64,000 bases of DNA. Origin: Methanotrichaceae archaeon. Its GTDB lineage: Archaea; Halobacteriota; Methanosarcinia; Methanotrichales; Methanotrichaceae. Under the pieces are notes generated by a model. That model saw only the letters and a program-made list of their open reading frames with translations. It ran no database searches and was not told where the DNA came from. A program made the translations under genes and the position numbers. Positions within the stretch are counted from its first letter, which is position 1. Every line of letters starts with the position of its first letter. Below are positions 1-64,000 of this stretch, one piece after another. Where the stretch lies: contig CAWDLW010000020.1 in the NCBI GenBank assembly GCA_963803145.1, forward strand, positions 128,001 to 192,000. The letters are read 5' to 3'.

Positions 1-2427
1 AAGAAAAGCGAGAAACGGATGAACAAGTCACAGGAGATTGCTCATCTCGGCAGTTGGGAACTGGACCTCCTGAACAACCGCCTATCCTGGTCAGATGAGG
101 TATACCGAATCTTCGGTCTACGGCCTCAGGAGTTTGGTGCCACTTATGAGGCCTTTCTCGATGCTGTGCATCCGGACGATCGTGCAGCAGTCGATGCTGC
201 ATATTCGGGCTCGCTTCGTGATGGAAAGGATACCTACGAGATCGAGCACCGGATTGTAAGAAAATCAAATGGCGAGGTCAGGATCGTCCATGAAAAATGC
301 GAACACATCCGAGATGAATCAGGCCAGATAATCCTGTCAGTCGGAATGGTACATGATGTCACAGAGCGCAAACAGGCAGAGGAAGCGCTGAGCAAGTCCA
401 AAGATGAACTTGAGTTGAGTGTTCAGGAGAGGACTGCCGAGCTGCAAGAGGCTAATAAGGCTCTGGGTGAATCCAAGGATTTCCTAGATAAAATCATAAA
501 TTCCATTGGCGATCCTATTTTCATCAAAGACAGGCAGCACCAGCTGATCCTGGTCAATGATGCCGCTTGCAAGTTATTTGGTCGCTCCCGGAAGGCCCTC
601 TTGGACCGTACTGCCTACGATCTCTTTCCTTCCAAAGATATGGCTGATATCTCCTGCGAGAAGGATGAGGAGGTCTTCAGGACGGGCGAAGAAGTTGTGA
701 ATGAAGAGACAAACACCTATGCACTTGGGACGACCCGCATAGTCCAGGTCAAGAAGGCTCTTTACACAGATAAGGCTGGAAATCAGTTCTTAGTAGGCAT
801 CACCAGGGATATCACTGAGATAAAGCGCTCTGAAGAGGCATTAGCCATAGAAAAAAGGAAAGCAGATGATGAGCAGCGTCGGCTAAAGGCTGTATTGGAT
901 GCTCTGCCCTTGGGAGTGTTTATCGTCGATGTCAAGGGCCATGTAATTCAGGTAAATGATCAGGCCGATCGCATCTGGGCCAAGTCTACGCCTTCCTCAG
1001 GGATAGTGGACTGGAGATCATACCGTGGCCACTGGGCAGATTCCGGAGAGGGCATAGAGTATGAAGACTGGCCACTATATCGATCGCTGAGATATGGCGA
1101 GATATACATCGCCAGGGCTATAGAGATAATGAGGTTTGATGGCAGCAGAGGAACCATCTTATCATCCAGTGCGCCGATTAAAGATGGTGGGGGCAATATC
1201 ATAGGTGCAGTATCAATCATACTGGATATAACCGATCGAAGGAGGATGGAAGAGGAGCTACAGATGGCTAAGGAGGCAGCTGATGCTGCTGCCGAGGCTA
1301 AGGGGATCTTCCTGGCTAATATGAGTCACGAAATCAGAACTCCCTTGAATGCAGTCATTGGACTTACTGACCTTCTCCTGGACACGGATCTAAAACCAGA
1401 GCAGGAAGAATGCATTGAGACAATAAGGTCCAGCGGAGATGCCCTTCTGGCGGTAATCAATGATATCCTTGACTTTTCCAAGATCGATAGCGGCAAGATG
1501 GAACTTGAGCATCAGCCTTTTGATCTCCGATCCAGTATAGAAGAATCACTTGATTTGGTGGCCCAGAAGGCAAAAGAGAAAGGTTTGAGCCTGACCTATG
1601 GGATGAATGATTCGGCGCCGAACATTATCGCTGGTGATCCAACTAGGCTTAGGCAAATTTTGATCAACCTGCTCAGTAATGCAGTCAAATTCACAGAGCA
1701 AGGGAATGTCGAGGTCTCTATCGCTTCACAGGCTAGAGATGATGGCAAATGCATACTCCATTTTGCAGTCAAGGATACTGGAATTGGCATACCCCAGGAT
1801 AGAATGGATAAGATTTTTCAGTCTTTCAGCCAGGCGGATATGTCCACTACTCGCAAGTACGGTGGCACTGGTCTCGGATTAGTTATAAGCAAACGCCTAG
1901 TTGAGATTCTGGGTGGCAAAATCTGGGTGGAAAGTATTGTAGGGAAAGGTTCTGCGTTCCATTTCATACTGCCAGTTGACGTATACTTAGGTCAATTGCC
2001 CAAGCCAAAGGAAGCCATATTTCAACGCAGGGGCAAAACACACGCTAATATGCGCATACTCCTAGCGGAGGATAACGCTGTCAATCAGAGAGTCATGCTC
2101 CAAATGCTTAAAAATTTAGGGCATAGGGCTGATGTAGCAGCCGATGGGACGGAGGTAATTAAAGCCCTGCAACTCCAATCATACGATCTGGTGCTTATGG
2201 ATATACAGATGCCAGAAATGGATGGTTTCGAAGCCACTCAGGAGATACGAAGACGCTGGCCAAATGGTCCAATGATTGTGGCTCTAACCGCCTATGCGCT
2301 AGAAGGTGACCGTGAGAAATGTCTCGATGCAGGCATGGATGGCTACATCGCTAAGCCTGTGAGGATTCAGGATCTGGCAGAAGTCCTGAAGCAGTATGCT
2401 CTTGACGCTCAGGACTTAACAGCTTAG
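1..2427 (+). CDS. Hybrid PAS/PAC sensor histidine kinase with receiver domain (5' partial)
   Basis: Three PAS-like segments, H-box FLANMSHEIRTPLN, N box (NLLSNAVKFT), G boxes (DTGIG, GGTGLGL) and C-terminal REC (LLAEDN...VLMDIQMPEMDG). The frame is open from base 1, so the gene starts upstream of the window. Confidence 0.95.
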   Translation, partial: KKSEKRMNKSQEIAHLGSWELDLLNNRLSWSDEVYRIFGLRPQEFGATYEAFLDAVHPDDRAAVDAAYSGSLRDGKDTYEIEHRIVRKSNGEVRIVHEKCEHIRDESGQIILSVGMVHDVTERKQAEEALSKSKDELELSVQERTAELQEANKALGESKDFLDKIINSIGDPIFIKDRQHQLILVNDAACKLFGRSRKALLDRTAYDLFPSKDMADISCEKDEEVFRTGEEVVNEETNTYALGTTRIVQVKKALYTDKAGNQFLVGITRDITEIKRSEEALAIEKRKADDEQRRLKAVLDALPLGVFIVDVKGHVIQVNDQADRIWAKSTPSSGIVDWRSYRGHWADSGEGIEYEDWPLYRSLRYGEIYIARAIEIMRFDGSRGTILSSSAPIKDGGGNIIGAVSIILDITDRRRMEEELQMAKEAADAAAEAKGIFLANMSHEIRTPLNAVIGLTDLLLDTDLKPEQEECIETIRSSGDALLAVINDILDFSKIDSGKMELEHQPFDLRSSIEESLDLVAQKAKEKGLSLTYGMNDSAPNIIAGDPTRLRQILINLLSNAVKFTEQGNVEVSIASQARDDGKCILHFAVKDTGIGIPQDRMDKIFQSFSQADMSTTRKYGGTGLGLVISKRLVEILGGKIWVESIVGKGSAFHFILPVDVYLGQLPKPKEAIFQRRGKTHANMRILLAEDNAVNQRVMLQMLKNLGHRADVAADGTEVIKALQLQSYDLVLMDIQMPEMDGFEATQEIRRRWPNGPMIVALTAYALEGDREKCLDAGMDGYIAKPVRIQDLAEVLKQYALDAQDLTA

Positions 2428-2744
2428 AAGGTTACATTCATCTCGTATATAATCCTGGCAATTCGGATTGGCTATTTACTAGTAAGGACGTGCGGAATTC
2501 CCGTACCCCACACTTCCTCCGCACTGAACGATATCTACCTTAGAGCCATTCCGATCGTATAAATAGAGGTTTGATGCTGGGCCTCGAAAGAACACCATAG
2601 CCTGGCTTCACAAATCCCTAGCTAAATTAGCGATCAAAGTTTAGTATTATAAATCCATCAGAATTAATTTCTGTAATAGCTCCTAAGGGATATTACCTTC
2701 GCCGAGTGTTTGCTTGGCATCATTCATAATTACCGGTATTTTCT

Positions 2745-2880
2745 TCTACGCAGCAAGCTGCGGGGCATGCAAGGCGCTGCCGCACAAAAATGGAACCAGG
2801 TTATCTGATCTATCCCTAAGTTGGATACGGATGCCCTCTATCCATCCGCAGCGAGCTGCGGGGTATTACGTTTAAAAGTA
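2745..2880. mobile_element. Probable non-autonomous IS200/IS605-type remnant (PATE/MITE-like) with two palindromic hairpins
   Basis: CGCAGCAAGCTGCG-GGGCAT (2749-) and CCGCAGCGAGCTGCGG-GGTATT (2846-) are near-identical hairpins in direct orientation ~97 bp apart, with no transposase ORF. Boundaries are approximate. Confidence 0.55.
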
Positions 2881-3084
2881 AAGATACAATATTCGATAAA
2901 ATCTAAACAATTGTTGCTAACAAAGAGGTTATAATTATGCCTGTTAGATATACACCTATAGATAGACCTAGTTCGATTTTGCCAGCTCAATCTCCCCAAC
3001 AGATATTATCTCTTCGAAATATTTATCATCGCAGAAAGTGAAGAACTGAATGTGAGCCGTTAGCAAAAAGTAAGGGATGGTAAA

Positions 3085-3546
3085 ATGAGACAATCTTTAA
3101 GGCTGATTGCTGTCTTACTTGTGGTGGCACTAGCTTTGATACCCCTAGGTGCTTGCGCATCTCAGGATATACTCGGGACTTGGAATGTAATAGGCAAAAT
3201 TGTAACCACATGCAGTACAGATCCGAATGCTCCTCAACCTGGGTCTTTAATGCCACCGCAAATCTGGTCAATTACAAACTCAGCAAATGGACCAATTCTT
3301 ACTAGCGATAAGGGGAGTGTATCAGGACAGTATACAGCTAACGGAGCAATGTTTGAGTTCACCACGACATTAGGCTCGGATCCTAGTTACGGACGCACTG
3401 ATTGCCTAACCCAAATCGAATGTTACGCTGATAGCCCTGCATCCATGTATGGAACTGTTGTGAATCATTACATCCAGACAATCTACATAACAGGAGCTAC
3501 TTTTGAAAGGTGCAGAGAGGCAATCCAATTTAGCGCGTCAAAATAG
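3085..3546 (+). CDS. Secreted hypothetical protein (possible lipoprotein)
   Basis: Hydrophobic N-terminus ending LGAC, followed by a beta-rich mature region with 4 Cys. Confidence 0.7.
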   Translation: MRQSLRLIAVLLVVALALIPLGACASQDILGTWNVIGKIVTTCSTDPNAPQPGSLMPPQIWSITNSANGPILTSDKGSVSGQYTANGAMFEFTTTLGSDPSYGRTDCLTQIECYADSPASMYGTVVNHYIQTIYITGATFERCREAIQFSASK

Positions 3547-3579
3547 CAATATAATCACTGAGGGTTGTAAATATAAGCA

Positions 3580-3623
3580 TATAAAGGGATGCCGATTTGA
3601 GTAGAGATTGCCATCCCTTTATA
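3580..3623. other. Intergenic inverted repeat (12-bp arms)
   Basis: TATAAAGGGATG (3580-3591) pairs with CATCCCTTTATA (3612-3623). Confidence 0.5.
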
Positions 3624-3971
3624 GCATTAGCTCTGCTTTATGCCACGTCAACTTTTGGCAGATAACTGCGAAGGATGGTCGCTGGAGGGAAAGTACAGTT
3701 TTACGAAGGTCCAAAAGATGCTGGAAAATTCAAAGGTTTTCTGCGAGGAAGTCCGGCCCGGTTTGAACGTCATGAGGTTGGACATCTAATTATCCATATG
3801 CTGGAAGATGCCAAAGCTCATCCTGTTAGCATTCCAGTAGATCAACGCAAATTGGAGCGCAAACCTCTATATAAAACAAAAAGCAAGATTGGGATAAAAA
3901 AGTAGATACTATAGTCAGCGCTCCAGAAGCTGAAGAAGTGGAAGATAGTACTTCATATACAATCGCTCAAA

Positions 3972-4541
3972 CTACTCAATAATCTTTACGGTGACTATAA
4001 TTGCCTTGATGCCATCATGGTGGCCCATCATGGACTTAACGGGCCTATGGCACATCTGCTTGCCAAACTGTCCCATCTCTCCCATCATGGACTTAACAGG
4101 CCTATCGAACATCTGCTTGTCGTCTTTTCCCATGGAGTTCTTGCATCCGCACTGATCATTCTGCTTGCCATCCCACTTTCCTTGCTTTTCATCCTTTCCC
4201 ATCATGGAGTTCTGGCATCCACACTGATCATTTTGCTTGCCATTCTCTCCCATCATGGACTTGACAGACTTCTGGCATCCGGACTGATCGTTTTGCCTGC
4301 CATCACACTTGCCTTGCTTTTCATCCTTTCCCGTCATGGAATTCTGGCATCCACACGGATTATTGTCCTGTCCCATGGAATTCTGGCAATTGCATTGATT
4401 CTGTTGGCCATCTTGCATCATGGGCTTCTGGTCATTCCACTGGTTTTGGTTTCCATTTTGTGTATCATACGGCATTGAAAAAGCTGGCATAATGAGAATA
4501 CATGCAACCGCCAATGCCATAAAGAATTTAGTATATTTCAT
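3972..4541 (-). CDS. Secreted Gln/Met/Cys-rich low-complexity repeat protein
   Basis: Signal peptide (MKYTKFFMALAVACILIMPAFS), repeats of QNDQCGCQNSMMGKDEKQG and VKSMMG, and a GGAGG RBS. Confidence 0.8.
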   Translation of the reverse strand: MKYTKFFMALAVACILIMPAFSMPYDTQNGNQNQWNDQKPMMQDGQQNQCNCQNSMGQDNNPCGCQNSMTGKDEKQGKCDGRQNDQSGCQKSVKSMMGENGKQNDQCGCQNSMMGKDEKQGKWDGKQNDQCGCKNSMGKDDKQMFDRPVKSMMGEMGQFGKQMCHRPVKSMMGHHDGIKAIIVTVKIIE

Positions 4542-4942
4542 TTAACATTACCTCCATTCAAGATCGACTCTAGTTTTTAGGCTGAGTCATCTTGGGACTA
4601 TCTCTATTTCCAATGATATAAAAAGGTATAGCTGAAGGAGCTATAAATCGAATCAGAACGATAGCCGTTAATTTATCTTATAAAGTCTCCTTCTCTGAGA
4701 AAGCCTCTCTAGATAAGTTAGACAATAGTCAAAATAGTCTTGATGCTTTAAGATTGATCGAGTACGACTTTGGAGAGACGGATGAGGTGTGTAGGACCGT
4801 TGAGATGAGGGTGATAGGATTGGTTGGAGAACGCTAGATCACGCTAGATGATAATACTTTCGCCCCTGGCACAATTTCCATTATTCATTCTAGTAACTAG
4901 CAAGGAAAAAAGATCCACTGTAATACGGCATAGAGACTGTTT

Positions 4943-5473
4943 CTACTTAATAGATGATAAATCCATCTCTACAGCCATATCATATGCCTCAACAGCGTCT
5001 TCATGTAACCCCAGCTGATCCAATGATTCGCCTTTTCCATACCACGGCAAAGCCCATTTTGGATTCATGGCAATAGCTATATCATATGCTTCAATAGATT
5101 CGTTATACCTTCCTTGATCAAAAAGAGTTTCTCCCTCGCCATACCAAGCTTTTGCGAGTTTGGAATCTAGAGTAGCAGCCGTATTATATGCCGCCATCGC
5201 CTCATCGTATTTTTCCATCTTGCGGAGGGCATTGCCTTTATGATCCCATGCTTCTGCATAGGATTGATCAAGCTCTATGGCCTGATCGTAGGCATAGACG
5301 GCCTCCTCATATCTGCTCATATTATAAAGAACATCACCTTTATTAAACCATTCTAAGGGATTTGGGTCACTTGGAGCGGAAACGTTCTCGTTAGTCAAGC
5401 TACATGCAATTCCAATTTCAATTGTCATGAAAGCTATTAATATGACTATCGGCTTCAGTGATAATTCTATCAT
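4943..5473 (-). CDS. Secreted TPR protein
   Basis: Signal peptide plus ~4 TPR repeats (W..KG..L...YEEA..AYD.AI). Confidence 0.9.
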   Translation of the reverse strand: MIELSLKPIVILIAFMTIEIGIACSLTNENVSAPSDPNPLEWFNKGDVLYNMSRYEEAVYAYDQAIELDQSYAEAWDHKGNALRKMEKYDEAMAAYNTAATLDSKLAKAWYGEGETLFDQGRYNESIEAYDIAIAMNPKWALPWYGKGESLDQLGLHEDAVEAYDMAVEMDLSSIK

Positions 5474-5491
5474 TATCTCACCCCTTTAGAC

Positions 5492-6145
5492 TTACTCAAT
5501 ACGAATGAATTGTCGAGACGGAGATGGCTTATCCCCTCGGATAAATATTCCTAAATGATACTGCTTTTCGTCGTATAACGGCGCTGTTCCCCCAGGGTTA
5601 TGCCAGCGTTCTAGGAATTCATTGCGTGGAATGAATCCTCTACTCCCCAATGTATATGGGTCTTCAAGGTAAACATTATTTTCATCAATTCCTATAACAA
5701 CCATGTAATGACCATCATACCAATCATCGGTCCAAGACTTATTCGAATATGAACTACCTCTCCATGATTGGCAATCTATTATCACAGGGACGCCCTCATT
5801 GATGGACTTTTCAAGATCCTCAAGAGTAATGTTATCCTTAATCTCGGCTTCAAGACCCATCTGCTGAGCCACTCTTACAATATCTCTTTCGTCTGTTCCA
5901 AAATCTGGGCTTGTGTTGAGCAGAGCCATTAATTCATCCTCCTCAATATCTATACCCCAATAATCCAGCACCGCCTGAAGGGCTGTTGCTCCGCAAGAGT
6001 AGTTTGCGCTCTGCCGTGTATCTGGTACATGAAATAGAATATTATTCGATGTCTCTTCAATTGGCGCCTCATTAATGCCGCATGCTTCAATGGCACCTAA
6101 GATGAATATTAAGAATATTATCATAAACAGCAAATTTTCCCTCAT
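5492..6145 (-). CDS. Peptidase C39-like family protein, exported
   Basis: Q-x5-CG motif (RQSANYSCGATAL), GHYMVVIG and LEDP give a Cys-His-Asp triad; N-terminal signal. Confidence 0.85.
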   Translation of the reverse strand: MRENLLFMIIFLIFILGAIEACGINEAPIEETSNNILFHVPDTRQSANYSCGATALQAVLDYWGIDIEEDELMALLNTSPDFGTDERDIVRVAQQMGLEAEIKDNITLEDLEKSINEGVPVIIDCQSWRGSSYSNKSWTDDWYDGHYMVVIGIDENNVYLEDPYTLGSRGFIPRNEFLERWHNPGGTAPLYDEKQYHLGIFIRGDKPSPSRQFIRIE

Positions 6146-6269
6146 AAGATAGAGTTTAGGGCTACACTATATAACTTTTGCTAAAATGAATAAAGAAAAT
6201 AATTCCTATAAATGCCATTTAAAAGAGGAAAAGAACTTTATCTTCACAAGCCTTCAGGCTTCATGATAT

Positions 6270-6632
6270 CTAGGTTGCATCCAAGTCGTTCTCCCATATA
6301 CCAAATGCATTCTCCTCCGTGTCCTCACATACAACGAAGTATCCCATTCCCGGGACTGAAGTTTTTGGAACCAGCACCTTTCCACCCAGATGCTGTATCT
6401 TTACGATATATCTATCCGTAGATGAAACATCAATATAGTTAACGATCGTCTGACCTGGCCTCTGCCTCTTAGTAAGGCTGCCAGAGATCGCATCTCCATT
6501 CCCTGTCTTGATAATTAGGCGATCGTTTAAGGAAGAAGTTTTGGATTCCTCGATACTCCAGCCGAAAAGCTCAGAGTAGAACTTCCTTGCCCTCTGAATA
6601 TCATCTGCAGGGATCTCAAACCAGCTTATCAT
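6270..6632 (-). CDS. VOC/glyoxalase-bleomycin resistance family protein
   Basis: WFEIPADD..RARKFYSELFGW, GGKVLVPK..VPGMG and DTEENAFGIW motifs. Confidence 0.9.
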   Translation of the reverse strand: MISWFEIPADDIQRARKFYSELFGWSIEESKTSSLNDRLIIKTGNGDAISGSLTKRQRPGQTIVNYIDVSSTDRYIVKIQHLGGKVLVPKTSVPGMGYFVVCEDTEENAFGIWENDLDAT

Positions 6633-7127
6633 CGAAATTTTTCCTTCATAGCCTCAAAGGCTAAGCCATCAATCACTTTACATAATTTTGCAGCACGTTG
6701 AAATACCAATGGATAATATTGATATCAAATTTTTTTAAACCTAGCTGCCAGGTTTTAGAGTACACCATCTACTCCCATCAAGGTCGTACTATTCCCCCAT
6801 TGCTGTTAATATTATCATATCTGCTTTCTCGTATTATTAAAAATTTTCTGTTTAGCTAATTACTTTCTCCTAACTCTAAAGAAGTAGATAGGTTAATGGG
6901 ATTATAACAAAAGCGAAATGCTTCCACAGGCTATTTTTTATAATTAGGATAATACAATGGATATTTAGGATATCATCAGTACGCGATATGCTTTGTCAGC
7001 ATAACCCGAATCAGTATTATTCATATTAATAATCGTATAAGTATAAATAATAGAGCTAACTTTGATGCAAAAAGAAGGCTAATGAGGTTTATATTCCTTC
7101 ACCATGCCTGAATTATTCTATTATTCT

Positions 7128-8249
7128 CTATCTTGGAATCACATTGATCTGGCCCTTCATGCCCATGTAGTCATGAAGCACACAGAGATATTTGTAAGTC
7201 CCAGGCGTACTGAAGGTGAGGTTATAGCTTTTCGGTCCTGGTAGCGGCACCATTGTGCCCCAGATAAGGCCCGAGTTGAAATAGCCAGCACCATTGTATA
7301 CCTTACTTCCGTTTGGCATCAGCACAATGGGGTTCAGTACTAATTTCGGCGGCCCTCTTTGCTGTGGCTCAGCAATGACAAGCTCAGGCTCTTTGCCTCC
7401 CGATAGGAAGGTGACCGTATGAGGAGTCTCCACACTTCCGCGGGTCCATTCTACTGAATCACCGACATGTATCGTCAGATCTGTTGGGGCAAATCGCATC
7501 CAATCAATGAGGCCATTGCCATAGCCTATCTTAACATCGTAAACAGTCGTCCCATTCTGCCCGGGATGACTGGATACATTTCCAGCTTTCGGCTCTGCCA
7601 ACAGAGCTGCCTCCATATCCGATGCAAGAAGCTTTGCAGCATCTGCATCTATCTGCTCTTGGGTCTTGGGATAAGGCGTGCCTGCTGGCTGCACTGTAAC
7701 GTTTCCCTTCATCATGCCGTGGAACGCACAGAAGTATTCAAACGTTCCAGGCTTGGTAAACGTCAGGTTGTACTCTCTGGGGAAGCCCGTCTCTATGTCC
7801 AGTTGACCTGAACCTGTCAGCATAGTCCCATTATAGGTTTGCCCTCCCTGTGGAAGTATTACAGTTGGATTGAATAACAAACGCTGGCTGCTATTATTCT
7901 CAGGGATTATAATACCTGGAACCTGTTTTCCTGTACCTAGGAAGGTTACAGTATGCGGCTCAGACGCTTTGAGCTTCCATGCAATCTTATCCCCGACATT
8001 GACGGTTATATTTTCAGGATAAAATCGCATAAATTGCCATGCACCTGATGGTCCGTACTCCTGGGGTTCAATTGCTGCCTCCCCGCCGACCAGCACCGTC
8101 CAGGTTACAGGGCCAGCCTGAGCAGCCTTCCCTTGCTGAACCTGCGCATAGGCTGCACCAGTCAAAACAACAAGTGCCATCGTACAGAAAGCAAGGAGCA
8201 TTATGATCTCCAAGCGGTATAGAATACCCTTACTTTGTCTTTTTGACAT
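7128..8249 (-). CDS. Secreted two-domain cupredoxin (blue copper) protein
   Basis: Two PHTVTF...GT(F/Y)xYxCxxH..M.G type-1 copper motifs and a signal peptide. Confidence 0.85.
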   Translation of the reverse strand: MSKRQSKGILYRLEIIMLLAFCTMALVVLTGAAYAQVQQGKAAQAGPVTWTVLVGGEAAIEPQEYGPSGAWQFMRFYPENITVNVGDKIAWKLKASEPHTVTFLGTGKQVPGIIIPENNSSQRLLFNPTVILPQGGQTYNGTMLTGSGQLDIETGFPREYNLTFTKPGTFEYFCAFHGMMKGNVTVQPAGTPYPKTQEQIDADAAKLLASDMEAALLAEPKAGNVSSHPGQNGTTVYDVKIGYGNGLIDWMRFAPTDLTIHVGDSVEWTRGSVETPHTVTFLSGGKEPELVIAEPQQRGPPKLVLNPIVLMPNGSKVYNGAGYFNSGLIWGTMVPLPGPKSYNLTFSTPGTYKYLCVLHDYMGMKGQINVIPR

Positions 8250-8486
8250 AGGATAAAATCCTCCGAGCGATTATGAGACGATTCTGAGAGAACCGACGTT
8301 ATTATTTGAAACTGCTTACTTCTTATATTTTTTGTAGAATAACATGACAATAGAAGCTAAAAGCATCTAGAAGCACCAAATTTAGTATAGCTGTGCTCTA
8401 TAGGAGCATATTTAACGTTACATTCTCGGGTATCTATTTCCAATTTAGATGAGCATTGACAATCCAGAAACTAAGGCGGTTCTATC

Positions 8487-8918
8487 CTAAAGTTCCTTCC
8501 ACATCCTGACAGCATTCTTTCCTCTGCCGTAATAATTTCTTAGCATTTCCTTCTTATGATACCCAGCCTTGCGATAGAGCTCCAAAGCTGCAGGGTTATT
8601 TATAGCAGCCTCAAGCCTTATACGCTCTACCCCCTGAGAACGCAGTCTTTCCTCCAGCGCTCGGATAAGCATTGAGCCTACGCCCTTTCTGCGATAATCA
8701 GGATGCACATCAAGTGTATAGATGAATCCAGTGTCTCCGCTGGCATAGCCGATGATGAATCCTGCCATTCTATTGTCCTCAAAGGCGGCCAATGTCATCG
8801 CGTATCTGATAAGGTACGCGAACATCCCCGGCGGAAAGGCGGTCTCATCAGGAAAGCAGAGAATCTCGATCTCGACGATCTTTGAAAGATCAGCCAGCTC
8901 CGCCGCGCGAACCATCAT
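8487..8918 (-). CDS. rimI: RimI-like GNAT N-acetyltransferase
   Basis: VHPDYRRKGVGS acetyl-CoA motif, N.AAL.LY.K.GY and NYYGRGKNAVRM. Confidence 0.85.
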   Translation of the reverse strand: MMVRAAELADLSKIVEIEILCFPDETAFPPGMFAYLIRYAMTLAAFEDNRMAGFIIGYASGDTGFIYTLDVHPDYRRKGVGSMLIRALEERLRSQGVERIRLEAAINNPAALELYRKAGYHKKEMLRNYYGRGKNAVRMWKEL

Positions 8919-9292
8919 CGCTTTTCAGATACCTGTTTCACCACGTCGGCATAAGCCCCGAAAACCTCCGGGATATCAACTGTACCGATAATATCCACCA
9001 CGCCAATAGCAGCAATGGTCTTTCCTTCCGCTACTATCGGCGCGACAGATACTGGAACTCCTTTGTATGCGCCGCTTTCAGGAATTTTGCGGATCGGCTT
9101 CCCTGTCCTCAAAACATCCTCAAGTATAGGGCCACTATAGCGTTCATCCAAGACCTTGCCTTTCTCAACTCTTACTCCAGGGCGGTTAGCGCTGCGTAAA
9201 GTGACAGGCAGCTTCACGACCTCATTGATTGCAAGGGCTAGCGGTGCCAGGTCAGAAGATCCGGCATCCTCAGATATAACAAGTCTGGGCAT
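8915..9292 (-). CDS. DUF2111 family methanogen protein
   Basis: LPVTLRS...GVRVEKGKV.D..YSGPILE.V...P.SGAYKGVPV.V.P...AIGVVD pattern; ATGA overlap with rimI. Confidence 0.8.
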   Translation of the reverse strand: MPRLVISEDAGSSDLAPLALAINEVVKLPVTLRSANRPGVRVEKGKVLDERYSGPILEDVLRTGKPIRKIPESGAYKGVPVSVAPIVAEGKTIAAIGVVDIIGTVDIPEVFGAYADVVKQVSEKR

Positions 9293-9412
9293 ATCAGACT
9301 ATATGGGCGCCACTTGCTATAAATTCTGCCCTTATTATCTCCACCTTAGGCTTCCTTTTCAAACGCTATATGGCCCCGCGGCGCTTGAACCCTACCTCTT
9401 CTTATCTCCACC

Positions 9413-10588
9413 TTAGGTTTGCTTTCTCTTCAGAAGCCTCGCCTGGAAGCCGTGATACTTGGCAAAGCCCTCTGCATCGCGCTGGCTCAGCGTTTGGGAG
9501 TCGAAGGAGACCATATCCTGCGCATAGAGTGCATCAGGCGATTTTCTGCCTACAGGTGTCGCGCATCCGGCATAAAGCTTCATCCTGACTGAGCCGTTCA
9601 CACGCTTCTGGCTATGGTCGATGAAGGCGTTCAGGTCTGGAAACAGAGGATCGTCAACAAGCCCCATGTAAGCCAGCTCTGACCAAGTCTCATCAACGAC
9701 TGACTTGAACCTGAGCTCCTGCCTGGAGAGTACCAGATGCTCTAGGTCATTGTGAGCTGTGAGAAGTATCGTCGCAGCGGGATGCTCATAATTCTCGCGA
9801 GCCTTTAGGCCAAGAACTCTATCCTCGACCATATCTGTCCTTCCGATGCCGTGCTCGCCCCCGATCTGATTGAGCTTTGTTATCAGTTCGATTCCATCCA
9901 TCTTCGCCCCGTCGATGGAGACTGGCACGCCCTTCTCAAATCCTATCTCGATAACCAGGGCAGGCTTATTTGCATCAGGCTTCTTTGACCAGCTATAGAT
10001 CTCCTCAGGCGGCTCAAAGTAGGGATCCTCAAGCCTTCCGCCCTCAATGGACCTGGACCAGAGGTTTTCATCTATCGACCATGGCTTGTCTTTCGTGACA
10101 GGCACATCTATTCCGTGCTCCCGCGCATAATTGATCTCCCATTCGCGCGCGAGATCAAGCTCTCTCATAGGCGCGATTACGCGACAGCTTGTGCACCTGA
10201 AGACCTCTTCGAACCTTAGCTGATCGTTTCCGCGCCCTGTGCAGCCATGCGCCAATGCATTTATTCCTTCCTTCTCGGCGATCTCGACGGCCTTTGAGGC
10301 TATCAGCGGCCTGGCTATTGCAGTTCCCAGAACATAACCCTCGTAAGATCCATTTGCCTTAATCAATGGAAAGAGGTAATTCTCGACGAACTCTTTCCTG
10401 GCATCTATAACATAATGCTTATCGGCAAGCTGCTTCGCGCGGTTGTTTCCCCGTTCAATATCAGCTCCGGGCTGGCCGACATCAACAAGAACAGTTATGA
10501 CTTTATCAAATCCATAACGCTCCCTCAGAAGCGGTATGCAGACGGATGTATCGAGGCCTCCCGAATAGGCCAATACAACTTCACTCAA
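9413..10588 (-). CDS. argG: Argininosuccinate synthase
   Basis: [24 protein letters not shown] and [15 protein letters not shown]. The probable TTG start at 10588 follows a GGTGA RBS. Confidence 0.97.
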
Positions 10589-10689
10589 ACGTATATCACC
10601 GCTCCCGTACAATAAGCCATGCAAATTTAATGTTATCTCTTCTTTTGGGCGATAACTCTATAACTGCCGCGGAAAAAAATGATGCCATA

Positions 10690-11790
10690 ATGACGCAGCT
10701 AATTTCGACTGCCGCTCTTAACGTAGACTTTGACCCTGATAGCCATAGGCTCAATGCCCATGGAGCTCTGGCTCTAATGGTCCAGCCAGTCCTAAACAAG
10801 ATCAACCAGAGGCTATCTGAGGAAAAGCCTGCCATGGTCAGATTGAAGGATATAGTTGCCACTACCTGGCTTCCGCCTATACCTAGCGGCCCTTTCAAGA
10901 GGTTGGTACTCAATGAGGCTCGATTTGCTATCGGGAGGCCTGTCCCTCAAACAGTCTCCATTGAGGCGACACGCCTTTGCGGCTGCGCATGCGATCACTG
11001 TCTGATCAAAGATGGCGTGGGAGAGCTAAGCAAAGAGCAGATTCTTGGCGTTATAGATGAGGCACTAGATCTGGGAGCCTGTATCATAACCTTTACAGAA
11101 GGCGACCCGCTGCTGCGTGAGGATATCTTTGAGATCATCAAGCATGTCGATCCTGAGAAGGCTGTTGTTAACCTCTTTACTCCTGGTCTCGAAATGACTA
11201 TCGAGAAGGCAGTGAAACTCAAGGAGGCCGGCCTTTACAACCTAATAATAGGAGTATATAGTCCGGATGCTGCGGAGCATGATAAGATAAGGGGTCTGGA
11301 TGGAGCTTATGCAAAGGCAATCGATGCAATAAAGATGGCTCTTGATGCAGACCTGATGGTGACGATGTCGACCCACGTGAAAGCTGGCGATGTGGAAAAG
11401 ATACCCTTGCTTTACAAGCTTGCATCCGACCTGGGTGTTCATGAACTATCGGTCTGGGAGGGCATACCAAAATCTCCTGAGGAGCAGCTCACCCAGATAG
11501 AGCGCGAGAAGATAATTGACATCTACAGGAGGATTAATTCCACACCTGGCGGGCCTCGTATCTTCGCTAGTACCTACTTTGAGGGCCAGATGCTGGGCTG
11601 CATGGCCGGGCGGAGATGGATGCATGTAGGTGTAGACGGCAATGTCAGAGCATGCCCTTACCTGAATGAAAGCTATGGAAATATTCTAGATAGCCCTCTC
11701 AAGGATATTTGGAAAGCCTTGAGGGACTGCGGAGAGTTCAATAATTTCACCTGCAGCTGTCCAGCTCAAAATCTATTTGGCCAGGTTTGA
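10690..11790 (+). CDS. Radical SAM protein with SPASM/twitch-type C-terminal domain
   Basis: CxxxCxxC (CGCACDHC), EGDPLLR, C-terminal CMAGRR...DGNVRACPY...CSC. Start placed at ATG 10690 to avoid overlapping argG. Confidence 0.9.
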   Translation: MTQLISTAALNVDFDPDSHRLNAHGALALMVQPVLNKINQRLSEEKPAMVRLKDIVATTWLPPIPSGPFKRLVLNEARFAIGRPVPQTVSIEATRLCGCACDHCLIKDGVGELSKEQILGVIDEALDLGACIITFTEGDPLLREDIFEIIKHVDPEKAVVNLFTPGLEMTIEKAVKLKEAGLYNLIIGVYSPDAAEHDKIRGLDGAYAKAIDAIKMALDADLMVTMSTHVKAGDVEKIPLLYKLASDLGVHELSVWEGIPKSPEEQLTQIEREKIIDIYRRINSTPGGPRIFASTYFEGQMLGCMAGRRWMHVGVDGNVRACPYLNESYGNILDSPLKDIWKALRDCGEFNNFTCSCPAQNLFGQV

Positions 11791-11976
11791 TTATCCCTCA
11801 TCTTTATTTTGCATTGTAATCTATAAGGCAGTGCTTATTTTGGAAATACTCAATCAATAAGTTCTAAAAGAGTACAAAATGTCTTTTTGTTCGGGGTCTA
11901 TCCTACATAAATCCCTCAATAAAAGTTACGGAAAATTATTAGTACAGATAGGGCTTTATGCGTTCTGAGGTAGGAT

Positions 11977-12615
11977 ATGGGATTGATCAGCAGCCTAAGA
12001 GAAAGCTTTGGAGGCTGGATAAATAAAATATTTAAAAAGAAGAGGGCAAAGATAGGAATATATGGCCCGCCAAATGCTGGCAAAACCACCCTTGCCAATA
12101 GGATAGTCAAGGACTGGAGCGACGGCGAGATCATGGGTATAGTCTCGCCGATACCACATGAGACGCGCAGGGCTATTAGACGCGAAGGTGTATTGATAAA
12201 ATCTAATGGCTCAAGCATAGAGCTCGATATAGTCGATACCCCAGGAATGGCTACTAAGATCGACTTTAAGGAGTTCATGGCCCATGGCCTAGCTGAACCT
12301 GAAGCAAAAAAGAGGGCCAAAGAGGCAACAGAGGGCGTAATCGAAGCCATCAAATGGTTGGATGACCTAGACGGTGTGCTTCTAGTAATGGATTCCACTG
12401 AGGACCCCTACACACAGGTCAATGTCACAGTTATAGGAAATATGGAGGCAAGAGGGCTACCGCTTCTCATCGTTGCAAATAAGAATGACCTACCGGATGC
12501 ATCGCCTTCCAGGATAAAATCGGCCTTCCCGCAGCATCCCGTAGTGCAGATCTCGGCTCTTGACGGATCGAATATCGATGGACTTTATCAGGCGATAGCA
12601 GCTCATTTCGGGTGA
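11977..12615 (+). CDS. oapA: Era-like small GTPase (OapA)
   Basis: G1 [10 protein letters not shown]3 DTPG, G4 NKND; followed by DUF2073 and Zn-ribbon genes as in the archaeal oap operon. Confidence 0.85.
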
Positions 12616-12619
12616 TTTT

Positions 12620-12979
12620 ATGAGAGAATTACAGATGGATCTGATCTCCGGAGAAAAGCTGGAGAGGATGACCTCCATGGAGAAGATTAGGCTTATCCTT
12701 GATAAGGTCAAAACCGGCAGGATAGTTGTTCTGGAGAGCGGGCTCACCCCTGATGAGGAGGTGCGCTTGATTGAGATGACAATGAGCGAGATCCGCTTAG
12801 ATGAGTTCTCGGGAATAGAGATTGAAAGCTATCCTGTCAAGAGGGAGAACTCCTTCTTCAACAAGCTTCTTGGGAAAAACGTGAAGGGCAGGATGACAGT
12901 GATAGGGCCTGCAAACCAGCTAAGGACTATTGAAAAGAATCAGTATCAGATCAGCACTAAGTTATCTGTAGGAGATTAG
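12620..12979 (+). CDS. oapB: DUF2073 protein (OapB)
   Basis: SMEKIRLILD.V..G.IVVLE.GLTPDEE..LIE.TM.EI..D.FSGIEIESYP...TVIGPAN. Confidence 0.85.
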   Translation: MRELQMDLISGEKLERMTSMEKIRLILDKVKTGRIVVLESGLTPDEEVRLIEMTMSEIRLDEFSGIEIESYPVKRENSFFNKLLGKNVKGRMTVIGPANQLRTIEKNQYQISTKLSVGD

Positions 12980-13579
12980 ATGCCCCACATATGTACCCGT
13001 TGCAATAATATCTTCGATTCCGGCGAGGACATATTGAGGGGATGTCCTGTCTGCGGCTGGAAGAAGTTCATGTTCGTTAAAAAAGTCCAGCATGAGGGGA
13101 AGCAGCATGCAGAGCAGGTTATAAACAAGTCTATGGGTGTCAGAAGGCCTCCCAAAAGGTCGATTAAAGAGCGATCGGTGGAGGGAGCAGAGGAGAGATC
13201 GGTGGAAGAATCTGTGGAGAACTCAGTGAAAGAGATCAAAGTGGGCACAGGAGAGTTAGCACAATCTGCTCATGAAAGACCACAGTCTTCTCATGAAAGA
13301 TTACAATCTGCTCACGAAAAACCACCAGTAAAACCTGTAGTAAAACCTGTGCGTGCCAAAATTGATGATAAGATTGCCGATACGACTACCCAAGACAAAA
13401 ATACCACACCATCCCCGCAGATAAATGATAAGCTAGAAAGCATAAAAATTACTGCGCCAGGAACATATGAGCTGAATCTGCCATCGCTCTTTGAAAGGGA
13501 CGAGCTGATCATGGCAGTGAAGGAAGGAACTTACTTTATAGATCTATCCTCAGCCTTCAGAAAGGGCAAGAAGGAATGA
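12980..13579 (+). CDS. oapC: Zn-ribbon protein DUF2072 (OapC)
   Basis: MPHICTRC...ILRGCPVCGWKKF at the N-terminus and ESIKI..PGTYELNL..L...EGTYFIDL at the C-terminus. Confidence 0.85.
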   Translation: MPHICTRCNNIFDSGEDILRGCPVCGWKKFMFVKKVQHEGKQHAEQVINKSMGVRRPPKRSIKERSVEGAEERSVEESVENSVKEIKVGTGELAQSAHERPQSSHERLQSAHEKPPVKPVVKPVRAKIDDKIADTTTQDKNTTPSPQINDKLESIKITAPGTYELNLPSLFERDELIMAVKEGTYFIDLSSAFRKGKKE

Positions 13580-13588
13580 CCTTCCTTC

Positions 13589-13747
13589 TTAGTCCTGCTG
13601 AAGTTTGATCTTTATTTCTCTCCAGTCTTGGCCAACGCCTCTAAGGGATTCGGCCATAGCAACGGCAACGTTGCCTATAATCTCCTGGGTAAAATCATTT
13701 AGGGGGATGACCTTGCCATCCACCATCAGCTCAGCCTTCATCGCCAT
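13589..13747 (-). CDS. Small 52-aa protein resembling the C-terminal extension of archaeal MobB proteins (absent from ORF track)
   Basis: Hand translation: MAMKAELMVDGKVIPLNDFTQEIIGNVAVAMAESLRGVGQDWREIKIKLQQD. GGGAG RBS upstream; VDGK.IPLN.F.QE...M..SL.GV pattern. Confidence 0.7.
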   Translation of the reverse strand: MAMKAELMVDGKVIPLNDFTQEIIGNVAVAMAESLRGVGQDWREIKIKLQQD

Positions 13748-13778
13748 TCTCCCGCTTATTCAAGCGATTTAAGTGCGC

Positions 13779-14186
13779 TTATGCCCCGCCAAATATAGCT
13801 ATTGGAGGAGTATAGACTGTGCTATTTGCCGATATCGCCAGGGGCAGGGTGAAGACAGTGTTCGCCTGGGAGGTGATATTCTGATTCTTTATGGAAAACA
13901 TGGGGGTAATCGTCACTGGAGACGGTCCTGTTATAATTACTGGCGAAGCGGTTGATTCGACTGTAGGCTTTCCAAGGGTACTGAGATCGGAGACCGATGG
14001 AGTCGTATTTTCTCCAAGGTGGGTAGCAGGAACGCTAGCCATGCTTTGAGAGATCACTGGAATAGTTATAGTACCCAGATTATTCTTTCCTAGAGTGCTG
14101 AGATCCAGCACGTTATCTGCGCCAGCTGCAATCAGCACGCCTGCTAGAAGCATCGTGACAACGATGATCGTGAGAGTTACTTTCAT
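13779..14186 (-). CDS. Secreted Thr/Ser/Pro-rich hypothetical protein
   Basis: Signal peptide, GGAGG RBS and an internal DLSTLGK duplication. Confidence 0.7.
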   Translation of the reverse strand: MKVTLTIIVVTMLLAGVLIAAGADNVLDLSTLGKNNLGTITIPVISQSMASVPATHLGENTTPSVSDLSTLGKPTVESTASPVIITGPSPVTITPMFSIKNQNITSQANTVFTLPLAISANSTVYTPPIAIFGGA

Positions 14187-14597
14187 TATTAACCTCCGTT
14201 CTCCCGGTACATATGCGTACCTTGTTTTTACCCTGGTACCTGTGGTTTAACCATTTATTCCTTTTGCTGATCTATTGAGCATTTGCTGATACTATTGCAG
14301 ATTTAGATAATTCCATAAAATCGCTCGGATAGGATACTTTTCACATCGATAGATGGATAAATCGGAAGCTAACTGCCAATTCTGAAAGCCGTCAAATATA
14401 GTAGCCTGCATTCAGCTTGCTATTCCTCCATGCCTATGGTCTCTGGTCTCCGGGATTCATGCCCCCTTTAGAGATAAAGATCCTCAAGGCAAAGCGTGTG
14501 ACTGAGACGAGGGCTGTATGATTGGCTGTATAATCGATAACTGGAGGGCTATAATTATCAAGCACAAGCTAAAAAAGGAGGGCTATGAAAAGCCCAT

Positions 14598-15215
14598 TTA
14601 GTAATTTGGGGGTACAGATGTTTGCGGTGTCTGTGATGGGACTGTCCCCTGTGTTGATGGCGGCATCTGGCCTGCTGCTGCGACTACTTGGATACTGCTC
14701 AATATACCTTGTGTCACACTCTCAGGATAGGTTGATGTTATATCCACGAGCATCGTGCCAACAGAAACAGGGCCGCATTCACAATTGCTGCTGTCCAGCC
14801 AGTATTGTGCCTGGTAGAATTGTAGCCCAGAGGGTACACCCATGCCGAATGGCAATCCAGAGATAAGGAAGCCATTCTTGCCATCTATAACCTGCTCTTC
14901 AGCTGCAGTAGTGTTAATTCCTCTTAATGCCATACGAAGGGCCGTAATTTCCTCGCTCACCTGCAGAGTGGAATCTGTGAGGTTATTGTACTGTGTTATA
15001 CTTATTGAAGCGCCGGTCATATTATCAGTTACTATCACTATCGGATATATCGTGGCAAAAGGATAAACTGCTGGATTCGGCGTTTGAATCTGGTAGTTCA
15101 TGTTTGTGTTCATATTGAAGGATACCGTATAAGGTCCTGTCTGGCGTGTCTCAGTGGCGGCTAAAGACAGGGAAGACAGCATTAGAACTAATGCTATCGC
15201 AATTATTAATCTCAT
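14598..15215 (-). CDS. Secreted hypothetical protein
   Basis: Signal peptide and a Pro/Gln/Thr tail; starts 2 bp after the upstream gene. Confidence 0.8.
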   Translation of the reverse strand: MRLIIAIALVLMLSSLSLAATETRQTGPYTVSFNMNTNMNYQIQTPNPAVYPFATIYPIVIVTDNMTGASISITQYNNLTDSTLQVSEEITALRMALRGINTTAAEEQVIDGKNGFLISGLPFGMGVPSGLQFYQAQYWLDSSNCECGPVSVGTMLVDITSTYPESVTQGILSSIQVVAAAGQMPPSTQGTVPSQTPQTSVPPNY

Positions 15216-15217
15216 TT

Positions 15218-16033
15218 TTAATAACCTCCTGTAGATGGATTACCCAATGGTTGACTACTCGTTTGCTGGGCTATTGGCTGAGTATAGCCTGGCTGCTGAT
15301 AGGCGGTCTGCTGACTTGACAGCGGATTATAGGCAGCCACATTGGCAACAACATCGATATCTATAGCGTTGCTCAGCTGGCTGCCTATTGAGAATAGCAG
15401 TATATGTTGCCCTATTGTATCTGCATAGAAACTTATTTGGCTCGATCCCGGGTAGAAATAGTAGTAGTTCTTTATCAGCTGGCCATCTGGACGTATCTCA
15501 TAAAGGTATCCGCTGCCGCCTATGGGAGTGATTGCCAAAATGGTTAAGGATGAACCCTGGGGGACTGTTGCATACTGGGTCCAGCTGGTAGTCCCTTCTA
15601 TCCATAGAGAATTGCCTCCTGTGTACGTAGAATAGGTCTGGTATTGAGAGTATGGCACCGCCTGTGTCTGACCTACAAAATAGAGGCTTGATGGTGCATT
15701 GCCGCTGATTGCATATCTCTGAGGTGCAGTGATATGAGTAATCGGAGCAGCTCCTATGGGCATCCTATAGTACTGAGAATAGTCTATTGAGAAGAATTTT
15801 TGGAATCCGTAGGATTGATTAACGTTAGGATATTGGCCAAAGGGAATGCTTGAGGGATGAGTGCCGATAGGAGAATAGTACGGTCCTGTTACATATACTG
15901 GCCCAGAGCTGAGCCAATCTTGAGGAGATCCTAGATCCCAAAGCTGACTAGAGGCGGATCCCATCAGAAGGCTCAAAAGAAGAGCCAATAGGCATAATTG
16001 CTTTGTCATAATCTTTTCACCATAATAAGACAT
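15218..16033 (-). CDS. Secreted Tyr/Gln/Ser-rich surface protein
   Basis: Signal peptide; NSLWIEG..SWTQY..VP.G...FYAD..G.HILLF beta domain. Confidence 0.8.
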   Translation of the reverse strand: MSYYGEKIMTKQLCLLALLLSLLMGSASSQLWDLGSPQDWLSSGPVYVTGPYYSPIGTHPSSIPFGQYPNVNQSYGFQKFFSIDYSQYYRMPIGAAPITHITAPQRYAISGNAPSSLYFVGQTQAVPYSQYQTYSTYTGGNSLWIEGTTSWTQYATVPQGSSLTILAITPIGGSGYLYEIRPDGQLIKNYYYFYPGSSQISFYADTIGQHILLFSIGSQLSNAIDIDVVANVAAYNPLSSQQTAYQQPGYTQPIAQQTSSQPLGNPSTGGY

Positions 16034-16143
16034 GCTTCAAAAAATTTAAAACTATCTCACATTGCGTACTTTTTAGTTTTTAGTAAAATAGCAGGGGAAT
16101 GCAGAAGCATATCTGCATCCCTTGACGGCACTTACTCAATGCC

Positions 16144-17244
16144 CTATGAAGCGCTGGATCCTGTTGGAGCCGCCGATCCTGTGGGGCATCCCCTTGTACA
16201 GCGACTGCTTGTTGGACAACTTGAGCCGGAACAACACGTCGAACCCGTTACGCATGTAGATCCTGTCGGACAGCTTGCACGAGTTGTGCAACCCGCACCG
16301 GTTACACAGCGTCCGCCCGTTACGCATCCGCTAGAGGATGGACAACAGGAGTTGGTTGAACAGCCTGTGCCTGTTGGACAAGCACTATTTGTTGCGCAAT
16401 AACTGCAGGTTGTACAGCCACTGCCGGTTGGACAAGCACTGCTAGTTAGGCAATAGTTGCAGGTTGTACATCCGGTGCCGGTTGGACAAGCACTATTTGT
16501 TGCGCAATAACTGCAGGTCGTACATCCGGTGCCGGTTGGACAAGCACTGCTAGTTAGGCAATAGTTGCAGGTTGTACATCCGGTGCCGGTTGGACAAGCA
16601 CTATTTGTTGCGCAATAATTGCAGGTCGTACAGCTACTGCCTGTTGGACAAGCACTGCTGGTTAGGCAATAGCTGCATGTTGTACATCCGCTGCCGGTTG
16701 GACAAGCACTATTTGTTGCGCAATAATTGCAGGTTGTACATCCGGTGCCTGTTGGACAAGCACTGCTAGTTAGGCAATAGTTGCAGGTTGTACATCCGCT
16801 GCCTGTCACGCAGCCAGTAGTTGTGGGACAGTAAGAGTTGGTGTTACAGTTGCAGCCGGTTGGACAGCTACCTCCGCTTGGGCAGCCAGTACCTGTAAGG
16901 CAGCTTGCACCTGTTGGGCAGCCAGTGCCTGTGGGACAGTTCGTGCCTGTCGGGCAATTGCAGCCCGTTGTACAGCCGGTTGTCGGACAGCCGGAGCCAG
17001 ATGGACATAATGAGCCACTAGCACAATCGCCGCCAGTCGGACATGTTGATCCAGATGCACAGTTACAGCCTGTAGTGCAGCCTGCGCCTGTAGGACAGGT
17101 CGAACCTGTCGGACAATTACAGCCGGTAGGACATCCTGCGCCTGTTAAGCTGTTGGCCTGTACGGCTTGTACCCCCTCATCTGCATGTACGCTGCCGATC
17201 AATAGCAAAGAGAGGACTATCAACAGCACTAAAGTAGTTTTCAT
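16144..17244 (-). CDS. Secreted Cys/Thr/Gly-rich repeat protein A
   Basis: Signal peptide MKTTLVLLIVLSLLLIGSVHA after a GGAGG RBS; CPTGxG hexapeptides and 8 tandem 18-aa units CTTC(N/S)YC(LTSSA/ATNSA)CPTGxG. Confidence 0.9.
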   Translation of the reverse strand: MKTTLVLLIVLSLLLIGSVHADEGVQAVQANSLTGAGCPTGCNCPTGSTCPTGAGCTTGCNCASGSTCPTGGDCASGSLCPSGSGCPTTGCTTGCNCPTGTNCPTGTGCPTGASCLTGTGCPSGGSCPTGCNCNTNSYCPTTTGCVTGSGCTTCNYCLTSSACPTGTGCTTCNYCATNSACPTGSGCTTCSYCLTSSACPTGSSCTTCNYCATNSACPTGTGCTTCNYCLTSSACPTGTGCTTCSYCATNSACPTGTGCTTCNYCLTSSACPTGSGCTTCSYCATNSACPTGTGCSTNSCCPSSSGCVTGGRCVTGAGCTTRASCPTGSTCVTGSTCCSGSSCPTSSRCTRGCPTGSAAPTGSSAS

Positions 17245-17660
17245 ATTCTCCTCCAACACTATTTTTAAAAGATGTCTCTTGTGGCATTTTAATAAGTATA
17301 TAGGAATAAATTGTTCTGATTGCTCATTATTATTATGCGTACCTTGTAGAAGTACGTAATCATCTTAGCTAATTTTTTTCATAGTTTTCTCGACATGCTG
17401 ATCTATTTAAATGCTTAATACGTGAATTATAGACAAAAATTTACTATAAATTCTGATGAACATACCAGTAAGCATATTAAGATGAGTTTCAGAATCTATT
17501 AACCCACTTCATATCGATACTTTATAAATACATAAAATACAACAATTAGCGGAAAATAAGATAGAATGTTCTTAGACAAGGGTTTCTTGCGCGAGCTATA
17601 TCCTTTTCCAGGCTTGAGTTTGATGGTTGTTAAAAAGATACCGATATAAAATTTATCGGC

Positions 17661-17691
17661 GAACTCGGCTAGTTATAGGCCAGCCGAGTTC
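17661..17691. terminator. Stem-loop downstream of the membrane-protein operon
   Basis: GAACTCGGCT pairs with AGCCGAGTTC (10-bp perfect stem), 11 bp past the stop at 17703. Confidence 0.5.
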
Positions 17692-17702
17692 CCGATTTTA
17701 AA

Positions 17703-19784
17703 TTAAGTAAATGTTTTGCCTGTTGTATTCCCGTTGTCTACGATTACATCACGCAGATTATCCACTTTGCAGCTGAGCTTTACCCACTCCGCAGGAGGAT
17801 CTGATATGATCACGGCGATCATATTCCGCTTGAAATATTTGTCCATCAGCTTTTCCAGATCGAACATGCCCGAGAGATAATCCTCTTGATAGCTTGCATC
17901 GCCGCTTAATATAGCAATCACTGGTTCGCCTTTGAGCTCGGGGAACTGAGTTGTATAGTGCGCTAGTGGGTAGGATAAGTTGAAGGATATCAGGAAGAGT
18001 ATAGATAATATCACCAATGCTCCAAATGGGTTTCTGCGGTTGATGACTACTACGACTAATCCGATAGCTACCAGCAGTATGAGTACAAGTGTTTTATCGA
18101 TCTTATCTACACTTGATAAGTACTCTATCATGCCGATAGACATCTGAGCATGGTCTCCGAAGCCTACAACGCCATTGTTGAATTGTGTGCTGTCTGTGAA
18201 CATGATAACATTGCCAGCTCCATACTTGGTTCCGACTATTACAAGATGCTTATCAAAGAGCGAGTTCATCTTTACTTCATCTGGAAACTCTCGGCTTAAG
18301 AAGAACGGAGCCGTCTCATTACGGAAATGGCCAAAGAAGCTGGGCCTGGTTGTAATCTCAAATAGGGAGCTTCCATTCAGCCTTTCGATGCTGTTGCTAG
18401 TCTCCCACCCAAGGTCACCAGTCATGTATCGGGTAATTATCGGTGGAAATTCTCCATCTTGCGTTATAGACCCACTAGTATCTGTGTATGTATCCTGAAC
18501 ACCCGTTGCCATGAACTTATATCCTATTCTCTCGGCAATCGGATTGAGATTAGTGCACATTCCATAGATATCTGTATGTTCGCTAACTAGGAAGAGGCTG
18601 TTGCCTCTGGCTGTAAAGTTAAGTATAGCATCAACCTCTGACTTCGTGTAAGGTCTGGTCACGCATTTTAGCACAAGTATAGCTTTTTGTCCCCGAGATA
18701 TATTTTCCAAAGCATCGAGTGTGATATCAGGAACCAGAGATGCACTAACAGAACTTACAGCAGGCGCCTTGCTAGGCTTATCTATTATTAGGGTAACATT
18801 ATATAAGCTTGCAAGTATATCAAGCCACCCAAAGTAATTGTTGGTGCCGCTCACAGGATCCTTTTCGTACGTTTTAATGTAATCAGGCCAGGTAGGCTCC
18901 CATTCGCTGTGGGCTTCATCTATTATTATTTTTGGGTCCGATCTGACTGTCATCGGAGTGTAGTACAATAGCCCCAAGAGTAAGAATATTATCAATAGCG
19001 GTGCAGTTATCTTCTTTGATGTAAAAGTGCCCGCCTGTATTTTTTTGATCTTGGCGCCGGGAATCACCAGGCTCACGAGCAGAATGGATGCCAGGGGAAT
19101 AGCCAAAGCCGGCAGATTATCAAGGACGAAATTAGCTGGCGATGGATTATACAGAAAATTCTGCAGGTTAAGGATTGTGAAGATAAAAGGAACAGCAGCC
19201 ACTGCAAATGCAGACTTCACGGTGATCTTTCGATCCTCATCCAGGATTGCCAATAGCACCAACTCTGCGACCAGCAAGGCAACAAAGAACGGCAGAAGAA
19301 GCTTCACATCATCGAGTAGTATAGGCAGTTTGGTCCTGGTATGATAAAGCAGAAGGTAACCTACATCGTTTATCTCATACCTTATTCCAAATAGAGGTGA
19401 TATATCCCTAAGAACTGCGTACAGTCCATTAAGCAGGAGTTTAGTATCCGCAAACTGGAGTACTAAAACGCCTGCAAGGGAGGGAAGGAAAGTCTCAACC
19501 TTGGCATTGATCGCTATCAGACAGAATATCAAGACGACGATCAGAGGAATATAGGTGTTATTGACTAGGCCCTTTACGAAGAAGATGGAGACTGGTATTG
19601 CCAGCGCAAATGCAACCAGGTCACCTTTTCCTGGGGTATGATCTCTGAATGCGACCAGGAGAAGAAGGATGGAGGCCGCTGCCACTATGAATGTGGAGTA
19701 CTCCCAGTAATAAAACGACATTATATAGCTTCCCAAGAGGAGAAGCCCTGTCGCAAATCCGGTTACTTTGGATTCAAAGTCCAT
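17703..19784 (-). CDS. Polytopic membrane protein with GATase-like/DUF4350 (GIFT-like) domain
   Basis: Multiple N-terminal TM helices, then IIIDEAHSEWEP...LVLKCVTRPYTKSEVDAI..F...G.SLFLVSEHTD...YGAGNVIMFTDS..FNN, two further TMs and a short C-terminal domain. Confidence 0.8.
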   Translation of the reverse strand: MDFESKVTGFATGLLLLGSYIMSFYYWEYSTFIVAAASILLLLVAFRDHTPGKGDLVAFALAIPVSIFFVKGLVNNTYIPLIVVLIFCLIAINAKVETFLPSLAGVLVLQFADTKLLLNGLYAVLRDISPLFGIRYEINDVGYLLLYHTRTKLPILLDDVKLLLPFFVALLVAELVLLAILDEDRKITVKSAFAVAAVPFIFTILNLQNFLYNPSPANFVLDNLPALAIPLASILLVSLVIPGAKIKKIQAGTFTSKKITAPLLIIFLLLGLLYYTPMTVRSDPKIIIDEAHSEWEPTWPDYIKTYEKDPVSGTNNYFGWLDILASLYNVTLIIDKPSKAPAVSSVSASLVPDITLDALENISRGQKAILVLKCVTRPYTKSEVDAILNFTARGNSLFLVSEHTDIYGMCTNLNPIAERIGYKFMATGVQDTYTDTSGSITQDGEFPPIITRYMTGDLGWETSNSIERLNGSSLFEITTRPSFFGHFRNETAPFFLSREFPDEVKMNSLFDKHLVIVGTKYGAGNVIMFTDSTQFNNGVVGFGDHAQMSIGMIEYLSSVDKIDKTLVLILLVAIGLVVVVINRRNPFGALVILSILFLISFNLSYPLAHYTTQFPELKGEPVIAILSGDASYQEDYLSGMFDLEKLMDKYFKRNMIAVIISDPPAEWVKLSCKVDNLRDVIVDNGNTTGKTFT

Positions 19785-21867
19785 TCTCTTCCCTCCCTCC
19801 AATGGATGTAAGCAGATTTTCAGTGAACTTCTTCAAGTTAGGATCTGGATAGCTAAACACCGGCTCATATTGTACGAAATTCTTGAATATCGTATGGTCA
19901 CCTACCACTACTATCTGTCCTTTCCCGATTTTCTTCACAGCCACGACGGGTGTATTGTTGTAAAGAGCAATTGGCGTTCCACCCATGACCTCAACTGCGG
20001 AATACATAGTGATGTTTCCATTAACGCTATCCATCAGAGGATTCTTTAGCGGTCTGACAGCTATCCTTGTCTCCTTCATGTAAGGCAGATGATAACCCCA
20101 TGTTGTGTAGTTGAAATAGCTGATATCTCCTAGAAGCGTCTCATTCAAAGACATGCCGAAGTTGTTGAGCAATGTGTTCACTGGATGGCCTGATTGGTCT
20201 GCAGAGATATCGGAATGGTATCCATCAAAGACTATCATAGTACCGCCGTTCTCTACGTAATTCAATAGATTTGTCCGCTCCTCTGTGCTGAAGGGATCGG
20301 TTGGGCCCATAGTCACATATGCCTTGTATTTCGATAAATCTTGAGGTACCTCTTTCACAAGAACGGGATTGAATCCATAGTGCTGTGCAAATATGGCGAC
20401 GAAGACATTCTTGTACTGATGTGGATCTCCATAGCCCTCGATGTTTGCATGTCCAACATCAAGCGCAATTACATTTGTCGGCTCCCATGTCACAGGAACG
20501 GCGGCCTGGACCTGAAGCAGAAGAAGAATAAGAGATACTGAAACGATCAAAGGCACTATTGTATATAGGCGTGCTCTGAATATGCCTAAAGCTGCCAGAA
20601 GAGCCAAAGGTACAACGAGCCAGATGTTTCTCAGGACGCTGTTCTCATGGTTGAGATAACTCATGACCTTTCCCAAAAAAACATAGTTGTACATCAAATT
20701 GGGACCGCTCATAGAATCGGAGTTGGCTATTGCCAGTACTCTTCCTTTGCCATAGTTTACAGCTGCGCATATTGGAAGAACTCCAAAGTCCTCATTGCTC
20801 TCAGGCGCAACATCCCCCAAATAGGCATGGTTCTCTGCTGCCCAATCGCCTAGATCGGCCCATGTTGTGTACTTGAGCGCATAAAATATCAGTCCATCGG
20901 ATCTATTAACCCTTAGAGTTGCTCCTGCGGTCTCCTCTGTGCTGTCAAAGCCAGAAAGGCTTGCGAAATGAGGCTCCCAGAGCATGCTATAGTCGAAGTT
21001 AAGGTGAAGCCCAAAGGTTTCCAGTATGGGATTGAGGTCTATATAGCAGTCCATTATGTTTGTATGATCTCCCAGCACAAACAGACCGCCGCCGTTTCTT
21101 ACGAAGTCTGTGATATACTCGATCTCCTGGGGGCTGTACTTCTCCTCAGGGGTTTCCAGTACCAGAATGCTGACGTCTTTTAAAGATTCGGGAGATATTG
21201 TTGTGTTCAGAATAGTAGTCTCATAACCTACTGTATTCAGATATCTGAGAGTGGAATGAGTTATTGTATCGTTCTCAAAGAATGCCGAGTCGAGCTTATG
21301 ATGGTATCCGTCGTATGCGATCTTGCCTGTCTTTATCTGGCCTAATGGATCGATCGGAGATAAGCTGATCAAGAGCAGTATCATCGATACATACAGAGCC
21401 GCTTTTGTTATGGGCTTAACCTGTACCTTGGATGCATCTCCCAGATCGTAGACGCTCGCAACAACAAAGAATGCAAATGTGATCAGAAGGGTTATCCAAG
21501 TATTCAGTGCGAGACCTAAGCCCTCAACCATTGCTATAGGCAGCAAGATAAATGTGGTCTTTAGCAGATGCTCATTCCTGTAGAAGTAATATATTACTGC
21601 TAGCATTAGGAAGATGTAAGGCGTAGGGTTTCTCAATAGAAATGGTATGAAGAACATTATGATGCCGAGTGGCCTAGCCTTCTCGAACCTCTTCCATGAG
21701 AAGAAGATGAGTAGAGATAGCCCTGACACTAGGCTGACAACATACATTGGCGTCATCAGCTTAAAGACGGAATGTATAATCCCTGACTCCCAACATATAA
21801 AGAAAAGAAGAGGTAAGTAGGGAATGTAATCTCTGGCCCTGGCTGGCGCCTTTGATTCGCTGCTCAT
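19774..21867 (-). CDS. Polytopic membrane protein with two GATase-like/DUF4350 (GIFT-like) domains
   Basis: N-terminal TMs; domain 1 ILVLETPEEKYSPQEI..ITDFVRNGGGLFVLGDHTN...YGKGRVLAIANS; TM pair; domain 2 IALDVGHAN...YVENGGTMIVF...GKGQIVVVGD. Confidence 0.8.
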   Translation of the reverse strand: MSSESKAPARARDYIPYLPLLFFICWESGIIHSVFKLMTPMYVVSLVSGLSLLIFFSWKRFEKARPLGIIMFFIPFLLRNPTPYIFLMLAVIYYFYRNEHLLKTTFILLPIAMVEGLGLALNTWITLLITFAFFVVASVYDLGDASKVQVKPITKAALYVSMILLLISLSPIDPLGQIKTGKIAYDGYHHKLDSAFFENDTITHSTLRYLNTVGYETTILNTTISPESLKDVSILVLETPEEKYSPQEIEYITDFVRNGGGLFVLGDHTNIMDCYIDLNPILETFGLHLNFDYSMLWEPHFASLSGFDSTEETAGATLRVNRSDGLIFYALKYTTWADLGDWAAENHAYLGDVAPESNEDFGVLPICAAVNYGKGRVLAIANSDSMSGPNLMYNYVFLGKVMSYLNHENSVLRNIWLVVPLALLAALGIFRARLYTIVPLIVSVSLILLLLQVQAAVPVTWEPTNVIALDVGHANIEGYGDPHQYKNVFVAIFAQHYGFNPVLVKEVPQDLSKYKAYVTMGPTDPFSTEERTNLLNYVENGGTMIVFDGYHSDISADQSGHPVNTLLNNFGMSLNETLLGDISYFNYTTWGYHLPYMKETRIAVRPLKNPLMDSVNGNITMYSAVEVMGGTPIALYNNTPVVAVKKIGKGQIVVVGDHTIFKNFVQYEPVFSYPDPNLKKFTENLLTSIGGREENGL

Positions 21868-21895
21868 TGTTGGATCTCTTCCCCTAAATCGTTGC

Positions 21896-22651
21896 TTATA
21901 TACGCTCTTTAATCTTCGATGCTAAGCTTGGCAGCTTCTTCCTATAGCCCAGAAGCAGCGCAGCAACGACTATTATCAGTGCACTAGCTCCAATCTTGAA
22001 CATATTGTCTGTGAGCGACATTGCAGCATTGTAGTAGTTGTAATTCGCCCTGAATACGATATCAGTCTCGTTTCCTGTCTTGGCGGCACTCCAGAGTAGG
22101 GCGTCTCTGCCGGAGATAACGACTCTCTTAAAGGGATCTGTTGAGTTTCCAATGGTCACTACTGAGGTGCCTATTTTGGCATCCGCTGGAGGAATAACCA
22201 CAACACTTGCGCCCTGAGGCTCGCCCACATTCACACTTGTATAGAGCGTATTTCTCTCGCCAATCCTTGTCAAAAGCCCATTCCAGGTGAAGGATAGATT
22301 GAACTTATATGGCTTTCCAACCTGGTAGCCGGCGAGAAGCATGGATATGGTCCGCTCACCGCCAGCCTCGTTAACATCGGCATCAATCGTTTGACCCAAT
22401 GAGTCCTCTGCCGTGTAATCCTTCGTCTCTCCACCTCGGAAAGAGAAAGTATAAAGGATGCTCGGCTCCTTGGGTATGATAGTGCTTGACCAGGTGCATC
22501 TGACGCTCCCATCGGCATTTATATCATATATATAGCTATGATCTACAGGATCAAAGGCAATCTTCTGGTGAGATGCTGTATTCTGGGCAGATGCGGAGCC
22601 GAAAGCTGCTAGATATATTAACAGTAGAGAGAGAGTAGCAGCTTTGGCCAT
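21896..22651 (-). CDS. Secreted beta-rich protein with C-terminal membrane anchor
   Basis: Signal peptide MAKAATLSLLLIYLAAFGSASA after GGAGG; C-terminal TM followed by a basic tail (YRKK). Confidence 0.8.
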   Translation of the reverse strand: MAKAATLSLLLIYLAAFGSASAQNTASHQKIAFDPVDHSYIYDINADGSVRCTWSSTIIPKEPSILYTFSFRGGETKDYTAEDSLGQTIDADVNEAGGERTISMLLAGYQVGKPYKFNLSFTWNGLLTRIGERNTLYTSVNVGEPQGASVVVIPPADAKIGTSVVTIGNSTDPFKRVVISGRDALLWSAAKTGNETDIVFRANYNYYNAAMSLTDNMFKIGASALIIVVAALLLGYRKKLPSLASKIKERI

Positions 22652-23004
22652 CTGTAAACCTCCATATTGTAACACAATTAACTCTCCGAATAATCTTATT
22701 ATCATAAGATATCGTATTTCGAACATATATTAAGCTAGCGGTTAATATTTAAGTAAAAATTGAGCTACCGATATCTAATATACACTAAGCATTCTAGTGA
22801 AGTTACTGAGTTACTAACCGTATCTATATCTGTTACAAAAGATAGTACAGGTTTATCTATAAATACGTAGGAACAAAACATTCGTATTGAAAATCTTTAC
22901 CATTGGTTCTGTATTCGGTTATGACCTCATTAGAGCTCGAAAAGTGACCTAATACACAAAAATTTGTCTGTTTAAAAAATATTGGGCGCTAGCGACCTAG
23001 CAGC

Positions 23005-24195
23005 CTAAGAAGATGATGCTGACGTCGGGCAGAGCTTTTCTGACGGGCAACTGCTGCCGGTTGGACATCTTGAGCCTGTTGGGCAGTTATGGCTTGTTAC
23101 CGTCTCCGCTGAGCTTATGCATCTACCGCTGCTTGGGCAACTGCTGGTGCTCGGGCAGTTACGGCTTGTCACACAACCACTATCTGTTGGGCAGACAGCA
23201 TTAGTTGTGCAGCCTGTTCCAGTTGGACAATTACAACTGGTCACACAGCCACCACTTGTCGGGCAAACTGAATTGGTCGTGCAGCCTGTTCCAGTCGGAC
23301 AATCGTCGCTGGTTGTACAGCCACTGCCTGTCGGGCAGCCTTCACCACTTATACAGCCTGTTCCAGTCGGACAATCATCAGTAGTTGCACAGCCACTACC
23401 TGTTGTGCAGCCTTCGCCGCTTATACAGCCTGTTCCTGTCGGACAGTCATCACTGGTCATACAGCCACTACCTGTCGGGCAACCTGCACCACTTATACAG
23501 CCGGTTCCTGTCGGACAATCATCAGTGGTTGCACAGCCACTACCTGTCGGGCAGCCTTCACCACTTATACAGCCTGTTCCAGTCGGACAATCATCGCTGG
23601 TCATACATCCGCTACCAGTTGGACAGCCTTCACCACTTATACAACCGGTTCCTGTTGGACAATCGCTGCTGGTTGCACAGCCACTACCTGTCGTGCAGCC
23701 TGAACCAGTTATACAGCTTGTTCCAGTCGGACATGTGGCCCCTGTTGGGCGGAAAGATGTTGTTAAGCATCCAGAGCATGTCGGACAGAATGAATTGGTC
23801 ACGCAGGTCGTTTCGCTCGGGCATACCGTATTGGTCGAGCAGCCTGAACCTGTTGGGCAAGTTGATCCTGTTGTGCAACCTACACCAGTTGGGCAGCCGC
23901 TACCCGTTGGGCAAACAGACCCTGTTGCACAGCTACAGCCAGTTGAGCAGCCTGCGCCTGTCATACATAGGCCTCCAGTTGGGCAACCAGCGCCTGTTGC
24001 GCACCCGCTGCCAGTCGGACAGGCTGCACTGGTTGTACAACCGCTACCTGTCGGGCAACCTGCACCAGTCGGTGTACAGGCACCAGTCGGGCTATCAACA
24101 CAATTGGCCGTTATAGCCGATGTATCCACAGCTAATGCGTTGCCTGAAAAAATAATCAAAGCTATGGCTACCAAAAATACCGCTACGTACCTCAT
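23005..24195 (-). CDS. Secreted Cys/Thr/Gly-rich repeat protein B
   Basis: Signal peptide MRYVAVFLVAIALIIFSGNALA; Cys nearly every 6th residue; 5 tandem 24-aa units CPTGTGCISG(E/A)GC(P/T)TGSGCxT(S/T)DD. Confidence 0.9.
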   Translation of the reverse strand: MRYVAVFLVAIALIIFSGNALAVDTSAITANCVDSPTGACTPTGAGCPTGSGCTTSAACPTGSGCATGAGCPTGGLCMTGAGCSTGCSCATGSVCPTGSGCPTGVGCTTGSTCPTGSGCSTNTVCPSETTCVTNSFCPTCSGCLTTSFRPTGATCPTGTSCITGSGCTTGSGCATSSDCPTGTGCISGEGCPTGSGCMTSDDCPTGTGCISGEGCPTGSGCATTDDCPTGTGCISGAGCPTGSGCMTSDDCPTGTGCISGEGCTTGSGCATTDDCPTGTGCISGEGCPTGSGCTTSDDCPTGTGCTTNSVCPTSGGCVTSCNCPTGTGCTTNAVCPTDSGCVTSRNCPSTSSCPSSGRCISSAETVTSHNCPTGSRCPTGSSCPSEKLCPTSASSS

Positions 24196-24694
24196 GTTCT
24201 CCTCTCGTGCAATTTTGAGAAAAACATGGGCAGCTTTTATAATAAAGATGTAGGAAAATAGTATACTAACAGCGCGTCATAAGCGGATATACAATGCAAA
24301 GATACGTATGTGTTGTGATCAAAAGCCAAAGAGCAGCATAAACCCATATAAAATATGATTGAATGCTTTGTGATTTCTAGGATATAGTTCATAATACGAT
24401 AATAATATGTAATCCCCATGCCAATCTGCAAAAGGCCTTGAGTCCATAATCATATATCCAAGGGTTTAGGATATTATATTGTAACTTATATTGTAACTCC
24501 ATACGGATATATCTCTAATATTGTAGATATGAACCGAAAATTTTTTACCCATGGACATATAAGTATTTAGGTTAGCTCGGAAGCCGAATATCTCAAAAGG
24601 ATGAGACTGCAGTACTATCTGGGAATTTCTACATGCTTATCAGTTGTGCTGATAGCACATAGAAACTATTAGAATAAATTGTGGTGGTGAAATA

Positions 24695-25084
24695 TTGATA
24701 AAGATTGGGATTGAATCCACCTTTGATGGACTTCGCAGAGACATTTTATCGTATCCTGAGAAGTACTTCTTTATATTGGTTATTGATGGCCAAGCAGCCC
24801 TCTGCATTCGAACTTGCGATTCACAAGGGGAGGAGCTGCAAGCATATGTCGTAGATGGCTTGGTTCCAGATTCAGAAGGCTGCCTAAAATCCATTTTCGA
24901 GGATGAGATCAGAGATGCTATTTTGGAGCAGATAGGCCCAGGACTACAGCTTTATGGGGAAAAAGAGTACAATGTAACAGAAACTCTTGCAAAGAAGATC
25001 TCAGAAACGCCTGATCTAATCGAATGGATCATGCGGTCGATTTTAAGCGCCGATAGACACATCATCATATTTTCTCTCTATTGA
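24695..25084 (+). CDS. Hypothetical protein
   Basis: 129-aa ORF with GGTGA RBS and globular composition. Confidence 0.6.
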   Translation: MIKIGIESTFDGLRRDILSYPEKYFFILVIDGQAALCIRTCDSQGEELQAYVVDGLVPDSEGCLKSIFEDEIRDAILEQIGPGLQLYGEKEYNVTETLAKKISETPDLIEWIMRSILSADRHIIIFSLY

Positions 25085-25297
25085 CTTGATTATCAATCAT
25101 CTAGCGGTGTTCCAACGATATTAGCGATGCTCTAACAATATAGCTGTATATCTGTTTTATCGCGATATGAATGCTCTGAAATAGGCTTAGCAATTTTTCA
25201 GTCAAATTGCTATAAGTATCGGCGATAGTAAAAATAGTAGAATAGACAATAGTTGAATAGGCAACAGCAGAATAGTAACGGATGGGTCGATGATCTT

Positions 25298-25681
25298 ATG
25301 CTCATAAAGGATGTGCAGAAATGTCGTTTTATTACGTCCAGGGATAACACAGTTCTTTGCGAACTTCTTCATCCAGGCCGGGAGGATGTGAAGATCGCAC
25401 ACAGCATAGCCTATGCCATTCTGAAGCCTGGACATGCGTCACTGCTGCATAGGCTCACGAAATCCTCAGAGATTTATTTTATCCTTGAGGGAGTTGGTGT
25501 GATGCATATAGATAACGAATCTGAAGCTGTTCACCGAAATCAGGCTATTTTTATTCCCCCGCTGTCCTGGCAATATGTTCAAAACACAGGGACTGCTGAT
25601 TTGAAATTCCTATGTATAGTTGATCCAAGCTGGAGCGAAGACGATGAAGAGATATATGACCCTAATGGTGTTAATGCATGA
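25298..25681 (+). CDS. Cupin_2 domain protein
   Basis: LHRL..SSEIYFILEG.G.M.I...IFIPP...Q.VQNTG..DLKFLCIV.P cupin motifs. Confidence 0.9.
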   Translation: MLIKDVQKCRFITSRDNTVLCELLHPGREDVKIAHSIAYAILKPGHASLLHRLTKSSEIYFILEGVGVMHIDNESEAVHRNQAIFIPPLSWQYVQNTGTADLKFLCIVDPSWSEDDEEIYDPNGVNA

Positions 25682-26811
25682 GTTCTAATCCTACATACAT
25701 GAAGTCTGAAGGCCTCCTTGAAGGCCTAAAGGACAGCGATGATCGCCTGAAAACTGAGGCTCTAAAGATACCTGAGGAGAGAAAGAGATTAGGGCTTGAA
25801 GGTCTTGTGGGCGGTCTGCAGGCAGTGGTTATAAACACTGAGCCTGAAATGCAAAGATCTGCCGTCGAAGAGCTTTTGAGGTACACCGGCCTCCACTTTC
25901 AGGAAGCCTTTCAGAATGAGGGCTTAAGAACCTGTGTTCTCGAAGTTCCAGGAGCGTCCGATTTCCGGTCTGCAGATTTCCTCATCACATCCCGGATGCA
26001 GGGGAATCCTTTTGAAAAGGTAAACATAGCCCCAAAATCAAAGCACCTTCCGAACACAAGGCTTGAGACATTCATCTTCGAAACAAACAATATCGACAGG
26101 TATGTTTCAATCCAGAAATCTCTGGGTGTTAAGTTCCTCACCGATGATATCGTGGATAAGGAGAACTATTCGTTCATCCAGACTGAACCTTCGCAGTTTA
26201 CCGGCAACTCGATAGGCCTCATTCAATGGAAAGGCAACAGGGGTGATTACAAGACGGCGGATTCAAAAGCCATCGACTGGAGACCAGAGAAGCCGGATTT
26301 CGATTATCTCAAGAACATAAGATGGATCGATCATGCAGCAACCAGGGTTAAGGCTCAGGAGAGAGATGCCAGCATAATCGAGTTTATGAAGCTGACCAAC
26401 TACAAGTTCGATTTTGCTATTTATGTAAAGGGCCTTAACTCCATAACAAGCGTTGCCAGGCTCTCGCATTCAGATTATGCCGCGGTCTTCACATCAGGCA
26501 TCACACCCTACATCAGCGACGAGATATCCGGCCCGACAGAGAAGTTCATTCAAAACTACGGCACAAGGGTGCACCACATCGCCTTCCAGACTGATAAGAT
26601 AGAGGAGACATTCCAAGCGATAAAGGATGACGGCATGAAGTTCCTGATAGAGCTTGTCGGTTCGCCCGAAGAAGGGCTTAAGCAAACCTTCTCAGAGCCC
26701 TCGAAGAATACGCTGCTGGTAAATGAGTACATACATAGATACGGAGATTTCGACGGGTTCTTCACCAAATCCAATGTGACTTTGCTGACTGAAGCTACAG
26801 GCAAGCAGTGA
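25678..26811 (+). CDS. 4-hydroxyphenylpyruvate dioxygenase-like VOC superfamily protein
   Basis: IDHAA, FIQNYG..VHHIAF, LKQTFS, EYIHR and GFFTKSNV.LL match the HPPD C-terminal domain layout. Confidence 0.75.
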   Translation: MSSNPTYMKSEGLLEGLKDSDDRLKTEALKIPEERKRLGLEGLVGGLQAVVINTEPEMQRSAVEELLRYTGLHFQEAFQNEGLRTCVLEVPGASDFRSADFLITSRMQGNPFEKVNIAPKSKHLPNTRLETFIFETNNIDRYVSIQKSLGVKFLTDDIVDKENYSFIQTEPSQFTGNSIGLIQWKGNRGDYKTADSKAIDWRPEKPDFDYLKNIRWIDHAATRVKAQERDASIIEFMKLTNYKFDFAIYVKGLNSITSVARLSHSDYAAVFTSGITPYISDEISGPTEKFIQNYGTRVHHIAFQTDKIEETFQAIKDDGMKFLIELVGSPEEGLKQTFSEPSKNTLLVNEYIHRYGDFDGFFTKSNVTLLTEATGKQ

Positions 26812-26988
26812 GAGTAAAAAAGAGTAGAAAATGCTAGATTAAAGTGCATTCCAAAGCGGGCTCAGCGGTCTCGCTTAAGATTCCTTTTGTTTGGAAACTT
26901 AATTTTGGAGCCCGAAGAGTTACAGAACCCACAAGCGAAATATTATAATATTGGTAGCAGCCCTATTGCCGTCTTAGGAAGGCTGATT

Positions 26989-27483
26989 ATGGAGAACATT
27001 AAGATCAAAGAATTCCCGCTGCTTGTTCTGTGCATAATTATCTGCCAGGCAGCAGGCTCTATTGGCTCATTTTTCACAAACATGTCGGTCTCCACCTGGT
27101 ATCCAACCCTCGCAAAGCCCTGGTTCACGCCTCCAGGATGGCTGATCGGTGTTGTGTGGTTCATCCTCTTCATACTAATGGGCATAGCTCTCTTTTTTGT
27201 TTGGCGAAACAACCTGCGTCTGCGCAATGCACTTATCAGGAACGCCATCACAATCTTCGGAGCCCAGCTTATCGTTAACATCCTATGGTCTGCCGCATTC
27301 TTCGGCCTGCAGTCGCCTCTGTATGGATTGGCAGTGATATCTATTCTATGGGTTCTGATATTGGCCACGATTGTGATGTTCTGGCGTGTATCCAGGGACG
27401 CAGCGTTACTTCTGGTGCCCTATATCCTCTGGGTGAGCTTTGCTGCTTTCCTCAATTATAATATCTGGATGCTGAATCATTGA
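26989..27483 (+). CDS. tspO: TspO/MBR tryptophan-rich sensory protein
   Basis: WYPTLAKPWFTPP.W...VW, QL.VN.LWS..FFG and LLVPY.LWV.FA..LN. Confidence 0.93.
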   Translation: MENIKIKEFPLLVLCIIICQAAGSIGSFFTNMSVSTWYPTLAKPWFTPPGWLIGVVWFILFILMGIALFFVWRNNLRLRNALIRNAITIFGAQLIVNILWSAAFFGLQSPLYGLAVISILWVLILATIVMFWRVSRDAALLLVPYILWVSFAAFLNYNIWMLNH

Positions 27484-27991
27484 GGTCGATGTATTCAGCA
27501 TACCCTTTACCCTTTACCATTTTTTTGCTCTCGCTTCCAAAACGATCCAATCTTTAGCGCCATTGAGACACAGCACAGTGTGGATACATCCTATAATACC
27601 ACAAATAAATCCGAATCCCAAACGATGAAGCATGATACGCAAGCAAGCCAGAGGAACAATATAGAATATAGGCCAGCTCAACTGAGCAGCAAAATTCCTA
27701 GGAATGCCATTGTGATTGGTAGCAGAAATAGTAGCCAGACAACGCATCTGGTCTGGGAGATATTCGCGACAATGGCTCAAGCTTCCATAATCGATTATAT
27801 AACTGGAACCTTAGATAGCGAACAACAAGCGAAGTCATGGCACGAAAAAATGAGCTAGCCGCATTGTCAATCAAGCATCTAAGAGATTATCGAATTTGCG
27901 GGTTTGCGAATTTGCGGGTTTGTCTGCAAAAACCACTTTGATTTGCTGAATATTCCACAAAACTCATATATCATGAAAAATATGCACATTT

Positions 27992-28915
27992 ATGGAAGCT
28001 CTTAGAGTCTATGCAATCTTGTTCCTCCTAGGAGCGGTTATTTCTCCGGGCATCTGTGCCGCGGCCGCTTCAGGGAATAATAGCTCGAATGCTAGTATAG
28101 CGGCTGCATCTGCTGGAACCTCTCATGCAGATCTTATCGCTTTTGTAGATAATGCAGTAGCCTATGCCAAAGCTAACGGAAAAGAGATGGCCATCAAAGA
28201 GTTCAATAACAACAAATCGACTCAGTTCATTAAAGGTGAACTCTATATCTTTGCTGTTGACTTCAATGGCACAACCATAGCCCACCCATATCGACCGGAT
28301 TTCGTGGGAAAGAGCCAGATGAGTCTAAATGATACAAATGGTGTTCCATTCTTTAAGAATATGGCCACTGTTGCAAATAGAGGCAATGGGTCAGTCTATT
28401 ATGTCTTCGCCAATCCTGCTCATAATAAGAAACCGGAGCTGAAGTTAACCTACGTTGAGAAGGTAGATAATACCTGGTGGCTGGGCGCTGGAACTTACCT
28501 GTCCAATATGTCGGCAAACTTCAGCCAGGCATCCAGGAATAATCTCACAAGCTTTGTCAATTCGGCTGCTAATTATGCAAAGGAGTACGGGAAAAACAAA
28601 GCCTTGAAGGAATTCAACGACAAGAATGGCACATTCTTCAAGGGAGGACTGTATGTGTTCGCCTATGACTTCAACGGCACAACACTTGCAGCCCCAACTC
28701 AGCCAAATCTATTAGGCACAAATAGGATCAATGTCACCGATCCAAATGGAGTTAAGCTCGTTAGGGACATGGGAGATCTGGCCAAAGGCGGAAAAGGATT
28801 CACCTATTACATCTACGCCGATCCGACAAAGAATATGATGCAGAGGCTCAAGCTGAGCTGTGTCGAGAATGTGGATAATACCTGGTTCCTGGGTGCAGGC
28901 CAATACGCCCAATGA
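27992..28915 (+). CDS. Secreted stand-alone double Cache-domain protein
   Basis: Two copies of A..YAK..GK..A.KEFN....F.KG.LY.FA.DFNGTT.A.P...D.NGV...YY...P...KL..VE.VDNTW.LGAG.Y; signal peptide, no output domain. Confidence 0.9.
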   Translation: MEALRVYAILFLLGAVISPGICAAAASGNNSSNASIAAASAGTSHADLIAFVDNAVAYAKANGKEMAIKEFNNNKSTQFIKGELYIFAVDFNGTTIAHPYRPDFVGKSQMSLNDTNGVPFFKNMATVANRGNGSVYYVFANPAHNKKPELKLTYVEKVDNTWWLGAGTYLSNMSANFSQASRNNLTSFVNSAANYAKEYGKNKALKEFNDKNGTFFKGGLYVFAYDFNGTTLAAPTQPNLLGTNRINVTDPNGVKLVRDMGDLAKGGKGFTYYIYADPTKNMMQRLKLSCVENVDNTWFLGAGQYAQ

Positions 28916-29242
28916 ATTGTTGAGATACAGTTGAATAGCCCAAAGGCGCATGAGCTGCGCCATTGGCCATATTTTTGAGGAGGTTATTTCTGAACCATGA
29001 ACCGCAAATGCCTTTAAAGTATTTCCCTGGGCGACCAAATATCTCATCATAGAATTCTTTTCTTATGTCTTTATGGTTTCGCATGAAAATTGGCCAATGG
29101 GCATCGATTTAATAATTCATTATGAGGCGCAGTCTCCTAGAAGTCTTCCACTAAAAACATTCATCCAGTAACTAAGTTATTCTTAGTTTTAGGATGGCTA
29201 TGTATTTAAACGATTGAGAGAATGAAGCAACGGGAGAACAAA

Positions 29243-29581
29243 ATGAGACGACTGATACTAATAATATCCATCTTACTAGCGATAACAGTTTTATCCCACA
29301 GCCTTGCACCAGCCCAACTTAGCGGCACCGATGGCATGGCATTGCTGAAGGGCTTGACAAACAGCTCGGAAAATCTTACTATGGGCAATAACACGACGTC
29401 TGACCACTCCAATAGCAAGATACTTGTCTCGCTCAGCGGCAATAATGGCACTGCGTTGCTATCCAACTTAACGAATAACCCGGCGAACCTGTCTTGGGGC
29501 TCTAAGCCACGTACACCGCCTCCACCACCATCATATACTGATGCCCTGTACGCTCAGGTTATCCATGATAACCACGTATGA
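29243..29581 (+). CDS. Small secreted protein, paralog of 40747-41097
   Basis: Signal peptide, two LSGx(D/N)GxALL motifs and a PPPPP tail. Confidence 0.75.
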   Translation: MRRLILIISILLAITVLSHSLAPAQLSGTDGMALLKGLTNSSENLTMGNNTTSDHSNSKILVSLSGNNGTALLSNLTNNPANLSWGSKPRTPPPPPSYTDALYAQVIHDNHV

Positions 29582-29774
29582 TCCTTCTGATGCCGGGATA
29601 CCGGACATCATAAGAATACGATAGTAGATCTTGCATCTGCTGCATTAATCTGAGAGAACCGTGGCTGGCTGCGTGGATCGGCCAGAACTAAATCTTATTT
29701 GGGCCTAAGTATTTTCAAAGGCAATAAGATTGAACTTGCAAAAAGTTATACGCTTAGAGAATCAGTTTTAAAAT

Positions 29775-30038
29775 ATGATAATGTCCATTCCATTATCATC
29801 TCCTCCTTTACTTGCCGCCACATTTTTGATAGCTTTGGGCGTAGCTTTGATTCCCTTATCGGCAAGGTACGGCATCATATGCATAGGCGCAGGAAGCATC
29901 ATTATGGGCTTAGTGATGTTGGCAGATCTGCCCAAAGGATTCGAGCTTCAAGGGATTATATTGTTTGGATTAGTCATCGTGGTGGGAGCCTGGATGATAG
30001 CTGTGGGCCTGAAGAATCCTGTAAAAAAGGATCGCTGA
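29775..30038 (+). CDS. Small three-TM membrane protein
   Basis: Three hydrophobic helices and a basic C-terminus. Confidence 0.6.
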   Translation: MIMSIPLSSPPLLAATFLIALGVALIPLSARYGIICIGAGSIIMGLVMLADLPKGFELQGIILFGLVIVVGAWMIAVGLKNPVKKDR

Positions 30039-30117
30039 AGATGAATTGGGTATCTTGAGATCATACTTTATATTTGGGGCCAATACTTGTGGCTTTGCTA
30101 CTAACTTAAGAGCCTGC

Positions 30118-30227
30118 ACTCTCTGGGGCTAATACTAGCGGCTTTCCTGGCGCGCTCCAACGCCCGCGCGGGCTGCCCCTAACCCCTCTACGGGGGAAGG
30201 TTTTGGAAAACGCATGCTATAAAGTTG
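30118..30227 (+). repeat. ~110-bp GC-rich repeat, copy 1 (inverted relative to 34863-34972)
   Basis: 26-bp identical core CCGCGCGGGCTGCCCCTAACCCCTCT (30164-30189), with similar flanks GGGGGAAGG..TGGAAAACG..GCTATAA.GTTG. Confidence 0.85.
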
Positions 30228-30277
30228 GAGGGGAATGGAAACGCTATAGTCGGAGATCCTTTTTGCATTTTGCTGCA

Positions 30278-31756
30278 CTAAACTCCGTCTATTGTCTTGT
30301 CCTTCCCAAGCTCTTCATATATCGACCTGAACTGCTCCAGCGCTGTCTCCAGATTCTCCACTATTTCGGCGGCCAGCACCTCAGGCTCTGGAAGGTTATC
30401 TGAATCCTCTAAACTCTCGTCTTTGAGCCAGAAGATGTCCAGGCTGGCTTTATCCCTCTTCATGAGATCTTCGTAGCTAAAAGCCCTGAAGCGCTCAGTC
30501 TCCTGCCTCTGATGCCGATTATCAGGGTTATAGCACTTGATGAAGTCCTGCAGGTCCTCAAGCTTGAGGGGATTGGTCTTGAGTGTAAAGTGCTGATTGG
30601 TCCTCAGGTCGTAGATCCAGAGCTTCTCAGTCCACGGATTTTGGCTGGCAGGCTTACGATCAAAGAATAACACGTTGGCCTTGACACCCTGGGCATAGAA
30701 AACGCCAGTGGGCAGCCGCAGTAGCGTGTGTACATCGCACTCCTGAAGCAGCTTACGCCTTACTGTTTCTCCTGCGCCGCCCTCGAAGAGAACGTTGTCA
30801 GGCACGACTATTGCTGCCCTGCCATTTATCTTGAGCAATGTCTTGATGTGCTGCAGGAAGTTGAGCTGCTTGTTGGAGGTCGTGGCACAGAAATCCTGGC
30901 GGCTGTATGTTATGGTCTCCTTATCGGTTTTACCCTCGCCATTGATGATGGTGATGCTGCTCTTTTTGCCAAATGGCGGATTGGTCAGAACCAGATCTGC
31001 ACGCTCGCCTCGATCTGCGATCAGGGAATCGGCCACATCAATTGGGCTTTCCTCGCCGCCTATGCCGTGGAGGTATAGGTTCATTGCACAGAGGCGGGCG
31101 ACGCTGTCCACGATGTCTGTGCCCTTTAGTGTTTTATTCTTCAGAAAAAGCTTTTGATCTTTATCCAGGGGATTTTGATGCTGATGCTCGACATAGTCGT
31201 AAGCCGCCAGGAGAAAGCCGCCTGTGCCGCATGCCGGATCGTTGATGGTCTCGCCGGGCTTAGGCCGCATAACTTCAACCATAGCCTTGATAAGCGATCT
31301 TGGCGTGAAATATTGCCCAGCTCCACCCTTAACGTCCTCGGCGTTCTTCTCAAGAAGGCCCTCGTAGATTTTGCCCTTCACATCTATATTTAGGCCGACC
31401 CAGGTCTCGCCATCGATAAGCTTAACCAGGCGCCTAAGTTTAGCTGGGTCCTGGATTTTGTTCTGGGATTTCCGGAATATGACGCCCAGCATTCCAGGCT
31501 CTTTGCCCAAAGCTTCAAGAATATGGCGATAATGAGCCTCAAGCTCTGCCCCACCCTTCTTCAGAATGCTTTGCCAATCGAGATCCTGTGGTATTTTCGA
31601 GGGCCTGTTATAGGGAGGGCGGCTCTGCTCATCGGCCATTTTAAGGAACAGCAGGTAGGTTAGCTGTTCCACATAGTCGCCGTAGCTAACGCCATCATCA
31701 CGGAGAACATGGCAGTAGTTCCAAAATCGCTGGACGATGGTGGATTCTTCGGTCAT
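30278..31756 (-). CDS. hsdM: Type I restriction-modification methyltransferase subunit
   Basis: GQYFTPR, DPACGTGGFL (SAM binding) and NPPF catalytic motif. Confidence 0.96.
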   Translation of the reverse strand: MTEESTIVQRFWNYCHVLRDDGVSYGDYVEQLTYLLFLKMADEQSRPPYNRPSKIPQDLDWQSILKKGGAELEAHYRHILEALGKEPGMLGVIFRKSQNKIQDPAKLRRLVKLIDGETWVGLNIDVKGKIYEGLLEKNAEDVKGGAGQYFTPRSLIKAMVEVMRPKPGETINDPACGTGGFLLAAYDYVEHQHQNPLDKDQKLFLKNKTLKGTDIVDSVARLCAMNLYLHGIGGEESPIDVADSLIADRGERADLVLTNPPFGKKSSITIINGEGKTDKETITYSRQDFCATTSNKQLNFLQHIKTLLKINGRAAIVVPDNVLFEGGAGETVRRKLLQECDVHTLLRLPTGVFYAQGVKANVLFFDRKPASQNPWTEKLWIYDLRTNQHFTLKTNPLKLEDLQDFIKCYNPDNRHQRQETERFRAFSYEDLMKRDKASLDIFWLKDESLEDSDNLPEPEVLAAEIVENLETALEQFRSIYEELGKDKTIDGV

Positions 31757-33037
31757 TGGATCAGCCTCATCTGGCGGGTATTATTATTTCTTCTGCTTCT
31801 CCTTGGAGCTTCTTTTGCGCTTTCTGCTTTGATTCTCTCCGGGAGCACGCTGGCTGGCTCATCGTTGGGGTCTTGGGGGACGAGCCTGCCTTCGAAGGCA
31901 CACTTGAGGACGGATTGGCGAAGTTTGTCTGCATAAATGAGGTTTTGGCCTAAGATTTTCTCAGACTCATCGCAGATGGATAAACGTCTCTCAACTTCAC
32001 CAACAATTATTTCATTTTCCTCATTGGGTGGTAACGGGACAGGAAATGCGCTTAGTTTTGTGAGATTGACCGATGCGAGGTTTGTTGTTTGTTTTCCCTC
32101 TTTTAGGAAGTAATTTTTGCCGTAAGTATTCCCAAACCAGGATACAAATTTATTGGAAACTTCTTTTGAATATAACCTCGCTCTAAATACGTGATTTTGA
32201 TGGATACACTCAGGTAATTCCTTTTGCCATATCCAACCTCGACCTAATTTATCCCTATCTCCGCCTTCATTAAAGAGAATATCCCCCTGTTCTAGTCGTA
32301 GTTCTGAAATTGTCTCTTCAGATGCTTCAATTTCCTTAATTTCACTCAGATCGAGATATCCACGCTGAACATTCGCTACACGTAAATAAGGAACTCTACG
32401 GCCATTTTCTACTTTGCGTTTTGTATCTTTTGTTATCCCACCTTTAAGAGAGGCTAGTGCATCTAGCCGCACCCATAGCCAAGAATCAGGAAGCTTTGGT
32501 AACCCAGTTAAATCCAAACCATTTAAACCGCTAAACGCTTTTCCCGATCTGGCTTGTTTTATAACAAGAATACGTTTTAGCAACTCATCCGAAGGCTCCA
32601 CATCCGGGTGCACCTTTCGCCACTCCTCCGTGAGCCTGCCCTCCGCCGCCGCCTTGAGCACCGCCTGACGATAGCGCTTGAGCTGGGCTTTAGCCTTCTG
32701 CAATGCCTCGGCTCCGGCATCTAATCGGCTGAAAAGCTCCTCAATGCGGGCAACGATGCGATGCTGTTCAGAAAGAGGTGGAATTAGAATAGGTATATTT
32801 CCCAATGTCTTTTGATTTATGTTTGTAATAGTTACCTGGGAGCTTCCTTCAACAATCTTTTCGCGTATTAAATTGCTTCTTAAATAATATGTTACATATT
32901 CTGGGCTTGCTAATATCTTCTCTAATCGAGCCCTTATGATAAAACCACAAAAAGTTATAGGCTCATTCTCTTCCATAAACAAAGCTGGCCATCCAACTCC
33001 TTCCCTTTTCACAGATGACCTTACTATAGTTAATCTC

Positions 33038-33565
33038 CTAGCTTTTTGCACTAAGAAATCGCTCCACCCAGGACTTTGAATATCCATCCTTTTTGGAATA
33101 AAATATTTCTAAAGCGCAATCTTGGCTAGCTATAATAGCTTCATCGAAATCAGTGTATTTGGCGATCTCTCTTTTGAAATCCTTCCAACCGAATTCTATA
33201 GGATTCAAATCTGGTGAATAGGGGATATTATAAATTAAGTGAATATCGATTTCCTCAGCTAGTTTTCTAAATTTCTTGGCCAAATGAATTCTAGCATTAT
33301 CTAAAAGTATACAAATTGGCCTCATAATATTATTATTTCTTATATTTTGAGCAAATGCCATCAACGCTTCCTTCTTAGAGGAGTTGGAAACCATAACCTC
33401 ATCATTGCCATTTAATGCTATAAATCCAAAAATAGTTCTTGATCTAACCTTTCCAGGTTTATAATTTATTAAATGAGTGTTTAAGACTCTACGTGTATTA
33501 GGGCGCTGTTGTAAAGAGCTTTCATCAAGAAATCCTATAACAGGATCAGTAACAGTGGTCAGCAC
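33038..33565 (-). CDS. IS630 transposase OrfB (DDE part), in +1 frame relative to OrfA
   Basis: FLDES, LLDNARIH and PYSPDLNPIE..W DDE motifs. Confidence 0.9.
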   Translation of the reverse strand: MLTTVTDPVIGFLDESSLQQRPNTRRVLNTHLINYKPGKVRSRTIFGFIALNGNDEVMVSNSSKKEALMAFAQNIRNNNIMRPICILLDNARIHLAKKFRKLAEEIDIHLIYNIPYSPDLNPIEFGWKDFKREIAKYTDFDEAIIASQDCALEIFYSKKDGYSKSWVERFLSAKS

Positions 33566-34043
33566 TGATTTTATCCTTTTTTAAAAAACTTTCTGCATCT
33601 GCAGGCCTCTTTTCATTTCTGATGTATGGTTTCCCATACTTAACTTTTTTCACTACTCTTAAAATTCGCCAGCCATATTTATATGAAAAATCTATACCTC
33701 TTGTATCCCTTACATATTTTAATACGTCTTTTATCGTCATTCCTTTGTCTTCAATTTCTTTAATAACTCTATCCCATTCATCAAGAGACATCTTTGGCTT
33801 TTTGCCATTTCTATTCTTTGGTGTCAATCCATTATAGCCTTGATTATTCCATCTGCTTAACCAATATTTTATTGTCCTCTCGCCCCTTTTTAAAATATCA
33901 GCTACCTCATATACGTTTTTCCCTTCATATAAATGTATTATTGCCAATAACCGTTCCTTAATCCTTAGATCAGTCTCTTTTTTATATAATTTATCAAGGT
34001 CTATCTTTGATATATGCCTAATTATTATAGGTTTTCTACCCAT
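33546..34043 (-). CDS. IS630 transposase OrfA (HTH part)
   Basis: RLLAI..LYEG....EVA..L......TI..W..RWN..GY.GL. Confidence 0.88.
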   Translation of the reverse strand: MGRKPIIIRHISKIDLDKLYKKETDLRIKERLLAIIHLYEGKNVYEVADILKRGERTIKYWLSRWNNQGYNGLTPKNRNGKKPKMSLDEWDRVIKEIEDKGMTIKDVLKYVRDTRGIDFSYKYGWRILRVVKKVKYGKPYIRNEKRPADAESFLKKDKISADHCY

Positions 34044-34351
34044 GCCTATGTATTTTCACGCATTAATTATTAAATGTATCTATAGGGCAATAAGCTCAAT
34101 GATTAACTATAATAATACATCGCCATTATTCAAATAGTAATCTTTGTTTATATCTTTATTAACTCTATATAGACTATCTTTATTTATGCCGATGCTTTTG
34201 GAGTACATGTTTAATACATCAATGGTTAATATACCTTGATCGCTTTTTTGTTCACTCGAAAAATTAATACCGTTTTTGAATTCTGCTATTTCTTTAAAAC
34301 TAGTTAACGTCCAATTAGGAGGTAAATTATTTTGATCCTTCTCGACGTCCA

Positions 34352-34507
34352 TCATTCTGCTAGCGCCTCGTTCCGTGGATCATTTGCCCTATCCTGGAGC
34401 GATTTTGACTCCATAAAATCCTGGATAGTCTTGTCCTTGGAATATTCTTCGATCAGGTCTATGGACTCCAAAATGTGGGCAAAGAAAATCAGAGGATCTT
34501 TCTTCAT
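34352..34507 (-). pseudogene. Truncated HEPN (DUF86/HepT-like) toxin, 51 aa
   Basis: MKKDPLIFFAHILESIDLIEEYSKDKTIQDFMESKSLQD is a DUF86-type N-terminus that lacks the RxxxxHxY catalytic half; ATGA-coupled to the MNT gene. Confidence 0.75.
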
Positions 34508-34791
34508 AATATAGGGACCTGCTCAGCTAATATTCTTTCTTTGAGTAGAGGATGCAAAGACCGATATGTAACAACATCAACTCGCCTATTCAGGGCATCT
34601 TCAAGCTCAATTTTTAATCCTGAGATATCCAGCAGGCTCTTTCTTCCTTCAAACTCTACCAGAAGATCCACATCGCTCTCCTCGGTCATCTCCCCTCTTA
34701 CGATTGACCCAAAAAACGATGCCCTTTTTACGTCATTCCGGCGTAGGATGTCTATTATCTTTTCACGGACGGGCTGCATCTGGTCTCTCAT
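34504..34791 (-). CDS. Minimal nucleotidyltransferase (MNT) antitoxin
   Basis: FFGSIVRGE....SDVDLLVEF...L...LED.L.R.VDVV. Confidence 0.92.
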   Translation of the reverse strand: MRDQMQPVREKIIDILRRNDVKRASFFGSIVRGEMTEESDVDLLVEFEGRKSLLDISGLKIELEDALNRRVDVVTYRSLHPLLKERILAEQVPIL

Positions 34792-34862
34792 TTTCCTCCC
34801 CTAGAACATTGAGATTATACCATTTTACTTTTTCTGCGTTATGCTGTTCATCTTGCTTTCAT

Positions 34863-34972
34863 CAACCTTATAGCCTATCGTTTTCCAGAGCCTTCCCCCG
34901 GCAGAGGGGTTAGGGGCAGCCCGCGCGGCGATTGAGCGCGCTAGAATAGCCGTTAGAGTTAGCGCCAGAGAA
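34863..34972 (-). repeat. ~110-bp GC-rich repeat, copy 2 (inverted relative to 30118-30227)
   Basis: Reverse complement of 34903-34928 is identical to 30164-30189, and the flanks align with scattered mismatches. Confidence 0.85.
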
Positions 34973-35144
34973 AAGCGTAGCTTTTGAATTGTATTAGCCT
35001 GCTTTAGCGTGAAATCAAAGCGATTCTGAATCATGCGCCCTTGAACTAAAACCTTTTGAAGATAGGTCGGCGACTACCCAGATAAGCTTAAATCCCTATT
35101 TATATATCAAAATTGGCAAAGAGTACTCAGGAGTTGTCTCAGAA

Positions 35145-35726
35145 ATGAGGATGAATTTGAGTATCTGGCTGAATCTGATGTTAATTGTGACCTTTTCCCT
35201 ATTGCTCAGCGGCTGCCTTGGTAATGGGGACAATAAAATGCATGTAGCTCAGGGCACGCATCTCAAATTTATGAATATGGGGCCATATTTAGTAGAGCTG
35301 AACCTGACGGACAATAATGAGTACTCTATTGGTGATGTAAAAATCGATAGGGGCAACGTGAAGACTGGCCCTCCGGATCGCTTCACTCCATCCAATTATA
35401 CCCAATATAGCAGAGATATCATGGATAAAATGGGCGGGGAGAAGAAGTTATCTCTAAAGATTGACCATTACGATGCGAAGATAATGACCTCTAATGATAA
35501 CCTTCTTCAGCTTGGCCTTTTGAAGTGGCCCTGGGATGGAAGCGCCCAATATGAGTCGCATTATTTAAAGAACTACGATTGGGTCACCGCAAAGGGGGCG
35601 CTAGATAACGAAATTGATGCAGCCAGCTGGATTGATGATCATACTATGCTCTCGCTGAAGATGTTCAATCTCAATCAGAGCGATTCACTGGCGATATTAG
35701 ATTCTGTGATGTCCAGATCCTTATAA
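35145..35726 (+). CDS. Putative lipoprotein
   Basis: Lipobox LLSGC after a hydrophobic stretch. Confidence 0.75.
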   Translation: MRMNLSIWLNLMLIVTFSLLLSGCLGNGDNKMHVAQGTHLKFMNMGPYLVELNLTDNNEYSIGDVKIDRGNVKTGPPDRFTPSNYTQYSRDIMDKMGGEKKLSLKIDHYDAKIMTSNDNLLQLGLLKWPWDGSAQYESHYLKNYDWVTAKGALDNEIDAASWIDDHTMLSLKMFNLNQSDSLAILDSVMSRSL

Positions 35727-35871
35727 AGCCCCGATCCTTATAATCCTAGACCTGCCAGCCTGCGGCTTTCAAAGGGTCATCGATCTTCTGGCGTGCCAGC
35801 TCCCCTGGCGTAATTGGGTTTTCCTTTTACTGGCCATCTTTATTAATAATGTATCCACTTGGAAGAAAAGC

Positions 35872-36864
35872 ATGCTCATCCTCAGCGCAGGCGACGTCCG
35901 CCAGGCCCTGCCCATGGCCCAGGCTATTGAGGCCATGAAGCGCTCCTTCGCAGCATTATCCTCAGGCAGAGCTAAAGTGCCATTGAGATCAAAGCTCGAG
36001 ATCGGCCCTTATGAGGGCACCAGCCTATTCATGCCCGCTTTCGTGCAGGATGAAGACGATATGGCTCTGGCAGTAAAGGCCGTATCTGTGTATCCCCGCA
36101 ATGCCAAATCTGAGGTTCCTGTCGTGAATGCGGCCGTTCTAGTGCTTGAGCCATCCACAGGCCAGCCCATTGCCCTGGTGGAGGGCAGATCTCTCACTGC
36201 CATCCGCACCGGCGCAGCATCCGGGGCTGCCACAGATCTGCTCTCAAGGAAGGACTGCCATGTGGCGGCTTTAATTGGTGCAGGAACTCAGGGAAAAGCC
36301 CAGCTTGAGGCTATATGCACCGTGCGCTCTATCGCCACATGCTGGATATATGATATCGATACAGCCAGGGCCAGGGCATTCATATCCGAGATGAAACGCA
36401 AAGGCGGCCCTGTGCCATCGGACCTTCGCCTGGCACAAAGTCCCGGCCAGGCGGTGTCTGGAGCTGATATAATCTGCACTGCAACCACGTCTCGGCAGCC
36501 AGTCTTTGATGATACCGATGTGAGACCAGGCGTGCACATAAACGGGATCGGTTCTTTCACCTCCGAGATGAGCGAGGTGCCGCCGGAGACTGTAGCCCGC
36601 GCCACAGTTGTGGTGGATTCGAGAGATGCAGCCATGGCAGAGGCGGGGGATCTGATAAAGCCCATTCACCAAGGCATGTTTGGGCCTGAAAAAATAGATG
36701 CTGAGCTTGGCGAGATAGTGCTGGAAGTGAAGCCGGGACGGATATATAAGGGCCAGATAACGTTCTTCAAATCAGTGGGCGTGGCTTCTCAGGATGCAAC
36801 CGCAGCCAGCCTCGCTTTGAGAAACGCTCTGGATATGGGCCTGGGACATGAAGTGGATTGGTAG
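35872..36864 (+). CDS. Ornithine cyclodeaminase/mu-crystallin family protein (possible archaeal alanine dehydrogenase)
   Basis: LTAIRTGAASG.AT..L, IGAGTQG, DIICTAT, G.HINGIG and FFKSVG.A.QD. Confidence 0.92.
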   Translation: MLILSAGDVRQALPMAQAIEAMKRSFAALSSGRAKVPLRSKLEIGPYEGTSLFMPAFVQDEDDMALAVKAVSVYPRNAKSEVPVVNAAVLVLEPSTGQPIALVEGRSLTAIRTGAASGAATDLLSRKDCHVAALIGAGTQGKAQLEAICTVRSIATCWIYDIDTARARAFISEMKRKGGPVPSDLRLAQSPGQAVSGADIICTATTSRQPVFDDTDVRPGVHINGIGSFTSEMSEVPPETVARATVVVDSRDAAMAEAGDLIKPIHQGMFGPEKIDAELGEIVLEVKPGRIYKGQITFFKSVGVASQDATAASLALRNALDMGLGHEVDW

Positions 36865-36891
36865 CCAGCAATAAACCCTAATCATATTGAT

Positions 36892-39639
36892 CTATCCTGC
36901 CAGCGCCTCATTCATCTCATCCATGATCTTCCCAAACTCCTGCCCAAACAGCTTGTAAGCCCTCACCGGCCCGCCATGCTCATAAAATGGCGCAAGCTCC
37001 AGATCATCCATGCCGATAGCAAGGCTGGTGGCTATGTGATCCTTAATCATCTCCAGCCATTCATTTTGCTCTGTCGTAAACTTATGGCCGTTTCCTTCCT
37101 GCTCAGAGAGCCAGGCATCAAACCTCTCGTTCACAATCTCCGGAAATGGCCTAAGTTCCTGGCTCTCTCCAATGGCGAACCTCACCAGCGAGATTATGTT
37201 GGTGAGCATCTTCTGCGGCCCGGCATCCTTTACCTTCGACCTCTCAAGCTGCTCATAAGCCTGCCATACCAGATCGGGCGCGAGGTTGTATGGCGGCCTT
37301 TGGATGGCCTCAGAAAGCTGCTTGATCTGCTCATAAGTGAGATGTCGCTGGCCATAGGGCTTGCTGTAGATGATCTGCAGAGCGGTCAGCTCATCTTTGT
37401 TATCATCGATGAACTGCCTGAAGCTGCTTGTGAGCTCGCTTGCCCGTTCCATCGCTCGGGAGCCGCCTCCCGCAAACAGAACCCTATCCTTGGATAGCTC
37501 ATCGATGATCTGCTCGTTCTTCTTTTTGATATCGATCAGAGCATTCCTGAACTTTGGGTCATCAAATGGCAGACATGCAGCCTTGGCCAGCTCCTTGGTA
37601 GCCTTCTTGATCTGTTCCTCAGTAGGTTTTTCTGTCTTGAAGATCTCACTGGCCTTTGCCTGCTGCTTATCGGGATCGACAGCGTCCAGCAAGCTGTTCA
37701 TTATCTGCTTGAGCGGCCTTCCACCCGCAGCTTTTGTCAGGTCTTCACGATCCTTCTGGCCGAGCTCCCTGTCAAACCTGGCAAGCCTGCCGGCTAACGT
37801 AGTAAGTGTTTTCTCGTTTCTCACACCCAGCGCGACAGATTTTACAAGCCTCTCGAAGGAAACGTTCTTCTTGCGCTCCAGCGGTCTTGTGTCGGTCTTG
37901 TCACGCTCGCAAACTCCTACGGCATCCACAATGACAAAGTGAGTCTTGTTAAAGGCGTCAGGCGTCACAGCCCTGAAATCCGTCTGGGAAATTGTTCTTG
38001 TGCCCCGACCCTTCATCTGCTCGAAATATACCTGGGATTTGACATCCCTCATGAAAATCAGGCACTCCAGGGGCTTAATGTCCGTGCCGGTTGATATCAT
38101 GTCAACGGTGACTGCTATTCGAGGGTTGTAGGAGTTCCGGAAACTGGCTATCAAGTTGCTGGGCTTCTCCTGCGTTCGATAGGTGATCTTCTTGCAGAAA
38201 TCGTTCCCCTTGCCGAACTCCTCTCGGATGATCCTGACTATATCCTCGGCATGTGAATCATCCTTGGCAAAGATGAGCGTCTTGGGAACTTCTGTCCTTT
38301 CAGGAAATATTTCGGGCAGCTTATCCTTGAATGTTCGGATAACAGTCCTGATCTGGTCTGTGGATACAACATCACGGTCAAGCTGCCTGGCGGTATACTC
38401 GAAGTCCTCATCGAGCATCTCCCAGCGCTTCTTCCTGGTCAGCTTATCCCGGATATCGATGTAGTAACCAGCCTCAACCTTGCTGCCCTTCTCAGAGATC
38501 TCAGTCTGAATCCGATATACCTCATATCCCACATTGACACCATCAGCGACCGCCCTCTCATGGTTGTACTCCATCACCAGATTCTGATTGAAGAATCCTA
38601 AGGTCTGCTTGGATGGCGTGGCAGTCATGCCGACCAGAAAGGCATCGAAATACTCCAGCACCTGGCGCCAGAGGTTGTAAATGGACCGATGGCATTCATC
38701 TGTGATCACAAAATCGAAGGTTTCAATGGGTATTTGCGGGTTGTAGGAGATCTCAACCGGGCGGTCGCCTATCGGCGTTACATCAAAGAGCGACTGATCC
38801 TCGATCTGCGGGTCCAGGTCCGCCTCGCCCCTGAGCATGGAGTAAAGCCTCTGAATTGTTGTAATGCATACACGGCTCACAGGATCAAAGGTGTTTGAGG
38901 TTAGATGCTGAACGTTGTAAAGTTCAGTGAACTTTCTGCCGTCATCAGGCGTAACATATTGTTTGAACTCTGTTAAAGCCTGCTCCCCTAAGGTCTTCCT
39001 GTCCACCAGAAAAAGAATGCGCCTAGCGTTGGCGAACTTGATCAGCCTATAGATGAAGCTCACTGCTGCAAACGTTTTTCCGCTGCCGGTCGCCATCTGT
39101 ATGAGCGCCCTGGGCTTGGCTTCGGCAAAGGATTTCTCTAAGTTCGAGACTGCCTCGATCTGGCATTCTCTTAAGTTGCCAATCATCAGGTCGGGCAGGT
39201 CTCTCAGCCTCGACCTCAGAGTATCCTCCTCCGAAAGCCATTCTGCAAAGGTCTCAGGCTTATGGAATGCGAACGTTCTGCGAGAACGCGGTTCTGGATC
39301 TCTCAGATCCACAAAGAAAGTCTCAGCGCCCGTGCTCTCATACCCAAATGGAAGTGGATCATGAACATGTGGGATCTCATCCGGCAGACTGGTTAGGTAG
39401 CCGCCTGTCTGCTCTTCAACGCCGCTTAGTGTGATACCTTTGGGTTTGGCCTCGATTGCTCCGATGGCCTCACGGTCTATAAAAAGAAGGTAATCTGCAA
39501 AACCAGATTCCAGAGGAAACTCACGAACAGCAATTCCTAATGATGATCCCAGATTCAGGTCGTTATAATCCTGGATCTGCCAGCCAGCATCCAACAGATG
39601 TCGATCAATCTCCTTGCGGGCTTCCTCCTCTGGGGTCAT
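36892..39639 (-). CDS. hsdR: Type I restriction endonuclease subunit R (EcoEI-like)
   Basis: ADY.L...IEAK nuclease motif, MATGSGKT Walker A, DECHRS, TATP, TGTDI and QMKGRGTR. Confidence 0.96.
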   Translation of the reverse strand: MTPEEEARKEIDRHLLDAGWQIQDYNDLNLGSSLGIAVREFPLESGFADYLLFIDREAIGAIEAKPKGITLSGVEEQTGGYLTSLPDEIPHVHDPLPFGYESTGAETFFVDLRDPEPRSRRTFAFHKPETFAEWLSEEDTLRSRLRDLPDLMIGNLRECQIEAVSNLEKSFAEAKPRALIQMATGSGKTFAAVSFIYRLIKFANARRILFLVDRKTLGEQALTEFKQYVTPDDGRKFTELYNVQHLTSNTFDPVSRVCITTIQRLYSMLRGEADLDPQIEDQSLFDVTPIGDRPVEISYNPQIPIETFDFVITDECHRSIYNLWRQVLEYFDAFLVGMTATPSKQTLGFFNQNLVMEYNHERAVADGVNVGYEVYRIQTEISEKGSKVEAGYYIDIRDKLTRKKRWEMLDEDFEYTARQLDRDVVSTDQIRTVIRTFKDKLPEIFPERTEVPKTLIFAKDDSHAEDIVRIIREEFGKGNDFCKKITYRTQEKPSNLIASFRNSYNPRIAVTVDMISTGTDIKPLECLIFMRDVKSQVYFEQMKGRGTRTISQTDFRAVTPDAFNKTHFVIVDAVGVCERDKTDTRPLERKKNVSFERLVKSVALGVRNEKTLTTLAGRLARFDRELGQKDREDLTKAAGGRPLKQIMNSLLDAVDPDKQQAKASEIFKTEKPTEEQIKKATKELAKAACLPFDDPKFRNALIDIKKKNEQIIDELSKDRVLFAGGGSRAMERASELTSSFRQFIDDNKDELTALQIIYSKPYGQRHLTYEQIKQLSEAIQRPPYNLAPDLVWQAYEQLERSKVKDAGPQKMLTNIISLVRFAIGESQELRPFPEIVNERFDAWLSEQEGNGHKFTTEQNEWLEMIKDHIATSLAIGMDDLELAPFYEHGGPVRAYKLFGQEFGKIMDEMNEALAG

Positions 39640-39820
39640 GATGTTAAGCCCTGTTGTAACAACCATTATTAATATTAGGCATAATCTTTAGTATGTGATA
39701 CAAAATAACAATGGTAGCAGGGAGATGACTAATACCACAGGACCATAAACCAAGCTTAAGACATAATCTCTCAAAAGGCTCTTATCTGAATAGCTCATAC
39801 TCATCCTGGGGATCTGGCCT

Positions 39821-40612
39821 GTGAAGTCGCTGCTGCTAAAATCGGTGCTTCTGATAATCGTATATTTCATTATCATCTCAGCTGCTATAGTGAGCTCATC
39901 AGAACCAGCAAGGGCAAGCAAAAGTCTACAAGATGCGCCGGCACATGATGGCTACAACTCTTCATATAATTCTTCATATAACAATTCCTCAATCAGTTTC
40001 GTTGGCCAAAACAAGATCGTTCAGGCTCCGACAACCATTTCTGTTGGAAGCGGTTACTATTCCTCTCATCCAATCAGCTATGGTAGTGTTATCGGTAGCC
40101 AGACCTCGATAAAGAACAAGAGATCTTCAGCTTCAATGCAGCAAGATATCAATTATGCTCATGGAGTCAATGGCCAGATGGATGTGATGGCAACAGATAG
40201 CAGCCGTAGTCGAGATGGCTCGAAGTCCAGCGGCACCTCCACTACTCAAATGAAGGTCGATGAAAATGTTACAGAGGGCCATGTCCACATCGGAGTTCTT
40301 CAGGGAAGCGACGATTCAAACCGAGGCACTGGATCTGATGGGACCATCAACAGCGGCACCGACCCTCTGGTTGAAGCCTGGAAAAAGCCAGCCATGGAGA
40401 TCGAAGAGGACTACATCGGAACATATCATATCTATAAAAATATGACCATCCAGACCAGCTATAATCAGAATAAGAGAAACAACAGCTGGCTGGACTTCAC
40501 TAATGGAGGTTATCCAGATATGAACTTGCCTGATCCGGTCTCTACTGATGCAGATAGTGTCTTTAACTGCAAAATTGCAAATCCCTCGAAGTTGGATGCT
40601 GAGCAGAAGTGA
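39821..40612 (+). CDS. Secreted Ser/Asn-rich hypothetical protein
   Basis: Signal peptide and multiple N-x-S/T sequons. Confidence 0.75.
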   Translation: MKSLLLKSVLLIIVYFIIISAAIVSSSEPARASKSLQDAPAHDGYNSSYNSSYNNSSISFVGQNKIVQAPTTISVGSGYYSSHPISYGSVIGSQTSIKNKRSSASMQQDINYAHGVNGQMDVMATDSSRSRDGSKSSGTSTTQMKVDENVTEGHVHIGVLQGSDDSNRGTGSDGTINSGTDPLVEAWKKPAMEIEEDYIGTYHIYKNMTIQTSYNQNKRNNSWLDFTNGGYPDMNLPDPVSTDADSVFNCKIANPSKLDAEQK

Positions 40613-40746
40613 GATTTTACCTTTGCAAATGCCTGAATCTTGAATAGTCCTCCTGTCGAGAGCTAAGGGGATTATTCAGAATTATGCAGCCTGGGAATAG
40701 CACAGCATATTTAAGCGATTGATGAAATCAAACATCAGGGAATGAA

Positions 40747-41097
40747 ATGAGACGACTAATGCTATTACTACTAGTTCTGCTAACGATGGCGGTTTTAGCT
40801 AATAGCCTAACAACCGTCCATCTTAGTGGCAATGGCGGCCTAGCATTACTAAACGGCTTGACAAACAGTTCGGAAAATATGACTGATGCAAATAAAACTG
40901 GAATAAATCTTTCAATAAGCGGGTCTTCCATTCCACTTAGCGGCAATAATGGCACTACGTTGCTAAATAATATATCAAAAGATCCTGCGAATCTATCCTT
41001 TGGGTCTACACCCCGCTCGCCTCCTCCACCTCCGACCTACGATCCTCAGTTAGAGGAAGAAATTGCGATCCTAAGGGCAAATCACGTTGGATACTGA
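40747..41097 (+). CDS. Small secreted protein, paralog of 29243-29581
   Basis: Shares MRRL..., GLTNSSEN.T, LSGNNGT.LL, PANLS.GS.PR.PPPPP and NHV with its paralog. Confidence 0.78.
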   Translation: MRRLMLLLLVLLTMAVLANSLTTVHLSGNGGLALLNGLTNSSENMTDANKTGINLSISGSSIPLSGNNGTTLLNNISKDPANLSFGSTPRSPPPPPTYDPQLEEEIAILRANHVGY

Positions 41098-41130
41098 GGA
41101 CATACGACCTGATGTGATGGCTATCATATC

Positions 41131-41178
41131 GCCACGATATTGCCACGATATTGCCACGATATTGCCACGATATCGCCA
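41131..41178. repeat. 11-bp tandem repeat GCCACGATAT(T/C), ~4.4 copies
   Basis: Read directly; intergenic, with no spacers. Confidence 0.9.
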
Positions 41179-41404
41179 TCATATCTTCCATTTATTCTCA
41201 TGAGACCTGGGATTGGCTTAACGCCCCGCTCTAATCGACAGTAGCCATTTTTGGGATGCCGACTCCCTGTAGTTCACAAACTTTTGGTAGTTTCAGGCTT
41301 AAAGCAGAATTGGATGAGTTAACTAGATAAGTGATCGGTATCTAAAAGATATAGAAAAACTTCATTCCGTCAGCATCCTAATAGCAGCGTCAGAGGCGAT
41401 TTAA

Positions 41405-42292
41405 TTGGAGACAGATCCATATCCCCAGGGCGAAAGCAAAGTTAAATGGATTTCTACTGAGTGGCTGAGCCAGCATTTGAACAGCGATGACCTCATGATC
41501 TTGGATGTCCAGCCGAACGTCCACGATTATATCATGGGCCATATCCCAGGTGCCATTTACCTGAATGAAGGGCTGCTCAGATCCGCGTGGGATCGCATGC
41601 CTGCGATGTTTGTGCTGCCTGAGAGCATCCAGCCGGTCTTTAGCCGCGCGAGCATTGATCCTAATAGGCCAGTTGTAATATACTCTGGAGCAGGCCGCTA
41701 CAGTAGATGCACCGCAGGCTTGGGAGATGGCCTCGAGCAAACGATGATGGCTTACTCACTTGTTCGCTTCGGCCATAATAAAGTCTACATTCTTGACGGT
41801 GGATTAGAGAAATGGAAAGGTGAGGGCAGAGAGCTTACTAAGGTCTTTCCGAAATGGGAACCCTCGGATTTCAAAGTACAGCTGCGCAAGGAATACTTTA
41901 TCGAGTATGATGAGTTCAAGAGAATAAAGGATCGAAAGGATGTGATCCTCTTTGACGCACGGCCTGCCGAGATTTATGAGGAGGGCGGCCTGTGGATTAA
42001 GAACGGCCATATTCCTGGCGCATTCAGCCTGCCTTGGAGGAGCCTGATGACCAAGGAGAACCCGAAAGCGATGAAGAGCGACGAGGAACTCCAGCAGCTT
42101 ATAGGCAAATTCGATATAACTCCAGATAAAACTCTGCTAATCTACTGTGGAACAGGACGTGAGGCAACAAATGAGTTCCTGTTCTTCAAGTTCTATAAGG
42201 GCCATGACAAGGTAAGAATCTATGAGGGATCCTTCACAGAATGGTCTTCATATCCTGAGAACCCGACTGTAACAGGAAAGAATCCGCGATAG
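41405..42292 (+). CDS. Two-domain sulfurtransferase (rhodanese/SseA family)
   Basis: GHIPGA twice, ILDGG..KW, YCGTG active-site loop and YEGSFTEW. Confidence 0.93.
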   Translation: METDPYPQGESKVKWISTEWLSQHLNSDDLMILDVQPNVHDYIMGHIPGAIYLNEGLLRSAWDRMPAMFVLPESIQPVFSRASIDPNRPVVIYSGAGRYSRCTAGLGDGLEQTMMAYSLVRFGHNKVYILDGGLEKWKGEGRELTKVFPKWEPSDFKVQLRKEYFIEYDEFKRIKDRKDVILFDARPAEIYEEGGLWIKNGHIPGAFSLPWRSLMTKENPKAMKSDEELQQLIGKFDITPDKTLLIYCGTGREATNEFLFFKFYKGHDKVRIYEGSFTEWSSYPENPTVTGKNPR

Positions 42293-42366
42293 ATGCGGTA
42301 GTAATGGTAGCAGTGGTTATGGTATCGATGACAGCAGTTAACCTGTAATAAAAAACCAGGTGGAAT

Positions 42367-43734
42367 ATGCTCTTCGAAAGGATTGTCTCCAAAGGGCTAG
42401 CCCACTACTCCTACCTTTTTGGCGACAAGAACGATGCTATTGTCATCGATCCCAGACGTGATTGCGAGGCATACGTCGAGAAATCTATTGCAGAGGGCAT
42501 GAGGATCAGACACATCCTCGAAACTCACAGAAATGAGGACTACCTCATCGGATCTATCGAGATTGCCAGACGAACGGGAGCTGAAATCTGGCATGCAGAC
42601 AGCCATCTGGAGTACAAATATGGCGAAGCAGTTAAAGACGGCCAGAAATGGAAAATTGGCCGCCTGGAGATTGAAGCCATTCATGCGCCTGGCCATACTT
42701 TGGGGATGATGAACTACCTATTGCATGATCCAGATGGAGTGCCGTGGGTGATCTTCAGCGGCGATACCCTCTTTGCAGGAGAGGTTGGACGGATCGATTT
42801 ACTTGGAAAGGATAAAGAGCCTGAGATGGCAGCCATGCTCTATGACAGCATCTTTGGAAGGCTGCTTCCTCTCGGAGATGATGTGATCATCTGTCCTGCT
42901 CACGGCGCAGGCTCAGTATGCGGTGAGTCGATCGCCGAAAGACTTTGGACTACGATAGGCATAGAACGAAGGCACAATCCCCGCTTGCAGCTTAAAGATA
43001 AAGAAAAGTTTATCGCCAATCTGATGGCATCCCAGCCAGAGAGGCCGCCTTATTTCACACAGATGGAAAGGCTGAACCTCGAAGGTGCACCTCTGCCGAC
43101 TCTGCCTTTGCCAAAGCCTCTTTCACCTAAAGATTTCGAGGATGCTTCAAAGGGTGCAACTATACTTGATACTCGGATGGAGCTTGGATTCGGTGCGGCT
43201 CATGTCACATATGCTCAATCAATCTGGCTGGATGGCCTGGCAAGCTTCGCCGGCTGGTTTTTGAGCTATGATAGACCAATCCTTCTGGTGAATGAGACCA
43301 ACGATCCTGATGAGCAGACTAGGATTTTGACAAGATTGGGATTTGATAACCTTGCAGGCTATCTTTCAGGCGGCATGTTGAATTGGCATATGTCTGGAAA
43401 GGATAGCTGCACCATCGGAACTATAACGGTTCAAAGATTCTGCAAGCTTTTGGATTCTAGTGAAGGTCTATGGGTCCTGGATGTCAGGAGCGATGAGGAG
43501 CTGGAGAGAGACGGCAAGATCCAGGCAGCCCATCATATCCATGTAACCCAGATACCACAACATATGGCTGAGGTTCCAAAGGATAAAACGGTGTATGTAT
43601 TCTGTGGCAGCGGAATGCGTTCGATGATTGCAGCAAGCTTTCTGCAGCGCAACGGATGGAAAGATCTGGTGGTGATATTGGGAGGAATGGCTGGATGGAG
43701 ATCGAAGAGGTGTCCTATTGAACGTCAGCAGTAA
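42367..43734 (+). CDS. MBL-fold hydrolase fused to two rhodanese domains
   Basis: VIDPRRD, ETHRNEDY, PGHT, SGDTLF, PAHGAGS.CG and C-terminal LDVR...FCGSGMRS. Confidence 0.9.
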   Translation: MLFERIVSKGLAHYSYLFGDKNDAIVIDPRRDCEAYVEKSIAEGMRIRHILETHRNEDYLIGSIEIARRTGAEIWHADSHLEYKYGEAVKDGQKWKIGRLEIEAIHAPGHTLGMMNYLLHDPDGVPWVIFSGDTLFAGEVGRIDLLGKDKEPEMAAMLYDSIFGRLLPLGDDVIICPAHGAGSVCGESIAERLWTTIGIERRHNPRLQLKDKEKFIANLMASQPERPPYFTQMERLNLEGAPLPTLPLPKPLSPKDFEDASKGATILDTRMELGFGAAHVTYAQSIWLDGLASFAGWFLSYDRPILLVNETNDPDEQTRILTRLGFDNLAGYLSGGMLNWHMSGKDSCTIGTITVQRFCKLLDSSEGLWVLDVRSDEELERDGKIQAAHHIHVTQIPQHMAEVPKDKTVYVFCGSGMRSMIAASFLQRNGWKDLVVILGGMAGWRSKRCPIERQQ

Positions 43735-43790
43735 AAAGGAGCTACAAAGCTTTCTAAATCTATAGCAAAAAATATAAAAAATACAGCAAA

Positions 43791-45389
43791 TCACTCTCCA
43801 TCCTCTCTAGCCAGGCGCTTATAGAGCGGCTCTTTTTTGCAGGTAACAGCGGATGGCTCCTTCTTGCCAAGACCGGCAGGCGCAAGATTGAAGACAATGG
43901 TCTTTAGATTCGTCATTTCGTCTATGCTGTAGCCAACACCCTCACGTCCCATTCCTGAGTCCTTTATGCCGCCGAAGGGGAAGTATCCAACTCCATGGAG
44001 AGGATAATCGTTTATGGTTACTTCACCGCACTCCAATCCTTTTGCAATATGCCACATCTTATAAAAGTTATTGGTGAAGACGCATGATTCAAGTCCATAC
44101 TTCGACATCTTGGCAAATCTAAGAGCTTCTTCTTCTTTATTGAATCTCATGACCGTCACAACAGGACCGAAGGTCTCCTCCTTGGCTATCTCGGCGTAAA
44201 TCGGAACATTATCCAGAACAGTAGGCTCGTAGTAGGCTTCATGATACTTTCCGCCTCTAAGAAGCTCTGCCCCGTTGTCCACAGCATTCATAACCATGGC
44301 ATGAATCCGTTCAGCTGCAGCCTTGTTTATCACAGGTCCAATCGCTACAGTCTCGTCCGTCGGGTCTCCGAACTTCCATGTATCAACATCTTTGACAATT
44401 CTTTCCACCAGATCATCCGCAATTGCCTCCATTGCCAATATAGCGCTCACAGCATCGCATCTTTGACCGGCGTATTTTAAGGATCCAAAAACACATTTAT
44501 CAGCCGCCAGATCGAGATCTGCATCCTCCAGCACAAGTGCATAGCCTTTTCCGCCAAGCTCCAAGTGCAGTCTTTTCATAACAGCAAGCTGCGAAACGCG
44601 GCGACCTACTGGTGTGCTGCCTGTGAAGTTGATCATATCCAACTTCTCGTTGGTTATCAGGGCATCTCCTGTCTCATCGCCTTTGCCGGTGATTATATTC
44701 AGGCTGCCGCCAGGAACTCCTGCGCTTTCCAGAACATTCACCAGCAGAATCGCAGAAATGGGATTGGTGCTTGATGGTTTGGCTACAACGGTGTTACCTG
44801 CCAGAAGTGCAGGAGCAATCTTTGATACGGCCATATAAAGGGGATAGTTGAATGGCGTTATTGCGGCAACAACGCCCACAGGCTCACGGATAACTAAGGC
44901 AATCTTTCCGACTGTTGTTGTTGACCAATCGCCAGGCACATACTCGCCGAAGATCTTTCTGGCCTCTTCCATCGTCAACCTGAGCCTATGGATAGAAGCC
45001 TCAACTTCGCCATTGGCATCATGAGATGTCTTCCCTGCCTCAAGCTGAAGAACTCTGGCAAACTCATCTTTATGCTGCTCAAGGATGCCAGCAGCGCAGT
45101 TGAATATCTCTATGCGCTCAATTGCAGGCAGATCCCTTATACTTCTGTTCTCCTTAGCAGCATTGACCGCCTGATCTACATCGACGTGGGCGGCAAGCTG
45201 CGCCTTTGCGATAGTGCTGCCATCAATAGGCGTGTGTACATCGAATGCACTGCCATTCTCAGAGGCTTGCCACTTACCACCTATAAGCATCTTGAATGTA
45301 TTTATGCTATCATTAGCATCATAAATGCCATCAAACACCCTGCTTAGCTTAAGTTCCAGTCCCTGTCCGGCCATATCATCAAACCTCAT
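43791..45389 (-). CDS. Aldehyde dehydrogenase family protein (GAPN-like)
   Basis: ITPFNYP, FTGS, LELGGK, GQRCDA, EETFGPV and FPFGG.KDSG.GREG. Confidence 0.92.
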   Translation of the reverse strand: MRFDDMAGQGLELKLSRVFDGIYDANDSINTFKMLIGGKWQASENGSAFDVHTPIDGSTIAKAQLAAHVDVDQAVNAAKENRSIRDLPAIERIEIFNCAAGILEQHKDEFARVLQLEAGKTSHDANGEVEASIHRLRLTMEEARKIFGEYVPGDWSTTTVGKIALVIREPVGVVAAITPFNYPLYMAVSKIAPALLAGNTVVAKPSSTNPISAILLVNVLESAGVPGGSLNIITGKGDETGDALITNEKLDMINFTGSTPVGRRVSQLAVMKRLHLELGGKGYALVLEDADLDLAADKCVFGSLKYAGQRCDAVSAILAMEAIADDLVERIVKDVDTWKFGDPTDETVAIGPVINKAAAERIHAMVMNAVDNGAELLRGGKYHEAYYEPTVLDNVPIYAEIAKEETFGPVVTVMRFNKEEEALRFAKMSKYGLESCVFTNNFYKMWHIAKGLECGEVTINDYPLHGVGYFPFGGIKDSGMGREGVGYSIDEMTNLKTIVFNLAPAGLGKKEPSAVTCKKEPLYKRLAREDGE

Positions 45390-45589
45390 GAAGCCAACCT
45401 ATATTCTATAAAATTCATATGCAGTATTTGATTTTCTAATAGTAATAGTTGGGTTTAGTAATAAACTTTTTCTGATTGATCTAAATTACAAGATCTAGAG
45501 GCTATTTTAAGTTTGATTGTTCCAGGTTTTAGGCTGAATAGCTGTATATTTAAGAATTATAGTAGTAACAAGCAGCAATAACAAAAATC

Positions 45590-45622
45590 CCAGGATCTGA
45601 GCCGATAAGGCTTCGATCCTGG
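45590..45622. terminator. Stem-loop downstream of the fasciclin gene
   Basis: CCAGGATC..AGCC pairs with GGCT..GATCCTGG, followed by a T-run on the minus strand. Confidence 0.55.
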
Positions 45623-45663
45623 AATGATATATGGATTATATTATCGATTATATTATCCTCGAC

Positions 45664-46617
45664 TCACATCCCTATTGATAGCTTCAGGGGTATCAGCACT
45701 TGGTCGATTTCGTAAATTATTCCATTGCTGTATCTCTTGGACTTAAGCACTTTAGCGCCGCCAACAATTCCTGCCTTAGTATCTATCGCAAGCGAAGACC
45801 CGTCAAGAGTCTTGACGGATGAAGCGTCGGTATTGTTGAGGACTGCTCTGCTCTCCACTATGTGATAGCTCAGCAAGGTCATCATATTGTCTTTATTTGA
45901 GCTTATTGATTTCATCGTTGCAGCAGGAACCTTTGAGAAAGCAGCATCGCTTGGGGCGAAGATTGTATACGGTCCTCCGCCAATAGCGCCCAGGCCGAAC
46001 AATCCCTGGCCGTTGAGGTTATCGACGAGACCTGCAGACTGGATATCACCTGCGAATGTTTTTATGTCTTTCAATTTATTCGCTGCATCTACGAAGCTCA
46101 TGCCTGCGCCCTTTTGCTTGGGCATCAGCACTTTATCGATGACATATATCGTGCCGTTATCGTAATTCTTGACCTGCAGCACATTTGCACCGTTCACCTT
46201 TAGGCCGCCTGTCGAGTTCAGGCTGAGGTTCTCTCCTTCCAGGGTTTCCACCGAGGAAAGACTGCTTAAATTGCCGAGAGTTCCATCATTCCAGACGACA
46301 TGATAGCTCAGGACTCTCTTCAGATCAGTCTGGTTCTCCATAAGGTTGCTCAGGTCTCCGGGGGCCAAAGCTGCAAAGGCGGCATCGCTGGGAGCGAATA
46401 CAATAAAAGAGCCATTGCCAATTATTAGAACCCCTTGGTTGTTCAAAGTCTCAGACATATTGGCATTCTGGACCGCCGTTGAGAACGTGGTTAGGTTCAG
46501 AGCCTTCGATTCATCTAGAATGCCATTGCTCGCTGTTGCACTACCCGCTGCCGTAGCCAGGCCTGCAGAAAGCAACGCAGCTGCTAATATTAATAAAGTT
46601 ACTTTGGTTGAAGCCAT
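45664..46617 (-). CDS. Secreted two-domain fasciclin (FAS1) protein
   Basis: Two FAPSDAAF...LSYH.V...NG.IY.ID.VL.P repeats and a signal peptide. Confidence 0.93.
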   Translation of the reverse strand: MASTKVTLLILAAALLSAGLATAAGSATASNGILDESKALNLTTFSTAVQNANMSETLNNQGVLIIGNGSFIVFAPSDAAFAALAPGDLSNLMENQTDLKRVLSYHVVWNDGTLGNLSSLSSVETLEGENLSLNSTGGLKVNGANVLQVKNYDNGTIYVIDKVLMPKQKGAGMSFVDAANKLKDIKTFAGDIQSAGLVDNLNGQGLFGLGAIGGGPYTIFAPSDAAFSKVPAATMKSISSNKDNMMTLLSYHIVESRAVLNNTDASSVKTLDGSSLAIDTKAGIVGGAKVLKSKRYSNGIIYEIDQVLIPLKLSIGM

Positions 46618-46879
46618 GCTTAACCTCCACTCCTTAAATTATAGAGTAGGTAGCTTATCTAGGAAATATAAATCTTTCCACATGCGATTATGTATTATTG
46701 AATATATTCTCCTAAGCGCCCTGAGGCTTATTGGTCATATAAATCGTATTGCCAAATCTATGCTCGATTCTATAATAGAATGCATTGAAGGAGATCTCCA
46801 GCATTCTTTATTGTCTTCGTTGAGCATTCAAACGCCAAGGCCGAAATTTTGAATACCTACGCGTGCCTAAGAGATTCCT

Positions 46880-47884
46880 GTGAGGCTTTACCTAGCTATA
46901 GCGATTCTGCTGCTACTGGCCAATATTGCACAGGCGCATGTTCCGCTGTTCCCGGAAGGGAATGAGAATATATCTTCAGCCATGCTGATATCAGATCCGG
47001 GGAAATCGTGGGCTATCTATAGCACCATAAGCCCAGAAAGGCCGCAATATTATTCGTTTTATATGGACAAAGGCAAAGAGATTCTGCTAACGCTCCTAAA
47101 GACTGCAAACCCGACGGAAAAGGGCTTTGAACCAAATATGGCGCTTCTTGGGCCTGGGCTTAATTCCACGGGCACGCTTCCGAGTCATGTGAATATCCCC
47201 AAAGGCTATGGAGTCATCACTGTAAAAAGCAACAGCTCTGATCAGGCCGTTTATGAGCCCTTTGGGCCTAGCAGCTACTATCAGCAATCGGATCTTGATA
47301 TAGCAGCCCCCGAATCGGGCATGTATTATGTAGCGGTTTACAGCAACAATAATAGGAGTAATGTAAGTAGCAGTATGATCGGCCATTACAGTCTGGCCAT
47401 AGGCTATCGCGAAGAGTTCACCTTTGCAGAGAGGATTCTTACACCACTAAGACTTATATCAGTATATCAGTGGGAAGGACAAAGCCTGTCTACAATATTG
47501 ATGCCCATACTTGTAGCTTTTCTCATAGGGTTATTCGTCATCTGGCGCAGCACCATTCGGACTCTCTTTTATAGAGCAGGCACTTTGGCTGGTTTCCTAA
47601 TCCTCGGTACAGGCGCAACAGTGCTTTCCCAGATGGCCTTCAGCCTGATCCGTGCACCTGCAGGATCAGAGGTTGCTATAACAGTTCTATTGGCAATCAT
47701 CCCTGTAGTTCTCGGCGTTGTTTCATTGCGTTTATCACGAGGCGAGGCAGGAATTCTTCAAAGGGTTATGATGGCGGTCATAGGAACTATAGCTCTATTG
47801 GCCGGGTCCGGACTGATAGCGGGGCCTCTGCTGGCAATAGCTGCGAGCGTGCTGCCGTCGAGAAAAAGTGAATCTGCAGCCTAA
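46880..47884 (+). CDS. Exported protein with C-terminal multi-TM region
   Basis: Signal peptide ending AQA-H, YEPF motif, Y.LAIGYREEF and ~4-5 TMs. Confidence 0.75.
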   Translation: MRLYLAIAILLLLANIAQAHVPLFPEGNENISSAMLISDPGKSWAIYSTISPERPQYYSFYMDKGKEILLTLLKTANPTEKGFEPNMALLGPGLNSTGTLPSHVNIPKGYGVITVKSNSSDQAVYEPFGPSSYYQQSDLDIAAPESGMYYVAVYSNNNRSNVSSSMIGHYSLAIGYREEFTFAERILTPLRLISVYQWEGQSLSTILMPILVAFLIGLFVIWRSTIRTLFYRAGTLAGFLILGTGATVLSQMAFSLIRAPAGSEVAITVLLAIIPVVLGVVSLRLSRGEAGILQRVMMAVIGTIALLAGSGLIAGPLLAIAASVLPSRKSESAA

Positions 47885-48151
47885 CTTTCATTTGACTCTT
47901 GATGTTGCTCCAATTTAACCTATGCTTGAAATAAAATACAGGAAACATTAATAGAATTCTGAAAACATAAGCTTTAATTAGTGAGAAATTGATTGGCGAT
48001 TCATGGTAGGGATGGATAGCCCAAACTTAGGCCTAGTTAGCTGGGCAGTTAAGTCTCTTATAGCTGAAATTATTTTGCCTAATCACATTCTAAGATTAGC
48101 TTGCCAAAGTACTTCCTTTGAGAGGAAAGCTATCCTTGTGAGGCGATTGGT

Positions 48152-48940
48152 TTGAGTATAGTGGGAAAGTTTTCGTTTGTCACTATAATTTACCTACTAT
48201 TAATATCTTGTACAGTATTATTAATGCAATCTGGAGCCGAGAACCAAAATCAACCGCCGAATATTCTCAGCTTAAGTCCTGATATGCCGAGCCCCCAGCA
48301 GGTAGGAGCGGTTATAACTTGGCGCGCAATAGCCTCTGATCCGGAAAACGATCCAATCTATTACAGGTTCTCAATAGACGGCCCTCAGACAGGAGGCCAA
48401 TGGAAAGTTATACAAGATTGGAGCCTGAGCAACACCTGGTCTTGGAAGGCTGGAGATAGTGATGCAGGAAGTTCTAATATCCAGGTGGAGATCCGAGATG
48501 GGAAACGCGGAGGCCCCTCCGATATAGATGCATTCAAAGAATATGATAATTACCAAATTATACAAAACCGGCCTGCCAACTTGAACGTAGAAGTGGCTAA
48601 CGATGTCTATTCCGATAAGGATCGCGTTGTATACTATTGCCAGGAAGGGAAGGACTTCTACGTTAAGAACAGAATCTATCTGACCGGACCTGATCTGAAT
48701 AAGGTAAAGAGCGTGAAGTACGTTCTACATCCATCCTTCCCGAATCCTGAACAAATCTCTGAAGATTCAAGCAATGATTTTGAAATATGGATATGGACCT
48801 GGGGGAAATTCCCTGTAAAGGCTATAATTACTACCAAGAGCGGCCAGCAGTTTGAGAAGGATTATGATTTTTCATTCAAATCCAAGTTTGAAGAGGCGCA
48901 AAGAATGGGAATACCCCAAGTTAGTAATTGTGAGGATTGA
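48152..48940 (+). CDS. Secreted Ig-like domain plus prokaryotic YEATS-like domain protein
   Basis: NQPP..SL.PD.PSPQ...W...ASDP.ND..YYRF...QDWS..NTW.W domain, then VKSVKYVLHPSFPNP...F.I..WTWGKFPV. Confidence 0.75.
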   Translation: MSIVGKFSFVTIIYLLLISCTVLLMQSGAENQNQPPNILSLSPDMPSPQQVGAVITWRAIASDPENDPIYYRFSIDGPQTGGQWKVIQDWSLSNTWSWKAGDSDAGSSNIQVEIRDGKRGGPSDIDAFKEYDNYQIIQNRPANLNVEVANDVYSDKDRVVYYCQEGKDFYVKNRIYLTGPDLNKVKSVKYVLHPSFPNPEQISEDSSNDFEIWIWTWGKFPVKAIITTKSGQQFEKDYDFSFKSKFEEAQRMGIPQVSNCED

Positions 48941-51900
48941 TGCTCCTCAAGCTTAGTCTTTTTTCTCAAGCGAAAAGGAATTCAAAGGCTTTAGGGTTAT
49001 TACTAGTTATCATATGTCTCTTATCGATCGGTCAAGCGAATGCAACATGTTCTGTTTCGACTGATAAGTCTCAATATAACCTAGGAGAAACTGTAACATT
49101 TCAATTCTCCGTAGATTGTGATTGTACTGCCAGTCTGGCGATTGTTTTGCCAGATGGTAGCGGCGGTGTCTTTTATTCTGAGGACGTTACTGCTGGCACA
49201 CATCAAACATCTGGCACGGCCTCAGAACCATGCGGAACACACACGGTGATTTTAAAGGTATCGTGCAACGGAGGGGTTCCAAATAAACCCAAACCTAACT
49301 ACTATCTCGCTGATTCTAGCAGTTCGAACTCATGCGAAGCAGAGTGTACCTATGATGTAATTTGTCCTCAACCATCCGGATGCACAGAGACCTATCGATG
49401 CAATAATAACGTTGCCGAAAGGCTATGTTATCAGAACGGAAACCAATATTGGCAAGTCTCTGATGACTGTAACGCCTACAGCCCCCAGCGACAATGCGTT
49501 AATGGTAACTGCGTAGATGTTACTCCGCCCCAACCATCCTGTAATCAACAGGCTTGCCAAAGCAAAAGTGGCCCTATTGACCAGCCTTATATTAGAGATG
49601 GCAAAATGTACCAGAGGTACAGGGAGTGCAACTGTGTTGGAGGCAATTGTCAGTGCAGCCAAGTTGAAAAGGAGGTGCCCTGTACAGGCATAATCTCCGG
49701 CAAAGTAACAGATTCTTCAAGTGGCACGCCGATATCTGGCGCATCGATTGTTATTGGTAGTTGGTCCGGTACAACTAATGCCAACGGTGCATTCAGTAGT
49801 TACCAGGCATTCTGTCCGTCTACAACTTATGTGCTAACATGTTCGGCTCAGGGTTACGTGCCCATCAGCCAGGATGTAGTAACTGACGGAAACGGAAATG
49901 CATACGTTCCTCTAACCCTTCAGCTGTCGTGCTCAGGCACAATCTCTGGTCATGTCTCCGATATCAATACTAAGTCTCCAATCCCTGGAGCAACATTATT
50001 AATCTGTCCAAGCGGAGGCGACTGCTGGTCTCCTCCACCTGTAGATTCAACAGGACTTTATAGCTCAGGCGGAAAGGCTTGTCCTTCAACTACCTATGAT
50101 GTAACCTGCTCTGTAGAAGGCTATAAGTCATCCACCCAAACTGTAACTACGGATAATAAAGGGAATGCATGGCAGGATTTCAAACTAGAGCCCAATTGTC
50201 AAGGCGAGATCTCTGGGCACGTTTCCGATTTTGAAAATAAATCTCCTATAATAGGCGCAACCTTATTGATATGCAAGAAAGGTGGAGATTGCTGGTCTCC
50301 TGCACCGGTAGATTCAACGGGGTTATACAGCTCAGGGAAGCAGGTATGTCCCTCGACCAGCTATGATCTAACTTGCTCTGCAGAAGGCTACAATTCTTCT
50401 ACCTTATCCGTAACCACTGATGATAAGGGAAACGCATGGCAAGACTTCAAATTGAAGCGCAATTGTCAGGGCATATTATCCGGCAAGGTACTCAATTCAA
50501 TCACCAATGAACCAGTCCAAGGCGCTAATCTGCTAATCTGCCAGAATGGGAAGTGTTTTGATCCAGTTATCACCGATTCTTCAGGCCAATACACCTTGAG
50601 CGGACTATGTCCATTGACCGATTATGAGATAACCTGCTCCGCTGAAGGTTACAAGACTTATGAGAATACGGGTACAACAAAAGATGATGGAAACTCACTG
50701 CATGAGATCCTCTTAGAGCCTGATTGCCAGGGTACGATTTCCGGCAAGGTGCTTGATGCTACTACCAAAGCCACTATCCAGGGGGCTAATCTACTAGTTT
50801 GCACGAACGGAAAGTGCATGGACCCGGTTATTACTGATTCAGAGGGTCAGTTTAGCTTGAGCAAGGTTTGTCCTTCGATAAGCTACGATATAACCTGTTC
50901 TGCATCTGGTTACATAACTTATCAGAGCACAAACACCACAGATGATAAAGGCAACTCGCTCCATGAAATCCTACTTGAGCCTGAATGCAAAGGCGCGATT
51001 TCCGGCAAAGTTCTAGATGGTCTAACCAATAATCCCGTTCAGGGAGCAAGCATAACGATTTGTCATAGTGGAAAATGCTCCGATCCAGTAACTACCGATT
51101 CAGCAGGCCAATATAGCTTCAATAAAGGTTGTCCATCGAGCGATTATGAGATAACCTGTTCTGCTTCAGGCTATCAAACATACAAGAATACAGGCAAGAC
51201 TGATGAAAAAGGAAATTCATTACATGAAATTCTTCTGGAGAGAGAGCTAACAATTAAAGTCTGGACCGATAAAACGGAATACAAAGCAGGCGAAGAAGTA
51301 ACTATCCATTACGAGACCAGCATTGAGAGCGCTGGTCGCAGGATATCCATTACTTCTACAGGGTCCCAGACACCTCCATTCAATCAGGTATTTGGGGAAA
51401 ATACATTCGCAAAGGAAAAGAGCGGAACTAGAAAGTTCACCCCAAATAAGGCTGGAACATACGAGATAAAGCTTGAAGCTTGGACGGATAACGATAAAAA
51501 AGAAGATCAATGCACGATTACCGTATGCGGTGGAACCATATCCGGCAAAGTATTGAACTCGCTTACCAACAAGCCAGTCCAAGGAGCAACGATAGCAATA
51601 TGCATAAATGGAAATTGCTCAAAGCCGATTGTTACCGATGCCTCAGGACAATATAGTTCGAACGGATTCTGTCCCGCAATCAATTACGACATAACATGCT
51701 CTGCAAGCGGCTACCAAACTTACAAGGGATCGAGCTATACAGATGAGAGTGGAAATTCTCTGCATGAAATCCTGTTAGAGCCTGAATGCAAAGGCACTAT
51801 TTCGGGCAAGGTCCTGAACTCACATACTAATAAGCCTGTTCAAGGTGCTACTATCACCTTCTGCGTTAACGATAAATGCCTAGATCCAGTAACAACTGAT

Positions 51901-54900
51901 TCAGCAGGCCAGTATAGCAAGAACGGCTGTCCTTCAACAAGTTACAATGTGACCTGCTCAGCCCCAGGCTACAAGGACAATCAGGGAGTGACTAATACCG
52001 ATGGGAATGGAAATGCAGTCTATGAGATCCAGCTTGAACCAGAATGCAAGGGTACTATATCCGGCAAGGTCCTCAACTCTTTGACTAATAATCCCGTTCA
52101 GGGGGCTAAGATAACAATTTGCCAGGATGTATATAATAAATGTTCAGATCCAGTGATTACCGACTCTTCAGGTCAGTTCGTTTACTCAAAAGGCTGTTCT
52201 GTAATGGGCTATAAGATAACCTGCTCTGCAGACGGCTATAAGACCTATCAGGACTCGAGCAATACAGACGATGACGGGAATTCTCTACACGAAATTCTCT
52301 TGGAGCCTGAAGGCCAAGGGGCAATATCGGGCAAGGTCCTGAACTCACTTACCAATAAGCTTGTCAAGGGTGCAACTGTCACTATCTGCGTGAATGGAAA
52401 GTGCTTGGACCCTGTAACAACCGATTCGGCTGGCCAATACAGCAAAAAAGGTTACCCATCTATTGATTATGAGATAACTTGTTCTGCCTCGGGTTATCAG
52501 AACTATACTAACACTGGCAAGACAGACGAGAAAGGAAACTCTCTACATGAGATTCTCTTAGAACCAAATTGCCAGGGTACAATTTCAGGTAAAGTTCTCA
52601 ACAGCCGGACAAATAAACCCGTTCAGGGAGCGAGCGTTAAAATTTGTCAGAGCAGCAGATGCTCAGATCCCATAACTACTGATGAAGCTGGCCAATACAG
52701 CATGAATAAGGGTTATCCTTCGGTCGATTATAATATAACCTGCACAGCTCAGGGTTACATAACATATCAAAAGACTGGCGTAACTGACGATAAGGGTAAC
52801 TCATTGCATGAGATTCTGCTTGAACCCAATTGCAATGGCATGATCTCAGGAAAAGTGATTAATGGGCTCACAAATAAACCAATTCAAGGAGCTAGCGTCA
52901 AGATTTGTCAATATGGAAAATGTTCAGACCCGGTTATTACCGGTTCTTCAGGTCAATATAGCTTTAATAAGGGTTGCCCATCCATAAGCTACAATATAAC
53001 CTGCTTAGCTAAAGGCTATAAGGATTATAGTGATACAGGCATTACAGATGATAGCGGAAATTCTTTAAACGAGATACTGCTTGAGCCTGATTGCTCAGGC
53101 AAGATATCTGGTAAAGTTCTCGATGGCCTGACAAACAAACCTATTCAGGGTGCAAGCATCAAGGTATGTCAGAGCGGCAGATGCTCAGATCCTGTTACTA
53201 CCGATTCAGCAGGCCAGTATAGTTTGAATAAGGGTTGTCCTTCCATCGATTATAATATAACTTGTACGGCTCAGGGCTATGAGACTGTTACAGAGCCAGG
53301 AAACACGGACGAAAAGGGCAATTCACCTCATGATTTCCTCCTCGAACCAATTTGTGACGGCACTATATCTGGTAAAGTGCTGGATGGCCAGACCAACTTG
53401 CCGGTTCAAAGCGCAAGTATTAAAATTTGTCAGCACGGAAGGTGCTCTGATCCAGTCATTACCGACTCTTCAGGCCAGTATAGCTTTAATAAAGGTTGTC
53501 CTTCGATCGACTATAATATTACATGTACAGCTCAGGGCTATGAGACTGTTACAGAGTCAGGAAACACAGACAATAAGGGTAACTCGCCTCATGATTTCTT
53601 ATTAGAACCTAGTTTAGCGCTTAAAATTTCGACCGATACAACAGAGTATAAAACAGGCGAAAATGTAATTATCCATTATGAGACGGGCGTTGAGAATGCC
53701 GGGCGAAGAATAACTGTCATGGAACAGGGAACAAAAACAACGCTATTCACTAAGACATTCGGCGAAAACGACTTTCAGAAAGAGAAGAGCGGAACCAGGA
53801 ATCTTACTATTGATAAACCTGGAACTTATATGGTTAAACTAGAAGCTTGGACCAGCAAAGAACACAAGGATGCCAGCTGCAAATTCAATGTCTCAGAGAA
53901 AGATCTAGCCCTCAAGATATGGACAGATAAAACAGAGTATAAAGTGGGCGATGAGGCGACCATTTACTATCAGACTGGTGCTGAGAATGCTGGTCGCCGA
54001 ATAATAGTTAGCTTAAATGGAACGCCTGTTACGACATTTGGAGAGAATAACTTCCCCAAGGAAGCAAACGGAACTAAGAAACTTACTTTGAATAAATCCG
54101 GGGCTTACACTGCCAAGCTGCAAGCATGGACCAGTAAGGAAAGCAAGGATGCAAGCTGTGAGTTCAATGTAGTTGAAAATAGGCAGCCAATCATAATCTC
54201 CATAAGCGCATCGCCTAAATCACCTCAGCAGCTATTTACCATTAAGACGATTGGCATAGTGCTAGTTCTAACTAAAGCGTCAGATCCTGATAATGACTCG
54301 TTGCAGTACAAGTTTGAGCTACGAAAGAAGGGCGAGGATTTCAAAGTAACACAGGATTTTAGCGCTATGCCATTATGGATATGGGAACCGCAAGATTCTG
54401 GAGAGTATGAGATTAGAGGAACGGTTACTGATGGTAAATCTGAAGTTAATCAGATAATAAATTATAGTATTATTAATAGGCCGCCGGTTTTCTGGATGAG
54501 CTTAGAGCCTCCAATTCAGGCTCAAGTCGGAACAAAAGTGAACTGTTCAGTAACAGCTTTTGACCTGGATAGTGATACAATCCAATTCAAATTCTGGCTA
54601 AAAGGTCCATCGACGAATAACCAGTGGCAGGCAAAGACTGACTGGATAAGCATACCTACTGATGGCTTTTTCAGCGATTATACATGGAACTGGATGCCAG
54701 GGCCTACAGATGTTGGGAAGAATGAGATAGACGTTTGGGTTAGAGATGGCAGCCATGCAGGCCCTGATGCATATGATGCGCATAATGTGTCTTCATATGA
54801 AATAGTAAATACGACAGGACCAAATGGTGCTCAATTTGAAATAACTTCGCTAAAAGCATTACCACAGTCTCCGCAGGAACTATTGAAATCGCCCAAAATA

Positions 54901-57408
54901 ATGTGTTCTATTCAAGCATCAAACCCTGGAAAGGATGCTCTGAGATACCAATTTGAATTGAAAAAGGAAGGTTCCGATTTCAAAGTTACCAGGGAATTTT
55001 CTGCTATGCCGATCTGGACCTGGGAGCCGAAAGAGGCAGGGAACTATGAGATTAAAGGTGTGGCTCAAAACAGCAAGGGACAGACGGCAGTCAAGGTAAT
55101 CGATTATTCCATTACTGGCAGCAAAGAGAATGAGATCAAGTTCAATGGCACATTGTATCGCAGCAATGCGCCAATGGGCTTTGCAGTTTATTACTTCAAA
55201 GTTGACAAGATTCTCGAAGGAGCCAATATCCCAGTAGGCGATCCCATTGGCGTGGACATATATGATGATTCGAAGCCGCTTGGCGAAAGAGGCCATGCTG
55301 ACTCACTCCGAGAAGGAGATAAGGCAGAGGTCTATGCCAGCATCGACACAGATAAAGGCAAGTGGAATGATGGATATGAGATAGCTTGGCTAGCGGGCAT
55401 AACCGGAGATAAGAAATATTACATTAATAAAATCGGATCTGGGAATGAACCTCCGAAGCTTCTCTTCTTGGAGCCGGATAAGCCCAGTCCGCAGAATCCC
55501 AATACGCAAATAACCTGGATGGCAAAGGCGGAAGATCCTGATAATGATATCATAAGTTACAGGTTTGAGCTAAAAGGACCATCCTCTCATGATTATAAGG
55601 TGGTCAAAGACTGGTCTCAGGAGAATACCTGGACCTGGAATGCAGGAAATGATGATACAGGCAATAATACCATTCGTGTCCAGGTAAAAGACGGCAAACA
55701 TGGAGACGTTGATGACGAGGCATATGCCAATTATACAATAGAACCCAAATTGGAAGATATCAGGTTCATTGGTACCTGCTATCGTAATCAAACGGTCATA
55801 GGGTTTAGGGCATATTACTTCAAAGCTGATAAGATCCTCGAAGGTCCAGACATTCCAAAAGATGACTTGATAGCCGTATATACATATGAGAGTAAGTATG
55901 CTCCCGATCACGGAGGCAGCTATGATGCCCTCGATCAAGGAGATCAAGCAGAAGTTTATGCTAGCATCGATACATCCAAAGGCAAGTATAACACTGGATT
56001 TGAGACGGCATGGCAATCTAGTATAGTGGAAGATAAGAGATATTACGTCAAGAAGATTACACCTGAGCTGGAAATAAATGTCTCGACCGATAAGCCAGAG
56101 TATGAAATTGGTGATGAAGTAAACATAAATTATGAGACGAACATTGAAAACGCTGGCCGAAGGATAACTGTTAGTTCTGTGCCTGGGACACAAACGCCTT
56201 CTTTCAGCAAAGAATTCAGTGAGAATGATTTAGCAAGCGAAAAGAGTGGAACCTGCAAGCTCGAAATGGATGAGCCTGGAATCTATGTTGTAAAACTAGA
56301 GGCGTGGATAGGCAATGAACATAAAGATGTTGAATGCAAATTCGTAGTAAATGAGCTAAAAATAGAAGTTTCCACAGATAAACAAGAGTATAACGTAGGT
56401 GAGGAAACAACTATTAATTATAATATTAATATAGGTGATGCTCATCGTCAAATTGTAGTAGACTCAATACCAGGGTCCCAAACCTCAGGTTTCTCTAAGA
56501 CTTTTACTGATGATACTTTTTCAAAGGATAAGAGTGGGGCTAAAAAGCTAATTTTGAATATTCCAGGAACATATGAAGTTAAATTTGATGCGTGGACCAC
56601 CAAACAAAATCTTGAAGAAATAATCGATTTCAATGTCGTTGGGAATGAAGGATCAAAACCGCCATCGCAATGGACCTACGAATTAACCAGAAACCAATAC
56701 TTCTCCAAAGTAAGGGGTGATATAATCGAGATTGAACCCCTAGAGTATAACGAAATCGATGATAAGCATGTAGCGGTAGATATCAAGGTTACAAACACTA
56801 GATCAACCAGATATAATGTGGAGACATATAAAGGTCCCTCTATAGGCGAGAATTTCTACGATAGAACGTTTACTCTCACGGAGTCTAATTCAGACACTGG
56901 TTCAAACGAAATAACTATTCGAGCTGTTCGAGGTCTAAAATGTAGCGATCCAAGACTATCAAACAATCCGAAACTATCAAATGCATACGTTGCCACGATA
57001 GACGTCAATGTTGATTATGGTACATATTTTTTGGAGCATGTAATTGGATTATTGGGAATGAAAGGAGTTAAGAGCTGCAAACCAACAACAGAAACGCTTG
57101 TGACGATAAAAGATGGAATAAAAAGCGAGTCATTCCCTAATGAACCCATGTCAGATGTTAGCTTACAAGATTGGGCCTTAAAATCTAAGGATTATTTTGT
57201 AAATCATCCCGATGTTCTCGTAAAAGCAGTTGGCGAATGTGGAGTTGATTATGCAGCGGGTCAGCTGTTAGATTTATTAACAGGAACTATTTATTCTAAA
57301 TTAACGGAGATAATCGCTTTAGTACAAAATGCGGTACAATCTTTCACAGAACCTTCAGAAGAGACTGTTACGATATATTTCTACAAGGGAGACCCAAAGT
57401 TGACGTAA
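48940..57408 (+). CDS. Giant secreted multi-repeat surface protein (~2,822 aa)
   Basis: Signal peptide; 14 carboxypeptidase-regulatory-like beta-sandwich repeats (G.ISG.V....T..P.QGA...C....TDS.GQY...Y.ITCSA.GY); 6 (S/W)TD..(E/Q)Y..G(E/D) domains; several PSPQ/DPDND Ig-like domains. TGATG coupling to the upstream gene. Confidence 0.9.
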   Translation: MLLKLSLFSQAKRNSKALGLLLVIICLLSIGQANATCSVSTDKSQYNLGETVTFQFSVDCDCTASLAIVLPDGSGGVFYSEDVTAGTHQTSGTASEPCGTHTVILKVSCNGGVPNKPKPNYYLADSSSSNSCEAECTYDVICPQPSGCTETYRCNNNVAERLCYQNGNQYWQVSDDCNAYSPQRQCVNGNCVDVTPPQPSCNQQACQSKSGPIDQPYIRDGKMYQRYRECNCVGGNCQCSQVEKEVPCTGIISGKVTDSSSGTPISGASIVIGSWSGTTNANGAFSSYQAFCPSTTYVLTCSAQGYVPISQDVVTDGNGNAYVPLTLQLSCSGTISGHVSDINTKSPIPGATLLICPSGGDCWSPPPVDSTGLYSSGGKACPSTTYDVTCSVEGYKSSTQTVTTDNKGNAWQDFKLEPNCQGEISGHVSDFENKSPIIGATLLICKKGGDCWSPAPVDSTGLYSSGKQVCPSTSYDLTCSAEGYNSSTLSVTTDDKGNAWQDFKLKRNCQGILSGKVLNSITNEPVQGANLLICQNGKCFDPVITDSSGQYTLSGLCPLTDYEITCSAEGYKTYENTGTTKDDGNSLHEILLEPDCQGTISGKVLDATTKATIQGANLLVCTNGKCMDPVITDSEGQFSLSKVCPSISYDITCSASGYITYQSTNTTDDKGNSLHEILLEPECKGAISGKVLDGLTNNPVQGASITICHSGKCSDPVTTDSAGQYSFNKGCPSSDYEITCSASGYQTYKNTGKTDEKGNSLHEILLERELTIKVWTDKTEYKAGEEVTIHYETSIESAGRRISITSTGSQTPPFNQVFGENTFAKEKSGTRKFTPNKAGTYEIKLEAWTDNDKKEDQCTITVCGGTISGKVLNSLTNKPVQGATIAICINGNCSKPIVTDASGQYSSNGFCPAINYDITCSASGYQTYKGSSYTDESGNSLHEILLEPECKGTISGKVLNSHTNKPVQGATITFCVNDKCLDPVTTDSAGQYSKNGCPSTSYNVTCSAPGYKDNQGVTNTDGNGNAVYEIQLEPECKGTISGKVLNSLTNNPVQGAKITICQDVYNKCSDPVITDSSGQFVYSKGCSVMGYKITCSADGYKTYQDSSNTDDDGNSLHEILLEPEGQGAISGKVLNSLTNKLVKGATVTICVNGKCLDPVTTDSAGQYSKKGYPSIDYEITCSASGYQNYTNTGKTDEKGNSLHEILLEPNCQGTISGKVLNSRTNKPVQGASVKICQSSRCSDPITTDEAGQYSMNKGYPSVDYNITCTAQGYITYQKTGVTDDKGNSLHEILLEPNCNGMISGKVINGLTNKPIQGASVKICQYGKCSDPVITGSSGQYSFNKGCPSISYNITCLAKGYKDYSDTGITDDSGNSLNEILLEPDCSGKISGKVLDGLTNKPIQGASIKVCQSGRCSDPVTTDSAGQYSLNKGCPSIDYNITCTAQGYETVTEPGNTDEKGNSPHDFLLEPICDGTISGKVLDGQTNLPVQSASIKICQHGRCSDPVITDSSGQYSFNKGCPSIDYNITCTAQGYETVTESGNTDNKGNSPHDFLLEPSLALKISTDTTEYKTGENVIIHYETGVENAGRRITVMEQGTKTTLFTKTFGENDFQKEKSGTRNLTIDKPGTYMVKLEAWTSKEHKDASCKFNVSEKDLALKIWTDKTEYKVGDEATIYYQTGAENAGRRIIVSLNGTPVTTFGENNFPKEANGTKKLTLNKSGAYTAKLQAWTSKESKDASCEFNVVENRQPIIISISASPKSPQQLFTIKTIGIVLVLTKASDPDNDSLQYKFELRKKGEDFKVTQDFSAMPLWIWEPQDSGEYEIRGTVTDGKSEVNQIINYSIINRPPVFWMSLEPPIQAQVGTKVNCSVTAFDLDSDTIQFKFWLKGPSTNNQWQAKTDWISIPTDGFFSDYTWNWMPGPTDVGKNEIDVWVRDGSHAGPDAYDAHNVSSYEIVNTTGPNGAQFEITSLKALPQSPQELLKSPKIMCSIQASNPGKDALRYQFELKKEGSDFKVTREFSAMPIWTWEPKEAGNYEIKGVAQNSKGQTAVKVIDYSITGSKENEIKFNGTLYRSNAPMGFAVYYFKVDKILEGANIPVGDPIGVDIYDDSKPLGERGHADSLREGDKAEVYASIDTDKGKWNDGYEIAWLAGITGDKKYYINKIGSGNEPPKLLFLEPDKPSPQNPNTQITWMAKAEDPDNDIISYRFELKGPSSHDYKVVKDWSQENTWTWNAGNDDTGNNTIRVQVKDGKHGDVDDEAYANYTIEPKLEDIRFIGTCYRNQTVIGFRAYYFKADKILEGPDIPKDDLIAVYTYESKYAPDHGGSYDALDQGDQAEVYASIDTSKGKYNTGFETAWQSSIVEDKRYYVKKITPELEINVSTDKPEYEIGDEVNINYETNIENAGRRITVSSVPGTQTPSFSKEFSENDLASEKSGTCKLEMDEPGIYVVKLEAWIGNEHKDVECKFVVNELKIEVSTDKQEYNVGEETTINYNINIGDAHRQIVVDSIPGSQTSGFSKTFTDDTFSKDKSGAKKLILNIPGTYEVKFDAWTTKQNLEEIIDFNVVGNEGSKPPSQWTYELTRNQYFSKVRGDIIEIEPLEYNEIDDKHVAVDIKVTNTRSTRYNVETYKGPSIGENFYDRTFTLTESNSDTGSNEITIRAVRGLKCSDPRLSNNPKLSNAYVATIDVNVDYGTYFLEHVIGLLGMKGVKSCKPTTETLVTIKDGIKSESFPNEPMSDVSLQDWALKSKDYFVNHPDVLVKAVGECGVDYAAGQLLDLLTGTIYSKLTEIIALVQNAVQSFTEPSEETVTIYFYKGDPKLT

Positions 57409-57469
57409 GTAAAAAAATTTGTAGAGTCTACTAAGGGCGTATTATACTACTGGCGAGAGGCGAGAGTGG

Positions 57470-58480
57470 ATGAGGCAGGACCTGAAAATGCTGATGGTTG
57501 TAGTATTGCTATTTTTTATCCGGGGAGTGACCGCAGAGGAAGTGCCAGATGGAACCATATATGGGCATGTCTATGATGCCGATACTAAGCAGCCGCTATC
57601 TCAGGCTTTTGTATACTGCCAGGATACCAATTGCCCTAAACAAACGACCGATAAAGATGGATATTATACCATTGCAGGGTGTTTTTCACCCTCTACTTCG
57701 TACATTATTAAGTGTACTAAGTTCGGCTATGAGTCATCCAGTAAGACGGTTGTAACAGATAAACAGGGAAAGGCTGAAGAATCTTTTTCTATTAAGAAAG
57801 CCACCGAAAAAGAAAATTCAATTAATGCGCAGTCATGGATCTCAAAAGGAGATGATTTAAACAATCAAGGCAATTATGAGGGTGCCGCTGAAGCCTATGC
57901 AAAGGCTATAGCGCTTAATCCTTCCTTAGAAAACGATCAATGGTTCAAAATAGGTTTTGCATTTCTGATGGCGAAAAAATATCAAGAGTCCATTGACGCC
58001 TACAACAAAGTATTGGAATCAGATCCATCAGATACAGAAGCATTGCTGTGGATAGGTATAGCCCTTCGCGATTCTGGCAAAAAAGACGAAGCTATAAAAT
58101 ATTTCGATAAAGTCATAAATGAAAATCCACATCATTCAAAGGCTTGGAACAATAAGGCAATATGTCTAATGGAGTTAGGAAATCAGGAAGAAGCAATCCA
58201 ATGCTATGATAGAGCTATCGAATACGCCGAGGATGATAGTGATGCTTCCGCTTATTCAGATAACAAAGGAAATGCTCTCTTTAAGATGGGAAGGCATGAA
58301 GAGGCACTTAAGGCGTATGATAAGGCCATTGAATTAGCTCCAAGATATGGAAATCCCCAGTTTGATAAAATTGTAGCGCTTAGAAAGCTTGGTCGAGAAG
58401 ATGAAGCTAACCAATTGCAAAATAAATATGGTTGCACTACAGAAGATTTAGAAATTTGGGAAAAGAATTGGGGATCTTAA
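57470..58480 (+). CDS. Secreted carboxypeptidase-regulatory-like domain plus TPR protein
   Basis: DGTIYGHVYDA.TKQPLSQA.VYCQ domain followed by ~5-6 TPRs. Confidence 0.88.
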   Translation: MRQDLKMLMVVVLLFFIRGVTAEEVPDGTIYGHVYDADTKQPLSQAFVYCQDTNCPKQTTDKDGYYTIAGCFSPSTSYIIKCTKFGYESSSKTVVTDKQGKAEESFSIKKATEKENSINAQSWISKGDDLNNQGNYEGAAEAYAKAIALNPSLENDQWFKIGFAFLMAKKYQESIDAYNKVLESDPSDTEALLWIGIALRDSGKKDEAIKYFDKVINENPHHSKAWNNKAICLMELGNQEEAIQCYDRAIEYAEDDSDASAYSDNKGNALFKMGRHEEALKAYDKAIELAPRYGNPQFDKIVALRKLGREDEANQLQNKYGCTTEDLEIWEKNWGS

Positions 58481-58537
58481 CTCCTATCATTTATTATGCT
58501 GAAGAGAGGTTTGTGAGTAGTTAGGGGTTGGAATAAG

Positions 58538-59311
58538 ATGAAATTAGGCGGAATTTCTTTAGTTATGCTACTTGTCATATGTGTCAATGGTGTAGTAATT
58601 GCTGAAGATGGCTCAACATCTGGAGGCTTAATCTATGGTCACGTCTACGATGCTGATACTAAGCAGCCGCTATCTCAGGCTTGGGTGTATTGCCAAGATA
58701 TTAAAACCCCAAAAGAGATAACTGATAGCCAGGGATATTATGCCATTAAAGGCGATTTCTTGCCTTCAAAGACCTATAATATCGAATGCACTAAGTAAGG
58801 CTATAAATCAACCCAAGTTAGCTCGACGACAGACGAAAACGGCAAAGCGAGGGCAGATATTTATTTGGAATCTAGTTCATCTAAAAGCGATGCTGGCGCA
58901 TCAGCTTCATTTACCTCATTACCATTGAATGTGACTCCATCAGCAAGCAGAACCCTGCCAATAAATATCACTGTACCGAATGATATCAACTTGCATCGAG
59001 ATAATAGTTACTCAATCTCAGGCAAAGTATTCGATCCCAATAGAAATGAAAATGTTGATGCTAATGATAATGGTCTTTCCGGCTGGTTGATTAATCTGGA
59101 GCAACCTGCAGGTATAGTTATCGCTAATGCTACAAGTAACGGTGCCGGGGATTATGCTTTCAGCGGCCTGAACCCAGGGATATACGTTATCTATGAGGTT
59201 CTCCCCACAGGCTGGGCTGCGGTTATGCCTGCTGATGGCAAATATACTGTAAATTTGACGGATAGTGACTTAACGGGTCTCAACTTTGCAAATAAAGAGA
59301 TATCCACTTGA
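58538..59311 (+). pseudogene. Secreted carboxypeptidase-regulatory-like plus SdrD-B-like domain protein, broken by one in-frame TAA
   Basis: Reads ...IECTK*GYKSTQVSSTTDENGKARADIYLESSSS..., continuous with ORF 58865. C-terminal SISGKVFD.N.N...D..D.GL.GW.INL...G.Y.F.GL.PG.Y...E...GW...LNFAN. Confidence 0.82.
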
Positions 59312-59486
59312 TTATTCAGCAACAGGTCTATCGCTGATTCAGTGAAGCCAAGGATAATTTGCAATACTTTCAGCTAGGATCTGTAATATTATATTTTAAT
59401 TATTATTTATAGATTGTAATAACTCTGCGTATTCTTTAGAAAGGATTAAGTGCCGAGCGCTGTTTATATGATCAGAGGCTGGGCTG

Positions 59487-60257
59487 ATGAGAAAGGACCT
59501 GAAAAGGCTAATGGTTATAGTATTGCTGTTTTTCTTGTGGGAAGTGACTGCAGAGGAAGTACCAGATGGCACCATCTATGGGCATGTATATGATGCCCAA
59601 ACTAAGCAGCCGCTATCTCAGGCTTTCGTGTATTGCCAGGGGATTAATTCACCAAAGGAAACAACCGATAGCCAAGGATATTACGCAATAGAAGGCGGCT
59701 TTATAGCTTCTGAGACGTATTTTATAGAGTGTGCCAAATATGGTTATAAATCGGATAAGAAAAGTATAACAACAGATTTGAATGGAATTGGAGAAATGGA
59801 TTTTTATTTAGGGACTGGAGATATATTTGGCAAATCACCAGAAGCTCAATCAGCATCTCAGAAAAATATACAGAATATTCAAAACCAAAAGTCAGGAGAT
59901 ATCAAGGGTGGATTGCCAGGAATAATGATTATTTCTCCAGAAGAGGGCTCTACAATTCCTTCAGGCAATATCATTGTCTCAGTCAGTGTCACTAACTTCT
60001 CTCTTGTGAACAAGCTAGGAGCTAGTAGTATCCCGAGAGAAGGGCATCTTCATTACTATATGGATGTCCCTGTTCCAACAACCCCGGGCAAACCAGCTGT
60101 TACCGCCACTGGAACCTTCGCGCCAAAATATGAAACTGCATTTACATGGCCAAGTGTTGCCCCGGGCAAACACAAATTCACTGTTCAGCTTGTGAACAAC
60201 GACCACACTCCAGTAATACCCCTGGTTTATGCCACGGTTAATGTTACTGTGATATAA
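59487..60257 (+). CDS. Secreted carboxypeptidase-regulatory-like domain plus His-motif Ig-like (DUF4399-like) domain
   Basis: Shared N-domain; C-domain I.SP.EG...GHLHYYMD...PGKH..TVQLVNNDHTP. Confidence 0.82.
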   Translation: MRKDLKRLMVIVLLFFLWEVTAEEVPDGTIYGHVYDAQTKQPLSQAFVYCQGINSPKETTDSQGYYAIEGGFIASETYFIECAKYGYKSDKKSITTDLNGIGEMDFYLGTGDIFGKSPEAQSASQKNIQNIQNQKSGDIKGGLPGIMIISPEEGSTIPSGNIIVSVSVTNFSLVNKLGASSIPREGHLHYYMDVPVPTTPGKPAVTATGTFAPKYETAFTWPSVAPGKHKFTVQLVNNDHTPVIPLVYATVNVTVI

Positions 60258-60316
60258 TATCAACGACGGAGTTAAAATGGCAAACCTATTCGAAGCAATA
60301 TAATGGGGTAAGGGCA

Positions 60317-61228
60317 ATGAAATCTATTGCAATCAGTCTGATTATGCTTTGGATCGCTGTAATCAATACAGTGGCAGCTGAGGATCAATCCATGCCCGAT
60401 GGCACCATCTATGGGCACGTATATGACGCTCAGACCAAGCAGCCATTATCAAATGCCTGGGTGTATTGCCAGGAGGTTAAGTGCCCCAAGCAATTGACAG
60501 ATAGCAATGGATACTACGCCATAGAGAATTGCTTCTCGCCTTCAAGCACTTATGTTATTGATTGCACAAAAAATGGTTATCCAACAGCTAAAAAAACAGT
60601 TGAAACGGATTCTAGCGGCAAAGCCGAAATTGATTTTATTTTAAGTAATGCGCCAAATCCTTCGCCAAACACTGAAGCAGACGATGCCTATGCCAAAACC
60701 AAGGAACCGGCAACGACTAGCTATATCAACTTTACAAAAGAGGCCGAATTTCAATACATGCCAGCAAGCCAGAACGGCAGCAGTGAGACAAAATGGGTGC
60801 CATGTGACACCGAATCTAATGACAGCAATGATTGGGTGAAACTTACTGACCGCAATGGAACGACATATTGGGTGAAACGTCTCTGCGTCCAGAATTATAA
60901 TGTATCATCAATCGGGACTGCCATCACATCAGCGGGCTCCACAAATGCTAATGGCATCAGGTTGTTTGGCTATATACATGATGTCGAAAGCGATATGCCA
61001 ATTAATGGTGCACGAGTAGTTGCAACAGATCAAGCAGGTAATAGCTTAACGGCTGTTACAGATATGAATGGATATTTTACTTTAAATCTATTGAAAAATG
61101 TCCAATATACCGGCAATGTTGGAGCAGATGGATATCTCAATCTTCCAATTGAAATAATGTTATCAAGTGCTGAATTTCCCGAAAAAGTACTAGGGCCCGA
61201 GACGATGAAGCTTACGCCTCGGGATTAG
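60317..61228 (+). CDS. Secreted protein with two carboxypeptidase-regulatory-like domains
   Basis: Shared N-domain; second copy LFGYIHD.ES..PI.GA.V...TD.NGYF.L...ADGY. Confidence 0.82.
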   Translation: MKSIAISLIMLWIAVINTVAAEDQSMPDGTIYGHVYDAQTKQPLSNAWVYCQEVKCPKQLTDSNGYYAIENCFSPSSTYVIDCTKNGYPTAKKTVETDSSGKAEIDFILSNAPNPSPNTEADDAYAKTKEPATTSYINFTKEAEFQYMPASQNGSSETKWVPCDTESNDSNDWVKLTDRNGTTYWVKRLCVQNYNVSSIGTAITSAGSTNANGIRLFGYIHDVESDMPINGARVVATDQAGNSLTAVTDMNGYFTLNLLKNVQYTGNVGADGYLNLPIEIMLSSAEFPEKVLGPETMKLTPRD

Positions 61229-61470
61229 TTTACTACACATCCTGATACAGTCTGAGAGATTTGCAGCTTTGACCTCAGGATGACAACCGTAGGCAAATTG
61301 GATTCTTCGTGCTTCTGAAATGCCGATATCTTATTGATCAAGACAGACTCAGAAGGTAATTGTGAATGATTAGCTATCCCACTACCGCGAGGATTGACAC
61401 CTTTGATGATAATTCCGATAATTTGATAAGCTATAAGCTAGCAAGCATTTGCCATAAGTAGGCTGGGAGA

Positions 61471-62652
61471 ATGAGGTCCGCCGCAATCTGCCTTGTATTG
61501 CTTACAATTGCTGCGATTGATCTAGTAGTAGCAGAGGATCAATCCGTGCCAGATGGCACAATCTACGGGCATGTCTACGATGCCGATACAAATCATCCGC
61601 TATCTCAAGCTTTCGTTTATTGCCAGGATATCAAGTGCTCGAAGCCGACGACCGACAGCACAGGCTATTATGCCACTGATTCTTGTTTCTCGCCATCCAA
61701 AACCTATACAATTCAATGTACCAAGCATGGATACGAAACAGCAACAAAAAGCGTAACGACGAATCAGGATGGCAAAGCTGTAGCTGACTTTAATTTGGAG
61801 CCGGAGGGTTCTAAACCAGCTAATGTGCAAGCAAATCAAATATCACCTGATTCTGGTTTAATTACTAACCCACAAGATGCTGAAATCTGGATCAACAAAG
61901 GAAGGGATTTTGAACGAGTGGGTAAATACAACGATTCAGTAGATGCATATAATAGAGCTATCGAGATCAATCCTAATTTAGCAGAGGCTTGGCTAGATAA
62001 AGTTGTCCCCCTTGATAACATGGGCAAACACAGCGACGCCATGCAGGCTATAGACAAGGCTATCGAAATCGATCCCAATTTTTCAAGTGCCTGGTACTTG
62101 AAAGCACAATCACTAATTGATCAGAAAAATCCCGAGGATGCCATTAAAGCGTTTAATAACGCAATTGAAATCGACCCACGCTCTCCTCAAGCACTATCTT
62201 CCAGTATTTACATAGGTTTTGCTCTTATGGATCAGGGTGAGTATGATGAGGCCATTAAGATATACGACAAAATTATCGCGATCGATCCGAATTCTATTGA
62301 GAATATATTAGATAACAAAGGATATGCCCTCAGTCACGTAGGCAAGTATGACGAGGCTCTGCAAGCTTTCGATCTAGCTATAGGAATCAATCGAAACAAT
62401 TATGAAACTTCTGATGCATGGGAGGGCAAAGGCGATGTATTTAGATCACAGAATAAATATGAGGATGCTATTAAGTGCTATGACGAGGCCATCAGAATCA
62501 ATTCGGATAATAGTATTGCTTGGGAAAACAAAGGATTAGCTCTTCAAAAACTTGGTCGAACTTCGGAATCAGATGCTGCCTTTGCCAAGGTCAAAGAGTT
62601 GAAACGGCTAGGTAAGTTCATGGAGGCTGACTATCAGCCAAGCTCCAAATAG
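61471..62652 (+). CDS. Secreted carboxypeptidase-regulatory-like domain plus TPR protein
   Basis: Shared N-domain followed by ~7 TPRs. Confidence 0.88.
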   Translation: MRSAAICLVLLTIAAIDLVVAEDQSVPDGTIYGHVYDADTNHPLSQAFVYCQDIKCSKPTTDSTGYYATDSCFSPSKTYTIQCTKHGYETATKSVTTNQDGKAVADFNLEPEGSKPANVQANQISPDSGLITNPQDAEIWINKGRDFERVGKYNDSVDAYNRAIEINPNLAEAWLDKVVPLDNMGKHSDAMQAIDKAIEIDPNFSSAWYLKAQSLIDQKNPEDAIKAFNNAIEIDPRSPQALSSSIYIGFALMDQGEYDEAIKIYDKIIAIDPNSIENILDNKGYALSHVGKYDEALQAFDLAIGINRNNYETSDAWEGKGDVFRSQNKYEDAIKCYDEAIRINSDNSIAWENKGLALQKLGRTSESDAAFAKVKELKRLGKFMEADYQPSSK

Positions 62653-62944
62653 AGATTGGGGTTATGAAGTTATTCCAGTACTAACCTCCAAATCGCAGAA
62701 ATCTGAGAAAGAAAGGTTTCTTTTAGCAAGGAACCATCAGTGAGAGTACTTTGGAAAAAATACCTCGCCGATGATCAAATCGTAGGATGTATCAATGAGA
62801 TTGGCGTGAGGTATGTCATTAACTACCGTGAGAGTGTTCGCTAGGCTAGATAAGAATTATGAACACTTCCTTAGTGATGCATGTTGTGAATATCGCTCGC
62901 TCTATCAGCGAAAACTCTTTCTACGATTTCTGCTCAAGAGTGGT

Positions 62945-63691
62945 ATGCAACAGAGCATCAATACCTGTCCTAAATCAACATCCTCCGACAGATCTCGCGC
63001 TATATATCTCTCAACGCCCATCAATGCCCTAGTCGAAGGGATCTTCGAGGAAAATGTACCCTTTGCCGAGATAAAGCAGCACGGAGACTTCGGTCTAGGC
63101 ACCTTCAATGACCTGGATGGAGAGATGATGATGCTCGATGGAATAGTTTACCAGATCAACTCTGAAGGCCATGTCAATATTATAGGTGAAGAAGCTCTCA
63201 CACCATTCGCCTGCGTTACGTTCTACAGATCTGTATGCTATGATGGCATAGAACACGAAATGGATTACAATTCCTTCATCGATATGCTTAACGGTCTTAT
63301 TCCATCAACCAATCTGTTTTACGCTATAAGAGCTGAAGGATTATTTTCCTATATCAGAACGCGATCTGTGCCGAAACAGGAGAGCTACCGTCCTATTGCC
63401 GAGGCCACAAAGGCCCAACGTACCTTTGAATTTCAGAACATTAAGGGAACCATTGCAGGATTCTTCACACCATCCTTCATGGCATCTCTAAATGCTCCTG
63501 GATTCCACTTGCATTTCCTCTCTTCCGACCTCTCGCATGGGGGCCACCTTTTGGAATGCAGACCATCAAATGCAGAGATCGGCATCCAATTCATCGATAG
63601 ATTGGAGCTCTCCCTGCCGATGACCCTCGATTACTTGACTCAGGATTTCAACCTCGACGTAAAGAAGGATTTGGAGAAGGCAGAAAGGTAA
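62945..63691 (+). CDS. budA: Alpha-acetolactate decarboxylase
   Basis: HGDFGLGTF..LDGEM, TPFA, RTRSVP.Q and GFHLHF...GGHLL Zn motifs. Start probably ATG 62945. Confidence 0.93.
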   Translation: MQQSINTCPKSTSSDRSRAIYLSTPINALVEGIFEENVPFAEIKQHGDFGLGTFNDLDGEMMMLDGIVYQINSEGHVNIIGEEALTPFACVTFYRSVCYDGIEHEMDYNSFIDMLNGLIPSTNLFYAIRAEGLFSYIRTRSVPKQESYRPIAEATKAQRTFEFQNIKGTIAGFFTPSFMASLNAPGFHLHFLSSDLSHGGHLLECRPSNAEIGIQFIDRLELSLPMTLDYLTQDFNLDVKKDLEKAER

Positions 63692-63730
63692 AATAACTTC
63701 TCCATACGACTTGAGGTTCAGTGATTAGTA

Positions 63731-64000
63731 ATGGAGCTACCTATCGTAAACCAATGGTTTTTACCTTTGATATTCGCAATTCTAGGTCTAATTGCAGGAT
63801 TTCTTTTTAAAAAGATCATTCTCCCTGCATTAAATAAGTGCTGCAACCTTGCGAAGCATGAGAACCTTGAAGTTGTAGCGGCTGTGTCGAGCCCCTACAT
63901 CACACCATGGTTCGCTATCCTTGGATTCTATTTATCAGTGCAGCTTGCACCCATCGAACTGCCTATTAGAAGTATTCTGGTGGAAGCATTGTTCGTGATA
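63731..64000 (+). CDS. Membrane protein, 3' partial (possibly MscS-family N-terminus)
   Basis: Hand translation MELPIVNQWFLPLIFAILGLIAGFLFKKIILP... runs off the window end with successive TM helices. Confidence 0.5.
   Translation, partial: MELPIVNQWFLPLIFAILGLIAGFLFKKIILPALNKCCNLAKHENLEVVAAVSSPYITPWFAILGFYLSVQLAPIELPIRSILVEALFVI

Follow-up and report, generated by a model that had tools for sequence, protein, structure and literature searches.

GIFT-domain proteins are known from gliding-motility ABC transporters, where they make up the GldG/ABC_transp_aux family (PF09822). For arCOG01314 (DUF4350), which combines a signal peptide with one transmembrane (TM) segment at the C-terminus, the passages that Makarova et al. 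2015 (PMC5898192) devote to this group describe MoxR/vWA neighbourhoods with MoxR AAA+, vWA and Ig-like S-layer proteins, and assign it to a predicted archaeal system of secretion or membrane remodelling. GIFT domains are also present in OST48/Wbp1 and in GH42 enzymes, and sugar binding was proposed for them in the relevant part of PMC7226087.

The locus considered here lies in a window of 64,000 nucleotides from a Methanotrichaceae archaeon and encodes two polytopic membrane proteins (mem1 and mem2), a membrane-anchored protein and two secreted Cys-rich proteins (CysA and CysB). Like GldG, mem1 would expose a GIFT/GATase1-like domain, scored above the Pfam cut-off, on the outer face of the membrane; with arCOG01314 the locus shares a DUF4350 flavodoxin-like, supposedly extracellular domain and the predicted role in an archaeal envelope system. 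The mem1 domains also align, at the fold level only, with OST48/Wbp1 structures 6s7t_G, 6ezn_G and 6s7o_G (ranks 38–45), and OST48/Wbp1 and ribophorin I likewise place docking domains without catalytic function, luminal or extracellular, next to the membrane. Against the GldG equivalog model TIGR03521, however, mem1 scored 32.2 bits at a cut-off of 389.85 and mem2 gave no match, while bacterial and type II relatives of the pair reached 20–26 bits or nothing. Unlike GldG, the pair proteins have 7–11 TM segments, and instead of adjoining GldA/GldF-type ABC genes there is a conserved pair of membrane genes (g1/g2) with a Cys-repeat partner. Polytopic structure separates mem1 and mem2 from arCOG01314 as well, and its MoxR, vWA and Ig-like S-layer neighbours were not found in the genes scanned. 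Unlike the situation in oligosaccharyltransferase, no STT3/AglB gene adjoins the locus among the ORFs scanned, neither CysA nor CysB has an N-x-S/T sequon, and there is no sign of glycosylation. In line with the original prediction that no system of this make-up had been described, the family models and literature searched gave no description of a GIFT membrane pair combined with Cys-repeat proteins.

Gene order and gene products

An ORF scan recovered all five predicted co-oriented genes on the minus strand, in the order CysB, anchored protein, mem1, mem2, CysA. CysB (23005..24195, 396 aa) is a secreted Cys-every-sixth repeat protein whose ATG is preceded by GAGGAG. The anchored protein (21896..22651, minus strand, 251 aa) most likely starts at ATG 22651, as judged by GGAGGT 7 nt upstream, its longest ORF beginning at 22726. 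It is separated by the anticipated 28-bp gap from mem1 (19774..21867, minus strand, 697 aa). The expected 11-bp overlap of mem1 with mem2 (17703..19784, minus strand, 693 aa) holds if mem2 starts at ATG 19784, but becomes 29 bp for the longest ORF, from TTG 19802. For CysA (16144..17244, minus strand) the most likely start is ATG 17244, with GGAGGA in front of it, which gives 366 aa; the ORF from GTG 17259 has 371 aa.

A hairpin with a T-run immediately 3′ of the mem2 stop (17640..17660, minus strand) is the likely end of the transcript of the three middle genes (the trio). In the hairpin scan another one was registered past the CysA stop (16121-16096, minus strand), and T-runs are located immediately past the stop of CysB; terminator-like sites overall were no more numerous than in shuffled sequences, these calls being made by position only. 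Since such sites follow the stops of CysB, mem2 and CysA, and AT-rich spacers of ~350 bp (CysB side) and 443 bp (CysA side) part the Cys genes from the trio, CysB and CysA look like separate transcription units flanking a three-gene operon, not members of one five-gene operon. Thus, the predicted bracketing of the membrane operon is present, but by genes that are probably transcribed on their own.

Of the 61 cysteines of CysB, neighbouring ones are exactly 6 residues apart in 50 of 60 intervals. Cys autocorrelation amounts to 53 at lag 6, 52 at lag 12 and at most 3 wherever the lag is no multiple of 6, and this lag-6 periodicity is far beyond chance. CysA (68 Cys in the 371-aa ORF) has a gap of 6 in 37 and of 3 in 16 of 67 intervals. 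CPTG motifs number 20 in CysB and 18 in CysA, and the central repeats differ as previously noticed: a 72-nt (24-aa) unit repeated 7.9 times in the former, a 54-nt (18-aa) unit repeated 8.3 times, with consensus CPTGxG CTT CxY CxTxSA, in the latter. Mature proteins consist to 83–86% of C/G/S/T/P/A, with 15–18% Cys and 6–7% hydrophobic residues. The N-terminus of CysB is signal-peptide-like, ends with ALA and is followed by CPTGxG hexapeptides; outside the signal peptide the AF2 model (pLDDT 37) has no secondary structure. A CysB orthologue occupies the same relative position in genome G004, and an alignment of 11 homologues (36–61% identity to CysB) contains 25 invariant columns, 13 of them Cys. 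Six CPTG-repeat proteins carry an in-frame fused C-terminal globular domain, and in these the repeats look like stalks or spacers. At least six more CPTG-type genes are present in the source genome, none close to any membrane pair. Cys period 6 and 12-residue coils are also typical of the disulfide-laddered beta-helix of Tenebrio molitor antifreeze protein (1EZG), which, like CysB, is Thr/Ser/Gly-rich and lacks a hydrophobic core. The phmmer alignment of the two is in register over residues 2–82 of 84 but not significant (E 2.2, bias 42.7), and, unlike in 1EZG, extracellular disulfides are doubtful in the presumably anaerobic host.

The anchored protein, the first gene product of the trio operon, begins with a signal peptide and ends with a TM segment followed by a basic tail, as read from its sequence. 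It gave no Pfam, NCBIfam or PDB sequence matches, and its profile found matches in only 6 clusters among 1.84 billion representatives. The nearest named Atlas clusters, including Ribophorin_I and DUF5803, came at 0.85, below the Atlas lead threshold.

In mem1 two GIFT/GATase1-like domains (~182–405 and 466–697) are separated by a TM hairpin. Pfam scores for ABC_transp_aux (69.3 bits, two stretches), IFT52_GIFT (61.3) and DUF4350 (53.5) were all above cut-offs, and Foldseek search with domains of the confident AF2 model (pLDDT 86.3) matched the GIFT domain of IFT52 (E 1.4e-7, TM-score 0.66 on target), the middle domain of GH42, S1P domain 4 and OST48/Wbp1, GIFT-type folds that serve in docking or in sugar binding. 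Based on Pfam matches above the gathering score and on fold, mem1 was assigned to the GIFT/GATase1-like superfamily. Because the short loop joining the hairpin segments reads R-A-R, the positive-inside rule suggests that both domains face outward. The first of them contains an invariant GGG...GDHT(N) block. Mem1 and mem2 are distant paralogues (43 bits, E 4.6e-7), and mem2 has one recognisable GIFT-like domain. Two such domains in mem1 and one in mem2 had been expected, and the count stands, yet for mem2 Pfam offers DUF4350 only, at 21.9 bits, below the cut-off of 30.4. No transporter family of Pfam or NCBIfam matched the TM domains of either protein.

Membrane genes and Cys partners across genomes

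Among 101 genomes of the family the trio was found in eight, belonging to four genera (G000, G004, G015, G016, G026, G038, G054 and G083). CPTG-type proteins are encoded in 8/8 of them and, by two weak matches (G019, 2.8e-12; G065, 6.4e-6), in 2 of the 93 others; within the largest genus searched the trio is present in 3/55 genomes, and strong CPTG matches occur in the same three. Since related genomes are not independent samples, these figures of co-occurrence overstate the support. The anchored protein is kept in all nine other trio loci (52–90% identity). Enrichment of Cys-rich neighbours near homologues of the membrane proteins, proposed earlier as a check, was observed: a CPTG protein adjoins the trio at 8/10 loci, including those from records titled Bathyarchaeota and Methanospirareceae, while two loci of one genus (L056 and L057) have no adjoining Cys gene. 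Being found in only 3/55 genomes of the largest genus searched, the trio is not a core sheath component, and proteomics of sheath fractions, as suggested earlier, may miss the target.

The membrane genes, thought at first to be dedicated to this locus, are not private to it: sequence comparison makes the pair a diverged member of what appears to be a widespread two-gene family. A one-genome-per-species collection contains 263 tblastn-confirmed relatives, and 78 loci, which going by record titles belong to many lineages of bacteria and archaea, were analysed. At least two adjacent large polytopic genes are kept at 63/78 of them, and types g1 and g2 fall into distinct orthology groups, each reaching from bacteria to archaea. 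By blastp mem2 is a g2-type member (68–138 bits to g2-type genes versus 0–50 to g1-type), while mem1 matches both types, g2 slightly better (g2, 93–153 bits; g1, 75–113), and has a shorter TM region. The source genome contains two more pairs, C20:4857-10060 and C43:27677-32850, with 23–31% identity to mem1 over aligned parts; each adjoins a different Cys-repeat protein, with Cys at every 4th residue.

By criteria chosen by us after examples had been seen, 28 Cys-rich secreted ORFs were registered in the 370 kb lying no more than 3 kb from the pair, whereas the 536 kb farther out contained 4; over the 78 loci their density near the pair is approximately 10-fold higher. A Cys-rich or motif-bearing secreted neighbour is present at no fewer than 31/69 more distant pair loci, and a recognisable partner at 22/43 of those with both flanks of at least 1.5 kb. 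Four planctomycete-type loci have an RHS-repeat giant, rather than a Cys protein, as their upstream neighbour. Many partners of distant pairs have a common N-terminal [ST]P[LIAF][FY] motif just past the segment that serves as signal or anchor. In six frames of the 4.13-Mb genome an HMM of 19 such partners detected only the two type II partners (E 3e-10 and 1e-9; next 2.2) and did not match CysA or CysB; weak additional matches in other loci directly adjoin the pair. Of ORFs combining this motif with a TM segment, there are 26 in the 199 kb close to the pair and 11 in 707 kb farther out. Thus, at least on comparative grounds, the membrane genes and Cys proteins appear to be linked.

Two more secreted proteins encoded downstream of CysA, 2 bp apart (14598..16033, minus strand), may be associated with the system. 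Both, of 271 aa (15218-16033) and 205 aa (14598-15215), belong to families that are multi-copy in the source genome, and their synteny with the locus is confined to G004. Type II loci L044 and L047 are adjoined by a homologue of the 205-aa protein, and the domain of the 271-aa protein shows weak similarity (E 7.9e-6) to the Cys protein at type II locus L046.

Alternative explanations

The pair or trio might handle other surface matter, such as glycans or lipid-linked sugars, with unrelated Cys proteins sharing the same envelope island. The structural matches of mem1 domains to OST48/Wbp1 and GH42 fit this idea, and so do glycosyltransferase or hydrolase genes among the otherwise heterogeneous flanks of bacterial loci and the absence of a Cys partner from about half of the pair loci; the Ribophorin_I and DUF5803 clusters near the anchored protein are a lead at most. 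We nevertheless find it rather unlikely, as adjacency recurs in many lineages, by record titles, whose other flanking genes differ, genome co-occurrence is tight inside a patchy genus, and the partner-specific N-terminal motif occurs nowhere else in the source genome.

Alternatively, the Cys arrays may be extracytoplasmic sponges resembling metallothionein, or may nucleate minerals, and the polytopic proteins may transport or sense the metal instead of assembling a structure. Extracellular thiols stay reduced in strict anaerobes, and the host, judging from its taxonomy, is presumably one. The wealth of Cys and near absence of hydrophobic residues in mature proteins are consistent with metal binding; the unfolded AF2 model of CysB is, in our opinion, what a metal-dependent fold would give. 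ArsR, ChrB_C, redoxin and Na+/H+ antiporter genes are scattered near pair loci, and a Geobacter inner-membrane DUF4350 gene, perhaps a relative of the mem1 family, responds to cobalt, according to the portion of PMC7726332 that concerns it. On the other side, the TM domains resemble no transporter family, the scanned flanks show no metal-related gene that regularly adjoins the pair, and the stalk-like appearance of CPTG repeats fused to globular domains does not suggest a sponge, so that we consider metal or sulfide handling unlikely.

It is very improbable that the Cys proteins are precursors of a RiPP-like or other peptide product, which would be modified, for instance by radical SAM thioether formation, and which the membrane proteins would cleave and export. 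Short-period Cys repeats are common to CysA, the bacterial partners and two family models: the Cys-every-fifth RiPP peptide CefA (NF038108, cut-off 30), to which three bacterial partners scored 16.8–21.2 bits, and Myxo_Cys_RPT (TIGR04201, cut-off 25 bits), with 17.5 bits for CysA and no match for CysB. The window does contain a radical SAM/SPASM gene (10546-11790) and a C39-like peptidase gene (5492-6145), but they lie 4–10 kb off behind unrelated genes. Radical SAM genes are not consistently adjacent elsewhere, with a single MiaB-like one in 114 flank proteins, and the partners, unlike RiPP precursors, have Sec-type signal peptides and a much greater length (160–1600 aa).

Equally hard to accept are the membrane proteins as ordinary GldG-type ABC accessories or members of the DUF4350–MoxR–vWA system. 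The above-cut-off Pfam matches of mem1 and the MoxR/vWA context of DUF4350 in the cited part of PMC5898192 speak for it; the equivalog score and polytopic architecture speak against. The original prediction had named such an accessory role as an outcome that would overturn it; in fact, MoxR, vWA and DUF58 were encountered neither in 114 flank proteins of 30 loci nor in a further 32 proteins (10 of them flank genes), and ABC genes in the former are represented by one ABC-2 permease (L125). The window ORFs scanned contain no ABC, MoxR, vWA or DUF58 domains. Finally, that the Cys-rich ORFs are open repeat DNA or the antisense of another gene is scarcely credible: the opposite strand of CysB is also open (378-aa ORF, 23117-24253) and codon positions compared with the G004 orthologue do not tell the sense frame from the antisense one, but there is a conserved signal peptide beyond the repeats, Cys makes up 13 of the 25 invariant columns, both ATGs follow Shine-Dalgarno-like sites, and the CPTG family is open in 8 genomes, with six in-frame globular fusions.

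Proposed envelope module

We put at about even the chance that this locus (type I) represents, in a form specific to its lineage, an undescribed but widespread envelope module, in which a GIFT platform handles periodic-Cys surface proteins. Its core would be the g1/g2 polytopic pair displaying GIFT/GATase1-like domains outward, and its usual partner a Sec-exported protein with periodic cysteines, recognisable, on the other hand, at only 31/69 distant pair loci. In type I the core would be the anchor–mem1–mem2 operon, with CPTGxG Cys-every-sixth proteins as partners, two of them bracketing it. Cys proteins would be exported via Sec and have their signal peptides removed. Being nearly devoid of hydrophobic residues, they should be unable to fold around a hydrophobic core, and may be captured by the outward platform, in type I with the aid of the orphan anchored protein, in other lineages through the N-terminal [ST]P[LIAF][FY] helix of the partner; since CysA and CysB lack this motif, docking through it is not directly transferable to type I. 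The platform would then hold the captured proteins, assemble them or process them chemically, giving a surface layer rich in thiols that ligated metal or sulfide, or cross-linked cysteines, would stabilise; the GGG...GDHT(N) block is a candidate binding or catalytic site. Gene content, the domain folds of mem1, adjacency and co-occurrence in genomes were observed, whereas topology, physical contacts among the proteins and the fate and chemistry of the Cys proteins belong to the proposal.

The earlier reading of the locus is, as a whole, partly supported. The trio may export, fold, modify or anchor the Cys proteins, and a fibre, coat or metal layer may result; the function proposed here is that of a membrane platform for the docking, assembly or processing of surface proteins rich in thiols. 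The comparative pattern points to an undescribed cell-surface system.

Organization of the locus and its occurrence in relatives

All five open reading frames of the locus are co-oriented on the minus strand of a genome of 4.13 Mb in 51 contigs, and the source records of close homologues bear the names Methanotrichaceae or Methanothrix. The first of them encodes CysB (23005-24195, 396 aa), one of two secreted CPTGxG cysteine-repeat proteins, and GAGGAG precedes its ATG. It is followed by three genes, referred to below as the trio. The longest frame of the anchored protein spans 21896-22726, and the ATG at 22651, with GGAGGT 7 nt upstream, gives a product of 251 aa; the membrane proteins mem1 (697 aa) and mem2 are encoded at 19774-21867 and in the frame 17703-19802, respectively. 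For mem2 the ATG at 19784 is favoured by the N-termini of orthologues, which start with MEFESK or MDFESK, and the 11-bp overlap of mem1 and mem2 read in the original prediction agrees with this start. The second Cys protein, CysA, is encoded in the frame 16144-17259 and has 366 aa if counted from the ATG at 17244, upstream of which GGAGGA is located.

Downstream of CysB there are T-runs and then an AT-rich spacer of ~350 bp, and hairpins with T-runs on the same strand follow mem2 (17660-17640) and CysA (16121-16096). Since the number of terminator-like sites does not exceed that in shuffled sequences (8 vs 7.5), only their positions were used as evidence, and a sigma-70 promoter scan is inapplicable because the host is an archaeon. 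Based on the ribosome-binding-like sites, spacer, hairpins and T-runs around the genes, one can assume three or four co-oriented units: CysB, the anchored protein with mem1 and mem2, CysA and perhaps a pair of genes for 271-aa and 205-aa proteins. Public runs for this genome comprise 5 DNA runs from 2 sediment studies and none of RNA.

Full-length orthologues of mem1 (60-88% identity) were found in 7 other genomes from 4 genera among the 101 genomes of the family, and in the largest genus only 3 of 55 genomes have one. The trio is rare in the genus and therefore unlikely to form a core part of the Methanothrix sheath. Wherever the mem1 orthologue occurs the trio is intact, and it was also registered in two records titled Bathyarchaeota and Methanospirareceae. 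A CPTG-type Cys protein adjoins the trio at 8 of 10 such loci, both exceptions belonging to one genus. When the family genomes were searched with CysB, matches appeared in 10 of the 101, namely in all 8 trio genomes (1-15 in each) and, as weak single matches, in two others. This patchy yet matching distribution of the trio and CPTG proteins is the strongest single argument for their functional link, even if related genomes are not independent. The genome under study has at least 8 CPTG-type genes, two of which flank the trio.

Other parts of the window contain several features of their own. A type I restriction-modification system is encoded on the minus strand at 30278-39666 (HsdM 30278-31756, HsdS 31753-33087, HsdR 36892-39666), and between HsdS and HsdR there are a DDE_3 transposase with an HTH protein (33038-34043) and an ornithine cyclodeaminase gene. 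One protein encoded in the region 48152-57408 (plus strand) reaches 2823 aa and has at least 13 CarboxypepD_reg repeats. The preceding gene, for a prokaryotic-YEATS-domain protein, extends into its start, and several smaller CarboxypepD_reg/TPR proteins come next at 57470-62652. A 373-aa protein with two stretches of plastocyanin/azurin-type cupredoxin, which is unusual for a methanogen-type genome, is encoded at 7128-8249 (minus strand).

A widespread membrane pair and its secreted partners

In its own genome mem1 detected two further loci, each with two adjacent paralogues of 850-878 aa. These related pairs, designated as type II (the locus of the window being type I), are adjoined by Cys proteins of another kind: a 328-aa product with 16% Cys and TCxxTC-type repeats (contig C20, 10223-11209) and a 471-aa product with GSTC repeats (contig C43, 33067-34482). 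Used as a family-wide query, a type II Cys protein matched 86 of 101 genomes, the result being dominated by its common C-terminal domain, and the matches spanning the N-terminal and Cys parts showed a large but incomplete overlap with the pair-holding genomes. At one locus of the same genus (L048, G019:C1:2102901-2122900) the type II pair and its flanks are kept, with no Cys-rich frame in an 86-bp gap at the place of the Cys partner of the genome under study, which looks like natural loss of the partner.

Scanning one genome per species with a single pattern gave 522 pattern matches, at least 263 of which encode relatives. Among 79 loci analysed the module, i.e. the pair of GIFT-domain polytopic membrane proteins, was delimited in 78, and 63 of these 78 have at least two adjacent large polytopic genes. 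The first and second gene types, g1 and g2, make separate orthology groups throughout bacteria and archaea; mem2 resembles g2, and mem1 cannot be placed clearly with either. In the cultured isolate Methylobacterium nonmethylotrophicum 6HR-1 (L129) g1 and g2 are apparently fused into one frame of 1542 aa, upstream of which, at a distance of ~1 kb, a 400-aa protein with the partner motif described below is encoded.

A neighbouring frame counted as Cys-rich and secreted if it was 90 aa or longer, with 8% Cys or more, little Arg, and a signal-peptide-like start or a cut at the contig end. With criteria for Cys content and motif that were fixed only after examples had been seen, 28 such frames were counted in the 370 kb lying up to 3 kb from the module vs 4 in the 536 kb beyond, and 3 of these 4 resemble family members. 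Many partners have in common a motif [ST]P[LIAF][FY], which stands directly after the signal or anchor segment and leads into an amphipathic stretch. An HMM built from 19 such N-termini and run against six frames of the whole genome found the two type II partners only, so that the motif is absent from CysA and CysB, and its weak matches at other loci fall directly beside the module. Frames with both a regular-expression match to the motif and a transmembrane segment numbered 26 near the module vs 11 distally, or 1.31 vs 0.16 per 10 kb.

Altogether a Cys-rich or motif-bearing partner was found at 31 of 69 non-type-I loci and at 22 of the 43 whose flanks reach 1.5 kb or more on each side. By record titles, they include Verrucomicrobiota, Victivallales, Planctomycetota, Thermodesulfobacteriota, Thermotogota, Bipolaricaulota, Eisenbacteria, Alphaproteobacteria, Halanaerobiales, Cytophagia and Thermoplasmatota. 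Motif-bearing frames next to or overlapping the module call in Polyangium (L084) and Anaerolineae (L122), as well as one 3 kb away in Chloroflexia (L096), were left out of the 31. Partners range from ~160 to ~1600 aa, their Cys period is 4, 5, 6 or ~8 depending on lineage, CxxC pairs occur in some Verrucomicrobia, and none scored above cut-off with Pfam or NCBIfam. At four Victivallales/Verrucomicrobia loci (L071, L080, L081, L110) the product of the gene directly downstream of the pair carries an SPLY-type motif, then spacers rich in proline and repeats of the pairs CxxCGKxH / YYCxxCxxYH, which resemble zinc ribbons. Giant TECP-repeat Cys proteins occur at some of these and related loci, with up to 1591 aa in L073. 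The flanks are otherwise heterogeneous, with a convergent subtilase in one lineage. At four planctomycete-type loci (L075, L101, L118, L127) an RHS-repeat protein of 1594-2165 aa (DUF6531 and RHS) lies directly upstream of the module and is co-oriented with it; the N-terminal motif is absent from these proteins.

Properties of the cysteine arrays and of the trio proteins

CysB has 61 Cys, and 50 of the 60 successive intervals are exactly 6; among 68 Cys of CysA, gaps of 6 make 37 and gaps of 3 make 16 of 67. Cys autocorrelation has no peaks other than at lags divisible by 6 (for CysB 53 at lag 6, at most 3 at lags not divisible by 6). At the DNA level the repeats are 72-nt units (x7.9) in CysB and 54-nt units (x8.3) in CysA, and the mature proteins consist of C, G, S, T, P and A by 83-86%, with 6-7% of hydrophobic residues. 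Pfam gave no match for CysA, CysB or the anchored protein; in NCBIfam CysA reached 17.5 bits with Myxo_Cys_RPT, below the cut-off of 25. The AF2 model of CysB from an 11-row alignment has a mean pLDDT of 37.2, with the signal peptide alone confident, so that no fold can be claimed, and nothing usable for it came from the ESM Atlas. CysB aligns in register along the entire Tenebrio antifreeze beta-helix (1EZG), though not significantly (E 2.2). A helix laddered by disulfides, a metal-thiolate structure and a flexible chain rich in thiols are all conceivable for the arrays. Six proteins from five genomes (L139:1387-4323, L140:3343-5460, L141:3591-5648, L142:2759-4771, L143:2590-5283, L144:3524-5353) combine a CPTG array with a conserved C-terminal globular domain of ~270 aa, which means that the array can act as a module or stalk. 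Sub-threshold similarity to DUF6612 or LppX_LprAFG (LolA-like) was observed in 3 of the 4 fusions scanned with Pfam and none in the fourth.

In mem1, ABC_transp_aux, IFT52_GIFT and DUF4350 exceed the Pfam cut-off in two stretches, while mem2, its distant paralogue, has a single weak DUF4350 match. The AF2 model of mem1 (45 sequences; pLDDT 86.3, pTM 0.87) consists of an N-terminal helical bundle (15-169), an alpha/beta domain (~182-405), a transmembrane hairpin (415-456) and a second alpha/beta domain (466-697). Two hydrophobic segments of the hairpin are joined by a short R-A-R loop, and by the positive-inside rule both GIFT domains probably face outward. In the same 45 sequences, nine of which have just 19-22% identity to mem1, 14 columns are invariant and 8 of them form one block in domain 1 (V256, G259, G260, D267, H268, T269, N279, D292), which may serve in binding or catalysis.

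The anchored protein is an orphan: a profile of 41 sequences matched only 6 clusters in 1.84 billion representative proteins and retrieved no remote relatives there; one of the matches, of 563 aa, has a C-terminal part with beta-propeller-like hits (PQQ_2, FAM234A/B beta-propeller). The genome encodes no paralogue of the anchored protein, NCBIfam gave only marginal TatA/E similarity (12.8 bits vs cut-off 53.9) and the PDB sequence search only chance-level Fab matches (E 1.5). The ESM Atlas returned unnamed Bacillota clusters at 0.93-0.94, whose recognition did not reach the mark, and leads scoring 0.85. Complex prediction for mem1 and residues 45-276 of the anchored protein, made with no controls, scored 0.00 and counts neither way.

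Possible roles of the association

At the level of gene neighbourhoods and genome co-occurrence, the data show a conserved association of the GIFT-domain membrane pair with secreted periodic-Cys proteins. As to its sense, we favour a surface docking, assembly or processing platform, with chances that we regard as roughly even; the anchored protein would then be the likeliest adaptor of the type I loci.

According to the first rival reading, the pair handles glycans and the Cys genes are bystanders. With Foldseek, the soluble domains of mem1 matched IFT52 GIFT, OST48/Wbp1, domain 4 of site-1 protease and the middle domain of glycosidases of the GH42/GH35 type. The N-x-S/T sequon is absent from both CysA and CysB, despite ~34% of Ser/Thr and several Asn in each, and six N-x-C triplets occur in CysA.

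The second reading is a metal or sulfide function, and a metal-thiolate structure is among the alternatives for the arrays.

RiPP-like maturation is the third. Radical SAM/SPASM-type enzymes often cross-link Cys in peptides, and one is encoded at 10546-11790 (plus strand), 4.3 kb downstream of CysA; its gene adjoins that of argininosuccinate synthase, overlapping its start, in the same order as in another family genome (G004). Genes for a stand-alone C39-like cysteine peptidase (217 aa) and then a TPR protein (176 aa) lie at 4943-6145 (minus strand), ~10 kb from the cluster.

Assignment of the pair to known ABC or MoxR accessories, which the original prediction had named as an outcome that would speak against it, finds little in the neighbourhood: neither MoxR nor vWA nor DUF58 was detected among 114 flank proteins of 30 loci, 32 more proteins (10 of them from flank genes) and the other frames of the window, and a single ABC-2 permease was, so that this outcome did not occur. 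Among published systems the nearest is DUF4350-MoxR-vWA (PMC5898192), whose protein architecture and gene neighbours are different. That the Cys frames are non-genes is the last rival; the coding-strand test by codon position did not separate sense and antisense frames of CysA and CysB, as the antisense frame has the same third positions.

Curated families (NCBIfam and a Pfam copy without PF27016, the family precomputed on these proteins) name neither the partners nor the pair beyond DUF-type domains. The literature covered on DUF4350, GIFT/GldG and Cys-rich surface or sheath proteins of Methanothrix, largely outside subscription journals, does not describe this combination.

In its full form the platform model would be a surface assembly system shared by bacteria and archaea. 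Polytopic g1 and g2 proteins would form a heteromeric platform recognising Sec-exported periodic-Cys proteins through a short docking helix at their N-terminus ([ST]P[LIAF][FY]), or, in type I loci of Methanotrichaceae, via the dedicated orphan anchored adaptor. It would build them into a thiol-based extracellular layer, metal- or sulfide-ligated or cross-linked, which Methanothrix relatives might use to capture metals or exchange electrons at their surface. That all these steps hold jointly seems rather improbable.

Should the link prove real, a conserved envelope module without an assigned function is shared by many lineages of bacteria and archaea, together with a class of partners that can be recognised and a motif through which recognition may work. 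This would offer a way into hundreds of periodic-cysteine proteins now called "hypothetical", which gene callers and family databases do not name. Since by record title the module is also present in the cultured isolates M. nonmethylotrophicum 6HR-1 and Polyangium sp. y55x31, the hypothesis is testable by ordinary genetics. Methanothrix relatives are key acetoclastic methanogens of sediments and digesters, and a thiol-rich layer on their surface would matter for how they acquire trace metals, tolerate sulfide, aggregate and obtain electrons from partners.

Follow-up and report, generated by a model that had tools for sequence, protein, structure and literature searches.

Gene content of the locus

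The window analyzed here is a 64,000-nucleotide stretch of DNA from an archaeon of the family Methanotrichaceae, and all coordinates below refer to it. It contains an operon-like set of secreted, membrane-anchor-free proteins, all encoded on the forward (+) strand: a 262-aa protein, a giant protein referred to here as the scaffold, and five smaller proteins referred to here as satellites (g1 to g5). A sequence-only reading of this DNA had described a scaffold followed by a five-gene array, with the locus beginning at 48152. The scaffold and the array were borne out, while 48152 itself is the start of the separate 262-aa gene (48152..48940, +), which encodes a signal peptide, a Big_9-like domain, and a prokaryotic YEATS-like (pYEATS) domain (PF20305 at 2e-20). 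The hydrophobic segment of this secreted protein is N-terminal only, and the stop codon of its gene in the window overlaps the start of the scaffold gene. In another genus (L030), a scaffold-like gene is flanked by homologues of the protein with 60-61% identity. A 334-aa membrane protein (46880-47884) was considered as a conserved anchor and rejected, since it has no homologue in any fetched locus.

The scaffold gene (48937..57408, +) encodes 2,823 aa, beginning with a signal peptide, an N-terminal Ig-like domain (aa 37-150), and a Cys-rich region (aa 151-250; both within 49045..49686, +). The Ig-like domain and Cys-rich region are conserved in 4/4 scaffolds. They are followed by CarboxypepD_reg repeats 1-6 (aa 251-769; 49687..51243, +) and repeats 7-14 (aa 866-1558; 51532..53610, +). 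The Pfam family PF13620 matches the scaffold in 14 stretches with 484 bits, and our own profile of the five satellite N-terminal modules likewise recovered 14, in agreement with the count of 14 given in the earlier reading. Beyond the repeats, the scaffold contains further Ig-like and Big_9-like domains, two copies of a domain referred to here as 'FYR' (aa 2063-2178, 55123..55470, +; and 55750-56076), and a unique C-terminal domain. The 'FYR' domain has no Pfam family, and PDB sequence searches with 'FYR' and with g3 gave no useful match. We rejected 'FYR' as a universal docking site because it is present in the scaffold of the window and in L013 and L014 while being absent from the L012 scaffold.

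Downstream of the scaffold lie g1 (336 aa; 57470..58480, +), g2 (58538..59311, +), g3 (256 aa; 59487..60257, +), g4 (303 aa; 60317..61228, +), and g5 (393 aa; 61471..62652, +). As had been proposed, these are co-oriented secreted genes with a common N-terminal domain: each encodes a signal peptide followed by a module of approximately 84 aa (57551-57802 in g1, 58625-58876 in g2, 59568-59819 in g3, 60401-60652 in g4, and 61555-61806 in g5) and then by a linker. The signal peptides appear to be Sec-type, with a charged n-region, a hydrophobic core, and an A-x-A-like site before E or D, as read from the sequence by eye. The C-terminal payloads do differ: TPR in g1 and g5; SdrD_B in g2 (Pfam, E 5.9e-11); a DUF4399-like domain in g3, for which the Pfam match is weak (20.6 bits, below the cut-off of 28) and an Atlas lead is concordant; and a second CarboxypepD_reg domain in g4, which follows a linker region and starts at approximately 60965. 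The payloads of g2 and g3 have module-free paralogues elsewhere in the genome (54 and 66% identity, respectively). Neither the scaffold nor the five satellites contain a hydrophobic 19-mer beyond the signal peptide, so the absence of a C-terminal transmembrane anchor noted earlier holds for all of them.

The g2 module is interrupted by an in-frame TAA (58796-58798) at an alignment position where the paralogues have F, Y, N, or H; either g2 is broken or the assembly contains an error here. Among public sequencing runs, none was listed for 57400-62700, and none with RNA. Stop-codon recoding was considered and rejected, given that TAA is the ordinary stop of g1 and that Tyr, one base away, stands at this position in 9/46 homologues.

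The satellite N-terminal module is a distinct clade of a known domain

The first approximately 115 residues of the satellites are 49-60% identical to g1, with 38 invariant columns in the alignment of the five, and the 84-aa modules alone are 57-64% identical. A profile of the five modules scores its own members at 122-162 bits (158-162 bits for the g2 module), far beyond chance. The shared domain is already known as Pfam CarboxypepD_reg/CarbopepD_reg_2 (PF13620/PF13715), which has a transthyretin-like fold, and the modules form a distinct clade of it. In the Pfam scan of the N-terminal part, which covered g1, g3, g4, and g5, PF13715 scored 41.4, 34.0, 65.2, and 38.1 bits, respectively, against a cut-off of 32.2 bits. 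The AF2 model of the module (pLDDT 88.9, pTM 0.77) is predicted to be a transthyretin-like (prealbumin-like) beta-sandwich, with carboxypeptidase D domain II and the human CPD TTL domain as its top matches. Conservation is highest in positions 1-24 of the module, with exposed Y4, H6, Y8, and T12-K13-Q14, and the best-conserved exposed residues, which also include F/W20 and Y22, make up an aromatic-rich pattern.

Family distribution, synteny, and selection

Searching 45,502 six-frame ORFs of the whole genome with the five-module profile gave matches confined to this locus; the five satellites scored 122-162 bits, and the 14 repeats of the scaffold scored 25-52 bits. The broader family is less restricted: PF13620 has 44 matches in the genome, of which 25 are on other contigs, and a control search for the domain was positive in 11/14 named genomes. 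The module family was absent at E <= 1e-5 from the two other species of the same genus. A profile-based catalogue of payloads and synteny, as suggested in the earlier reading, gave approximately 37 further members in metagenomes with widely varying payloads. The module is always single and is the first domain in 47/47 family sequences, starting at residue 4-69. No later hydrophobic 19-mer occurs in 46/47 of these, while one has an internal segment, and none of the 47 sequences, like the scaffold and the five satellites, has a C-terminal hydrophobic 19-mer of the kind found in archaeosortase or sortase signals (PGF-CTERM, LPXTG type).

We compared the window with three distinct metagenome loci of at least 9 kb (L012, L013, and L014, which is identical to L015). 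In 4/4 loci, a scaffold homologous from its N-terminus lies directly upstream, on the same strand, of 1 to 5 satellites. A tree was built from 15 satellite modules and 24 scaffold repeats of the four loci; in it, a single branch parts the two groups (support 98/90), and the satellites of different loci interleave. More distant members of the family (83-116 bits) are found without a scaffold: G059 has a 580-aa satellite, G005 and G042 each have a stand-alone module, and none of the three has a scaffold in the fetched flanks or elsewhere in its genome. A further stand-alone module protein is P0137.

The paralogous modules share 62-68% DNA identity, with pS of 0.63-0.85 and dN of 0.24-0.36. Synonymous sites are saturated; the paralogues are ancient and evolve under purifying selection. 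The same values led us to reject the constant 5' part as a recombination handle or product of gene conversion. Payloads can be unrelated even where the modules are almost identical, as in sister modules: the g5 module (TPR) groups with that of an L016 satellite with a Big_9-like payload, and the g1 module (TPR) with that of an L013 satellite with a different payload.

Predicted docking of the module onto the scaffold

A prediction of the complex between the N-terminal domain and the giant protein had also been suggested. We folded scaffold aa 37-420 together with the g4 module in three runs, and the module is predicted to dock on scaffold repeat 2 (aa 334-419) with a score of 0.61, compared to 0.00 for the best of 3 controls in which a chain was swapped for unrelated proteins. 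The score mark is reached by 116/157 solved complexes and 2/215 mismatched pairs, counts that apply only approximately here, since the alignments were our own. Between the three runs, contacts agree to at least 94%, partner pLDDT is 85 or higher, and the predicted interface lies at scaffold aa 351-368 and 390-400; on the module it includes W27, Y29, and K37 in a 97-residue numbering. Given that the controls all used unrelated proteins, the passing score may reflect a generic pairing of homologous beta-sandwiches, a transthyretin-like dimer remembered by the predictor, or how the missing neighbour repeat would pack. Conservation at the predicted interface does not exceed that of the remaining module positions (mean column entropy 1.40 versus 1.19 bits), and the best-conserved stretch (1-24) is mostly outside it.

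A model for the locus and its alternatives

Our data suggest that the proteins of the locus probably form one extracellular assembly, and we infer an envelope location with a role in adhesion or matrix contact. We propose, with a little less than even confidence, that the module is a homotypic docking module displaying interchangeable binding heads on a surface scaffold. Here, the role of scaffold would fall to the 2,823-aa protein with its 14 tandem beta-sandwich repeats, and satellites would leave the cell by their Sec signal peptides, each carrying one beta-sandwich of the sister clade, a low-complexity linker, and a differing binding-type head. The N-terminal module would pack one sheet face on the matching face of a scaffold repeat, such that many satellites could sit on one scaffold, with their interchangeable heads exposed at the cell surface. 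The earlier suggestion that the constant module displays its payloads on the giant protein therefore gains from clade kinship, synteny in 4/4 loci, selection, payload swaps, and the docking result, but binding is a prediction, distant members occur without a scaffold, and the best-conserved surface is off the interface. A bolder version, which we consider somewhat unlikely, is that Methanotrichaceae invented a display system in which plug and socket belong to the same beta-sandwich family and payloads are swapped over evolution behind a fixed N-terminal plug.

The satellite-type proteins of scaffold-less genomes, together with the stand-alone module proteins (G005, G042, P0137), would be expected if the module instead attaches to one shared component of the envelope (sheath, S-layer, or its glycan) and anchors scaffold and satellites side by side. 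The aromatic-rich conserved exposed residues, which the predicted interface explains only in part, point the same way, as does the presence of this domain type, at the domain level only, in the S-layer glycoprotein family model NF052345. Parallel anchoring leaves unexplained both the constant place of the core family directly downstream of the scaffold (4/4 loci) and the passing docking prediction, and we regard it as unlikely. Less probable again is that the module is an ordinary beta-sandwich stalk without a specific binding role, derived by duplication of a scaffold repeat and domain shuffling. CarboxypepD_reg is indeed a widespread spacer-type domain (11/14 named genomes; 44 matches here), other proteins of this genome bear it internally or C-terminally, and conservation of the predicted interface is unremarkable. 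However, when a secreted protein is unanchored, a spacer at its very N-terminus would have nothing to hold it apart from. A plain stalk is also at odds with a module that is single and first in 47/47 sequences, that is under purifying selection while synonymous divergence has reached saturation, that groups as a separate clade across loci, and that exists as a module-only protein.

In the predicted contact, the two homologous domains meet through equivalent strands, which makes module-module pairing conceivable, and module-only proteins exist; satellites might therefore polymerize through their modules into a pilin-like fibre or lattice, with the scaffold as a separate product. This polymerization variant of the earlier reading found no support and seems very improbable. 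The signal peptides look Sec-type, with the core before an A-x-A-like site, and the satellites do not appear to carry a class III (archaeal type IV pilin-like) signal. There is no N-terminal donor strand, because only approximately 6 residues precede the first strand, and no C-terminal sorting signal.

Significance

Methanothrix and related archaea rank among the chief methanogens that consume acetate in wetlands and anaerobic digesters, and to our knowledge filament cohesion, granule formation, and contact with partner bacteria are poorly understood in these organisms. If the homotypic docking model is correct, an unanchored giant scaffold loadable with up to about a dozen heads (TPR, beta-propeller-like, Ig-like) could govern filament bundling, digester granule formation, or attachment to syntrophic partners. 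It would add testable candidate adhesion or matrix proteins and would exemplify protein display in which a very common beta-sandwich domain pairs homotypically. In the excerpts of the literature covered by a limited search, we found no description of the module or satellite family. The Methanothrix surface proteins discussed so far, as far as the excerpted source goes, are the sheath protein MspA, S-layer-related proteins, and a quinoprotein (PMC10470525).

Comparison with known systems

In Gram-positive bacteria, SLH or CWB2 domains (e.g., in the Cwp proteins of Clostridioides difficile) attach S-layer proteins and their paralogues. There, the chief surface protein and a series of paralogues whose functional domains vary have a constant envelope-anchoring module in common. 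These paralogues are partly clustered in one locus, the domain is usually present in three tandem copies, and the ligand is a cell-wall polymer. The folds differ from the one described here, and Pfam found no such domain at this locus. The Kustd1514-family S-layer glycoprotein model (NF052345) reaches 189 bits against a cut-off of 1400, in its repeat-type region only (model approximately 1310-1470). Among archaea, adhesin-like proteins of Methanobrevibacter and Methanosphaera are large and contain Ig-like repeats, with a carboxypeptidase regulatory-like domain in a few of them (1 and 3 proteins); unlike the proteins of this locus, they are mostly anchored by N-terminal transmembrane helices, and the excerpted source describes no scaffold-plus-satellite arrangement (PMC11532034).

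The N-terminal extension (NTE) of SusC-like TonB-dependent transporters in Bacteroidota (PF13715; PDB 6ytc, 9hfj) shares the Pfam family and fold of the module and likewise directly follows the signal peptide. Its authors, in the excerpt available, suggest a role in interaction specificity while stating that the function is still unknown (PMC7782687). SusC continues after the NTE with a TonB box, plug, and outer-membrane barrel, whereas here a linker and soluble binding domains follow in an archaeon without an outer membrane; Pfam found no plug or TonB-dependent receptor family at the locus, and the NTE-type domain alone is common to both. The best fold match is carboxypeptidase D's transthyretin-like domain (E 7.5e-7, TMq 0.73; PDB sequence match 1h8l, E 0.0077), which is appended there to the C-terminus of a metazoan peptidase, while no peptidase domain is present here.

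The sequence-only reading had likened the locus to dockerin and cohesin, a likeness that fails at the domain level. Pfam found neither domain among all 16 families of the giant protein, in g2-g4, or among the best 25 of 38 (g1) and of 36 (g5) families, which are mostly TPR-type or helical-repeat families plus two CarboxypepD_reg families. There is fold similarity to the X-module of type II cohesin-X-dockerin dyads (PDB 2b59, 4wi0, 4u3s; Foldseek E 6.8e-5 to 3.3e-4), with weak sequence similarity (profile E 0.0019 versus 4wi0_B). The X-module is part of a docking unit and acts together with a neighbouring dockerin, and no dockerin is present at this locus. Cellulosomes, including the dockerin and cohesin proteins of ANME archaea as excerpted from PMC9012536, resemble this locus in having a large secreted scaffold with tandem receptor modules, clustered genes, and many secreted proteins that combine one small constant module with diverse other domains. 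The payloads here are binding-type domains rather than enzymes, and binding is predicted only. The docking model is therefore cellulosome-like in logic, yet it is no cohesin-dockerin system: the constant module sits at the N-terminus and shares homology with the repeats of the scaffold itself, which would make any pairing homotypic.

Gene layout of the locus

The locus belongs to a 4.13 Mb genome of 99.3% completeness and 6.8% contamination. A 262-aa gene (48152-48940, +) is followed by the giant, or scaffold, gene (48937-57408, +; 2,823 aa), whose start overlaps its stop. Downstream are the five satellite genes, g1 (57470-58480, +), g2 (58538-59311, +), g3 (59487-60257, +), g4 (60317-61228, +) and g5 (61471-62652, +), and an alpha-acetolactate decarboxylase gene (62813-63691) forms the locus boundary. 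From these coordinates, the spacing between locus genes is 57 to 242 bases. Each satellite begins with a Sec-type signal peptide and then approximately 84 residues starting G-T-I-Y-G-H-V-Y-D-A, referred to here as the module. Over the first ~115 residues, identity to g1 is 49-60% with 38 invariant columns, and neither g1-g5 nor the giant contains a hydrophobic segment past the signal peptide. The sequence-only reading, that five co-oriented secreted genes share an N-terminal domain and lack an obvious C-terminal transmembrane anchor, is thus borne out. We found an in-frame TAA in g2 (58796-58798) where the aligned paralogues carry F, Y, N or H. Since the frame continues for 170 further codons with the SdrD_B domain intact, and TAA is also the ordinary stop codon of g1, either g2 was disrupted recently or the assembly is wrong here.

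The satellite module is a distinct family within a known fold

Pfam assigns the satellite module to CarboxypepD_reg / CarbopepD_reg_2. The g4 module as modelled by AlphaFold2 (40-row alignment; pLDDT 88.9, pTM 0.77) matches, among other structures, the X-module of type II cohesin-X-dockerin complexes, the NTE domain of SusC transporters and SlaB of the Sulfolobus S-layer. The fold and family of the module are therefore already known, and the ~85-aa domain of the first reading is not a new one; the 14 copies of its fold family noted in the giant agree with 14 PF13620 stretches counted by Pfam. Across the genome PF13620 is matched 44 times, and 25 of these matches fall outside the contig of the locus. 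We also built a profile from the five modules and ran it against 45,502 six-frame ORFs of the genome; it matched only the locus, scoring 122-162 bits for satellites and 25-52 bits for the 14 giant repeats. Satellite modules are a distinct family within CarboxypepD_reg.

A tree built from four loci (15 satellite modules, 24 scaffold repeats) has a single branch (98/90 support) between the two groups and intermixes satellites of different loci; the split between module and repeat is therefore older than the loci. DNA identity among the five paralogue modules is only 62-68%, with synonymous sites saturated (pS 0.63-0.85) and dN 0.24-0.36. This identity and saturation rule out recent copies or gene-conversion products; the modules are old duplicates held by purifying selection.

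Four cysteines are conserved in the satellite module. Of 46 distinct module sequences, 34 keep all four and seven lack just Cys2 and Cys3 jointly; only the first is absent in two, only the third in one, only the fourth in one, and three are absent in one. Because Cys2 and Cys3 are lost together, our data suggest that they form a pair. Most scaffold repeats (49687-53610) are preceded by an additional linker cysteine in E-P-x-C-x-G, giving five cysteines per unit compared to four in satellites.

Payloads are exchanged behind a fixed N-terminal module

Searching 5.8 billion proteins with the profile, limited to longer proteins, we obtained 42 matches at E <= 1e-8: four window proteins, one multi-repeat outlier (67 bits) and 37 further members of 218-845 aa. 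We pooled 41 database proteins with g2 and five locus ORFs, which partly duplicate database proteins, and the module is the first domain in all 47 sequences, starting at residue 4-69. When 1.84 billion representatives were searched exhaustively, 104 proteins reached E <= 1e-30; the best 150 listed include multi-repeat scaffold-like proteins as well as approximately 30 satellites whose single module lies at residue ~17-45.

The C-terminal parts, or payloads, are highly diverse across the family and include TPR, long arrays of a beta-propeller-like repeat, a repeat with terminal Y-E-Y-M-P-V-S-Y, a Big_9-like domain (of which the giant has four copies and the 262-aa protein one), a second CarboxypepD_reg domain, SdrD_B and several domains without a Pfam match. 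The TPR satellite g5 neighbours a Big_9-like satellite (L016) in the tree, and g1 (TPR) neighbours an L013 satellite with a different payload. Module-free paralogues of the g2 and g3 payloads occur elsewhere in the genome (54% and 66% identity). Payload exchange behind a fixed module is therefore directly visible, as the first reading of a constant N-domain with variable payloads held.

Linkage to the scaffold is consistent but not strict

We found seven related loci in a metagenome scan, of which four span at least 9 kb; since two of these (L014 and L015) are identical, three are distinct. All three encode a large secreted protein whose homology to the giant starts at the N-terminus, in the order signal peptide, Ig-like domain, Cys-rich modules and scaffold-clade CarboxypepD_reg repeats. 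L012 has a 2,314-aa scaffold with four satellites, L013 a 1,043-aa scaffold with one and L014 a 967-aa scaffold with two. Counting the window, satellites lie directly downstream of the scaffold on the same strand in four of four loci. This outcome favors the sequence-only reading, against which a domain unlinked to the giant would have spoken.

A match at E <= 1e-5 occurs in 4 of 41 genomes of the class (this genome counted), with none in the two congeneric species, and at E <= 1e-8 in 9 of 105 genomes of the family Methanotrichaceae (this genome counted), among which only this one has more than two satellite-type genes. G059 encodes a 580-aa satellite (116 bits), while G005 and G042 encode a protein barely more than a signal peptide and module. 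No scaffold was found in these three genomes, in fetched flanks or genome-wide with a scaffold N-terminal profile. These scaffold-less genomes and the patchy spread argue against strict dependence of the family on the scaffold. Upstream lies a gene (36892-39666, -) for the R subunit of a type I restriction enzyme (ResIII, EcoEI_R_C); this and the patchy distribution hint at a variable genome region.

Predicted docking of the module on the scaffold

We predicted the complex formed by the g4 module (97 residues; 15 alignment rows) and scaffold residues 37-420, which span the Ig-like domain, the Cys-rich region and repeats 1 and 2 (4 alignment rows). The score was 0.61 (runs 0.62, 0.61 and 0.59) compared to 0.00 for the best of three controls, which were unrelated proteins, none another CarboxypepD_reg domain. 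Contact agreement between runs was at least 94% and partner pLDDT at least 85. Of 157 solved complexes, 116 attain the score mark, versus 2 of 215 mismatched pairs; since our own alignments were used, these counts are only rough. The model supports, rather than shows, binding of the g4 module to the scaffold. The predicted interface comprises residues 351-368 and 390-400 of the scaffold, in repeat 2, and module residues 25, 27, 29, 31, 36, 37, 39, 41, 61, 63-65 and 69. Since these are alternating residues on equivalent strands of both domains, the contact in the model is pseudo-symmetric, sheet face to sheet face. Such a score may instead reflect a remembered transthyretin-type dimer or the packing of the missing next scaffold repeat.

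The complex prediction proposed from the sequence thus gave a score well apart from its controls, but conservation at the interface does not exceed that of the remaining module positions (mean entropy 1.40 versus 1.19 bits). The best-conserved stretch is positions 1-24, numbered from the first glycine; the likely exposed Y4, H6, Y8 and T12-K13-Q14 lie outside the predicted interface, and F/W20, Y22 and Q24 inside. Predicted docking therefore leaves module conservation partly unexplained, and the module may have a second ligand. We tentatively favor docking of satellite modules on the scaffold as the best reading. Parallel anchoring of scaffold and satellites to an envelope component ranks next and seems rather unlikely; a plain spacer is improbable, and self-polymerisation, ranked fourth, very improbable.

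Neighbouring genes and additional domains

The secreted 262-aa protein (48152-48940) contains a Big_9-like and a prokaryotic YEATS domain (PF20305, 2e-20), an unexpected fold in an exported protein. In L030, from another genus (G057), two homologues (60-61% identity over ~229 residues) lie either side of an 886-aa scaffold-like gene. The giant has two copies (55123-55470 and 55750-56076) of a ~115-aa 'FYR' domain without a Pfam family, which occurs once each in the L013, L014 and L030 scaffolds (45-67% identity) and is absent from the L012 scaffold; the AF2 model of this domain (pLDDT 80.7) bears a weak likeness to the C345C/netrin-like domain of complement C3 (6xzu_B, E 2.2e-4, TMq 0.55). The shorter scaffolds, of L013 and L014, have unlike, unannotated C-terminal regions with no Pfam match (L013:1725-3242 and L014:3590-4630); by sequence pattern, the former is reminiscent of a cysteine peptidase (Cys and His motifs) and the latter of a TIM-barrel hydrolase. 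A paralogue of the scaffold N-terminal Ig-like domain lies ~17 kb past the window end, in a 217-aa frame (G000:C20:208460-209110; 49.6 bits to scaffold N-terminal profile positions 1-80). Just upstream of the locus, a 334-aa protein (46880-47884) combines a signal peptide with four hydrophobic segments at its C-terminus; it matches neither Pfam nor NCBIfam families, and related loci lack a homologue. A gene next to the locus (45664-46617, -) encodes a protein with two fasciclin domains (PF02469, 6e-54), likely a further extracellular adhesion protein.

Comparison with known systems

The literature searched, as far as accessible to us, held no description of the satellite-module family. Prior reports describe MspA, SqpA and S-layer-related surface proteins in Methanothrix (PMC10470525), adhesin-like proteins in gut methanogens (PMC11532034) and dockerin/cohesin proteins in ANME archaea (PMC9012536). 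We rejected a pilin system, one of the analogies first drawn, on the Sec-type signal peptide and N-terminal sequence, and a sortase or archaeosortase system because 46 of the 47 pooled sequences lack a later hydrophobic 19-mer. The SusC NTE domain shares the family and N-terminal position of the satellite module; its function is not known either (PMC7782687). The dockerin/cohesin analogy holds in logic but not in domains: cohesin and dockerin are absent from this locus, which is therefore not a member of the cellulosome family. Its likeness to the cellulosome is in the logic of assembly, with scaffold-satellite binding here predicted.
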